Of a stretch of DNA of 64,000 bases, positions 1-64,000 are shown in pieces. Source of the DNA: Nemertoderma westbladi (Eukaryota > Animalia > Xenacoelomorpha). A model generated the notes under the pieces. The model did not search any database. It was given only the letters and a program-made list of their open reading frames with translations, and had not been told where the DNA came from. How positions within the stretch are numbered: position 1 is the stretch's first letter; each line of letters begins with the position of its first letter. Location: contig JAUCBJ010008813.1 of assembly GCA_032718475.1 (NCBI GenBank), positions 62,001-126,000 of the forward strand, in the 5' to 3' direction. Both the position numbers and the translations under genes were made by a program.

Positions 1-424
1 GAGTGGAAGGGTTTACTGTGGAAGATCACCCATGGTGGTGAACAGGCATTCCTTTAGGAAACACAGTGGAAGGGTTTACTGTGGAAGATCACCCATGGTG
101 GTTAACATTCCTTTAGGAAACAGAGTTGAAGGGTTTACTGTGGAAGATCACCCATGGTGGTTAACAGGCATTCCTTTAGGAAACAGAGTTGAAGGGTTTA
201 CTGTGGAAGATCACCCATGGTGGTGAACAGGCATTCCTTTAGGAAACACAGTGGAAGGGTTTACTGTGGAAGATCACCCATGGTGGTTAACATTCCTTTA
301 GGAAACAGAGTTGAAGGGTTTAATGTGGAAGATCACCCATGGTGGTTAACAGGCATTCCTTTAGGAAACAGAGTGGAAGGGTTTACTGTGGAAGATCACC
401 CATGGCGGTAAACAGGGATTCCTT
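1..424. repeat. Intronic minisatellite, ~59-63 bp unit, about 7 copies, running off the window start
   Basis: The unit AACAGGCATTCCTTTAGGAAACAGAGTTGAAGGGTTTACTGTGGAAGATCACCCATGGTGGTT recurs with small indels. ORFs 32..226 and 217..411 are its translations. Confidence 0.95.
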
Positions 425-460
425 GGCCTAACGAGCCTAAAAGATTCATCCATTCATTAT
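416..460 (+). CDS. EPC1: Possible short EPC exon (IPWPNEPKRFIHSL)
   Basis: CAG at 413-415 and GTAAAT at 461. Phase 1 joins the exon at 533 in frame (T+CG = Ser). EPKRFIH resembles the PKxxIH motif preceding PDYD in EPC proteins. The acceptor has no pyrimidine tract. Confidence 0.35.
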
Positions 461-532
461 GTAAATATTATTAATTAAAACATTTTTTAACACATTATTT
501 TTCATGTTTTCGTTATTAATTGATTGATTTAG

Positions 533-777
533 CGATTACTTTCGGCGACCAAGAGATCCCTGACTACGATATGGACAGTGACGACGAATCTTGGGTCCGA
601 GCTCGGTGCATCGAGGGCCCTGATCCCCGGCTAAAGTTCGAGTTAATGATGGACCGACTCGAGAAGGGAAGCGGACAGACCGTGGTCTCCCTCAATGAGG
701 CCAAGGCCTTGCTGAAACAGGACGATGACCTGGTAACGGCTGTTTACGACTACTGGTTAAACAAACGCCTACATTAC
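533..777 (+). CDS. EPC1: Enhancer of polycomb homolog exon (EPcA/EPL1 domain)
   Basis: Encodes EIPDYDMDSDDE...FELMMDRLEKGSGQTVVSLNEAKALLKQDDDLVTAVYDYWLNKR, closely matching EPC1/E(Pc). Acceptor TTTAG ends at 532, donor GTTAGT at 778. Confidence 0.95.
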
Positions 778-1116
778 GTTAGTGTTACTAACTAACTAAC
801 TTTATTATAGTTTGCTATTTGTTATTGTTATTTTATTATGAACCAAATTTAGAGCTACTAAACATAAACAATGCCAGTAATACAATTATCATATATAAGC
901 GACTTCAACCAGGAAGAATAACATTGAATTTCATTTTAGAAGCATTCATAGTAAAAAGATCCTAGAAATAATTTTTTATTATATTAATAATGTTTTTACT
1001 TTTATTTTTAAGGCGCTGTTTACCTGAATACAAAAAACCTCCTTATTTTAATGGATAAAATTGTTTTTATCCATCTAGAGGTTACTGATTAACCGTTGGT
1101 CGCTTTATCTCCTTAG

Positions 1117-1292
1117 CAACACGCCCTGATTCCGTCGGTTAGGCAGGAACGACAGGCGTCTACTGTGACTCCGGACCCTTACATCGCGTTCCGTCGGCGA
1201 ACCGAACGGATGCAGACACGGAAGAATCGGAAAAACGACGAGGTTTCTTACGAGAGAATGATTCGGTTGAGACGGGATCTCGAGAGATCGTT
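1117..1292 (+). CDS. EPC1: Enhancer of polycomb homolog exon
   Basis: Encodes QHALIPSVRQERQASTVTPDPYIAFRRRTERMQTRKNRKNDEVSYERMIRLRRDLERS, containing the hallmark EPC DPYxAFRRRTEKMQTRKNRKNDE motif. CCTTAG acceptor, GTAAGT donor at 1293 (phase 2). Confidence 0.96.
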
Positions 1293-4200
1293 GTAAGTTT
1301 ATCTGTAGAGAGACTTAGAGAGATCGTTGTAAGTTTATCTGTAGAGAGACTTAGAGAGATCGTTGTAAGTTTATCTGTAGAGAGACTTAGAGAGATCGTT
1401 GTAAGTTTATCTGTAGAGACTTAGAGATATCGTTGTAAGTTTATCTGTAGAGAGACTTAGAGAGATCGTTGTAAGTTTATCTGTAGAGACTTAGAGAGAT
1501 CGTTGTAAGTTTATCTGTAGAGAGACTTAGATAGATCGTTGTAAGTTTATCTGTAGAGACTTAGATAGATCGTTGTAAGTTTATCTGTAGAGAGACTTAG
1601 AGAGATCGTTGTAAGATTATCTGTAGAGAGACTTAGAGAGATCGTTGTAAGTTTATCTGTAGAGAGACTTAGAGAGATCGTTGTAAGTTTATCTGTAGAG
1701 AGACTTAGAGAGATCGTTGTAAGTTTATCTGTAGAGAGACTTAGAGAGATCGTTGTAAGTTTATCTGTAGAGAGACTTAGAGAGATCGTTGTAAGTTTAT
1801 CTGTAGAGACTTAGAGAGATCGTTGTAAGTTTATCTGTAGAGAGACTTAGAGAGATCGTTGTAAGTTTATCTGTAGAGAGACTTAGAGAGATCGTTGTAA
1901 GTTTATCTGTAGAGACTTAGAGAGATCGTTGTAAGTTTATCTGTAGAGAGACTTAGATAGATCGTTGTAAGTTTATCTGTAGAGACTTAGATAGATCGTT
2001 GTAAGTTTATCTGTAGAGAGACTTAGAGAGATCGTTGTAAGTTTATCTGTAGAGAGACTTAGAGAGATCGTTGTAAGTTTATCTGTAGAGACTTAGAGAG
2101 ATCGTTGTAAGTTTATCTGTAGAGAGACTTAGAGAGATCGTTGTAAGTTTATCTGTAGAGAGACTTAGAGAGATCGTTGTAAGTTTATCTGTAGAGACTT
2201 AGAGAGATCGTTGTAAGTTTATCTGTAGAGAGACTTAGAGAGATCGTTGTAAGTTTATCTGTAGAGACTTAGAGAGATCGTTGTAAGTTTATCTGTAGAG
2301 AGACTTAGAGAGATCGTTGTAAGTTTATCTGTAGAGAGACTTAGAGAGATCGTTGTAAGTTTATCTGTAGAGACTTTGAGAGATCGTTGTAAGTTTATCT
2401 GTAGAGAGACTTAGATAGATCGTTGTAAGTTTATCTGTAGAGACTTAGAGAGATCGTTGTAAGTTTATCTGTAGAGACTTAGAGAGATCGTTGTAAGTTT
2501 ATCTGTAGAGAGACTTAGAGAGATCGTTGTAAGTTTATCTGTAGAGACTTAGAGAGATCGTTGTAAGTTTATCTGTAGAGAGACTTAGAGAGATCGTTGT
2601 AAGTTTATCTGTAGAGACTTAGAGAGATCGTTGTAAGTTTATCTGTAGAGAGACTTAGAGAGATCGTTGTAAGTTTATCTGTAGAGAGACTTAGAGAGAT
2701 CGTTGTAAGTTTATCTGTAGAGAGACTTAGAGAGATCGTTGTAAGTTTATCTGTAGAGACTTAGAGAGATCGTTGTAAGTTTATCTGTAGAGAGACTTAG
2801 AGAGATCGTTGTAAGTTTATCTGTAGAGAGACTTAGAGAGATCGTTGTAAGTTTATCTGTAGAGAGACTTAGAGAGATCGTTGTCAGTTTATCTGTAGAG
2901 ACTTAGAGAGATCGTTGTAAGTTTATCTGTAGAGAGACTTAGAGAGATCGTTGTAAGTTTATCTGTAGAGAGACTTAGATAGATCGTTGTAAGTTTATCT
3001 GTAGAGACTTAGAGAGGTCGTTGTAAGTTTATCTGTAGAGAGACTTAGAGAGATCGTTGTAAGTTTATCTGTAGAGAGACTTAGAGAGATCGTTGTAAGT
3101 TTATCTGTAGAGAGACTTAGAGAGATCGTTGTAAGTTTATCTGTAGAGAGACTTAGAGAGATCGTTGTAAGTTTATCTGTAGAGAGACTTAGAGAGATCG
3201 TTGTAAGTTTATCTGTAGAGGCTTAGAGAGATCGTTGTAAGTTTATCTGTAGAGAGACTTAGAGAGATCGTTGTAAGTTTATCTGTAGAGAGACTTAGAG
3301 AGATCGTTGTCAGTTTATCTGTAGAGAGACTTAGAGAGATCGTTGTAAGTTTATCTGTAGAGAGACTTAGAGAGATCGTTGTAAGTTTATCTGTAGAGAG
3401 ACTTAGAGAGATCGTTGTAAGTTTATCTGTAGAGACTTAGAGAGATCGTTGTCAGTTTATCTGTAGAGAGACTTAGAGAGATCGTTGTAAGTTTATCTGT
3501 AGAGACTTAGAGAGATCGTTGTCAGTTTATCTGTAGAGAGACTTAGAGAGATCGTTGTAAGTTTATCTGTAGAGAGACTTAGAGAGATCGTTGTAAGTTT
3601 ATCTGTAGAGACTTAGAGAGATCGTTGTCAGTTTATCTGTAGAGAGACTTAGAGAGATCGTTGTAAGTTTATCTGTAGAGACTTAGAGAGATCGTTGTCA
3701 GTTTATCTGTAGAGAGACTTAGAGAGATCGTTGTCAGTTTATCTGTAGAGAGACTTAGAGAGATCGTTGTAAGTTTATCTGTAGAGAGACTTAGAGAGAT
3801 CGTTGTAAGTTTATCTGTAGAGAGACTTAGATAGATCGTTGTAAGTTTATCTGTAGAGACTTAGAGAGGTCGTTGTAAGTTTATCTGTAGAGAGACTTAG
3901 AGAGATCGTTGTAAGTTTATCTGTAGAGAGACTTAGAGAGATCGTTGTAAGTTTATCTGTAGAGAGACTTAGAGAGATCGTTGTAAGTTTATCTGTAGAG
4001 AGACTTAGAGAGATCGTTGTAAGTTTATCTGTAGAGAGACTTAGAGAGATCGTTGTAAGTTTATCTGTAGAGACTTAGAGAGATCGTTGTAAGTTTATCT
4101 GTAGAGAGACTTAGAGAGATCGTTGTAAGTTTATCTGTAGAGAGACTTAGAGAGATCGTTGTAAGTTTATCTGTAGAGACTTAGAGAGATCGTTGTCAGT

Positions 4201-5550
4201 TTATCTGTAGAGAGACTTAGAGAGATCGTTGTAAGTTTATCTGTAGAGAGACTTAGAGAGATCGTTGTAAGTTTATCTGTAGAGAGACTTAGAGAGATCG
4301 TTGTAAGTTTATCTGTAGAGACTTAGAGAGATCGTTGTCAGTTTATCTGTAGAGAGACTTAGAGAGATCGTTGTAAGTTTATCTGTAGAGAGACTTAGAG
4401 AGATCGTTGTAAGTTTATCTGTAGAGAGACTTAGAGAGATCGTTGTAAGTTTATCTGTAGAGAGACTTAGAGAGATCGTTGTAAGTTTATCTGTAGAGAG
4501 ACTTAGAGAGATCGTTGTAAGTTTATCTGTAGAGAGACTTAGAGAGATCGTTGTAAGTTTATCTGTAGAGACTTAGAGAGATCGTTGTAAGTTTATCTGT
4601 AGAGAGACTTAGAGAGATCGTTGTAAGTTTATCTGTAGAGAGACTTAGAGAGATCGTTGTAAGTTTATCTGTAGAGAGACTTAGAGAGATCGTTGTAAGT
4701 TTATCTGTAGAGACTTAGAGAGATCGTTGTAAGTTTATCTGTAGTGAGACTTAGAGAGATCGTTGTAAGTTTATCTGTAGAGAGACTTAGATAGATCGTT
4801 GTAAGTTTATCTGTAGAGACTTAGAGAGATCGTTGTAAGTTTATCTGTAGAGAGACTTAGAGAGATCGTTGTAAGTTTATCTGTAGAGAGACTTAGAGAG
4901 ATCGTTGTAAGTTTATCTGTAGAGACTTAGAGAGATCGTTGTAAGTTTATCTGTAGAGACTTAGAGAGATCGTTGTAAGTTTATCTGTAGAGAGACTTAG
5001 AGAGATCGTTGTAAGTTTATCTGTAGAGAGACTTAGAGAGATCGTTGTCAGTTTATCTGTAGAGAGACTTAGAGAGATCGTTGTAAGTTTATCTGTAGAG
5101 AGACTTAGAGAGATCGTTGTAAGTTTATCTGTAGAGAGACTTAGAGAGATCGTTGTAAGTTTATCTGTAGAGACTTAGAGAGATCGTTGTAAGTTTATCT
5201 GTAGAGAGACTTAGAGAGATCGTTGTAAGTTTATCTGTAGAGAGACTTAGAGAGATCGTTGTAAGTTTATCTGTAGAGAGACTTAGAGAGATCGTTGTAA
5301 GTTTATCTGTAGAGACTTAGAGAGATCGTTGTAAGTTTATCTGTAGAGAGACTTAGAGAGATCGTTGTAAGTTTATCTGTAGAGAGACTTAGATAGATCG
5401 TTGTAAGTTTATCTGTAGAGACTTAGAGAGATCGTTGTAAGTTTATCTGTAGAGAGACTTAGAGAGATCGTTGTAAGTTTATCTGTAGAGAGACTTAGAG
5501 AGATCGTTGTAAGTTTATCTGTAGAGAGACTTAGAGAGATCGTTGTAAGA
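1282..5550 (+). repeat. Splice-donor-containing minisatellite, 34/36-bp unit, about 120 copies, filling an EPC intron
   Basis: Unit GAGAGATCGTT|GTAAGTTTATCTGTAGAG(AG)ACTTA. The first copy is the real exon end and donor. Confidence 0.98.
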
Positions 5551-5618
5551 TTATACGTTCTGTTATGTTAATGTTAAACCGTTCTAAATTTGGTTACCAT
5601 GGTATTTTGTTTATTTAG

Positions 5619-5829
5619 GGACCTTCTGAATTTAGTTCGTAAACGGGAGAAACAAAAAAAGGAGTTGGTACGTTTGTCTATAGAACTGTATGAGAAGCAG
5701 TACCAGATGGGAGACTATACCTCGACAGTCTACAATGACCTCGTCAAGGTTTTGAGACACGAGAAACCCTCGTACACAGTGCCAGTAGTGCCCAAATACA
5801 GACGGCAGGGGGAGCAGACCCACCCAAGG
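5619..5829 (+). CDS. EPC1: Enhancer of polycomb homolog exon
   Basis: TT+G = Leu in phase with the previous exon. Encodes DLLNLVRKREKQKKELVRLSIELYEKQYQMGDY...KPSYTVPVVP, matching EPC (KRREKSKRELL...RYNLGDY...KPTYAIPIIP). Donor GTAAGT at 5830. Confidence 0.93.
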
Positions 5830-6410
5830 GTAAGTAAGAAACCCTCGTACACAGTGCCAGTAGTGCCCAAGTACAGACGGACGGCAGGGGGAGCAGACCC
5901 ACCCAAGGGTAAGTAAGAAACCCTCGTACACAGTGCCAGTAGTGCCCAAGTACAGACGGACGGCAGGGGGAGCAGACCCACCCAAGGGTAAGTAAGAAAC
6001 CCTCGTACACAGTGCCAGTAGTACCCAAGTACAGACGGACGGCAGGGGGAGCAGACCCACCCAAGGGTAAGTAAGAAACCCTCGTACACAGTGCCAGTAG
6101 TGCCCAAGTACAGACAGACGGCAGGGGGAGCAGACCCACCCAAGGGTAAGTAAGAAACCCTCGTACACAGTGCCAGTAGTACCCAAGTACAGACGGACGG
6201 CAGGGAGAGCAGACCCACCCAAGGGTAAGTAAGAAACCCTCGTACACAGTGCCAGTAGTACCCAAGTACAGACGGACGGCAGGGAGAGCAGACCCACCCA
6301 AGGTAAGTAAGAAACCCTCGTACACAGTGCCAGTAGTACCCAAGTACAGACGGACGGCAGGGGGAGCAGACCCACCCAAGGTAAGTAAGAAACCCTCGTA
6401 CACAGTGCCG
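5762..6410 (+). repeat. Exon-end plus donor tandem repeat, 75-79 bp unit, about 8 copies plus a partial copy
   Basis: Unit is the last 68 nt of the exon plus GTAAGTA. Intronic copies carry a 4-nt insertion relative to the exon copy. Confidence 0.97.
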
Positions 6411-6422
6411 TTATTGTTCCAG

Positions 6423-6701
6423 GACGACTACCGTAAGCGCCGCCGTTACGAACGTTCCCGCGGTGGTTCTATCGCCAAACTGAAGTCCTACCGTTCGGTG
6501 TACCCTCCCCACCCGGGTAGCCAACCCCCCTACCGTGGCAACCCCACCCACCATCCACCCGCGCACTACCCCCCCTCCGCCCAGACGTCCCAGCACCCAC
6601 CCAGACTGCGGGTGGACTCCTCCAGGGTCTACGAGTTGGGGGAGACAGAGCGACGGGCCGTCGAGACATCGACAGTTCCTGCACAGTCGCCGGCCCAAAA
6701 G
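6423..6701 (+). CDS. EPC1: Enhancer of polycomb homolog exon (basic then Pro/His-rich region)
   Basis: TTGTTCCAG acceptor. Encodes DDYRKRRRYERSR (compare EPC RPKRKYEKK), 93 open codons, AAG|GTTAGA donor. Phases fit both neighbours. Confidence 0.8.
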
Positions 6702-7124
6702 GTTAGATAAAGTAAACCAACGGAATTTATTATATGTTATTCTTTAAGAAATATGTGAAACGCTTGCACTTAATTTAAAGAAGTAATTTAATTGGAAAGT
6801 TTGAGATTACAGTAACTTAAATTAAATTTAATTAATTAATTAATGCAATTAAATCCTATATTCTCCTTCTTCTATAATACAATTGCCAATGATATATGTT
6901 TGTTTGACACAGCCGTATCTACACCTAAACGCTCCGGTGGTTTGCTACAAGACTTTGTATGGTGATTTACATGTGTATTGGCCATGGAATAGGAAAGTTA
7001 CGCATTAATTAATTAATTAATTCTCGAGATAATTAAGAAATTGATTGGAATTGAATTGAAAATTGAAATGTTTTCATTATATGGAATTTTTCTATCAGTA
7101 AACCAACCAGTAATCAATAGCAAG

Positions 7125-8163
7125 GCATTGATTACAGGCAGAAAGCCGGTCTTCCCAGGATGCCTTGTATAAGGCGAAGCAGGACTCCGCCTTTCTTGGT
7201 GTTCCCGCTGAACGGCGCACGGCGGTTGAGAGAACGGTGTCCCACAAGACGGGTGGGTGGCTGTCAGCGCAGCCCTCCGTTGTGGATCACAGTGATCACA
7301 ACGATCTGGACCCGGAGGTGTTCCGCGATAACCTCAATCTGAGGTATGGACTGACACCACCGAGTCTACCAGCTAGCTGCGAGGGGTGTGGGGGGGCGTT
7401 TACGACCTCGCATGCCCTGAATTGCAAGTCTGGTGGGCTCATTATAAAGCGCCATGACGAGGTTCGCGAGGTATTCGGAGACCTCATTGCGACTGCCTTT
7501 GGGGGGTCGGTTGTCCAGCGGGAGGTCACGTTGGTAACTGTGACCCTGATAGACAGGGCCGCGAGGTGGGGGGAGTCAGGGCAGACCTCTTGGCGAGGGG
7601 AGTCGGGGCCGAACTGAGGGTGGCGTCTTTTGATATCGCGATCATTAACGCTGACGCCCCCTCATACGTTAATCGGACCCTAGACTCCGCCCTCCAACAG
7701 CGGGTCCGCGCAAAGAAGGGTCCACTACGGTGCGGTTTGCGAGGATCGCCGGATCTCCTTCACCCCCCTAGTCGGAACCACCGTCGGGGTGTGGTGCAAG
7801 GAGGCCGAGATCTTGATTCGCCACGTAGCGGAGACCTTAGTCGCACGGCGGGATGCAATGCGTCAACGCGGCCTTGCGTGCGTGTTGGGCGGGGTTCGGA
7901 GGCGCCTCCAATTCGCGCTACTCCGCTCCAACTCCCTCTGTCTGCGCGGTGGTCGAAGGCCGTGGAGGGGACTCGGGTTTGTAGACGGTGCCGGTCTGAG
8001 GGGGTCTGACCTCCCAGATCGTTACTGATCCCCCCCCCCCCCCCCCCCCCCACTCTTTAATTACTTCACATGTCTTCTGGTGGTGGGTCATCATTTACCT
8101 TTTTGATGCATTTTATAATATATTACTTTATGAGAATTTAGAAGCAAGTATTCCAGTCAAATT
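7125..8163 (+). mobile_element. 5'-truncated, frameshifted CRE/NeSL-type non-LTR retrotransposon (RLE domain)
   Basis: LRYG..P..CEGC..F...HALNCKSGG..KRHDEVR is a CCHC knuckle plus RHD motif, followed by RADL..RG...FD, a restriction-like endonuclease motif. It is split over three frames and flanked by the 15-bp direct repeat GTAATCAATAGCAAG (7110-7124 and 8164-8178). Confidence 0.85.
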
Positions 8164-8454
8164 GTAATCAATAGCAAGATAATATTAATATAACTTTATC
8201 TTACTACTTTTTCAGAAGTGTAAGATAAAGTGAATGTCACCAAAATCCCGCCACATATACTAATAACTTAGGAATTTAATCCAAAATTGCAATCCCGATC
8301 CCGGAAATCCCGAAAAGTCAGGTCCCGTTTGAACACTATGATATACCATCGAAAATAGAAATTTGAAAAACAAGTTTCTGGCCCCCACTAACAGCCTGCG
8401 GTAGATTTTTAACAAAATTTATCTAAAAACACTTATCCCGCACATTAGTTGGAG

Positions 8455-9483
8455 CCCCCATTCTGCTCCCATTCTGCCCCCATTCTGCTCCCATTCTGCC
8501 CCCATTATGTCCCCATTTTGCCCCCATTCTGCTCCCATTCTGCCCCCATTCTGCTCCCATTCTGCCCCCATTCTGCCCCATTATGTCCCCATTTTGCCCC
8601 CATTCTGCTCCCATTCTGCCCCCATTATGTCCCCATTTTGCCCCCATTCTGCCCCCATTCTGCTCCCATTCTGCCCCCATTCTGCTCCCATTTTGCCCCC
8701 ATTCTGCCCCCATTATGTCCCCATATTACCCCCATTCTGTTCCCATTCTGCCCCCATTCTGCTCCCATTCTGCCCCCATTCTGCTCCCATTCTGCCCCCA
8801 TTCTGCTCCCATTCTGCCCCCATTCTGCTCCCATTCTGCCCCCATTCTGCCCCCATTCTGCTCCAATTCTGCCCCCATTTTGCCCCATTCTGCTCCCATT
8901 CTGCCCCCATTATGTCCCCATTTTGCCCCCATTCTGCTCCCATTCTGCCCCCATTATGTCCCCATTTTGCCCCCATTCTGCCCCCATTCTGCTCCCATTC
9001 TGCCCCCATTCTGCTCCCATTTTGCCCCCATTCTGCCCCCATTCTGCCCCCATTATGTCCCCATTTTACCCCCATTCTGCTCCCATTCTGCTCCCATTCT
9101 GCCCCCATTCTGCCCCTGCCCCCATTCTGCCCCCATTATGCCCCCATTTTACCCCCATTCTGCTCCCATTCTGCCCCCATTCTGCTCCCATTCTGCCCCC
9201 ATTCTGCTCCCATTCTGCCCCCATTATGTCCCCATTTTGCCCCCATTCTGCTCCCATTCTGCCCCCATTATGTCCCCATTCTGCCCCCATTCTGCCCCCA
9301 TTCTGCCCCCATTATGCCCCCCTTATGTCCCCATTTTGCTCCCATTCTGCTCCCATTTTGCCCCCATTTTGCCCCCATTCTGCTCCCATTTTGCTCCCAT
9401 TCTGCCCCCATTCTGTTCCCATTCTGCTCCCATTTTGCCCCCATTATGTCCCCATTTTGCTCCCATTCTTCCCCCATTATGCT
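8455..9483. repeat. C-rich 11-bp minisatellite (CCATTCTGCCC, CCATTCTGCTC and CCATTATGTCC variants), about 93 units
   Basis: Direct reading. Stop-free in several frames, which gives the PFCPHSAPIL pseudo-ORFs. Confidence 0.95.
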
Positions 9484-9990
9484 CCCTTTTGGATTATGAT
9501 TACGATTATGCCGACCTAAAATTTTCATTATGGCGGTTTTCGTGGTCGAGGATTTCTTTTTCAAAATTAGTTGTGGAATATTTGGTGGAATCTAGGTCAG
9601 TCTGTCCGCGGGTCTGTTTTACATTTTACGGACAGACCGGATGACTGACAGACATCGGGAACTAAGAAATCTAGCCGTATTCTAGAAAGCTAACCCGTAT
9701 TCAGATCTGAAATCCTTTTTAAATTTACCAGCGGTATTTTGTTGAATATAATTTATTCAATAAATTTATTTATATTAATTACGAATTTATTTGAATATTT
9801 CTTAAGGTAAATTTGTTACCCAATTGTAATTTTATTATAATAATAAACGTTCAGAATCAATCTCGGATCTTCTCCCTTTTTAGGGAGAGTATGTTGGATT
9901 TATATTATAAATACTGGTTTCCGTCGTCAATTTATATTTTCGTTTGAAATTACGTATAGCTAGAAGTTAACAACGTTTTATGGTTTATAG

Positions 9991-10074
9991 CCTACTCCAG
10001 CGGCGGTTGCTGTGGATCTACAACCCGATGGACAGTTCACATTCCGAAGAATAGATGGCGCTTCATACTATGCA
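9991..10074 (+). CDS. EPC1: Enhancer of polycomb homolog exon (start of EPcB)
   Basis: Encodes PTPAAVAVDLQPDGQFTFRRIDGASYYA, matching EPC DPDGPFAFRRKAGCQYYA. TTTATAG acceptor, GTAAGT donor. Confidence 0.92.
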
Positions 10075-10155
10075 GTAAGTGTTACACCTTCGGGGGGGGG
10101 GGGGGGGGGGGGGGTAGAGGAAGGGTTGTATATAATTCATTATCATATCGTTTAG

Positions 10156-10334
10156 GCTTCTACAACAGACACAGTGCAATCAATGTATCCTCCACCCTAC
10201 CGCTTGATGGCGTTACACTCGCCTGGCGCTCACACCCCTGGCGACGGCGATAGTCCAATAGGAAGGGGGCGTCATCGTTGCCTTGGATACGGTCGTCGGA
10301 GATTGGCCAGAGGCGGTAGGGTGTCCCTTGATAG
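10156..10334 (+). CDS. EPC1: Enhancer of polycomb homolog exon (EPcB)
   Basis: Encodes RCLGYGRRRLARGGRVSLD, matching EPC RCIGFARRRVGRGGRVLLDR. TTTAG acceptor, AG|GTGGGT donor (phase 2). Confidence 0.92.
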
Positions 10335-10636
10335 GTGGGTGGACATTAACTTTAATTTAACCAATAATTATCTTATTAATTGTTGTTGTTACACTATTTT
10401 ACATTATCTCTTTTTTTAATCAGTTTAAAAACAATAAATTTATAATTTAATATTTAACGATTTTAATTTAGAGATTTTAAATGTCGGAAGATTATAATAC
10501 TCGAAATATTTCATCCGAAACTACATAGATGCACGATTTCACAGACTTTTATGAACGGGACTTGGTAACAAACTACACGAAAATCAATATTAGGCCCTTC
10601 AAATAGTTTCTACAGGGGCTTGGAATATAAGTTACT

Positions 10637-10843
10637 CTAATTATATTTAATATATATTTTCAATTCGCAAATTGTTAAAGCGTCGTCTCTATTACTGAAT
10701 AGCACAACATATCTACCGTGTGCCCCATCACAGTCAATGTTAGCGACGGCTACATCAGCTAATGGAGTTCCACAATGGACTTTATCATTGATTGTTCCCA
10801 AGGCATTCAGTAAACTCCGGCGATTCTCGGTCAATACGAATAT
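10637..10843 (-). CDS. PAN/F-type lectin gene, last coding exon
   Basis: Encodes IFVL...CG...IDCDGAHGRYVVL...LTICELKIY*, the typical F-type lectin C-terminal half (GRYV, LxxCEV). TTTTCAG acceptor. Confidence 0.9.
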   Translation of the reverse strand: MFVLTENRRSLLNALGTINDKVHCGTPLADVAVANIDCDGAHGRYVVLFSNRDDALTICELKIYIKYN

Positions 10844-10883
10844 CTGAAAAGTTAAAATAGTTTTATTGGTTACCACCACAGTC

Positions 10884-11235
10884 ACCCCTCTAGCGGGAGA
10901 CTCGAAAAATACTAATTATAATGTAAACATTAGACAGAGACTAGGTGTTTACCGGGTTTGGTTTCATTTCATCAAGATTAACTTGAGCTATTCGCTTTCA
11001 AACATTAGCTAACAGACATACATACAGGACAGACCGACCGACCGACCGACCGACCGACCGACCGACCGACCGACCGACCGACCGACCGACCGACCGACCG
11101 ACCGACCGACCGACCGACCGACCGACCGACCGACCGACCGACCGACCGACCGACCGACCGACCGACCGACCGACCGACCGACCGACCGACCGACCGACCG
11201 ACAGACAACTACTGAAACAGCGGTTCCCCTATGTT
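10884..11235. mobile_element. HINE/DINE-1-like non-autonomous element with expanded (GACC)n microsatellite
   Basis: GTTTGGTTTCATTTC...AAACATT...CAGACA motif shared with copies near 20170, 27240 and 62275. About 42 GACC units at 11034-11200. Confidence 0.55.
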
Positions 11236-11289
11236 AAGATCTTTTACTGTATTGATGCGGTAATAATAACATATTTATCTAAGTCGAAC

Positions 11290-11525
11290 CTTGGCTCCTG
11301 TAATTCTGTGTGAGCAGCAGTCCTTTCTGTTGTAAACGACAACATTGCTGATCGAGGTTACTATCTCAAGGTCCACCCAGAACCAGTGAGGTCCATTGTT
11401 TCCGGCTGTGTGTGAACAAGAGTTGCGGTTATACCGGCCACCTGTGTTACCATCCACCGCTCTAGAGGATAGTCCACCAGAATCTGTACTATCCTGTCCG
11501 GTTGGTTTAGCTATGGCGACATTAC
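11290..11525 (-). CDS. PAN/F-type lectin gene, F-type lectin domain exon
   Basis: Encodes NVAIAKPTGQDS...SRAVDGN...CSHT...WFWVDL...VVYNRKDCCSHR, with the intact fucose-binding H...RxDxxxxR motif. Splice sites are in phase. Confidence 0.93.
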
Positions 11526-11789
11526 CTACACAACATAATGGTAAACTCGAACTATAGCTTGCGATATTGATATTCTCAGAAAATAATAAATTTTGAGATT
11601 TTTGTTTTTTTTTAAACACCCGGAACTAATAACTCGATGAAATTGGAAGTATACTTCATAAAACATTACTTAACATAAGATAGTTCCAAATCCTCTTTGA
11701 CCGAATTGTTCCTATCGGAACTCCAGAACTGTTTTCAATCCCCCATAACTACCTACTCCCCGGGAGAAACTAACACTCATTTAGATACC

Positions 11790-11900
11790 ATTAGTGTGCC
11801 TTGGCTAGTTCCTTAGTTACTACCCAGGTCCCCATGCCGGGCTCGAAGCCACGACCTCGACGATAAATTTAATCCAACGGATTTAACCACGACGCCAAGA
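11790..11900 (-). mobile_element. tRNA-derived SINE-like head
   Basis: Minus strand reads TGGCGTCGTGGTTAA (box A-like) and GGCTTCGAGCCC (box B-like). No intact cloverleaf. Confidence 0.4.
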
Positions 11901-12048
11901 TGAACATGTTATGGGACATGGGACACATTTTCGAGTATTTTGTTTAGATATTGTTTTATGCTAAAATTTCACCTACAAGTTCTCCATGCTACATATTCTA
12001 TTAAGCTTTAATATTCAGGATACTGAATTTCTATAACATGGAACTTAC

Positions 12049-12118
12049 GCTTCTTGTTTTCAAGCAGGCAAGTTTCTTCAATATATTCCAAGTGGTAATT
12101 TGTGGTGTTTCTGACTCC
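12049..12118 (-). CDS. PAN/F-type lectin gene, linker exon
   Basis: 70-nt exon encoding GVRNTTNYHLEYIEETCLLENKK. AG acceptor and GTAAGT donor. Phase 0 in and phase 1 out fit both neighbours. Confidence 0.75.
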
Positions 12119-12251
12119 CTTACACAACCACTGAAACGTACATAAAATTACAGTTATAGTATGATGGTGTCAGACTGACTGTCATATTATAATCATAGAC
12201 AGTGGTATTATGGTCAGTTACACTTACTGGTACTGTAGTTGTCAGACTGAC

Positions 12252-12387
12252 GGTCATATAATCATAGGAATACGATGGTACGAGATCATCTGGACTCACA
12301 TCCTCCGCATATTTGTCGTTTAATTGGCAAGCGAATCCATCTGATTGCTTGTTGTTTCTAAAGTTGATTGATTTGCAATTACGATTC
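12252..12387 (-). CDS. PAN/F-type lectin gene, PAN/apple domain second half
   Basis: Encodes NRNCKSINFRNNKQSDGFACQLNDKYAE...YDYMT (PAN-type CxSxNF...CxLN). TTACAG acceptor, GTCAGT donor. Confidence 0.85.
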
Positions 12388-12882
12388 CTGTAATTTAATT
12401 GTGTAATCTTGTTTACATCATGGTGTAATGTAATGTAATACTTTATAGGATTACTATGCAGTATACATGTTGGTTTACTTACTTTATATCGCACCGGCCC
12501 ACATGCATTCACCTCAAACACAACGCCGCTACCACAATAGTAAAGGAAACTCTTTTTTAGTATTTAATATTATTATTTTGTATTTTATTTAAAAGTCAAG
12601 GAGAATAAACTATTGAGATTCTCAGAGGTGTTTATTAATAAGTTCTGCTCTGATTAACATCTCATTGTACAGTGTAGCCTATAGCGAACCATTAGGTGGT
12701 CTCTTACTCCACTATATTGGTACACTATGCACACCCAACAATGGCCTTATAGTATATTTGATACAAAACATTGAATAGAATTGAATTGAATTTCGTATTG
12801 AATCCGTATTCGATCCTCAACGCATAGCCTAGAATCCAATATCTTGGATTTCTGATATAAGTAAATTGTGCCATAATGTTTA

Positions 12883-15800
12883 AATAACTCACCCGGTACA
12901 CACACCAGCACATCTTAATAACTCACCTGGGTACACACACATACCAGCACATCTTAATAACTCACCCGGTACGGGTACACACACCAGCACACATCTGAAT
13001 AACTCACCTGGTACACATACCTGCACATCTTAATAACTCACCTGGTACACATAGCAGCACATCTTAATAACTCACCTGGGTACACACACACACCAGCACA
13101 TCTTAATAACTCACCTGGTACACATACCAGCCACATCTTAATAACTCACCTGGGTACACAACACACACATACCAGCAGATCTTAATAACTCACCTAGTAC
13201 ACATACCAGCACATCTCAATAACTCACCTGGTACACATAGCAGCACATCTTAATAACTCACCTGGGTACACACACATACCAGCACATCTTAATAACTCAC
13301 CTGGTATACATACCAGCCACATCTTAATAACTAACCTGGTACACATACCAGCCACATCTTAATAACTCACCTGGGTACACAACACACACATACCAGCAGA
13401 TCTTAATAACTCACCTGGGTACACAACACACACATACCAGCAGATCTTAATAACTCACCTGGTACACATACCAGCACATCTTAATAACTCACCTGGTACA
13501 CATACCAGCACATCTTAATAACTCACCTGGTACACATACCAGCACACATCTTAATAACTCACCTGGGTACACAACACACACATACCAGCAGATCTTAATA
13601 ACTCACCTGGTACACATACCAGCACACATCTTAATAACTCACCTGGTACACACACCAGCACACATCTTAATAACTCACCTGGTACACATACCAGCACACA
13701 TCTTAATAACTCACCTGGGTACACAACACACACATACCAGCAGATCTTAATAACTCACCTGGTACACATACCAGCACATCTTAATAACTCACCTGGGTAC
13801 ACACACATACCGGCACACATCTTAGTAACTCACCTGGTACACATACCAGCACATCTTAATAACTCACCTGGGTACACACACATACCGGCACACATCTTAG
13901 TAACTCACCTGGTACACATACCAGCACATCTTAATAACTCACCTGGGTACACATGCCAGCACACATCTGAATAACTCACCTGGTACACATACCAGCACAT
14001 CTTAATAACTCACCTGGGTACACACACATACCGCCACACATCTTAGTAACTCACCTGGTACACATACCAGCACATCTTAATAACTCACCTGGGTACACAC
14101 ACATACCGGCACACATCTTAGTAACTCACCTGGTACACATACCAGCACATCTTAAGAACTCGTACACACACATACCAGCACACATCTTAGTAACTCACCT
14201 GGTACACATACCAGCACATCTTAATAACTCACCTGGGTACCCACACACACATACCATCACATCTTAATAACTCACCTGGTACACATACCAGCACATCTTA
14301 ATAACTCACCTGGGTACACACACATACCAGCACACATCCTAGTAACTCACCTGGTACATATACCAGCACATCTTAATAATTCACCTGGGTACACATACAT
14401 ACCAGCACACATCTTAATAACTCACCTGGGTACACAACACACACATACCATCACAACTTAATAACTCACCTGGTACACATACCAGCACATCTTAATATCT
14501 CACCTGGGTACACACACATACCAGCACACATCTTAGTAACTCACCTGGTACATATACCAGCACATCTTAATAACTCACCTGGGTACACATACATACCAGC
14601 ACACATCTTAATAACTCACCTGGGTACACAACACACACATACCATCACAACTTAATAACTCACCTGGTACACATACCAGCACATCTTAAGAACTCACCTG
14701 GTACACATACCAGCACATCTTAATAACTCACCTGGTACACATACCAGCACATCTTAATAACCCACCTGGTACACATACCAGCACATCTTAATAACTCACC
14801 TGGTACACATACCAGCACATCTTAATAACTCACCTGGTACACATACCAGCCACATCTTAATAACTCACCTGGTACACATACCAGCACATCTTAATAACTC
14901 ACCTGGTACACATACCAGCACATCTTAATAACTCACCTGGTACACATACCAGCACATCTTAATAACTCACCTGGGTACACACACATACTAGCACACATCT
15001 TAACAACTCACCTGGTACACATACCAGCACATCTTAATAACTCACCCGGTACACATACCAGCACATCTTAATAACTCACCTGGTACACATATCAGCCACA
15101 TCTTAATAACTCACCTGGTACACATACCAGCACATCTTAATAACTCACCTGGTACACATACCAGCACTTCTTAATAACTCACCTGGTACACATACCAGCA
15201 CATCTTAATAACTCACCTGGTACACATACTAGCACACATCTTAACAACTCACCTGGTACACATACCAGCACATCTTAATAACTCACCTGGTACACATACA
15301 TACCAGCACACATCTTAGTAACTCACCTGGCTGGTACACATACTAGCACACATCTTAATAACTCACCTGGTACACATACTAGCACACATCTTAATAACTC
15401 ACCTGGTACACATACTAGCACACATCTTAATAACTCACCTGGTACACATACATACCAGCACACATCTTAGTAACTCACCTGGCTGGTACACATACTAGCA
15501 CACATCTTAATAACTCACCTGGTACACATACTAGCACACATCTTAGTAACTCACCTGGTACACATACCAGCACATCTTAATAACTCACCTGGTACACATA
15601 CATACCAGCACATCTTAATAACTCACCTGGTACACATACCAGCACATCTTAATAACTCACCTGGTACACATACCAGCCACATCTTAATAACTCACCTGGT
15701 ACACATACCAGCACATCTTAATAACTCACCTGGTACACATACCAGCACATCTTAATAACTCACATGGTACACATACCAGCCACATCTTAATAACTCACCT

Positions 15801-17502
15801 GGTACACATACCAGCACATCTTAATAACTCACCTGGTACACATACATACCAGCACATCTTAATAACTCACCTGGTACACATACATACCAGCACACATCTT
15901 AGTAACTCACCTGGCTGGTACACATACTAGCACACATCTTAATAACTCACCTGGTACACATACTAGCACACATCTTAGTAACTCACCTGGTACACATACC
16001 AGCACATCTTAATAACTCACCTGGTACACATACATACCAGCACATCTTAATAACTCACCTGGTACACATACCAGCACATCTTAATAACTCACCTGGTACA
16101 CATACCAGCACATCTTAATAACTCACCTGGTACACATACCAGCACATCTTAATAACTCACCTGGTACACATACCAGCACATCTTAATAACTCACCTGGTA
16201 CACATACCAGCACATCTTAATAACTCACCTGGGTACACACACATACTAGCACACATCTTAATAACTCACCTGGTACACATACTAGCACACATCTTAGTAA
16301 CTCACCTGGTACACATACCAGCACATCTTAATAACTCACCTGGTACACATACATACCAGCACATCTTAATAACTCACCTGGTACACATACCAGCACATCT
16401 TAATAACTCACCTGGTACACATACCAGCACATCTTAATAACTCACCTGGTACACATACCAGCACATCTTAATAACTCACCTGGTACACATACCAGCACAT
16501 CTTAATAACTCACCTGGTACACATACCAGCACATCTTAATAACTCACCTGGGTACACACACATACTAGCACACATCTTAATAACTCACCTGGTACACATA
16601 CTAGCACACATCTTAATAACTCACCTGGTACACATACTAGCACACATCTTAATAACTCACCTGGTACACATACATACCAGCACACATCTTAGTAACTCAC
16701 CTGGCTGGTACACATACTAGCACACATCTTAATAACTCACCTGGTACACATACTAGCACACATCTTAGTAACTCACCTGGTACACATACCAGCACATCTT
16801 AATAAATCACCTGGTACACATACATACCAGCACATCTTAATAACTCACCTGGTACACATACCAGCACATCTTAATAACTCACCTGGTACACATACCAGCA
16901 CATCTTAATAACTCACCTGGTACACATACCAGCACATCTTAATAACTCACCTGGTACACATACCAGCCACATCTTAATAACTCACCTGGTACACATACCA
17001 GCACATCTTAATAACTCACCTGGTACACATACCAGCACATCTTAATAACTCACCTGGTACACATACCAGCACATCTTAATAACTCACCTGGTACACATAC
17101 CAGCCACATCTTAATAACTCACCTGGTACACATACCAGCACATCTTAATAACTCACCTGGTACACATACCAGCACATCTTAATAACTCACCTGGTACACA
17201 TACCAGCACATCTTAATAACTCACCTGGGTACACACACATACTAGCACACATCTTAACAACTCACCTGGTACACATACCAGCACATCTTAATAACTCACC
17301 TGGTACACATACCAGCCACATCTTAATAACTCACCTGGTACACATACATACCAGCACATCTTAATAACTCACCTGGTACACATACCAGCCACATCTTAAT
17401 AACTCACCTGGTACACATACCAGCACATCTTAATAACTCACCTGGTACACATACATACCAGCACATCTTAATAACTCACCTGGTACACATACCAGCACAT
17501 CT
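12883..17502 (-). repeat. Splice-donor-containing minisatellite, ~34-bp unit, about 130 copies, filling a lectin gene intron
   Basis: Minus-strand unit AGATGTGCTGGTATGTGTACCAG|GTGAGTTATTA. The first copy is the real exon end and donor at 17479. Confidence 0.97.
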
Positions 17503-17601
17503 GATCCGAGAGATTGGCTTATTTTCAGTTGTTATTACATGTTCTACTAGCAGGTGATTCTGATAGGACTCGTATGTCAACTCCCTATGCCACTTCTTGT
17601 A
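17480..17601 (-). CDS. PAN/F-type lectin gene, PAN/apple domain first half
   Basis: Encodes YKKWHRELTYESYQNHLLVEHVITTENKPISRIRCAGMCT. AG|GTGAGT joins the exon at 12387 to give CAGMCTRNRNCKSINF. The 5' boundary and start codon are unresolved. Confidence 0.82.
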
Positions 17602-18523
17602 CTACAACAATATACGTAGTCTATTGAGTTGTAGAAGATTGAAGTCAGTATAATAGTTTGTAGAAGTTGAAAGTTCTCATCCATAATACAGTATAATAAC
17701 GAATATTCCTCACCATAAACTAACTAAGCATTTAGAATAATTGTATCCGCGTCCTAAAACCCAATTAAATAAATATTGTATTATTTGAAAAAAAAAAAGT
17801 TAGTATAACACGAAACTATGCAGTTCTATGTGAATTGTAGTTTTGTTAAGATTATAAGTAAACATTCAAAGATTACGTTTTGTAACTTTATACAGGTTTG
17901 GAATGCAGGTGTACTGAGCTAATTCAACTTTTAATACAACATAAATATTGTAACAGTAATTACCTCAAAGTAGTTTTATATACTTCAAAGTGTACCATCA
18001 AACAGAGTATAATTGTTTTTTCATTTGAATTTAAATTAGCGATTAATAAATTATATTACGAATAAATTGCAGCTGTTGCCTTCGATCATTATCAGTACCC
18101 TGTGGTTAGTTCTATTGGCGACACACAATTATTTCACAACCATAAATTATATTGGTGTAATATACTTTAGAGACACAAAAGTTTGAGATACTGCATTGCA
18201 TTTCATTTAGTCAATCCACTAACTCCAACTGGTTGAACTTATTAGAGCATTAAAGTCTATCTGAAGTCCTTTATATACAACTAATTATTATTCTAGAATC
18301 CACCACGAACTCGATTCGTTACTCTCTCAAACCGCCAGTGTATCACAAAGTCTTCCTTCACTTTCACAAACTGATTCTTTTGATTGGCTGTAAGTAAATC
18401 TATTACTATAATATTATTTTACCTTACAGATTGTTCATATATTAGGTCACGATATTTTGACTCATTCCTTCCCAATTTCATGTTTATCATAAAATTCCAG
18501 ACCCCCCACCCCCCTTCGGCGAT

Positions 18524-18902
18524 GCATGCAACCAGAGATCAGCTGATCGGTAGGTTTCGCCACGCTCAGCTGAAGGCATTCTCAGGAGGCCAAGCCATGA
18601 AAAGTCTTGTTGACTGGCTTGAACTGTTTACATTTCAAAGTAACCGCACGACACTCACTACGTCCTATTTACCCAATGTACTCACACACAAGCCCGCCAT
18701 TAACAAACATAATCGTGATTGACTAAGTTTGTGGTGCTGCTTCCCAGTGGTTAGTTACAACACAAACGTCTCTCTTCTGTTCACTAACCGTTCTTTCTCC
18801 GTTTGGGATTTCTCTCTAAAGAGATTTTCTTTGCTTGACCTCCTGAGAATGCCGTCAGCTGCGGAGCGAAACCTACCGATCAGCTGATCTCTGATAGCAT
18901 GC
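18524..18902. mobile_element. MITE with ~80-bp terminal inverted repeats
   Basis: GCATGC..CAGAGATCAGCTGATCGGTAGGTTTCGC...GGCATTCTCAGGAGG.CAAGC at the left end is the reverse complement of 18821-18902. A degenerate relative lies at ~58440-58700. Confidence 0.85.
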
Positions 18903-19742
18903 GATCAAAATAGATCCAGTTGCATTTAGTTTTTTATTTTTTGGTCCTTGCTCACCACCGGTAAGGCCCTTGCTCCACTGGCAACACATGTCAGAAGTCA
19001 GTGTGCTCCCGTGCACCACTGGTAAGTCATACGTCTTTTCTTTAAGAATATAAGATGGGTCTCACATTCAATCGAACACTTGAACATTTAATGGCTTGCT
19101 GCTACCCAAAGTAACCAATCACAGGCCTCTTGCCAGAAAGAACTCATGGGTCGTATGTCAAAAATGGAACATGGGACATAATCACTTTCGACTCATGGGT
19201 CGTAACAAACGACTTATGACATACCAGTGTAGACGCTCCCATTGAAACCTGATGTGTTTCTTAATTTATTTTGACTTATGACATACGACAACACGTTCGT
19301 GGGGACTTCGCGCAGCACGAGAGTGCATGCATACGTACAAATTTTGGTTTAATTTAATCTGCAATTGCCCGACTTATTTCGGTTTTTATAAAAAGTCTGA
19401 ACTGCAATTGCCCGACTTATTTCGGTTTTTATAAAAAGTCTGAAACCACCGGTACCGACTGACCTATTTTTAGTAACTTCAGATACTTTCCAAACTTTTA
19501 ATGGACTGCATACGTACAAGTTTGGTTTAATTCATCATTTGATTGAACGACTTATTTCAGTTTTTATCAAAAGTCTGAAACTACCGGTACCGAGTGTCCA
19601 ACAGTCTTATTTTGATAAAAACTCAGATTATTTCTAAATTTCTAATAGACTGCATGCATAATGTAATAAAAGTTGGTTTAATTCTAGTAATTATTGTTGG
19701 CTTTAAAAAAAATGTAATATAAAAAACGTGCAAAATAAGTTT

Positions 19743-19826
19743 CGCCAGAGATATGATTCGAACCAGCGCGAGAAGATCCATTGGATGGATAGTCCAACGC
19801 CTTATCCACTCAGCCAACACCGCTCG
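19743..19826 (-). pseudogene. tRNA-Ser-like pseudogene or SINE head
   Basis: Minus strand has TGGCTGAGTGGATAAGGCG (box A), a TTGGA/TCCAA anticodon stem, a long variable region and GGTTCGAATC (box B). The acceptor and T stems do not pair. Confidence 0.6.
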
Positions 19827-19989
19827 AGGTAACGAGCTGGCCAATGAAGGTATTAAAGTTTTATACTGCAATTTCATAATCACTACTGATAAGTACAACA
19901 GTAGGCCTAGCGTACCGGTAGGCCTATGTCATTACTTCGGAGTCTCTAGCGGATCCCCAATTAAATGTCTTAACTTTTCAATTTCGTAA

Positions 19990-20340
19990 AAGATAGACTT
20001 CATAATTCTCTACAAGCAACCAAAATTTCAGCTCAGGAAAATGAGGCGTTCCCGAGAAATTTAACATTTTCTAAAAACCACATAATCTGTCGTAGCTGAC
20101 GTCAGACTGCATGATTTTTCACCAAACTTTACAAACTTTCTAAACTTTCTCTCTACTACTTACCTACTAAGTTTGGTTCAATTCCGAACGAGCGATGCCG
20201 AGAAATTCGCGTTCAAACATTTACCAGACGGACGGACAGACAGACAGACGGACAGACAGACAGACAGACAGACGGACATGCCCCATTTGCCCTATATGAA
20301 CCGTATGCCAAGGCTCGCCGACTACGTGTCTCGCCCCACA
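19990..20340. mobile_element. HINE/DINE-1-like non-autonomous element with (GACA/GACG)n microsatellite
   Basis: AAGTTTGGTTCAATT...CAGACGGACGGACAGACAGACAGACGGACATG followed by GCTCGCC. Related blocks at 19330-19700, 27200-27340 and 62040-62405. Confidence 0.55.
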
Positions 20341-20589
20341 TATGACTTACCAGTGGAGTACGAGCCTAAGATTTTTTACTCAACATTACTGAATAATTTA
20401 GTAATTTTTTTATGTTTTCTCAATGTTCTTCAACCTGAATGTTGGCCTGCGGATTGTGAATTAATACCGGTGTGTAACTCGTTTCTTCTTCGCCTTTCTT
20501 ACTGTTGTTTACAGGGACTTTATATCAATCCGTCTTTATCTGTTTATATTAAATTATTAAATTATTTTATGTTTCAGTTCGTCTCTTAG

Positions 20590-21220
20590 TTTCTCCCCTC
20601 AAGAACCGACTAGCAGTAGGTATCTGCCCCCCCGAACCCCGTCGCCCCCTCTCCCGTCCCCCAACACCCCTCCGTCGGAGACCACCCGGGTCTGGCTGGT
20701 GGACCACGGCTATTCGGCGTCCCCGCGGACCCTCACAACGCCCCCTAGCGGGGACCCCAGAACAAACAACCCACAATCCACATCGCACACCAAGGCTTTC
20801 TCACAGCACCGCCATCAAATCGACAATCTATACGGAACACTGCCTCGCGTAAACCCTTCAATTCGTGACTCATCGTCGTCTAGGCGACCAACCTCAACCA
20901 ATCAGCGAGCGGCGTCGCCTAGCAACGAGGACCCCTTCCCGCGCATACAATCGCCCAAAGCGCATCTCGCTGTGAACGCGCTCCTCGCTACGCTCGTTAA
21001 CCAGCAACGGGAGCCCCCCGCATGGCTCGCCCCGTCCGCCGCGACGGAACCGGTTGGCGTCTCTGAGTCGCTAGCGCCCCCCAGCGGCGTCGGACAGGAG
21101 GATATGGTCGACTCGTTGCTATTGGAGACGGAATCAACCCCCGGGGGCGACTCCTTGTTGAAGCGGTCGCCCCAGCAACAGTTAATACTGGTAGCTAAGG
21201 GAGTGAACGGAGTAGTCTAG
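20590..21220 (+). CDS. EPC1: Enhancer of polycomb homolog, last coding exon
   Basis: TCTCTTAG acceptor. AG+T joins the exon ending at 10334 in frame. RYLPPRTPSP resembles EPC RHFRPRTPS, and KAFSQHRHQI resembles EPcC EQYQQHQQQL. Stop TAG ends at 21220 and AATAAA lies at 21351. Confidence 0.78.
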
Positions 21221-22253
21221 CTGAACGCGTACCAAGTCATATTGAATAATTAAAGGATTCCCTCTCAATAGTTAGTCTGGATTTACATTAAATTATTCGA
21301 AAAGGCCCAATTAAAGTCGAGTCGATTCTTTGTTACTCAACTTAATATTTAATAAAACATCGATAAATGCCGCAGGATGGCGTAACAAAACGAAACGATA
21401 ACTAAACGAAAGAAAAAATCTTCAAAGGTTTGAAAGTTTTTACTTTCTCAATATTTATTGTAAACAGACGAGACGGGGGGGGGGGGGGGTAAACAAATCC
21501 CATCTCGGCGAGTTATTATTTCGCCTCAATATTAGAGAAATTCAATTTAGAGAAAGGAGCAGGTTACAGTGACATGTTATTCTAACCAAAACAATAGATT
21601 GGATGCTATACACCACTACTGGCGTTAATGATAATTACGCTATACACCAGAGTGATAAACTTGGAGTAAAAATTCCTTAGAGTTAAAAAATTAAAAACTA
21701 ATTTAAAACGAAGGAAACTAACGAAAATTGGACAGATTGAAAAAAAAAATCTAAGGAAATTTCGAACTGGAAACAAAAAGAAACGAGATTGAAATTCGTT
21801 TGGTTTCGTTATGTCATCCCAACTTATTATTAAATTGTATAGTTGAATCCTAATAACCAATATATAATTTATTCAGCCGCCTTATTCCATAACAGTGTGT
21901 TTAGCATCTCCAGACAATGTCTCATATTCAATTTATTAGTTTAGGTTTTATTCTCATTTGGTTTATATTATATTAGCGTAAAGCTTTCGGTCTGTTCGTA
22001 ACCCATATTAACACATATCAATATATATTGATTTAGGCGGGAAATCCTTCTGTAATATTCAGCATATTGTGTGTATTATTTTAATGATTACACGGAGTAT
22101 TAAATACACGTTTATTACCGGTATTAGGATAGTGAGTGTGAATATTAGGTGTAGCATTATACGGGTGAATCGCGAAAGAACTTTTTTGTGGTTGCGGATA
22201 TTTCGAAGGTTATGGATTGGTATGTGACACTATGGGATTAAATCGAACATCAT

Positions 22254-25200
22254 TGTGTGTGGTTGGAACTAACACCTTGTGTGTGGTTGGAACTAACACC
22301 TTGTGTGTGGTTGGAACTAACACCTTGTGTGTGGTTGGAACTAACACCTTGTGTGTGGTTGGAACTAACACCTTGTGTGTGGTTGGAACTAACACCTTGT
22401 GTGTGGTTGGAACTAACACCTTGTGTGTGGTTGGAACTAACACCTTGTGTGTGGTTGGAACTAACACCTTGTGTGTGGTTGGAACTAACACCTTGTGTGT
22501 GGTTGGAACTAACACCTTGTGTGTGGTTGGAACTAACACCTTGTGTGTGGTTGGAACTAACACCTTGTGTGTGGTTAGATCTAGATCTAACACCTTTGGG
22601 TGCGGTTAGATGTAACACCTTTGAGTGCGGATAGATCTAACACCTTTTGGGTGCGGTTAGATCTAACACCTTTGAGTGCGGATAGATCTAACACCTTTGA
22701 GTGCGGATAGATCTAACACCTTTGGGTGCGGTTAGATCTAACACCTTTGAGTGCGGATAGATCTAACACCTTTGGGTGCGGATAGATCTAACACCTTTGG
22801 GTGCGGTTAGATCTAACACCTTTGGGTGCGGTTAGATATAACACCTTGTGTGTGGTTAGATCTAACACCTTTGGGTGCGGTTAGATATAACACCTTGTGT
22901 GTGGTTAGATCTAACACCTTTGGGTGCGGTTAGATATAACACCTTGTGTGTGGTTAGATCTAACACCTTTGAGTGCGGATAGATCTAACACCTTTGAGTG
23001 CGGATAGATCTAACACCTTTGGGTGCGGTTAGATCAACACCTTTGGGTGCGGTTAGATATAACACCTTGTGTGTGGTTAGATCTAACACCTTTGGGTGCG
23101 GTTAGATATAACACCTTGTGTGTGGTTAGATCTAACACCTTTGGGTGCGGTTAGATATAACACCTTGTGTGTGGTTAGATCTAACACCTTTGGGTGCGAT
23201 TAGATATAACACCTTGTGTGTGGTTAGATCTAACACCTTTGAGTGCGGTTAGATATAACACCTTTGAGTGCGGTTAGATCTAACACCTTTGAGTGCGTAT
23301 AGATCTAACACCTTTGAGTGCGGATAGATCTAACACCTTTGGATGCGGTTAGATCTAACACCTTTGGGTGCGGTTAGATATAACACCTTGTGTGTGGTTA
23401 GATCTAACACCTTTGGGTGCGGTTAGATATAACACCTTTGAGTGCGGTTAGATCTAACACCCTTGAGTGCGGATAGATCTAACACCTTTGAGTGCGGATA
23501 GATCTAACACCTTTGGGTGCGGTTAGATCTAACACCTTTGGGTGCGGTTAGATAAAACACCTTGTGTGTGGTTAGATCTAACACCTTTGAGTGCGGTTTA
23601 TATATAACACCTTTGAGTGCGGTTAGAACTAACACCTTTGAGTGCGGATAGATCTAACACCTTTGGGTGCGGTAAGATCTAACACCTTTGGGTGCGGTTA
23701 GATATAACACCTTGTGTGTGGTTAGATCTAACACCTTTGAGTGCGGTTAGATCTAACACCTTTGAGTGCGGATAGATCTAACACCTTTGAGTGCGGATAG
23801 ATCTAACACCTTTGAGTGCGGTTAGATCTAACACCTTTGAGTGCGGTTAGATATAACACCTTGTGTGTGGTTAGATCTAACACCTTTGGGTGCGGTTAGA
23901 TATAACACCTTGTGTGTGGTTAGATCTAACACCTTTGAGTGCGGTTAGATCTAACACCTTTGGGTGCGGTTAGATCTAACACCTTTGAGTGCGGTTAGAT
24001 CTAACACCTTTGTGTGCGGTTAGATCTAACACCTTTGAGTGCGGTTAGATATAACACCTTTGAGTGCGGTTAGATCTAACACCTGTGGGTGCGGTTAGAT
24101 CTAACACCTTTGGGTGCGGTTAGATATAACACCTTGTGTGTGGTTAGATCTAACACCTTTGTGTGCGGTTAGATCTAACACCTTTGAGTGCGGTTAGATC
24201 TAACACCTTTGAGTGCGGTTAGATCTAACACCTTTGGGTGCGGTTAGATCTAACACCTTTGAGTGCGGTTAGATATAACACCTTTGAGTGCGGTTAGATC
24301 TAACACCTTTGGGTGCGGTTAGATCTAACACCTTTGAGTGCGGTTAGATCTAACACCTTTGAGTGCGGTTAGATATAACACCTTTGAGTGCGGTTAGATC
24401 TAACACCTTTGTGTGCGGTTAGATCTAACACCTTTGAGTGCGGTTAGATATAACACCTTGTGTGTGGTTAGATCTAACACCTTTGGGTGCGGTTAGATAT
24501 AACACCTTTGAGTGCGGTTAGATCTAACACCCTTGAGTGCGGATAGATCTAACACCTTTGAGTGCGGATAGATATAACACCTTTGGGTGCGGTTAGATCT
24601 AACACCTTTGGGTGCGGTTAGATATAACACCTTGTGTGTGGTTAGATCTAACACCTTTGAGTGCGGTTTATATATAACACCTTTGAGTGCGGTTAGATCT
24701 AACACCTTTGAGTGCGGATAGATCTAACACCTTTGGGTGCGGTTAGATCTAACACCTTTGGGTGCGGTTAGATATAACACCTTGTGTGTGGTTAGATCTA
24801 ACACCTTTGAGTGCGGTTAGATCTAACACCTTTGAGTGCGGATAGATCTAACACCTTTGAGTGCGGATAGATCTAACACCTTTGAGTGCGGTTAGATCTA
24901 ACACCTTTGAGTGCGGTTAGATATAACACCTTGTGTGTGGTTAGATCTAACACCTTTGGGTGCGGTTAGATATAACACCTTGTGTGTGGTTAGATCTAAC
25001 ACCTTTGAGTGCGGCTAGATCTAACACCTTTGGGTGCGGTTAGATCTAACACCTTTGAGTGCGGTTAGATCTAACACCTTTGTGTGCGGTTAGATCTAAC
25101 ACCTTTGAGTGCGGTTAGATATAACACCTTTGAGTGCGGTTAGATCTAACACCTTTGGGTGCGGTTAGATCTAACACCTTTGGGTGCGGTTAGATATAAC

Positions 25201-26972
25201 ACCTTGTGTGTGGTTAGATCTAACACCTTTGTGTGCGGTTAGATCTAACACCTTTGAGTGCGGTTAGATCTAACACCTTTGAGTGCGGTTAGATCTAACA
25301 CCTTTGGGTGCGTTTAGATCTAACACCTTTGAGTGCGGTTAGATATAACACCTTTGAGTGCGGTTAGATCTAACACCTTTGGGTGCGGTTAGATCTAACA
25401 CCTTTGAGTGCGGTTAGATCTAACACCTTTGAGTGCGGTTAGATATAACACCTTTGAGTGCGGTTAGATCTAACACCTTTGTGTGCGGTTAGATCTAACA
25501 CCTTTGAGTGCGGTTAGATATAACACCTTGTGTGTGGTTAGATCTAACACCTTTGGGTGCGGTTAGATATAACACCTTGTGTGTGGTTAGATCTAACACC
25601 TTTGAGTGCGGTTAGATCTAACACCTTTGAGTGCGGTTGGATCTAACACCTTTGGGTGCGGTTAGATCTAACACCTTTGAGTGCGGTTAGATATAACACC
25701 TTTGAGTGCGGTTAGATCTAACACCTTTGGGTGCGGTTAGATCTAACACCTTTGAGTGCGGTTAGATCTAACACCTTTGAGTGCGGTTAGATATAACACC
25801 TTTGAGTGCGGTTAGATCTAACACCTTTGTGTGCGGTTAGATCTAACACCTTTGAGTGCGGTTAGATATAACACCTTGTGTGTGGTTAGATCTAACACCT
25901 TTGGGTGCGGTTAGATATAACACCTTGTGTGTGGTTAGATCTAACACCTTTGAGTGCGGTTAGATCTAACACCTTTGGGTGCGGTTAGATCTAACACCTT
26001 TGAGTGCGGTTAGATCTAACACCTTTGTGTGCGGTTAGATCTAACACCTTAGAGTGCGGTTAGATATAACACCTTTGAGTGCGGTTAGATCTAACACCTT
26101 TGAGTGCGGATAGATCTAACACCTTTGGGTGCGGTTAGATCTAACACCTTTGGGTGCGGTTAGATATAACACCTTGTGTGTGGTTAGATCTAACACCTTT
26201 GGGTGCGGTTAGATATAACACCTTGTGTGTGGTTAGATCTAACACCTTTGGGTGCGGTTAGATATAACACCTTGTGTGTGGTTAGATCTAACACCTTTGA
26301 GTGCGGTTAGATCTAACACCTTTGTGTGCGGTTAGATCTAACACCTTTGAGTGCGGTTAGATATAACACCTTTGAGTGCGGTTAGATATAACACCTTTTA
26401 GTGCGGTTAGATATAACACCTTGTGTGTGGTTAGATCTAACACCTTTGAGTGCGGTTAGATCTTACACCTTTGCGTGGTGTTAGATGTAACACCTTTGTG
26501 TGCGGTTAGATCTAACACCTTTGAGTGCGGTTAGATCTAACACCTTTGCGTGGTGTTAAATCTAACAACTTTGTGTGTGGTTAGATCTTACACCTTTGCG
26601 TGGTGTTAGATCTAACACCTTTGCGTGGTGTTAAATCTAACAACTTTGTGTGTGGTTAGATCTTACACCTTTGCGTGGTGTTAGATCTAACACCTTTGTG
26701 TGCGGTTAGATCTAACACCTTTGATTGCGGTTAGATCTAACACCTTTGCGTGGTGTTAAATCTTACAACTTTGTGTGTGGTTAGATCTTACACCTTTGCG
26801 TGATGTTAGATCTAACACCTTGTGTGTGGTTAGATCTAGATCTAACACCTTGTAGGCGGTTGGAATTTACACCTTGTGTGTGGTTAATAAATCTAGATCT
26901 CACACCTTTGAGTGCGGTTAGATCTAACACCTTGTGTGCGGTTAGATCTACCACTGTACGGTTAGATCTAAC
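22254..26972. repeat. 24/25-bp satellite with palindromic core GTTAGATCTAAC, about 190 units
   Basis: About 13 identical 24-mers (TGTGTGTGGTTGGAACTAACACCT), then GTTAGATCTAACACCTTTGRGTGCG 25-mers interspersed with 24-mers. The right end is degenerate. Confidence 0.97.
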
Positions 26973-28807
26973 AGCTATGTGTTACTAAGTTATGTAAGTT
27001 GCAGTTGGTAGGTAATTCTAACATTTTAACTGAACTATCCAGGCCGACCCTGTATAGAGTTGTATTGTAATTTATACATCTTCCCTGTAAAAATAAATTA
27101 TTTAAAATAAAAACATAAAAGATATAAGTATAATAACTGTTTCAAAATATAACTCGTTCCTTGGGCCTTCGCTCAATGCTCAATGGGTCGGCACTATTTC
27201 AACTCTGGAAGTATTGTGATAGACTACATATCTGTTCCGAGTTTGGTTTAATTCATCGACGATTAGTCGAGGTTTATTAGCCGTCAAACATTAGCCGACA
27301 TGCTAAACTTAAACTCCCATATTTCGTCGCTCGCCCCTCAACCATAAAGAATGTAACTTAATTTATAAAAAGTAATTTGTTAAGAAAATAACCTATAAAG
27401 TACCGGCATGAATTCTAAGAAATTGGTTTTTAATGACCACATTGCTACGATGTTGCACGGCTAGAGATTTAGCGCTCTTTTAATTTATTAAAAAGTATAA
27501 AACTTTACCGGAAATTCTTTGTTAATTTTTATTTCTAAATTATAAAATAAATAAATTTTTAAATTATTTGTATAGTTATTCCTTTATTAAACTGCACATT
27601 ATGTTTTTTCCTTAAAACACACACATTGCTTGGTACAACAGTGTTTACTTAAACCAAAATAAATATTTTAAAATGATAAACTTTCTTTATCTTGTTAAAT
27701 TATTTAATTTTTAGCCGTTAGACTTTCCAAAATTGCAAAATTTCCTAAAAATAAAAACAAAAACCAGGACTTAGTGTTTACTGGTCGAATAGCTTTATGT
27801 CAATTATATTGGTTTTAAACTCATCCGCGTCTAGATATTCTTGTTGATTTTGTTATGGTGCTAATTCTCTTTGTTAGGAAAGTTGAATAATCAATCTCTT
27901 AAAGTTACACTGAGTTAATCACTGCGGTGTTAATGGTATAAACACTTAGCAATTATTGTTTGTCTATCATAATAATATTATCCTAAATTATTTGATATTG
28001 AAGATTAAATTGTTTTTTTCGTGATATACCATATTTTCTTATACGACACCTCACTCTCCCTCTCTGGCGAGTAAAGCTTTCTTGGTAATGGGAATTTACC
28101 TGCTGTGATATGGCAGACCAAGTAATAATAATAATAATAATTTTATTTTCAAGATACCTCACAAACAATACAGATGCACCGCACCAAAAATTGTATGAAA
28201 CAGTAATATAATTACTAAACGTTATTGTTTATCAGTCTCCATTGACTGGTGCCTACAATTTTAGGAGATTACCTAGACACAATAGCAAAGCTAGTGCTGT
28301 GCCTGGGTAACCTTTTACTAACATGTTGATTTGCGAGGGGGGGGGGGGGGGGGATTGGCGGTATGACGCCAAAGAATTGAGTAACCATCTTATACACCTG
28401 AGAATGATAACTGCGGGAAGCCAACCCAGAGTACTCCCGCAAGGACCTTCTCACTGACCAGATGTGGTCGATATGTCAAAGGATAACTGTAACCGATGTT
28501 ACGCAGAGGGTATAATTCTAAGAGATGTGACAGACTGGATAATTGAAACCGATGAGTAAGAGTGGAAAATTGTAACCAATATTTCAAGGTAGATAAATGT
28601 ACTCTCACTGTAGTACTACTCACTGAGGTAAGGTTCCTCAATAAGAGATTGTAGAATACCTCATTACTTAATTAATGTCCCCTAATCACATTAAGACCTC
28701 ACAAAATTCCGACTGAGGTCTAGAATATATGTGCCAGGTGTCAATCAGGAAAAATGGATTATAAACAAAAACAATAATACGAATGATTTCAGCCCCCTAG
28801 CGGTAGA

Positions 28808-30494
28808 TAGAGGCGTAGCGAGCACTTCTGGTGCCCGGGGGAATGAAGCTGAGATCCCCCCCCCCCCCCCCTCCCCGCCTTCAATAATTTTAACTTTTCA
28901 TTTATGGCGGTTTTTTTATATTATATATATATTTTTATATATATATGTGAAGTCACTCGTGTAATAACCATTGCCAATGTTGAGCTATATCGAGACAATC
29001 GGTGGTCCATCACGGCGAATTGGTATTTTACTCGGTAGAGAGTGCTTCCACCATAAGCAAACACATTACAATGGAAAACAACCCATGTAATACATTAGGA
29101 GGCCGGTTAGTGCGTGATATGACAAGGCATTTATGGGATTAATGTACATTACCGCCCTTATTGTCACAATATCACCACGATATACCGCATGTGTAGCCAG
29201 CCAATTATCACCTTGCTACTACCACAAGGGATAATATGCTTGTTGCATTGTTGTGCCTCACGATACTCCGGCCCATTTTAGTCATAATATCGTCTCTGAA
29301 TGACCTTTTAATTAATCTGTCATTCTACCAATCTGTACGAGCGTATATGCGATGCGCGTAGGTTAGAATACCCTGTTATTATTTGTAGAGTCTGATAATG
29401 TTTAGTTAGGTTTTAAGAGGACTAAAATAATTAACTATTAACTAATTTGAGCATAATTATTTGTACAAATGCACCGAGATTGCATGTACTTGTAGTGCAT
29501 TGCAATGCATGTAGGGCAAAGAGTAATATATTAAGTGTTATGTGTAAACTCAACGATATTATGTTTTCCGGGATGGTTGCCTATCTTATCTAACTCTCCG
29601 AGATTAGATTCCGAGATGTTCCGAGATATCTAGAAGAGGGACTGGACAACACAAAGAACCGCCAATCCCGGTCAGTGAGTAGGACGTAAACCCTTGCACT
29701 TGTCTTGTCCATTAGCCTGAACAAAGCATTGGTAAGCGTGTTTCACCCCTGTTGTCACTTGCTCCCGCTTTGAGTTAGGAAACAGACCCGAATTGTCGTT
29801 CTGGAACACCATAACAAGTAAGTGTCAGAAATAAAGTGCTCAATTAGTGATTAATTACAAATCCAAAAAAATCAAACTAATGATTATTACATTTTACAAA
29901 TTTGAGATATGTAACTAATGCATCTGGTTTACTGTGAAATTGCGCGTTGGAGATTAGCTTCTGATTGAAATCAACAAACTTAAAGCCGATAACGTTACGA
30001 GTCCGTAACGTTATTACGAACTGTCCAAACACGCACGGCTATACAACTAGAACAAAATAAGTTGGACTCACAATAACCACCTTGCGTTCGTGCGCGTACA
30101 ATATAACAGTAGGCCTATATACTATATCAAATCCTCAAATCGATTATATACAAGTTTGATATGGTGCAATTATAATATAATTATTATATTAACATTATAT
30201 ATATATATATATAACAGTAGGCCTATATACTATATCAAATCCTCAAATCTATTATATACAAGTTTGATATAGTGCAATTATAATATATTGAATGGCGAGC
30301 AAAGTGAGCCGAGAAAAAGGTTACATTTTTCGCTTATGACACATGTCCTGTATACTGTATCATAATCCCTGAATTTTCACTGATTTGTCTTATTTTTACA
30401 AGAATACCCTGACATTTGCCTGGCATTTCAGCGCCCCCTGGTGAGCGCGCCCGGGGGAACATTCCCCCCTCCCCACCCCCTCGCTACGCCTCTG
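28808..30494. mobile_element. Non-autonomous hAT-type element, 1.7 kb
   Basis: TIRs TAGAGGCGTAGCGAG / CTCGCTACGCCTCTG. 8-bp TSD GCGGTAGA at 28800-28807 and 30495-30502. An empty-site paralog of the target lies inverted at ~34836-34876. Confidence 0.9.
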
Positions 30495-31991
30495 GCGGTA
30501 GACTTGTGAACTGCCGAGGGATTACCTCGAAGGACAGTACCTGTAGTTTCTTTCACCTCTAGTGTTCAGCATGTCGGCCTGATATAGAGCTACACTACAT
30601 GAGTGTATCCATATCATTATTCAATCGGGAATCGGGTGCTATTAAATCATCTATACATGAAACTTATTTGGGATCTGGGGAAGAAGGGATTTGCCAACAA
30701 TCATTTTCTTAAATTCTATGCATAAACAGTTCTCTATTTCCAATTTCGTATTCATACAACCAGGCATATATAATAATCAGTTTATTACAGAGTCGTATCT
30801 CAATATAACACAACAACAATACTCATTGACACAATTGTAACCAATTTCAAATTGTAAATTTGTATTGTTTTACTACCTAATAAAAAGTACTAGCTAACAC
30901 AAAATCTAAATTTCTAGCTATAATCTTACTGTATTTGTTCTAGAACAAAATCCTCATGCTAAAAGCTATTCTTCCCAAGAAAAAATTGGACTTCTGGATT
31001 TCTCTCACAAAAAACCTCTTTATCTAATACTGTTTAATTTAATTTGATTATCCGGCTTAAATTCGCCCACGCAAATTCCTTCAAGTTGCCGTAAATGTTG
31101 AGCAACTTTTACGGCAACTTTTTTTCAGGAATGGATCATGTTATAGTTTATAATGTCGATAAATTGAATTAATTTGAGCAACAAAAACAAAAATTATTAT
31201 TTATTTATTACATAAATCAGTTAATGTAATTAAACTTTAGGTTAATTTATAAGTAATTAATAAATATATATATAATATCTATTTTTTCAAAGGAATGTAT
31301 TTTAATCATAACAGTAAATAAACAAGTAGACTATAGAATAAACATTGAACAAACCACAGCAACATTATTAATTAATTTACAAGTTTGGTCTAATTAACAA
31401 TTGGAATATAATAACTAATCTCCAGACGTTAATGCAGCTAGTTTAAATAATGTATGTATGCGTAATCATTAAGTAAGGTTGGTGGGGTGATGAAGATAAA
31501 AAAAGGAAAAATAAAAAATGACTCATAAATGACAAAGCAGACACAACTTAAAAGTGAGCTAAAGTTTATTGTCCAGGATAGTAGGATCCTTCTTTTCAAC
31601 TGTTTGCAAACTTGTCGGATTCTGGAATTATCCGGATCCCAGATAAGATCAACTTAGAAAGAAAGAATTAATTAATTTCCTTGGCATTGAGAAAACATGT
31701 TCTACATCATTACAAAAAAAAAAACAATTGAACAGTTAGCCCGGTAGGGGTAATGTAAGAAGAAAAGTAGCTTACCCAAAAAGTTTATCAATAATTTAGT
31801 GGTCATTTCTTCCAAATTAAAATTTGACAGTGCGATAATAAAAAACAACGCGCCTAGACGTACATATTACCCCTACGCCTACAGTTTGTACTTATTTTTT
31901 GTTATAATAATACCCCAAGATTGTATTTTTTTTACTTTACTCTTACGTAATTTTTTTATCCCTACAGTTTGTAATTTTTTACCCAATTATT

Positions 31992-34076
31992 TTATGTTCT
32001 GCGAGATTTTATGTAAATTAATCTATTGGAATTTGTTTTAGATAAAAAGAAGCCAAGACGGCGACCCAACACTGCTAGTCTATCGTAACTCCAACAACCG
32101 AAACCGCCATCCACGTCTATAGTGCCCAGACAGGCCCTGTTGGAAACGTCGTAGACGCCAATACAATGACGTCCGTCGGCCTCAAAAGGAACCAACCAAT
32201 GGGCGGTTGGCCCAATGTAGAACAATTCTAATCCACCAATAGGATTCCAGGGGCCACAATCTAGAGTACTGAAGGTGCAATCAAACTCCAGGGAATTATT
32301 TGAATAATCCGCCCTGTACAAATAGACTTCCAATAAACTTTTGTTTATCTGATAGAATCCGAAATAGCTACCCAAAGAGCTGACCAAACGACCGGGGTTC
32401 TCTAATGCAGTTAAACCTAGAACTTCGAGATTATTTGTGTCGATAATGATTACGTTATTGTTGCTAGTAGCAACCCAGCCGACACCAATGCCCGCACCCA
32501 CGTGGACACCAACTACTGTACCCGCAACCTCTCTCTTAAACTCATTGTTATAAATGCATAAATGCTTTATTTCGACTCTGTCGAGTCCTCGTCTCATACG
32601 GAAACCGAATACACAATATTCAGTAGAAGCTAACCAATTGTTATTATCACCTCTCAAGAGTTTAACATGTTCCTTGTTGGGATATTCGCAAGCAGTTTGT
32701 CCAGTCAGGTCTACAGGCTGTCCACAACGTGAAAACTTATTTGTTTCTTTGCTGATATTAAATATCAAAATTCGGTTATTTTCAGCATCGCTCATAGCTA
32801 GATTATTGTGCCAATCTGTGCCAATCGTTCCAACTCTATTAACTCCAAACAACCCACAGTTTATTGTACAACTCTCGACTAGTTGGGGGACTTCTGGAAC
32901 ATTTTTCTGGTATACATAACCATGAAGTCCTATTAAACGGTCGGTTTTAATTACCTCCGTTTGAGCCTGAACGTCATCAAGTATCTCATCTTCTCCATCC
33001 TTCTCATATGTTTGTGTTCCCACCGTCGTATTATTTAGCGCCTTGTCATCGATATCTTCGTGTTGACCGACTACAACCTTCCCAATTAATTTACTAAACG
33101 ATTTTGAAATAACATTTTCTTCTACAGATTTAAATTTAATTTCTGGAAATTCAACAATTTCAATTTCATTTATCTCTATCGTAATGTCTTCGAAACGGCT
33201 AATAAGATCTTTAGCACCATTAAGTTGGTCCATTAGTTCTGAGTTGTTCAAATTGTAGTAATGTTCCGATCCTTTCGGTAAGTCAATTTCCTTAAGATAT
33301 TTTTTGGTTTTGGATAATTTTTCTTTAGTTACAGAGTTTATATCTTGTACTTTTTGTTTCAACTTAATTTTAGCTGCTTCCAACATGTCTACCATGTTAC
33401 CAATATGTTCGTCTATTTCATTCACGCATCGTTCAGTAACTTCATCAAACAATTCTAAAACATTTTCACAAATTGATAATCGCGATTGCAATAAATTATT
33501 GACAATTCGAGGACTTTCTTCCAATTTAAATCTGAAGTTTTCAGCAACATCAGCAGAAGGTAATACATCATGATCGTTATTGTGATGGTCTTTACAGACA
33601 AGCTTCTCGCAAACAAGACAGAATTGAGATGTTGAACATATATGAGGGACCCTAATCTTAGGCCTGGCTCCAGGCTGTTGTTTATCCTTTGAAGTTGGAC
33701 CCATCTTGTCTTCAGTCTCAACACAAGATTCGTGCTGGTTTCGCTCATGGTGTAACTCGCACTCGTTACAGATTTCCAGATGACAATCTTTGCAAGGTGT
33801 TGTACCTTTCTCTTTGTTACAGCGCTCACAGACTTTACTCTCTCTAAATGTGTCTACCAACGAACCTACCAGATGGTTCTGCGCCAGGCCCGACAAAGAT
33901 TCCACCTTCGTTACAATTCTACATTTGGGACATTCCAATGTAAAAGCGTCGCCAACTTCTTTTGAAAGGTCTTTAATGCAACTGAAACAAAAAGTATGCT
34001 GGCAAGAGAGAACTCTTGGGTTTAGGAGAATTCTGAAACACATAGGGCATTCTAAGTCACGTTCGATTCGATCCAT
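31992..34076 (-). CDS. Intronless tripartite motif (TRIM/RBCC) protein, 694 aa
   Basis: C3HC4 RING (CPMC...CQHTFCFSC...CPKC), B-box (CERC..CKDC..CNEC..HH), a second degenerate B-box, a coiled coil, and a beta-rich C-terminus with weak NHL-like SDAENNRILIFN. Confidence 0.93.
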   Translation of the reverse strand: MDRIERDLECPMCFRILLNPRVLSCQHTFCFSCIKDLSKEVGDAFTLECPKCRIVTKVESLSGLAQNHLVGSLVDTFRESKVCERCNKEKGTTPCKDCHLEICNECELHHERNQHESCVETEDKMGPTSKDKQQPGARPKIRVPHICSTSQFCLVCEKLVCKDHHNNDHDVLPSADVAENFRFKLEESPRIVNNLLQSRLSICENVLELFDEVTERCVNEIDEHIGNMVDMLEAAKIKLKQKVQDINSVTKEKLSKTKKYLKEIDLPKGSEHYYNLNNSELMDQLNGAKDLISRFEDITIEINEIEIVEFPEIKFKSVEENVISKSFSKLIGKVVVGQHEDIDDKALNNTTVGTQTYEKDGEDEILDDVQAQTEVIKTDRLIGLHGYVYQKNVPEVPQLVESCTINCGLFGVNRVGTIGTDWHNNLAMSDAENNRILIFNISKETNKFSRCGQPVDLTGQTACEYPNKEHVKLLRGDNNNWLASTEYCVFGFRMRRGLDRVEIKHLCIYNNEFKREVAGTVVGVHVGAGIGVGWVATSNNNVIIIDTNNLEVLGLTALENPGRLVSSLGSYFGFYQINKSLLEVYLYRADYSNNSLEFDCTFSTLDCGPWNPIGGLELFYIGPTAHWLVPFEADGRHCIGVYDVSNRACLGTIDVDGGFGCWSYDRLAVLGRRLGFFLSKTNSNRLIYIKSRRT

Positions 34077-36626
34077 TGAGTTCGATTCGACCCTTATAAC
34101 TATTGAAGATAACGTTGCAGACTGACTATTATTGAAATTTACATAAAATTTATAAAAAAATCACTAAATTATCTTACAATTAATTAATGTGTAATTAATT
34201 TTTGCAGTTTAAGTATTGTTTTATTTCAACTAGCCTGTCTATAACGTATAACATTACACGAGTAATATAAGTCGTCAATAAGTCGAACTAACATCTAATA
34301 TGTTCCCTAATATATCAGACGAGTATCAGACCAACTATTGGACCCTTCATTGTCCGGATAATGTTTGTTGATGATACGAGATATTCATTTCCAAAGTTCA
34401 TTGACTTATTTCCAATTGGCTTATATGGAATGCGGAAATAATTATTGGGTGAAGTGGTAAACCTTATACTTGGTTGTGGGTATTGTGAGGATATTATGAT
34501 GTATATATGTGTGCAAACAACTGAGTAACACTCCCAGAGAACCGAACTGACACTGTTAGAGGGTGGGTCAATATTGGTAAATAGTTGTTGTCGTTTATTG
34601 TTACCATTTTGACATGCTAATAACTTTGTCGAATTTAAAGCTGTTGAGTTGAAAATTTGTAGGAATTAATAAAACCAAAAGTTGTGATTTTTACGACCTT
34701 TAGATACCATTAGTTCAACTTTCTGCAGCTAGAGGGCCGTTCAAGCTGATATTTGGCAGATTTGCACTAGGCCATTAGGCAGATAAACATGCAAGACAGT
34801 AAACCATATATTGGCTACATCTTTGTTGGGACGGTAATCCCTCGGCAGTTCTCCAGTCTACCGCTAGTGGGCTGAAATGAAAAGATTTTAGAAATATCTA
34901 AAATGAAAAATTATATGTTTTTTTGCTGAATCAGAAGTGGCAGGGTGTTGGATTGTATGATACTGACATCATACAATACATAACTAACTCTAGGTAAAAT
35001 TGGACGACTTATTGGTCAGAACTTTTAGAGAACGTTTAGAGACTGTCATTATCATTTATAGTTATGATGGTTTATATTATCATTTAAAAGTTTTGTCTTA
35101 ATTAAGAAGAACCTAATGACTTAATTATATAATTTTTGGTTGAAGCAGTATCCCCCCCCCCCCCCACTTGGACCCTTCCCATGTCCAATGGAAGTATTGT
35201 GAATATTAATATCATATAATGAATATTTATGTTTACTCGTAATTTGTAATTTATAACCATTGACCTGTCATTAGCAACAAATTATTCTTTCAAAACTTGG
35301 GGTAATGTAATTGAATGGTGTAACCTTTAACTCACTAACTGTAACCTTCGACTCAGTATTTTGTAACCTGCTTTGACTTGCCATTTTCGAAAGATAAATT
35401 TTGTAACCTTCGACACGTTGTAACCTTTGACTCTTTGTAACTTTCGACGCGGAATCCGGTGTGACTGGGTGGACTAGAGCAAGCGCTCCTTGGAATGAGG
35501 GAGCTGGAAGTATAGGGTGGATACGGGGCATTTTAATAACTAAATTAAGTTTAGATCAATTAAAACCACATTTCTTATAGCAAATCACTTGAACTAATTA
35601 AAAACTATAATGGAATGGGGTATGAGGATTACATCTGTATAATTTTTAAGTATAATTATTAAAATCTTCTCCTAGAAAATAACTAATTACAATTAAAGGA
35701 CAGTCAGAAAAATCTAAGCTCAGAATAGGATAAGCTCGCTTACTTTCGTGGCTCGCCCCACCAACTTTGTACGAAGTTACACTACCATCAATCTGATTGG
35801 CTGACTCACATAGCAAACTTCTCCTTTAATATGCCTATAAATGTAAGTTAAATATCTTTATATACTTTACTACCTTTTGAGAAATTAAAGATTTTCGATC
35901 TTTAAATAATATTATTAGTGGAGTGGTTACAGATGATCGTTTCGGATTATTTCTGTATATAATTTCTGTAAGTATGTGAGAACAGCACTAATAATCGCCT
36001 TTGAAAATTCATATATTTCAATGCATTACTGCTGTTATTACAGGTATTCCTGTTTGTTTTGTTACCAACGGTTTCCCTACGGAGCTGGAGCCAGACTCCC
36101 TAAATTTTATATCCAAATATAAGATTAAACAATAAGACCTGATTCGTATCTGGTACTTTCGCATCTTAAGTCTGCGGCTTTACGTAAATAACAACAACAA
36201 CAACAACAAAAATTACATTCCTCTTTGACACTTTCCCTCTTTCCTACTTTCCTACAACAACTATATATCTCTATTAAAGAGTCAGTTTCGTTATAAAACT
36301 TCATACATACATAGGCCTACATTCTGCAAAAGTGTTATAACCCTTATAGGCCTGTCTGCTGTCTCTACTTTGCATAGAGTAATTTACTATTTACACACAA
36401 TTAATAATTAGGTAATTATAATATTACTTTACATGTACTCCCCGCGTCACACAGCACACAGACCGGCGTTAGAATATGTGCCTCGCTCCTATTTGGATGC
36501 GGGAATGGCAAGCTGTAGTCGTAGTCGTGCGATTTCACCAATGTTTTCACTGGAGTGTGAGTCTCACCCACCCAGATAGTCGACATTATCGGACCAGTGT
36601 GTCACTGGTGTAGATCAGATTCGGTG

Positions 36627-38126
36627 CAGTGGCGGATCCAAGGGGGGGCATACCAGGCGACCGCCGGGGGTGTCAAAAATTGGCCATCATAAGGAATTTA
36701 GAGAAATTCATGTTTAGTGCGAGCAGTTTAAAGTAAGGTTTGCTATTTCCTTATACATTGAACTGGTTACTACAGCAGCAGAAGGAGAGAGCTGTCGTCT
36801 CCAAAGCTATTATTATTGGGAAATCACAAAATAGCACACGCACTCCCTATGCCATACTGTACAATTTCATGTTAAACCCAAGACAAACACGTGACCAGCA
36901 ACACTCGACAGGCATGCTGTCCAACCACTATCAATGGCTGGCAGTGGGTGGCTTCCTGAGACTTGAAATCTAACCTTGGCTCAATGGGAGGAAGATATAT
37001 TTAGCCTAAGCTTATTAGTCAACTGATTGCTTGAGACACACTCCCTTATTGCTAAACTCTGCCCCAGGGCTCCCCCCACTGCGTTATTTTAACACATCGC
37101 GCTATTTCCAAAATTTTGCATTATTCGACTATTATTGAGCAAAAAACATTAATGTTGCGTTATTTCTTGATTTTCTATAAAAAGAAAAGTAATGGAATTA
37201 ATAAACTTTGTAAGTTATAACTGCAATTATCAGATTATAATGGTGGCGATATATCAAAATTATATAAATAAAGTTGCACCTATAAGGAACTTTTACTTTG
37301 AGAATCTATCTTTGATTTGGTCCCTCCCCTCCCCAATTACAAGACGAGGATTAACATTTAAATACATTTAAATTTCAATATAACTAAAATATTTCAGTTA
37401 CTGTACGTTGAACAATTTTTAATTCTATTCATTGCCACATCCATTGCCTACGAGCAATTTTGACTGAAATATACCTGGGGCCTATTTATACACAATACAG
37501 CCCAAAAATGCCGGTTTGGGACCTTTTCTCTCTTAACTGAATCCAAATCATTTTTAGCCAACATTACTCGACAGCCTTCTGGCGTTAGATCCTCTATGTT
37601 CCATATTTTAACTGATTTCAGTCAGAATTGTTCGAGAAATACTTCCAGAATTATTCGAAACTTTACATCTTTCCTAAGATACTGTATACGTGAAAAATAT
37701 CGTTTTAGCCATTTTATTAATATCTTTACTTTATCTTGGGTGCCTTTGTGATGAAATTGCCGTATACAATTGAAAAAATGCTTGTGTGTTTTAAATCTCC
37801 ATTAAATTCTGCACAGGATATGATCATTAAAATTTGACAATTGGGCCTGGAGCCCAGCCCAGTCAGGGAAATGATGTATTAAATTGGTTACCTTGTAGTC
37901 TTGGCTAGCCAATTTGGAATTTAGTCCTGTCTTTCTTTCTGTTGCTGCCACTTTATACTGTTATACAGTTGTTAAAAATTATTTTACACACATTTTGCAC
38001 GTTATTTTAATCAAAACAATAAACTAAACACAATAGAACAGGTTACAGCTTGAAGTACAAAAGGTGTATCAATGACATTTATTTTTGTTTCGCCTGCCCT
38101 GTGAAAAAATCCTGGATCCGCCCCTG
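36627..38126. mobile_element. Non-autonomous hAT-type element, 1.5 kb
   Basis: TIRs CAGTGGCGGATCCA / TGGATCCGCCCCTG. Exact 8-bp TSD ATTCGGTG at 36619-36626 and 38127-38134. Confidence 0.92.
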
Positions 38127-38539
38127 ATTCGGTGTGAGTTAGTTTCACCTCCCTCTCCCTTCTTGCTGGGTGAGCCAGAATTTTTATTTTCGCTTTCAAT
38201 ATTTAGCTACCAGCCTTTGAAAAAATGTGACCCCGTTGATATTGAACCAGTTACACCGCAGTTATTCGTCAACCAAATAGTGATTAGTGGCCTAATGATG
38301 GAAAGCTGACCGACGTGCAAGGATTCCAAATATTATGTATAATTTGGTTGGGCGTTCGAAAGTTGAATTGTTTTGCATCTGGGCGTTTCTCATTTGCATC
38401 TTTTATTAAAATTTATTTTAACTAGAACGCCATCAAGATAGCTTTAAACGAACCTGTCTTACACAGACTCCAAGAAACAGATGGGATTGGAAGATGCAAA
38501 CCAAGAATGACTTGCATCAACCAAACAAACTGCCTCCCA

Positions 38540-38880
38540 TCTATTGTAAAACACAGTCTTACCGTATAAGTAAATCACAATCACAATTAGTCGAAGGGAT
38601 ACTGAGAAGAGGAGATTAAACTTTTCCAAAAGAGGAGATTAAGCTGGGGATAGGTAAACTTGAAAGAAGGAAAGCCGCTGGTGCTGACCCTTTTCTTAAT
38701 GAATTCTATTATCGTGGCTGAAGACGAGTTAATAACGCCGGTTGCAGTAATCTTCAATGAGGTACTACACTCAAGGTACTAAGGTCGGATGCAATCATTA
38801 ATCCTATTTATAAAGGTAAAGGACATTAGGAGAACTGGTTAATTATAGGTGTATATCCCTGCATTGGAGTAATTTTTTAG
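38540..38880 (+). pseudogene. Decayed LINE ORF2 fragment (region just N-terminal to the RT core)
   Basis: Translates in pieces as EEIKLGIGKLERRKAAGAD..NEF, IFNE and IINPIYKGKG..NYRCISL, typical non-LTR RT motifs, interrupted by frameshifts. Confidence 0.75.
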
Positions 38881-40459
38881 AGTATTTCTGAGTTATTACC
38901 GCATGCTTATGCTGGTTTTCGGCCAGGTTAGTGTTTCGCACAGTAGACCAACTCTTCACTTTACGCGGCCTAATTGGGTGACTACAAAATAAAGACCCAA
39001 TTAAGTAACGTGAATAATCTTGTAACATTTGTTAACTCTCATTTATTGTTTTGGTTCCACCAACACGCCTATGTAGACTGCTCCTTTAATGGCGATGGGA
39101 CCTAACGCGACTTTACCTCATTGTTTTGTACAGAACGGACTGGTATTACCTTTTGTGTCAGCAAGCTGACAGGGGGGGGGGGGGGGAGTGTTAGTGGATT
39201 AATACCAAACCAATAAGCGTCATAATTAGGAGAGTAACAACTATGGATGAATTATTGGCTACAGAGTGAGTAATGGCATTACATGGTTATAAAACCACTA
39301 AGAAAGGTGTGAACTCATGATGAGGTTCAAATCGAGTGTTAAATATTGCGTATTGGCAGACAGAACAATGATGCAATAAAGTACTGTAGGAGTGTAATAC
39401 AGTAGGAACAATGCATCTGGTTATTTGTTGCAGTAAAAGGGGACTATTATTACATAGAAAGGGAATACCAGGGATTACTCACGGCTGAGAGAGGGGTAGC
39501 TAACATTTTGGTGTATAACAGGTGAAGGTGTTATTTGGATTATTATTAGAGATTTGTCAGATGTTGGTAGAGATTATTGTCAATATTGCGGTGTAGATAA
39601 TATGGTGTTTCTGATTAAGAACTTCATTCCTTATGTGCATTTCTACATTAAATGTCACCTTTCCTATAACTCTCCTATATTACTTTACTGTTGTATATTA
39701 TTGTGTTATTGTTATTACGCTACTTCGCACCGTACGTGCAATAACTATTATTGGTGAGAGATATTAGATATTATCTAGTAAATGCCATTATACTACTACA
39801 AGTCAAACTGAACCATCTTATTTGTGACACTGATTCCGGGGTCTAACGCATATCCTCGACAGGCTACTGGTTGACCAACAGCAGGTTTCCTGAGCGAAAC
39901 CGGAAGTTACGTGGGAAGGCGAGAGCACACAATAGCATACAATAAAAAATTAAAAAAATTAACAAATTAGCTAGTGCTTTTTTTTGTTCTAGAACAAAAC
40001 ATATTTGTCCTAGAACAAAATTTTTATGTTAAATGAATAGATAATTATGTTTTAGAACATTTAAAAAAAAAAAAAATCTAGCTAGTATAAAAAATTTAAA
40101 CGTAACAAAATGTAATTGTACCCGTAGAGTATATTACAATCTAAATATAATTATATTGAATATAATATAGGTGGCACGGCAAACTGTAAGAGAGCCCATG
40201 TTGTTTATGTATGAAAAGCTATGTAATAGCAAGGCCATCGTAATATTACAATGGCCTCCTTCACTATAACCTCAGAACCAGAAAGTCGTCAGAATCTCCC
40301 GGAATATGGTGTCGTAATTCGAGACAGTTCGTGGCAAGTTATTCTAACCAAAACAATAAACGAAAATAAATAGTACGGGCTACAGTTATTTTTTGAGAGT
40401 ATTAGTAGTAGTAGTAATTAAATACATTGTATTTAAGGTACCGGTCTCTAAGCAACCTA

Positions 40460-40769
40460 GATTTAGTATAACGACATGATAGGATTTAATTATCAGAACC
40501 GCCATTCTTTAACTAGACGAAATTTGAAACCGAACACCAAGAAAATTCAAGTTCGAAGCAGATCGCTGTTGGTGCATTTCCAAAAGAACATAATAATAGA
40601 TGACATTCCTATTACCTATTAACACATTTATTCTATTTGGACCTAATCTAAAAGAGAATTGTTTTCTTAAACACCGGATGTAACATGTTAACTACCTATG
40701 CTACATTCGGAAGAAGAGTTCTAATTAACTCGCCTGAATCAAACGCTTTAGAAAGTTCACTTTTTGATC
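40460..40769. repeat. 310-bp direct repeat, copy 1
   Basis: Appears identical to 42513-42822 (GATTTAGTATAACG...CACTTTTTGATC). Confidence 0.95.
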
Positions 40770-40872
40770 CCCATCACGCTGCTGAAAACGCCATCGCGGT
40801 CAAACCACCTGTTAAGGAGGTCGGCATGCTGTGATTGGTCAATTTTTCCAGACTCCTTATCTCGAGATTCAT

Positions 40873-41699
40873 GGTCCTACGAATTACCAAAAAAAACACA
40901 AAATTACCCAAAAATACACAAAAAAAAAACACAAAAAATAAAAAAAACGCAAAAATTAACACAAATAAAACAAAAAAACGCAATTATTAAACTTACCCAA
41001 AAAGACAAAAATAATTCATATCCTATATATAGTTATAAACTGATGTCAGTACTGTCAGGAACACTGGTCACAATATGTCTAATTTACAGCCAGAATGTGT
41101 CCGTGGAAAACGTTCTCAGAGTGAAATTTCCCCATAGAAAACAATGCTAAATTTCATTTGAAAACCGGCAGTGCATTTTTAAGAATCCTGTGCCGGCTTG
41201 TCTACAAAATTATGCCATTAGACTCGCCATCAACTTCCCTATCACCCATGACATTTGAGACTTAGATCATCCGCATCGTTGGGATAACTATCATAATATT
41301 AAAAATAAAAATGTGCCCAGCTTCTGCCTTGAGTACTAGTGGAGTTACAACCAAAATATGTCCGGAAATATAATCGCAGCCTGTGAAGGACAAATAGTGG
41401 CTGCACAGACACTTTCTGGCTGTAAATATGTGGACAATTTTTGACCAGTGTTCCTAACTGCAGTACTGCACAGACAGCAGTCATGTGTGCTGGTATCAGT
41501 AGTGCGATTTAGTATTTTGGTTATGTTAGATACCGGTACAGGTAATGAGGTATTGAATAGGCCATACATAGCAATATGTATATATTTTGTTTTATATATA
41601 TATATATATATATATGTATATTATATTTTTGTGTGATTTTTTGTGTTTTTTTGTATTTTTTTGGGTAATATTACGTTTTTTTGGGTAATTTGTAGGACC
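40873..41699. mobile_element. Foldback/MITE-like element with long imperfect inverted arms
   Basis: GGTCCTACGAATTACC...A-rich at the left matches T-rich...GGTAATTTGTAGGACC at the right. Inner arms 41040-41105 and 41403-41482 are reverse-complementary. Confidence 0.75.
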
Positions 41700-42512
41700 C
41701 CTAGATCAATTATTCACTCCTTGAGTGCTGCCGAAGTACAAGATTAAAATGTTCTCTGGCGTGGTCCTCACGGCGAAAGCAATGTCCTGCAATAGCGGTA
41801 GGCGATTTTGTTCTAAGTGTTCATTTAAGCTTGTGGGGAAACTCTACGCTGACAACCACTGCCAACAATGGTTATGAATATGTGTCCTGAGTTCGCGACT
41901 CGTGTGCATTGTTTTGGTGACCCATCCACCGCCAAATACCAACCCCCCCCCCCCCCCCCCCACCAAAAAAATGTTTCATTTAACATGTATTTACAATAAC
42001 TAATTGTTGTGGAATACTGTATATATTATTATTGATGTACTCCTGATGCGTATGCATGGTTGTAAATTTTGCACTTAATTTCTAGAATAATTCACTTTAG
42101 TGCAAATAATTATAATTTATATAATGTTCTCTGGTATCTCTGGTGTGTTCCAAAAGACCTCCACTTCCACCAGCTTAGGGTTATGTGTTACTTCCACATA
42201 TAATAATACATGTGTAATATAAATTGGGGGGGTTTATGCGCCTGTCGATTTATACGAATCGACAGGCGCAACAAAAGTATTTGGAATATTATGCCCATGT
42301 ATATTTATATATGTAAGCCTTCAAGTATAAACAAAACTGACCTTAACAAAATCAAGGTAGGCATTTGTTATTTTCCATCAGCAACATGGGCTTTAACTTT
42401 TAACTTTACATGGGATTAATAATACTGTAATATTCTAAAACAATACCACATGGCCAACGCCGTCGGCCATGCACTCGCACGGCGCAAATGCTCCATTTGC
42501 GCTCTCCACCTG

Positions 42513-42822
42513 GATTTAGTATAACGACATGATAGGATTTAATTATCAGAACCGCCATTCTTTAACTAGACGAAATTTGAAACCGAACACCAAGAAAATT
42601 CAAGTTCGAAGCAGATCGCTGTTGGTGCATTTCCAAAAGAACATAATAATAGATGACATTCCTATTACCTATTAACACATTTATTCTATTTGGACCTAAT
42701 CTAAAAGAGAATTGTTTTCTTAAACACCGGATGTAACATGTTAACTACCTATGCTACATTCGGAAGAAGAGTTCTAATTAACTCGCCTGAATCAAACGCT
42801 TTAGAAAGTTCACTTTTTGATC
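42513..42822. repeat. 310-bp direct repeat, copy 2
   Basis: Appears identical to 40460-40769. Confidence 0.95.
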
Positions 42823-43199
42823 TTGCTGGGAAATGGAAGATGGGTCCGTGACTTGGCATAACCAAAGTACAGTAGTTCTGTATACCTAATTGTACAGAAG
42901 TGCGGGTCGCATCCTTTTTAACCTTGATCTTTATTCAGATACCTGCTGTGTTCCTCCGCTAAGCTAGGCGTTTCAGCTACAGGCGCACTATAATTAATAG
43001 GTCTCTACGGGGGTGCATTTTGCTGGACTTTTATACTTTTGGGGCGAGCCACGTTCTATGCATTGATATAGCAATATGTTGTAATTAGTTTAATGAGTTT
43101 CTGCGAGTCTGCGAGATATCTTTTTATTCTCATAAGTCTCACTAACATTGAGATTACTCACAACTGATGAATAGTGTAGCATATATTTAGTGTAGCCCA

Positions 43200-43778
43200 A
43201 TTATTTAAAACAAAAATTCAACAGAGTACGCGATACACACTCTTACAGTACCAGAGCTAGTGCTTCAAACTTCTACCTCCCGAATTGTAAATCCTTCGAA
43301 TCTGATACTTTCTTTTTTAACGGCATTAAAAATTGGAACGCTCTGCCTAATGAAATTAAAAACCTAAATAATCAACATTCTTTTAAATCTGCAGTTAAAT
43401 CTCACCTCCGTGTGCAATGAAAAAATAGGTACAATAGTCCTACAGTAAGTTATTAGTTTATTAATTATTTACTATTTATACTGTAATTACGTTTTATAAT
43501 AAATTGTTCTGTACATTACATCTTTATCGTTGAGTCGGGCATTGTCACGCTCTCGGTAAAGTTGTACATGTACATAGTGTAATTACGTTTTATATTGGTT
43601 TTAGGTTAGCGTAGTGTAATATTGTATTTGTAACCAAGTAACATAAAGGACCCCCTTGGAAATAAGCTGCAAAGCTTTAGGGGTGATCCTAATGTTGGAC
43701 AATACCTTTATACAGGTACATTGTTTGGTGTATTTGTTATTGTTTTTACATAATGTAGAAATAAATCTATCTATCTAT
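43200..43778 (+). mobile_element. 3' end of an L2/Crack/CR1-group LINE
   Basis: HSYSTRAS...TFFFNGIKNWNALPNEIK..NQHSFKSAVKSHL*, followed by a 3' hairpin region (GGACCCCC...GGGGTGATCC), AATAAA and a (TCTA)n tail. Confidence 0.85.
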
Positions 43779-44111
43779 ATGGTGTTCAATATGGGTTACC
43801 CAACAACTATGAATTGTTGGAGAGGGTTAAATCAGTAAATCTTTACCTACAGAAACTCACGATAACCCAATAAGATGGTTTTACACTGTGATTAACTATG
43901 GTATTGTAAATCAATTTATTTTTAAGTGAGTAGGATATAGGGGCGATTAGTTTAATAATTCAATTAATGTATCTGCTTATATACTGTAGTACATAATAGT
44001 AGGTATAATTTTAAACATTTATCTTGTATAAAAAATTCTTACTTATTGAGTTAATTGAACACCTGAGACCCACATAATTTTACAACCGCTGTAAACTAAA
44101 TTATTTTACTC

Positions 44112-44240
44112 GCTATAAATATTCATGAGTGAACATATTGGCTCAGTTAGGTTTTCCAAACCACATGAACAATGCAATTATTATTTAATTATTATTATAT
44201 ATGGTTTGTTTGAATTTTAATTAGTCGCGTAAGGTAAGTA
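44112..44240 (+). promoter_or_regulatory. Putative TATA box and non-coding first exon of the Cys-rich peptide gene
   Basis: CTATAAATA at ~44113 and a strong AAG|GTAAGT donor at 44234. A TTTAG acceptor ends at 44455, 19 nt before the ATG. Confidence 0.5.
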
Positions 44241-44474
44241 AGTACTGTAGGCCTAATGCTTACAGGTAGACTGCGTAATCCCTGGCCTAGTGGCCGAAGA
44301 AAATTTACTTTACTTTTTTTTTTTACTTTTTTGCACCGCATACTGAGACCTAAACGCAGCATTAACTGATTACGGGAAGGTTTTTTGCTTAAAAAAATCT
44401 TCTATTTATTTTTTGCTGATTAATCTCTTAATTTTTAATATTTTCCTACATTTAGGTTAAAAGGAAATCCCAGT

Positions 44475-44581
44475 ATGATGACGTCAATACAGCGCCTAAT
44501 TATTTTATACACAATTTGTCTTATTGGTGTAATGGCATTTCCAGAAAACCCAACACGGCACCTATCACATCAACACCACAG
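44475..44581 (+). CDS. Secreted cysteine-rich peptide precursor, signal/pro exon
   Basis: Encodes MMTSIQRLIILYTICLIGVMA-FPENPTRHLSHQHH, with a signal-peptide-like hydrophobic core. CAG|GTAGAA donor, phase 2. Confidence 0.78.
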
Positions 44582-44935
44582 GTAGAAGAGTGTTACACTT
44601 CATAGCACTTTATAAAAATAATTAATGAAGGATAACCTACAGATTGACTGTAGGTTCTACAGGAATTAATTCATGTCACTTTTCAAGTGCTGTTAACTAT
44701 AATCACAGTAATTATTATCAAATAAAAATTGAGTTTGGATAACAGAATAAATTTTGTGTAGAAGCAGAAACTTTATACCTGTCATGTCATGTTTTTATGT
44801 TCATATTTATGTTGTTAATTAAACCAACAATGTTAAAACAAACAAGGATATATTTGATTAAATACTGTCACTAAATTGTAAGACAACATTTATAAATAAT
44901 TCTATTTTTATTTACATATTTTAATTTATTCACAG

Positions 44936-45059
44936 AAATTTAGTGAAATTCCCAATGTTAAAGAGATCATGGGAATACTTCAGCTGCGCGAGTTGTATCA
45001 AGAACTGCAGAGGAAATCGTTACTGCGAGGAATTCTGTGCTGATACATGTTTGGGCTGA
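44936..45059 (+). CDS. Secreted cysteine-rich peptide precursor, mature peptide exon
   Basis: T-rich TTCACAG acceptor in phase with the previous exon. Encodes NLVKFPMLKR-SWEYFSCASCIKNCRGNRYCEEFCADTCLG*, with a dibasic site, 6 Cys and a terminal Gly. Confidence 0.8.
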
Positions 45060-47205
45060 ACAGATGTTGTACGGAAATTTCCTTGTTACTGTCAGAAATA
45101 ATGATTTATTTTGAACTTTGAAGTGGAATTGGATTAAAAATCTATTGTACTTGCGTTTATGGATAATTATATAAAATCTTAGTTGTTTCATTAAAAATCA
45201 TCATATCTATTAATTTGCATGGAATTATTAATTTCACACTTCAAATCACCGGACGACATAATTTCCAACCTTATATCGCAGTGCGACATTATTTCTCAGT
45301 ATGTCCGCTACGCCATACGTTTACGATATATGTCGCAGTTACGTCACCGCGTTAGATTATTACCATTACACTAAAAATTCTGAAATTAATGTGATTCGAA
45401 CCAACGACCCTTCCATTCACAACCCTGCGTAATATCCACTACAATACTTTGGTACGATATAAATGGCTCAATAACAGAAAAGTAGCCAAAAAAGAAAAAC
45501 AAGAAAAAAATGTAAATTAAAAAAAAATTAAAAAAAATTAGCATTATCCCAGTTCTACTGAATAAAATTTCATGAAATAAAATGTTAAAGGTAGACTTTT
45601 TTTCATCAGCAATCAAGGAAACAATATTTGACACGGAAAACGTGATTATTTGAAAAAATGTGTAGTTAATAAATAAGTAGTTGTAGTTTCTATCAGAAGG
45701 ATATACCAAATGAAAACTGAAAATTTGTCTTTAATTAAAAGAAGAAAAACATCACAATTTCTAGATGTAATACCTAGCGCGCAGGGGGTTCTAGAACACA
45801 TTATTTTCTACTACACCCCTAATATGCCCCCAATGGAAAAAATATAATATTATCAATTATTGTGGTTACAGAATACATTATTGCTGTTGTAAGTATCTGA
45901 AACTTCTCATATATTTCATTTATTATGTGTTGAACTATTTCGATATCTATCGGTTAGAAAACCAGCCACTATTTGTTTATAATACACTAATCGCATATTC
46001 ATCATTGTTAATTTATCGGATATGCAGATCAAAGTCGAAATGTCCAAATGACAAAATAACTCTTAATATCTTAATTAAATTCAATATCAATATTAATGTC
46101 TGAAATCACCATAAATGTTTGTTCTAGTTTTAATTAATTAAGGAAGTTAAGTAAATTAGCACTTATTGTGCCCTGAACAGATAAATTTGATACGCGAACA
46201 ACCTAAGAAGGAGTGGTTGTTATCACCATGCTATACAGGTGGTGTTTAATACATTTAAATATATTACCTAACAGCAACATTCATATTACATATTGTACAT
46301 ATTGTATGGGAACTGCAAAAAGTGTAAAATTTGTAGGGAATCATTTTTTATTGGATCAATTAAATTTATTTTTAATTTCCTCAAACGCCGAATTTCTCTA
46401 AGGACAAAAAAGTAGAAAACGTTTAAACGAAAAATCAAAAAATGTCACACACACAAATCAGAAGTATGCCTACAGATAACACCAAACTTTAGCTTTCAAT
46501 TAATTGCCTATACAGATGTAAATCAGTCCATTGGTGTTACAGTATCTATTTACAGTTAGTTAAAGGATAGATAGGTTTACCGGAGTTTCCATAAAAACTG
46601 AAAGCAATTTCAGTTATACGTAAATTTATTATGTTTTGTAAAAAAAAATTTTTTTGGGGGGCGGGGGTTGTGTACCTGAATAAAGATACTGCATTCCAGT
46701 TATGTTACAAATATCACTCAAATTTTTATTTATTGAGATATTTCCAATAAATTTGGTTTATTTAACCTCATTTTGAGGTGCATTACATTAAGGTTTTTAC
46801 AACCATTAATTTTCTTTCACAATAAATAACCTACAGACAACAACTTTGCCTTGAAACAGCATAATATGAATCTTTGTAACCTTTTTACATATTATTATTA
46901 TTAAAAAATTATCAATGCGTCCAAAAACTGAAAACTTCAGCTTCTTGGGATAGGGTCCAATATTAATTTATTTTTATTGCTTTGATTTGTTTTTACTCAA
47001 TTTCGCACTGAGCCACTTTCCACTATGACCCGGTATCACATTCCAAACTTTTTGGAAATCGACCACTACTACTTATGCAGGGCGAGAGCAATATGCTGAC
47101 CTGTAAACTGGGAAAAATATTAAAAATAAATGGTTAGAATTTAAATTAAACGAACAACATTATTTTCTATAATTTAAATTAGGATATATTTTGTGCTGAT
47201 ATATA

Positions 47206-48345
47206 ATGGATCTTATACCACTAGAATCTACGTCCACCTCACCAAACGATCCCAGTTACTACAATGTCCCTTCGGTTGTTAAGGAATCAAGTTACTACAA
47301 CATTCCGTCGAATTATGAAATCTCTACAGAAATAAAAAAGGAGCCAGTTATTGATTATCGCGATACCGTTAATGTGTCTGAGGAATCTAGCGTAAAAGCT
47401 AACGGGTCTGGAAGTTATGATCAGGACAATGTTGAAGATCCACAATTAGGGTTTATCGAGTATTTTATAACAAAATGTAAAGAAGAAACGATGGAGTTGA
47501 AAGTGAAACCCTGGAAGACTATAATGGTAGGCCTTATAGTTCTGATAATTCTTTATGTAATTGGCATGGCAACAATCATTGTTAGATTGAGAAGTGATAA
47601 CAATGATATCCTTGATAAAATAACAAAGCAAAGGGAAGTCTTTAATGAAGAAATCAAATTACAAGAAAGTTTATTTATTGATAAACTTGAGAAGCAAAAG
47701 AATCAATTAATAAGAAGTCTATTGTGTCCCAATTCACAATCAAATAATTCGGTTAATTTCTACAACAGTCCAATTGGACTACATGGGTTGATCCGATGTG
47801 ATACTTATGGGCCTAACGGACCGTGGTTGCTTATACAGCGTAGAAAAGATGGGCATGTGAATTTCTATCGAGACTGGGCTGATTATACAGCCGGATTTGG
47901 GGATATTCAGAATGAATTCTGGTTGGGTTTAGATAAAATACATAAACTGTCTAAATGTGGTGTTTCGTTAAGAATTGACATGTGGTTGAATGGAATTAGT
48001 AAATATGCGGAATATTCTTCTTTCCGAATCGAAAATGCTTCAACGAATTACTCATTGGCTATATCGGGTTACTATGGTGACGCTGGTGATTCTATAATAG
48101 TTGGCAGCCCAGATGATGATGCATATCTTACTGGGCAACCCTTCAGTACTAAAGACAAGGACCATGACTCATGGGACGACGGCAACTGTGCCGCCACGTA
48201 CAAAGGGGCCTGGTGGTACAATAACTGTAGCAATTCGAGTCCTAATGGCGTGTACGGTGGGTGGAGTAATGGTAAAGGTCTTCTTTGGCTGCCCTGGACA
48301 AACAAGTTAGACAAAGTTGAAATAAAACTAAAAATAAACTTGTAA
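47206..48345 (+). CDS. Intronless type II membrane fibrinogen-related (FReD) protein, 379 aa
   Basis: N-terminal tail, TM segment IMVGLIVLIILYVIGMATIIV, coiled coil, then a fibrinogen C domain (WLLIQRRKDGHVNFYRDWADYTAGFG..EFWLGLDKIH, FSTKDKDHD, NCA..KGAWWYNNC). Confidence 0.95.
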   Translation: MDLIPLESTSTSPNDPSYYNVPSVVKESSYYNIPSNYEISTEIKKEPVIDYRDTVNVSEESSVKANGSGSYDQDNVEDPQLGFIEYFITKCKEETMELKVKPWKTIMVGLIVLIILYVIGMATIIVRLRSDNNDILDKITKQREVFNEEIKLQESLFIDKLEKQKNQLIRSLLCPNSQSNNSVNFYNSPIGLHGLIRCDTYGPNGPWLLIQRRKDGHVNFYRDWADYTAGFGDIQNEFWLGLDKIHKLSKCGVSLRIDMWLNGISKYAEYSSFRIENASTNYSLAISGYYGDAGDSIIVGSPDDDAYLTGQPFSTKDKDHDSWDDGNCAATYKGAWWYNNCSNSSPNGVYGGWSNGKGLLWLPWTNKLDKVEIKLKINL

Positions 48346-48560
48346 TCGCAATTCGATTCAAATTAATGTATTTTAATTTCCAGACTACCCGTCTATAAAG
48401 TTGCACATTTATGAACCTTAATGTTACCTAACGCATTTACTACGGAGTTATTCACTATATTTAATTAAATTAATAACAAAACATGCTGGAAGATACAACT
48501 AACGGTTTCACACCAAGAAGGGACTACTATGAGGCCGTGTTAGAGGGATACTGTATGGCA

Positions 48561-48916
48561 CAGCTGTCGGTTTAGTACAGCAACAGCTGTCGTTCTCGAA
48601 CGAAACTTTTCGAGCAACAGCTGTCGGTTTCGTACGAAACGTTACGAACAACAGCTGTCTGTTTCGTACTAAACGTTTATAGTAACAGCTGTCTGTTTCG
48701 TACTAAACGTTTATAGTAACAGATGTCGGTTTAGTACGAAACTTTACGAGCAACAGCTGTCGGTTTAGTACGAAACTTTTCGAGACAGCTGTCGGTTTCG
48801 TACGAAACTTTTCGAGACAGCTGTCGGTTTCGTACGAAACTTTTCGAGACAGCTGTCGGTTTCGTACGAAACTTTTCGAACTACAGCTGTCTGAACTTTT
48901 CGATTAACAGCTATCG
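48561..48916. repeat. ~32-34 bp minisatellite made of two palindromes, about 11 units
   Basis: The unit ACAGCTGTCGGTTTCGTACGAAACTTTTCGAG contains ACAGCTGT and GTTTCGTACGAAAC. Confidence 0.93.
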
Positions 48917-49387
48917 GCGTTTCTGAAAAAGAAAGTTTCGTCTACGGTGGCCAATTGAGAGTATTCCACGGCTCAATTACTTTATATCTTCATGCAAACA
49001 GGATGACTTCTTCTCAATTCTACATTGCCTTTATATTTTTACCTTATTGAATTATTGATTTCGCTACCGGTATATCAACTGAATCCTGAATCTTAAATAG
49101 GAATTTGTATGGGGGAGGTGAATAGTAATTACTCAGGGGGAATATATTGAACTTGGGGTTTTGGTTCCATTAGTCAAAACATCCAGACATAACAAACTAA
49201 TTGAATATTCTCATATCCTTTTTTACAAATCAAACTGATCGCCTGGACATAAAAGCCACAAACATCCCCCAACAAACACCCTACCCTTCCCCAAACCACC
49301 AGACCCTTGTTCACCCCCCCCCCCCCCCCCCCCCCCAATAAAGAACCCCATCTACACCCCAACCCTAACCCCACCCCCACCCACACC

Positions 49388-50095
49388 TCACTACTCCCCC
49401 ATACCGCCACACCCCTGTCCCACCCCCTCAAACAAAGACCCCCACAAACACCCCAATCCGCACCCCCACCCACACCTCTCTACTCCCCCATACCGCCACA
49501 CCCCTGTCCCACCCACCCCCTCAAACAAAGACCCCCACAAACACCCCAATCCGCACCCCCACTCACACCTCACTACTCCCCCATACCGCCACACCCCTGT
49601 CCCACCCACCCCCTCAAACAAAGACCCCCACAAACACCCCAATCCGCACCCCCACCCACACCTCTCTACTCCCCCATACCGCCACACCCCTGTCCCACCC
49701 ACCCCCTCAAACAAAGACCCCCACAAACACCCCAATCCGCGCCCCCACCCACACCTCTCTACTCCCCCATACCGCCACACCCCTGTCCCAACCACCCCCT
49801 CAAACAAAGACCCCCACAAACACCCCAATCCGCACCCCCACCCACACCTCTATACTCCCCCATACCGCCACACCCCTGTCCCACCCACCCCCTCAAACAA
49901 AGACCCCCACAAACACCCCAATCCGCACCCCCACTCACACCTCACTACTCCCCCATACCGCCACACCCCTGTCCCACCCACCCCCTCAAACAGAGACCCC
50001 CACAAACACCCCGATCCGCACCACCACTCACACCTCACTACTCCCCCATACCGCCACACCCCTGACCCACCCACCCCCTCAAACAAAGAACCCCA
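49388..50095. repeat. C-rich 93-bp minisatellite, about 7.5 copies
   Basis: 31-codon periodicity in ORF 49307..50065. The minus strand has many GGG runs. Confidence 0.93.
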
Positions 50096-50277
50096 TCTGC
50101 ACCCCCACGCCACCCCCCTTTCTTTACAATTTCGTAAAGTAAGGATAATGTGAATAAACCATAAATAATTGTTGCGTTTGTAATATTTTCTATAGAAAAT
50201 ATCCATTAATTTGCGAAGACCCTAAATTAAAATTATAAAACTAAAATAACAAAACCAAATGTAATAATGGTCGATCT

Positions 50278-50446
50278 CTAGTCCTTCCCCCCTACAGCCT
50301 CCTCCCACTGTTTAGCCAGACTACGTCGCTTCTGTCGCAGTAAGCTTCCTGTACTCCGCACTCTCGGTTCCATCACTACTTGTTGCCCAGCAACCGGGGG
50401 ACTCATACTTACGAACCCGCTGGTGTCCTGAGAACTTGTTCCCGAC
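50278..50446 (-). CDS. PALM2-AKAP2/MISP-like protein, last coding exon
   Basis: TTTTGTGCAG acceptor, phase 2. Ends LLRQKRRSLAKQWEEAVGGKD*, resembling the AKAP2_C/MISP terminal motif (RRKSALALRWE). Confidence 0.75.
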
Positions 50447-51030
50447 CTGCACAAAAATAAGACGACGATTTAAAATTGTGTCGGTGCGTTCAGCAACATT
50501 TCATTATGATCCCATTTTATAACAAAAAAACGATAATCATGATGATTTTATTTATGTTAACGTATCATATTATTAACATCCAAGATTAAAGCAATTTAAA
50601 CACAAAGAATCTAAAAAAAATGAGTTTCCCGAAATTATTGTGGTGATTTAATTTTCCGCTTTATTTGAGATGCAGTTGTGTGGCGAGCAACGAGTTAAGC
50701 GAGCTTAGCATACCGGTATCACCGTTTCATACATTGCCTGTCTGCCGGTCGATCTATTTTTAGGCGGTATTTTTACATCTCATGGTACACATCAAGTATG
50801 AAATAGGATTTAGGAAGGGTTACTGACGTGTTCTCCAGCCTGCCGGTTGAGGGTGCTTAGGCAAGCGGTGGTACACGTATGATACGCTACTGTAGCTTAT
50901 TGGAAGTCCGAACGAACGTTTCCGCTCATCCTGTTTAAATTATCGAATTTTAGAAAACATTTTATATAGTCTATACTGTAGATCTATTCAATTAATTATA
51001 TTCATTATGTTTTTAGCTCAGGCTAATAAA

Positions 51031-51830
51031 CAGAGGCGGCGCAAGGGGGGGGGGGGGGGTTATATTAAATATATACAGCAATTACAATAAGCAATAACTT
51101 TCATAACTCTCCATCCCCAACATTTACCTGGCCAATGGCGGGTCCTTGGGGGAGTGGGGGGGGGGGTATATTATATCAGTTCTGAGCTTGACCTGGTCAT
51201 AATAAGTTCACATGTTCACTGTTCACATAGAAGTGAACAGTGGTGTAGCACCTACACAGCTGCTACAGTACAAGGCTAAATATAGTTGGAATAGGGGTGA
51301 TGTAAATTAGGCACCCCGACGAGTTTTACGAGTTTTACAGAAACGACGTAGACGATTAGAAACTGGCTAACGAAGTGCGAGACTGCAGGATTCCTTTGAG
51401 AGGACTCAGTGAGAGTGAATACCCAAATACTTTTGATTAATAAATTAATTTATTAATTAATTACATCTTATGGAGATTATATCTTTCCTAACCTGCGTAT
51501 CGCTCTTCTTACAATTTCAGTTTTCATTGCAGTAAACTTAAATTAATAGTAAATTATTACCTGCGTACTACAACTACAATGTCAGAGAAACGGTTGTCAG
51601 AACTAGCCCTTCTTAGTATAGAGTCAGAAACATTAGATAACTTAGAATTATATGTATTAATAATTATCGAATTAGCTTCACTCAAATCACATATAAGTTA
51701 TTTTATAAATAGACATACTTTTTTAAAATAATTATTATACTCATAAAATTGGCACTCTCTCATTTTTGTGTAATTTTTGTTGGGGCGGGGGGGGGGGGGG
51801 GGGGGGGGCTCTCAATTCGCTGTGCCCCTG
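51031..51830 (+). mobile_element. Internally deleted hAT transposon with a transposase dimerisation-domain remnant
   Basis: SKLKLIVNYYLRT..TMSEKRLSELALLSIE at ~51527-51625. Imperfect TIRs CAGAGGCG / TGCCCCTG. Flanks CTAATAAA and CTAATAAT give a 7/8 TSD match. Confidence 0.8.
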
Positions 51831-52384
51831 CTAATAATTGCAATATTAAGTTAGTAAAATAGTCATTGCAAACGTCTATTTATTATACTTCGCCCTTATA
51901 AACAATTTCGTAAACATTGTAAGTGATTTGATATATAGAATATAACATTGTGTCTCATTGTTTCCCCCAAGCTTGACACCAGAACAAAGCCGCCTCCGCT
52001 TGGCAGGACATTGTATTGCTTTCGTCATTGACAATTGATTGTGGACAATCTTGTGCTTTGGCAACCCCATGGAGCAAATAAGCATGGTGGACAGCCCTAT
52101 GACGTTTCGTGAGACGCTTCTTAAAGGCCATTGGCCTTGAAGATGCGGATGATCTCGCGAAATGTCATGGGGGATAGGGAAGTTGTGGCGGCGCAATGTT
52201 TGATCGACAAGCCGGCATAGCATTCTTAAAAATGCAGCTGCAATGCAGCATGCCGATCCCAGTAGTAGTAGATATATAGAATCTAAACATTCAAGACAAC
52301 ATTGGAATTTGTATTTAGGGATTACGACTAGGTGTAGCCCCAGCCATACCGGCCAGCCCAACGAGAGATTCATAACTAATTTAC

Positions 52385-52838
52385 CTCGTATCTTCCAGAC
52401 TATCGGTTCCCCCAGGTGCACCACTTTGGGACTTCCTCGGAGAGACTCGTTTAGGTAAACCATCCGACTTCGTTGTCGTGGCAGATACTTTAGTAGACGT
52501 TGTAGATTCTGTAGACGAAGGATTCTTTGACTTTGTTGTTGAGATGGATGGAGTACCATCGCTGATTATTGGCGCTTTTATTCCGCGCGAAGAGATTGAT
52601 GGATTAGTTTTTTGGTTATTTGTAGCGGTTTTTAACGGTTTAAAACGCTGACGGAACTTTGAATCGCGGATTAGAGGAAGTTCATCTACGTTGTCGAGAA
52701 CGTCACCAGTGTTGTCCACCGTCTCAACGGCCTCCGACTCATCGATAAACTCGCGACTTTTCCTCAGCTCGCTTTCCTTCTCCTCGGCTTCCTCCATCTC
52801 TTTCCTCATGATGCTCCGCCCACTTAATTTCCGTTTTA
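52385..52838 (-). CDS. PALM2-AKAP2/MISP-like protein exon
   Basis: TTTTCCACAG acceptor. RSIMRKEMEEAEEKESELRK resembles the IEEEIR..QEREEEL motif. AG|GTAAAT donor. Phases fit both neighbours. Confidence 0.8.
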
Positions 52839-53309
52839 CTGTGGAAAATAAAAAACGGCGTTTAGAACTAAACCGCAATTCACTAGAATTCGATAAAAGA
52901 GCATAATAAGATAATATATATACTATTATATAATAATAATAATAATAATAATATTTAATCATTTGTATAGCGCCAACGTTACCGGTAGTATTCTATGGCG
53001 CTAATCAGAGTTAGGTTAGTCAATTTAAATAATCAGAGGACTAATATCAGAGCATAATATATACACTATCGGTATTATAGAGAGCATAGAGAATGATTTC
53101 AGAAATCGGAAAAAAACATCAGCCAATGGAATCCCATCCAAAGCGTTCCATTAGAACCAACAAAAACTCAATAAAGTTTAAGAATACCTGCGGTGTAATT
53201 GGTGAGATTTCGCAGTAGACGACTTTTTAAATCCTAGTAATAAAAATTCTGACGGATATTGTGGGGTCATTTGACCACATTATTCAAGGAGATAGTGTAT
53301 ATTAGATAC

Positions 53310-53475
53310 CTGGGTTCCGTTTTGTCCTTTTCATTTGGCGGACCCATTCTGGTGTTTTTTCGTCCTCTGATGAATTCTCCCTACCAACAGTGTTCAATTT
53401 CTTATTGGTTGCAGCGTCATTGGTTGCCCCAGAAACACTTCCTACCGAATTTTTTGGCTTGTATGTTAACTTCGC
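53310..53475 (-). CDS. PALM2-AKAP2/MISP-like protein exon
   Basis: TTATTTCAG acceptor, encodes AKLTYKPK...PEWVRQMKRTKRNP, CAG|GTATCT donor. Phase 0 in, phase 1 out. Confidence 0.8.
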
Positions 53476-53551
53476 CTGAAATAAAATCATTATATTCAAA
53501 TATTACAAATAAAATTAATCAAAATTATGGGCATTTAAAAAATTACGTCAG

Positions 53552-54482
53552 CCAACACTCAACCCAACACTCCCCCCAACACTCCACCCAACACTCCACC
53601 CAACACTCCACCCAACACTCCACCCAACACTCCATCCAATACTCCACCCAACACTCCACCCAACACTCCACCCAATACTCCACCCAACACTCTACCCAAC
53701 ACTCCACTAAACACTCCACCCAACACTCCATCCAATACTCCAAGCAACACTCTATCCTACACTATATCTGACTCCACCAACACTCCACCCAACACTCCAC
53801 CCAACACTCCACCCAATACTCCATCCAATACTCCACCCAACACTCCACCCAACACTCCACCCAACACTCCACCCAACACTCCACCCAACACTCCACCCAA
53901 CACTCTACCCAACACTCCACTAAACACTCCACCCAACACTCCATCCAATACTCCAAGCAACACTCTATCCTACACTATATCTGAAACTCCACCCAACACT
54001 CCACCCAACACTCCACCCAACACTACATCCAATACTCCATCCAACACTCCACCCAACACTCCACCCAACACTCTACCCAACACTCCACCCAACACTCCAT
54101 CCAATACTCCATGCAGCACTCTATTCCACACACTATATCTGAAACTCCATCCTACACTCATTCAAACAATCCATTGAACACTCCAGCTATCATTCCACCC
54201 AACATTCCACCCAACACTCCACCCAACACTCCATCCAACACTCCACCCAACACTCCACCCAACACTGCACCCAACACTCCACCAAACACTCCACCCAACA
54301 CTCCACCCAACACTCCACCCAACACTCCATCCAACACTCCACCCAACACTCCACCCAACACTGCACCCAACACTCCACCCAACACTCCATCCAACACTCC
54401 ACCCAACACTCCAACCAACACTCCATCCAACACTCCATCTAACACTCCATATAACACTCCACCTAACACTCCATCCAACACT
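53552..54482. repeat. Intronic 12-bp minisatellite CCACCCAACACT with ~200-bp higher-order blocks
   Basis: Direct reading. The interrupting block CAACACTCTATCCTACACTATATCTGA recurs near 53745 and 53960, with a variant near 54115. Confidence 0.95.
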
Positions 54483-54540
54483 CAAGACATTTATTAAGGA
54501 TATGGATTGCTAGCCTCTTGCATTGTTCTGTTAACCTGAC

Positions 54541-54657
54541 CTTTACAGGTTGCGTAGCAACCTCCATCGGACTATAAATTTTATCTTTCGCAGATCCTCG
54601 GAGTTTGAAGTTGTTCAACGCACTTTTTGCACCGGAAAATATCGGCGGTATTTGGAT
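54541..54657 (-). CDS. PALM2-AKAP2/MISP-like protein exon
   Basis: TTTTATTTTAG acceptor. 39 open codons IQIPPIFSGAK...ATQPVK. AAG|GTCAGG donor. Confidence 0.72.
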
Positions 54658-54794
54658 CTAAAATAAAATAAAAAACAAGGAAAATTAAGTAAGGAATAGA
54701 GAATGTGCAGAATCTGAAATTCTATGTAAATTACCAGTATAATGGTACCAGTATAATAAATAAAAATAAAATATTAAAAATAAATTAATTAGAC

Positions 54795-54910
54795 CTTTGG
54801 TTTCTGTGGCAACGTCGGTACTGAGTTCCTTCTATTATTCCAGACATTTCCTCTGTCTTCTTTGTTTTTCGTCAACAATTGATTAACCAGAGGTTTTGAA
54901 GGAAAAAGTC
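54795..54910 (-). CDS. PALM2-AKAP2/MISP-like protein exon
   Basis: TTTTATGCAG acceptor. Encodes LFPSKPLVNQ...RRNSVPTLPQKPK. AAG|GT donor. Phase 1 in, phase 0 out. Confidence 0.72.
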
Positions 54911-55199
54911 CTGCATAAAAATGGTAAATAGGTTCTGCATGTCATATTATAGTTAACTAAAAGGTACATTTAGTCCTACACATATTAAATATTTACTCGA
55001 AAGAAAAGAATCATTTGAACAAAATCGCCAACTCTTCATTAAAGAAAATTATTTGAAAAAAGAAAGATCATCCGGTTTTATTGGCTATTCAGTAGATAAT
55101 AAAAAGTTGTTAAAGAGAAGAGTAAATAACTCTTATAATTTGTAATAACAGACAATAAATGTTTGTATTTCAGTGTTGAAACAATAGAAGTAAAATCAC

Positions 55200-58199
55200 C
55201 TGTATGCGAAGTATCCGATCCATTAGCAACCAAGAACTCGTTCTGCAACTTAGTTCGAACTCCGATCTCTAGTTGAGCCATCTCCCTATCGGTAGCCACG
55301 GCGTGCTCCCGTTGTAATTGGAGTCGGATCTCCTTATCGACGATGGATGTCGGAACTCTGTCGTCTGCGGGAGAGAAACTCCTCTCCGCCTCATCGTCGT
55401 CGCTAAGCTCCGGAGTCCTTAGCAACGGGGTGCTGAAAGCCGGAAGGTCCGGGTCGTTTATTATCGTCTGTTCGAAAAATAAATTGCGATCCAACTTCGG
55501 GATCATCGAGAGATCGAGAACGGGACACGGGAGGGAAGATCGCTTCTTCTGTTTCCTGAACGAGGAAACGAACTTTGGTTTCATAGGCCAATCTGGTGAC
55601 TCACTTCTCGGTGTTGATTTCTTCTTTACATTAGTTTTAACATTTTTGGTTGACTTTTCAGCTTCAGATCTTAATTCTTGGATAACTTCCGGTGGCTTCT
55701 TGCGCTTTTCAACTGCTTCACATGTTTCCGACTTACTGGTTAATCTTGACCCCATAGAAACATTATTTACGTCAGCTTCAGATGGAGAAACAACACATTG
55801 TTGTAAATTGTTTTGTACGTCAATCTTCAACAAGTCGTGAGCAATACCAGGTAGTTTCGAAGTTTCAAGTGTAACAATGCTAGTAATATCTGGAATAATA
55901 TCACGTGGTGCGTTGAATGATGGAATGTCTGTTTCACTTGTGCGCAAGTTGCTGGTTTCCTGTGAACTATTGTTCCATATTTCCACGGCCTCAAAACAAA
56001 CATTACCACCTTTATTGATATCGGATTGGCTCATATTTTTAGAGTTCATATTTTCCAAACTATCTTCTTCTATTCCGCTCCTAATATCCTTATTAGGAGG
56101 CCGTTGTAATGCTGCTTTAGTAACTTCTTCTATGAATTTTTCAGCGTACTCTCTCCATTTGCTGTAAGATTTGTTTGTAAAGCTATCTAAGATATTGCTA
56201 ACATTAACAACATTGAGACCACTAGAGGATTGTCCGCTCTGGGAACCAATGGAATCTATAGACATTGCACATGTTGAAGCCTGATTGGTAATATCGACAT
56301 CGCGAAAATTATTAAAAGCGTTCCGTAGAGATGAATTGATCGCAGAATTAGCACTTATATTAGGCGCATTCATCGCAGAATTGGAATCACCACTTAGCGA
56401 AACAACTACATCAGCCTTTTGAGTCTCATTAATATCAGCAGGTTCATCCATGAAGGATGGAGGGGGAGGAACTATTAACATCTGTAAAGTCCCAACTGTT
56501 TTACATCCAGATTTCGATATTCCCGATAAGGAGCTACTGTTAATACTCGAATCAGTGAAATTAGGTAATGAAAGGCGAACGTTGAAGTCAGTTCCTCTAG
56601 ATTCCAATGGACTATTCGAAACATTTATACAATCAGATGGTTGAGGATTCTGTCCCGTTTTGAAGGAAACCTCCTCACTTACGACTATCTCTTTTGTATC
56701 TTCTGCACAAACACTTGCAATGTCTTCTTCAACTGCGCCACTGATAGCTGATGTGGATTGAGTAACAACTGTACCGACATTTTCCTTGGAATTATTATAT
56801 TGTGATGAATTTTCTGTATTTGCTTCTAATCGTTCAGAATTGACCTCATAATTTTCATCATATGGAACAATAAGTTGAGAATTAGAATTTAAATACTTTT
56901 GTTTGTCGTAAAAGTCTATAACTTGTTCCGCATCTTTTTTGTTCTCATCTGTGGAGTTTTCCGCATCTACCTGTAACTTGAAGCTATGTTCATCAAACTC
57001 AATGTTGGTAAGTACTTTCTCAGTAATAGTCGCTTCAGATATGGAATTATCATTGCTGTTGTTTGTTTTAAAACTTGTCTCTAAACTGTACATCGATGAA
57101 GGTTCTAGAAAATTTATATTAGTAGAGTTGTTGTCAGTAATATTGACAATTGAGTGTTCTTGAGATGTTTCATCATTAATCGAATCATCTTCAGTAATAA
57201 TTAGACAGCCAACAGGACCTCCAACATTCGTATAAGTTGACTTATTATGTTTATCCGAGAGAGAATTGCCGCATATCTCTAAAGACGGATACTCCGAGAG
57301 AGACTCATCCAAAATATACATAGTATTCGGGTTTTTAGAAGGGTCGTTGGTATCATGTGGCTCCGAATGGAAGAAGTTTAAAGACGGTAACTTCGGAGGA
57401 GGTAAATCATTATCTTGATCATCCAACCAAAACTCGTCGTCTATTAACTCGTCTATGATTAATTCGAGTTCTCCAACGTCCTTGAGAGTGCCTTCCGACG
57501 CGTCGCTGCTGAAGCGAGACGTTAACTGTTCACTCCATTTATTTTGTACCGCAGCAGAACTCTGTTCGTAAGATTCCAAGGGATAACTCGGTTTATCGGT
57601 AACCGAAGAAACAATCTCGGATTCTAGAATGTTCGAGACGTTTGTAAGATCATCTGTAACCGTGTCAACGTCTTCCAAGTCGCAACTTATAACGACGAAA
57701 CTAGAATTGGTTGTTCCGCTAACCGGATTCCTTTCTAAATCGTCAGACACAGCATTAGCTGGGCTCAAAGTTTCTCCAAATGATAACATAGACTTGATGC
57801 TGTTACCCTCATTAAATAAACTCTGACTTACAGAAGAACTTATACTGCTTAGTAAAGAATATCCATCTGGTTTGGATTTGTTTGCAGATGTTTTTTTCCG
57901 CGGGCTATTTATAGAATGCTGAGGTTTCGGTTGAATTTTTGGGCGCAAGTTGCCCGATGTTGGAACACTATCACTCGTTGCGTTTATTCTCTGTTGTAAA
58001 TGAAGGCTAGATTCAAATGGTTTGATGTTCTCGCTTGGTTCATCAAGGCTGTTCTCCAGTATGGGTTCGAGATTTCCTTCATTGGGGTCAGACAAACTAA
58101 ATGCGGTGCCGTGGTTGTCGGCACCGCGTGGTCGGTCGGTGGGGTCTGCTGAATGGACGTAGCAACTCGTCTCTATGAATGGAACAGATGGTTCGGCAT
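55200..58199 (-). CDS. PALM2-AKAP2/MISP-like protein, 3000-nt exon encoding a Ser/Asn/acidic, probably disordered region
   Basis: Lies within ORF 55078..58218. TTTTTTAACAG acceptor and CAG|GTGATT donor, phase 1-1. Contains SIVDKEIRLQLQREHAV, another IExEIR..QRE-like motif. Confidence 0.85.
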
Positions 58200-58974
58200 C
58201 TGTTAAAAAAGTAATCAAATCATATAATATATATTTTGTAAGTTGGAAAATTAAGATAATCTTTATTAGCTTGCAATATCATTAACTTAAATTGATATTT
58301 TATTATCACTATTTTACATATTTTTTTAATTATTAGACAGTCAAGTAAAGAATCTTTGCGGTAGGTATACATAAAAATTGGTACCGGTGACTTACTAAGA
58401 TATTATTATTATGAGGACAATCCATGAAATGACATGAAAGCGATTGCACGCTGCCGTCCTCCTTGTTGCCACACGCAACCGCAAGGAAGTCATCAACAGT
58501 GAGAAACGTGATAGGTGCAAGCTTGTGTTGCTGCTTCCCAGTTGTTAGTTGCTGGACAACCCCCCTTTTCATATCATTACACCGACCTTCCTCATTTTGA
58601 CATCATTTGCCATTTAATTTCCTGGCTTGGCCTCTTGAGAATGCCTTCCACTGCGAGGAAAAACTATACAATGCCTGCTGATAACTCATTGCATGCAGTA
58701 TCTAGGTCTCCATTTATGTTCAGGTTACCAACCGGAGAGGTTTTTAAGTCATTTCTTTGACTCACAATATAATATATTATTCAAAAGTAGGATATGAAAG
58801 AATCCCATGATTTTACATTATTTTCAAATATAGTTTAAAAAAAAATGACAGTTAGACCACGCAAACAATAATCTAAATCTCAATCGCTTTAAAACACATG
58901 GAAAAGTCTGGAATGATTTCTCGCAATATTTAATGGAACAATAAGACAACCTGGTAGTTGTATAAACTACCAGG

Positions 58975-60934
58975 AACTATATTAGCAACCAGTTAACTAT
59001 ATTAGCAACCAGTTAACTATATTAGCAACCAGTTAACTATATTAGCAACCCGTTAAATATATTAGCAACCCGTTAACTATATTAGCAACCAGTTAACTAT
59101 ATTAGCAACTATATTAGCAACCAGTTAACTATATTAGCAACCAGTTAACTATATTAGCAACCAGTTAACTATATTAGCAACCAGTTAACTATATTAGCAA
59201 CCAGTTAACTATATTAGCAACCAGTTAACTATATTAGCAACCCGTTAAATATATTAGCAACCCGTTAACTATATTAGCAACCAGTTAACTATATTAGCAA
59301 CCAGTTAACTATATTAGCAACCCGTTAAATATATTAGCAACCCGTTAACTATATTAGCAACCAGTTAACTATATTAGCAACCAGTTAACTATATTAGCAA
59401 CCCGTTAACTATATTAGCAACCAGTTAACTATATTAGCAACCAGTTAACTATATTAGCAACTATATTAGCAACCAGTTAACTATATTAGCAACTATATTA
59501 GCAACCAGTTAACTATATTAGCAACCAGTTAACTATATTAGCAACCAGTTAACTATATTAGCAACTATATTAGCAACCAGTTAACTATATTAGCAACCAG
59601 TTAACTATATTAGCAACCAGTTAACTATATTAGCAACCAGTTAACTATATTAGCAACCAGTTAACTATATTAGCAACCAGTTAACTATATTAGCAACCCG
59701 TTAAATATATTAGCAACCCGTTAACTATATTAGCAACCAGTTAACTATATTAGCAACCAGTTAACTATATTAGCAACCCGTTAAATATATTAGCAACCCG
59801 TTAACTATATTAGCAACCAGTTAACTATATTAGCAACCAGTTAACTATATTAGCAACCCGTTAACTATATTAGCAACCAGTTAACTATATTAGCAACCAG
59901 TTAACTATATTAGCAACCCGTTAAATATATTAGCAACCCGATAACTATATTAGCAACCAGTTAACTATATTAGCAACCAGTTAACTATATTAGCAACCAG
60001 TTAAATATATTAGCAACCCGTTAACTATATTAGCAACCAGTTAACTATATTAGCAACCAGTTAACTATATTAGCAACCCGTTAAATATATTAGCAACCCG
60101 TTAACTATATTAGCAGCCAGTTAACTATATTAGCAACCAGTTAATTATATTAGCAACCAGTTAACTATATTAGCAACCCGTTAAATATATTAGCAACCAG
60201 TTAACTATATTAGCAACCAGTTAATTATATTAGCAACCAGTTAACTATATTAGCAACCCGTTAAATATATTAGCAACCAGTTAACTATATTAGAAACCAG
60301 TTAACTATATTAGCAACCCGTTAAATATATTAGCAACCCGTTAACTATATTAGCAGCCAGTTAACTATATTAGCAACCAGTTAATTATATTAGCAACCAG
60401 TTAACTATATTAGCAACCCGTTAAATATATTAGCAACCAGTTAACTATATTAGCAACCAGTTAATTATATTAGCAACCAGTTAACTATATTAGCAACCCG
60501 TTAAATATATTAGCAACCAGTTAACTATATTAGAAACCAGTTAACTATATTAGCAACCCGTTAAATATATTAGCAACCAGTTAATTATATTAGCAACCAG
60601 TTAACTATATTAGCAACCCGTTAAATATATTAGCAACCAGTTAACTATATTAGCAACCAGTTAATTATATTAGCAACCAGTTAACTATATTAGCAACCCG
60701 TAAACTATATTAGCAACCCGTTAAATATATTAGCAACCCGTTTAATATATTAGCAACCAGTTAACTATATTAGAAACCAGTTAACTATATTAGCAACCAG
60801 TTAACTATATTAGCAACCCGTTAAATATATTAGCAACCAGTTAACTATATTAGCAACCCGTTAACTATATTAGCAACCAGTTAACTATATTAGCAACCAG
60901 TTATCTATATTAGCAATCAGTTATCTATATTAGC
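58975..60934. repeat. Intronic 20-bp satellite AACTATATTAGCAACCAGTT, left block (about 98 units)
   Basis: Direct reading. Confidence 0.97.
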
Positions 60935-62929
60935 AGGCTCATTCCATGAAAAGGTCAACCTCCCCACTAATTTCGAAAAATGAGATGTAGCTTTGAATTT
61001 ATACTTCTTTTAGGTCAAAAATTTATCGTACTTCCTGAATGCTAAAAATTGTATCAACACAGGTGGTTTCTCAAAAATAGTCTAATTAAAAATTATGCAC
61101 CTGCTCTGCACAAAATGTGAATAAAAGTGTGCAAAAGTCCGTTTCCTGTAGTCACTTCCTATGACCAATAAATTAACATTTCTGAGCATGAACCAAATCA
61201 AAAACAAACCCATTTTCAAATTTCATTTTCAAGTTTCATTCCTCTGTAATGAAATCGATAAAGTTAATCATGTGATGTCCCATAATTTACCTAAAATAGT
61301 GAAATTTTTAGTTTATTCACAGAGATGTAACTCAGCCTAATCACCCAGTGGAATGCAAAGCACGTTTGTGTTGCGTCATCGTATAAAACAATTAGTTTCA
61401 TCTTCACTCCCTCAGAAATATCGTGGCGGCCAATTGAAAATTGTCCCATACTTTACCATTAAAATGGCGATTATATTAGTGCACTGTATTAATGTAATAT
61501 GTGAAGCCATGAGTGATATAATACTCTAAGGTCATAGTCGACCGTAAGAATAGGAGTCTATATTTGAACTGAGAATCATTCCTCAGTCAAGAAATCTTTG
61601 GGTTTATGCATGTAAAGTCCCATACTTTACCAAAAAATAGTGAAATTTTTAATTTATACACAGAGAAGTAGTCTAACTAAGCCCAATCACCCAGTGGAAT
61701 GCAAAGCACGTTTGCGTTGCGTCATCTTAAGAAACAATTACCTGTAGTTTCATAATCTACTCCCTCAGAAACATCATGACGGCCAATTGAAAATTGTCCC
61801 ATACTTTACCATTATAATGGCGATTACATTAGTGCACTGTATTAATGTAATATATGAAACCTGGAGGGCAGGAGTGTTATAATGCTTTAGGGTGATAGTA
61901 GTTTCTGAAGCATAGAAGTATGCATTTGAACAAAGAACCATTCCTCAGTTAACTAATCTTTGAGTTTATGCATGTAAAGTCCCGTACTTTACAACAATTT
62001 TCAAAAATTTTAGTTTTTTAGCAGATAAGAAGATCGGTAAGTACAGTAATTGATACATTTTTAGAAAAATGGAAAGAATTTCTAAACTTTTCACAGAATA
62101 CATGTGTACCAAGTTTGGTTATACAGTATTTCATCAATGATTGGCGGACTTATTTCGGTTTTTATCAAAATTTTGAAACTATCGGTACCAACAGACAGAC
62201 TGTCTGATATGTGACCTTTGATTCCTTAAACTTCAGATTATTTCCAAACTTTTGACAGACTTCATACGTACCAAGTTTGGTTTAATTTCATCTATAAATG
62301 ACCGAGTTATACAGTATTAGCGATCAAAAATTAGACAGATGACAGACAACTCGTCAACGGCACCCGTATGCTAAGACTTCGGGTCAATTTGTGGGTCGCC
62401 CCACATTTTGCATCCATATCTTGGTTGGAAATACTTAGTTGCACTTTATTATCACTATTTATCCAGAAATTACTGTTAGATTTAATTGTAAGAGACCATT
62501 TCGACCATAAAATTCGTCCAGGTCCCGTACTTTACCTAGCAATGTCCCATACTTTACCACACAAACCACGCTGTAAAAAATTAGCAATGTAGCAATTCGT
62601 CTGATATTTATATTTTTATTTTAGCTTAATAATACAGCTCTATCCTAAACATCAACTCAACACCGTACCTGCGCACAATTCGCTAAATTTTAGAATTGAA
62701 ATCATAAAATAAAAAAAACCATTTCGTACGAATCCGTACTTTACCTTAATTGGACAAGCTGGTGTTTTCTCAAAAGTGACTAAGTCCCGCCATAAGCTTC
62801 GCGAAATCAAAGCTGATATTCGAAAGTTCAATCCAAGCACAATTTTGTGCACATATGTGCTGTGGATAACATTGTACAGGCAATCAAAATTGTGTACGAA
62901 TGTCCCGTACTTTAAGCCCTCTTTAGGCT
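60935..62929. mobile_element. ~2-kb insertion splitting the 20-bp satellite, probably a non-autonomous element or composite
   Basis: The same satellite lies on both sides. It contains an internal ~350-bp tandem duplication (~61275-61990), repeated GTCCCRTACTTTAC motifs and a HINE-like segment at 62040-62405. Confidence 0.6.
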
Positions 62930-63859
62930 TCAACCCTTTAAGTATATTATCAACCCGTTAATTATATTAGAAACCAGTTAACTATATTAGCAACCCGTTA
63001 ACTATATTAGCAACCAGTTAACTATAATAGCAACCCTTTAAGTATATTAGCAACCAGTTAACTATAATAGCAACCCTTTAAGTATATTATCAACCCGTTA
63101 ACTATATTAGAAACCAGTTAACTATATTAGAAACCAGTCAACTATATTAGCAACCAGTTAACTATATTAGCAACCAGTTAATACCACCAGTTAACTATAT
63201 TAGCAACCAGTTAACTATTAGCAAACGGTTAACTATATTAGCAACCAGTTAACTATATTAGCAACCAGCTAACTATAATAGCAACCAGTTAACTATATTA
63301 GCAACCAGTTAACTATATTAGAAATCAGTTAACTATATTAGAAACCAGTTAACTATATTAGCAACCAGTTAACTATATTAGCAACTATATTAGAACCAGT
63401 TAACTATATTAGCAACCAGTTCACTATATTAGCAACCCGTTAACTATATTAACAACCCGTTAACTATATTAGCAACCAGTTAACTATATTAGCAACCAGT
63501 TAACTATATTAGCAACCAGTTAACTATATTAGCAACCAGTTAACTCCACCAGTTAACTATATTAGCAACCAGTTAACTATATTAGCAACCGGTTAACTAT
63601 ATTAGCAACCAGTTAACTATATTAGCAACCAGTTAACTATATTAGCAACCAGTTAACTATATTAGCAACCCTTAACTATATTAGCAACCAGTTAACTATA
63701 TTAGCAACCCTTAACTATATTAGCAACCAGTTAACACCACCAGTTAACTATATTAGCAACCAGTTAACTATATTCGCAACCAGTTAACTATATTAGCAAC
63801 CAGTTAACTATATTAGCAACCAGTTAACTATATTAGCAACCCTTAACTATATTAGCAAC
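62930..63859. repeat. Intronic 20-bp satellite, right block, starting 8 nt inside the 5' splice site
   Basis: Minus strand reads ACG|GTGAGTAC followed by GTTGCTAATATAGTTAACTG units. Confidence 0.96.
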
Positions 63860-63867
63860 GTACTCAC

Positions 63868-64000
63868 CGTGGTTGTCGCAAGAAATCAAAGGTTTCGGAA
63901 GATCCGCTACAACCCAGAAACTTTGCTCACTGAGACCGTAGAACCGATCTGGATCGTTTTGTACATGCGGCGATCCAGTGGATCCAATCTGCACGGATCC
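63868..64000 (-). CDS. Upstream exon (partial) of the PALM2-AKAP2/MISP-like gene
   Basis: Open frame GSVQIGSTGSPHVQNDPDRFYGLSEQSFWVVADLPKPLISCDNH ending ACG|GTGAGT. G+AT = Asp joins the 3000-nt exon. Confidence 0.7.

What the first reader, a model, noticed from the sequence alone, without database searches (positions are those of the whole stretch)
1282..17502. Recurrent splice-donor arrays: introns built by tandem amplification of the gene's own exon end plus 5' splice site
Seen: three sequence-unrelated arrays (1282-5550, 5762-6410 and 12883-17502) lie in two genes on opposite strands. Each begins inside the coding exon, spans the exon-intron junction and is repeated downstream into the intron (about 120, 8 and 130 copies). 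Nearly all copies keep a consensus GTAAGT or GTGAGT donor. A two-copy version exists at 12170-12268. Using a distal donor would include a stop (TTG TAA; AGG TGA) or a frameshift, so only the most 5' donor gives the conserved protein. Inference: four events at the same landmark within 17 kb suggest a mechanism aimed at exon-intron junctions (for example polymerase pausing or R-loop-linked slippage, or rolling-circle reinsertion), or a function such as dense U1 snRNP loading or NMD-coupled dosage control. I do not know of a described system of this form, but cannot search the literature.
Basis: partly seen in the sequence, partly recalled or inferred. Interest (0 to 1): 0.88.

Follow-up and report, generated by a model that had tools for sequence, protein, structure and literature searches.

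The report
Three splice-donor minisatellites in nested genes
In an invertebrate animal genome, three unrelated short pieces that cover the end of an exon and its splice signal have been copied head-to-tail (about 120, 8 and 127 times) into the following introns, yet the assembled transcripts use the first signal each time, so these are large, closely packed but likely harmless examples of a repeat type already described in human and lancelet genes.

Summary
The three arrays are real. Each starts in an exon, crosses the 5' splice site and repeats it: 121, 8 and 127 donor positions. Two lie in an Enhancer-of-polycomb (EPC) gene, one in a lectin-like gene nested antisense in an EPC intron. Spliced contigs of run X3 use the first donor at all three; any later donor gives a stop. 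Arrays 1 and 3 enlarged normal introns (89 and 506 bases when collapsed) rather than building them. The lectin-like gene looks like a transcribed pseudogene. The form is described: human F7, CBS, 6-16, LMNB2 and PDGF minisatellites (PMC1557585) and lancelet 'mirages' (PMC3087553, PMC3902484). This scan already noted similar arrays in other genomes (8 notes). The extra donors are no better conserved than the rest of the unit. Still open: 3 of 11 arrays span a donor against 0.17 expected (P about 5e-4). The window was picked for this feature and no genome is held, so a bias towards junctions is untested.

The parts
533..777 (+). EPC (Enhancer of polycomb-like) exon; the gene starts upstream of the window
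   Evidence: EPL1 PF10513 weak hit, below cut-off; 270 homologues, named ones almost all EPC; spliced 777>1117 GT..AG in X3
1117..1292 (+). EPC exon whose last 11 bases begin array 1; donor used at 1292|1293
   Evidence: X3 contig continues from 1293 into the exon at 5619
1282..5554 (+). Array 1: 36/34-base unit (11 exon + 25 intron bases), 121 donor positions; intron 1293-5618 is 4326 bases, 89 when collapsed
5619..5829 (+). EPC exon whose last 68 bases begin array 2; donor used at 5829|5830
   Evidence: open frame; X3 contig positions add up exactly
5762..6409 (+). Array 2: 75-79-base unit (68 exon + 7 intron bases), 8 donors and a 22-base partial copy; only 13 unique bases remain before the acceptor at 6422
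6423..6701 (+). EPC exon
   Evidence: open frame; contig length accounting
9991..10334 (+). Two EPC exons (9991-10074, 10156-10334)
   Evidence: open frame; contig accounting; loose end at 18294 in X3 and X4
10476..12387 (-). Four downstream exons of the nested lectin-like gene (12387-12300, 12130-12049, 11525-11290, 10843 to about 10476); the first two are skipped in the X3 contig; the 10476 end is derived from contig length, not seen
   Evidence: F5/8 type C domains PF22633 and PF00754 above cut-off on 11290-11523; loose end at 17478 matches 11494-11523
12883..17502 (-). Array 3: 34-44-base unit (23 exon + 11 intron bases), 127 donor positions; intron 17479-12388 is 5092 bases, 506 when collapsed
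17480..17757 (-). First seen exon of the nested lectin-like gene; donor used at 17480|17479; the ATG frame stops after 35 codons and the cysteine-rich domain frame is a different one
   Evidence: X3 contig covers it with no differences from the window; translations
18297..18389 (+). EPC exon that closes the 7962-base intron holding the nested gene
   Evidence: spliced contigs in X3 and X4; frame open
20578..21222 (+). Last coding EPC exon
   Evidence: loose end behind 18389 in X3; frame open to the stop

Best explanation
These are three independent 'mirage'-type minisatellites, each repeating an exon end plus its 5' splice site into the intron, likely born as small local duplications, enlarged stepwise by unequal exchange or slippage, and likely tolerated as neutral DNA because splicing uses the first donor. 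Shown: the anatomy, three unrelated units, first-donor use in assembled transcripts, stops on distal use, and a window in which about 20 of 64 kb is tandem repeat. Inferred: (1) a 34-75-base duplication happened to cover the junction and left the upstream copy intact; (2) copy number grew by repeated duplication of blocks of units; (3) exon definition and 5'-to-3' donor choice, as shown for human F7, keep the mRNA normal, and rare distal products would be removed by nonsense-mediated decay; (4) there is no selected function.
For: First donor used at array 1 (X3 loose end at 1293 is the exon at 5619), at array 2 (the 1883-base contig places 18294 at record position 1730, exactly as predicted with the first donor) and at array 3. 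Blocks of 8-9 variant units recur within arrays 1 and 3, and array 3 diverges from the exon outwards (score loss 4.6, 7.1, 11.5 by thirds). Distinct substitutions in the donor 9-mer against the rest: 2/9 sites vs 5/27 (p = 1.0) and 12/9 vs 19/25 (p = 0.15). Collapsing 11 arrays shortens the window from 64,000 to 43,827 bases; 8 of the 11 do not span an annotated donor. Same form and outcome in F7, LMNB2, PDGF (PMC1557585) and lancelet globin, Adh3, troponin C, PGBD5 (PMC3087553, PMC3902484).
Against: 3 of 11 arrays span a donor against 0.17 expected (P = 4.5e-4), none spans an annotated acceptor, and a further array (62938-63859) begins 8 bases after a predicted donor. Random placement explains this only through post hoc choice of the window. 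Contigs drop rare isoforms and decay would hide distal products, so low-level use is not excluded. First-donor evidence comes from one run (X3). Array 1 shows no divergence gradient.
Confidence: 0.7

Rival explanations
1. Minisatellite birth in this genome is biased towards the first bases of introns by a transcription- or splicing-linked process (polymerase pausing, R-loops or nicks near the 5' splice site repaired with short duplications); the arrays are still neutral.
For: [quoted passage not shown]
Against: Window selected for the feature; a third of it is tandem repeat; the lack of acceptor-spanning arrays is expected from selection alone; the donor list (18) is my own annotation and may be incomplete, which would raise the expectation; no genome to test.
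Confidence: 0.21
2. The arrays are functional: dense U1 snRNP landing pads or a ladder of decay-coupled donors that tunes EPC dosage.
For: Two arrays in successive introns of one chromatin-regulator gene; most copies keep a consensus donor; all distal donors give stops.
Against: Donor 9-mers are not protected from substitution (few events, weak power); no distal use in X3 contigs; array 3 lies in a probable pseudogene and reads antisense to EPC; stops on read-through into an intron are the default outcome.
Confidence: 0.06
3. The arrays, or their lengths, are assembly artefacts.
For: No spanning long read was seen; the DNA runs may be the assembly's source; array 3 depth in X1 is only 9-14 times unique depth, below the about 46 expected for the commonest unit.
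Against: Unit contigs at high depth in X1 and X2 (array 1 up to 96-fold in X1; array 3 core 1356 vs 37 in X2), contigs linking unique flanks to the arrays, and structured variant patterns.
Confidence: 0.03

Closest known systems
Lancelet 'mirage' minisatellites (Adh3, globins BflGb6/BflGb9, troponin C, PGBD5): PMC3087553 and PMC3902484 (passages read); the Adh3 and troponin C papers were seen only as cited there
   Same: [quoted passage not shown]
   Different: Copy numbers here reach 121-127 against 2-7 in the globin and PGBD5 passages; all three here are donor-side; somatic and allelic length variation was not tested here.
Human F7 intron 7 37-base VNTR, with CBS IVS13, 6-16 intron 2, LMNB2 and PDGF intron 4 as listed in Borensztajn et al. 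2006, PMC1557585 (abstract, Introduction passages, Discussion read)
   Same: First unit spans exon end and donor; identical pseudo-donors follow; only the most upstream donor is used in F7, LMNB2 and PDGF.
   Different: 5-26 copies there, up to about 127 here; one array per gene is listed there, three within 17 kb here; CBS and 6-16 use two pseudo-sites as well, which contigs here could not exclude at low level.
Intron gain by tandem duplication across an AG/GT proto-splice site (Rogers model, as summarised in PMC3087553)
   Same: Duplicated exon sequence ends up inside an intron; array 2 makes up all but 20 of 593 intron bases.
   Different: The acceptors here lie in unique sequence, not in a repeat copy, and the next exons do not continue the unit; arrays 1 and 3 enlarged introns of ordinary size.

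Membership tests
Mirage / donor-spanning minisatellite | Head-to-tail repeat whose first unit holds an exon end and the true 5' splice site | tested here: met
   junctions supported by spliced contigs
Mirage / donor-spanning minisatellite | Later units repeat the donor as pseudo-sites | tested here: met
   109 of 121, 8 of 8 and 116 of 127 positions match the first donor or a full GTAAGT
Mirage / donor-spanning minisatellite | Main transcript spliced at the first donor | tested here: met
   X3 contigs for all three arrays; one run, contigs only
Mirage / donor-spanning minisatellite | Locus-specific unit, not a dispersed repeat family | tested here: met
Mirage / donor-spanning minisatellite | Length polymorphism between alleles or cells (VNTR) | tested here: inconclusive
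   Depth ratios differ between X1 and X2 but contig depth is not a copy number; no long reads
Intron gain by tandem duplication (Rogers model) | Donor and acceptor both come from repeat copies; no older intron remains | tested here: not met
   Acceptors are in unique tails; collapsed introns 89, 20 and 506 bases
Intron gain by tandem duplication (Rogers model) | Intron absent in orthologues | tested here: inconclusive
   Array 1: 1 of 22 homologous fragments (P0122) stops at the same column, 21 do not (11 of the 22 aligned); array 2: no homologue found; no DNA of these records seen
Decay-coupled regulatory donor ladder | Regulated use of distal donors and selection on their sequence | tested here: inconclusive
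   No distal use in contigs, no donor conservation; no raw reads or decay-blocked data

The most novel reading that the evidence does not exclude
In this lineage new minisatellites are born preferentially at 5' splice sites of transcribed genes, through a transcription- or splicing-coupled duplication process, and this is a main route by which its short introns grow 30- to 50-fold; the spliceosome then picks one donor out of more than 120 identical ones over 4-5 kb.
Probability: 0.2. Interest if true: 0.62.

Novelty: new member of a known kind. Interest (0 to 1): 0.25.

Why it matters
As it stands it adds three large cases to a known class and shows that first-donor choice, worked out on 5-9 copies in human F7, holds in an invertebrate against more than 120 copies. 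A genome-wide bias of array birth to donors would link splicing or transcription to local mutation and offer a mechanism that the lancelet papers call unclear. No genome-wide test turned up in 6 literature searches, which cover open-access papers and bioRxiv only.

Tried and rejected
No genome is held, so the genome-wide enrichment test could not be run. No RNA holder was listed by the run search; X3 and X4 are labelled 'DNA?' and I treat them as transcriptomes only because their contigs are spliced. X3 has no cover inside arrays 1 and 3; that is absence in contigs, not proof of non-use. The array at 1-424 as a fourth donor array: rejected, its unit lacks the upstream exon end seen as the loose end at 533 and it is a very abundant dispersed satellite. 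The repeat at 12170-12268 as an early two-copy stage: rejected. The 93-mer at 49372-50095 has 7 GTRAG words on the minus strand but lies behind a stop codon with no exon evidence: not counted. Homologue search with exon 5620-5829 found nothing, so the age of the array-2 intron is open. Pfam gave no hit for the cysteine-rich lectin exons taken singly; my 'PAN/apple-like' label is recalled. Earlier-findings look-ups by genome, relatives and enrichment words were empty. The original Adh3 mirage paper could not be read. PMC10078293 and PMC4039745 (passages read) did not address donor-spanning arrays. No supplements were read; those of PMC3087553 and PMC3902484 hold mirage alignments that may bear on the comparison.

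Full report
Observation. Tandem Repeats Finder gives arrays at 1282-5554 (period 36, 120.6 copies), 5762-6409 (period 79, 8.3 copies) and 12883-17502 (period 34, 127 copies). The units are unrelated. Array 1 repeats 11 exon and 25 intron bases and has 121 donor positions (109 GTT|GTAAGT, 10 GTCAGT, 2 GTAAGA). Array 2 repeats 68 exon and 7 intron bases, with 8 of 8 GTAAGT. Array 3, on the minus strand, repeats 23 exon and 11 intron bases, with 116 of 127 CAG|GTGAGT. It holds no exon end and only one copy has GTAAGT, so there are three events.

Genes. The plus-strand gene is Enhancer of polycomb: exon 535-777 finds 270 homologues, the best at 65-77% identity, with named hits from molluscs, insects, annelids and a crinoid and no near-identical relative, plus a weak EPL1 Pfam hit. 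The organism is thus an animal, likely an invertebrate; I did not place it further. The minus-strand gene has an F5/8 type C domain above Pfam cut-offs and upstream cysteine-rich exons that look PAN/apple-like (recalled label; no Pfam hit). It is nested in EPC intron 10335-18296, so all three arrays lie inside one EPC transcription unit.

Which donor is used. The run search listed six runs, none on record as RNA. X3 behaves as a transcriptome: it covers exons only, joins 777 to 1117 across GT..AG, and continues from 1293 into the exon at 5619, so array 1 is spliced at its first donor. The same 1883-base contig places window 18294 at record position 1730, exactly the value predicted from the exon lengths with the first donor of array 2; a later donor would add about 79 bases. 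An 882-base X3 contig covers 17757-17478 and continues into the exon ending at 11525, so array 3 is also spliced at its first donor. This is one run, contigs drop rare isoforms, and decay would hide distal products. Distal use gives stops in array 1 (TTG TAA), in 7 of 7 cases in array 2 and in the domain frame of array 3 (AGG TGA).

The nested gene. Its first ATG frame stops after 35 codons, the cysteine-rich frame is a different one, and X1, X2 and X3 show no difference from the window there. The X3 transcript also skips two exons (170 bases), which puts a stop right after the junction in that frame. It is probably a transcribed pseudogene; other isoforms are not excluded.

Real or artefact. 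DNA contigs in X1 and X2 run from unique sequence into arrays 1 and 3. Summed depth over array 1 in X1 is 2712-3306 against 34 beside it, a ratio of 79-96, where the assembly predicts 68-95 for words of the commonest unit. The array 3 core in X2 is 1356 against 37, a ratio of 36, where 46 is predicted. Against this, array 3 in X1 reaches only 9-14 times unique depth and array 1 in X2 at most 56. The arrays are very likely real; their exact lengths are unconfirmed.

Built or enlarged. With arrays collapsed, the three introns measure 89, 20 and 506 bases; other introns in the window run from 81 to about 3400. Arrays 1 and 3 keep ordinary unique 3' parts. Array 2 has replaced nearly the whole intron, leaving 13 unique bases before the acceptor, but the acceptor is not a repeat copy and the next exon does not continue the unit, so the Rogers model of intron gain does not fit as written. 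One of 22 homologous fragments (P0122) stops at the same column as read-through at array 1's donor, a hint that this intron position exists elsewhere; the other 21 do not (11 aligned). No homologue was found for the array-2 exon.

Mechanism. Blocks of 8-9 variant units recur inside arrays 1 and 3, and array 3 diverges from the exon outwards (4.6, 7.1, 11.5 by thirds), while array 1 shows no such gradient. In array 2, a 4-base insertion is shared by copies 2-8 and a 1-base loss by the last two. This fits stepwise duplication better than one rolling-circle burst (inference). Distinct substitutions are not rarer in the donor 9-mer: 2 in 9 sites vs 5 in 27 (p = 1.0) and 12 in 9 vs 19 in 25 (p = 0.15). 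Power is low, but there is no sign of selection on the extra donors.

Chance. About 20 of the 64 kb are tandem repeat. Placing the founding unit of each of 11 arrays (the GACC microsatellite left out) at random in the collapsed window, not wholly inside an exon, gives 0.17 expected to span one of 18 annotated donors; 3 do (P = 4.5e-4; one donor of the 50-64 kb gene was misplaced by a few bases there). None spans an annotated acceptor, and one more array starts 8 bases after a predicted donor. The window was chosen for this feature, the donor list is mine and may be incomplete, and no genome is held. The excess is suggestive only.

What is known. PMC1557585 (abstract, Introduction passages and Discussion read) describes this exact form in human F7 intron 7 and lists 6-16, CBS, LMNB2 and PDGF. 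It shows that the pseudo-donors are functional but silent because the most upstream one is chosen. PMC3087553 (passages) and PMC3902484 (passages) describe lancelet 'mirages' in globins, Adh3, troponin C and PGBD5, report normal splicing and length instability, and call the generating mechanism unclear. I found F7 by my own search; the 'mirage' lead came from note e1-8074563 and I then read the papers. One search listed eight notes on similar arrays in other genomes; I did not check their data. Six searches found no genome-wide test of enrichment at donors, in open-access papers and bioRxiv only.

Verdict. A real feature and a new member of a known kind, unusual only in size and density. Best reading: neutral mirage minisatellites tolerated through first-donor choice (0.70); biased birth at donors 0.21; function 0.06; artefact 0.03. 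Interest 0.25.

Noticed in passing
window 17340-17453, run X4: X4 has spliced EPC contigs at depth about 9.5 but an array-3 core contig at depth 144, with no cover of the neighbouring unique intron or lectin exon. Background DNA or pre-mRNA multiplied by copy number, or a transcript through the array; unexplained.
   Followed up: partly
window 10476-17757 (-): Lectin-like gene nested antisense in an EPC intron; first exon frameshifted and two exons skipped in the X3 contig; probable transcribed pseudogene. Whether the 127-donor array promotes the skipping is untested.
   Followed up: partly
window 58975-60935 and 62938-63859: Two arrays of the same 20-base unit in one predicted 5.7-kb intron; the second begins 8 bases after the predicted donor at 63867 without containing it.
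   Followed up: partly
window 1-424: 62-base satellite in an EPC intron with summed depth up to about 3 million in X1 against 34 for unique DNA: a very abundant dispersed repeat family.
   Followed up: partly
window 6382-6422: After the last array-2 donor only 41 bases remain to the acceptor, 13 of them unique, so the branch point likely lies in repeat-derived, partly exon-derived sequence.
   Followed up: no
window 22238-26982: 4.7-kb array of a 25-base unit downstream of EPC, with two sub-domains of different unit variants; no link to an exon seen.
   Followed up: no
window 50279-64000 (-): Predicted multi-exon gene with a 3000-base exon and an open frame of about 1384 codons in the window; not identified.
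   Followed up: partly
window 32945-34080 (-), 47205-48345 (+), 44475-45040 (+): Read by eye, labels recalled and not searched: an intronless RING/B-box (TRIM-like) frame, an intronless fibrinogen-domain frame, and a small two-exon gene for a secreted cysteine-rich peptide (translation).
   Followed up: no
window 42506-42823 and about 40460-40770: A near-identical direct repeat of about 310 bases, 2 kb apart, seen by eye; it looks like part of a decayed retroelement.
   Followed up: no
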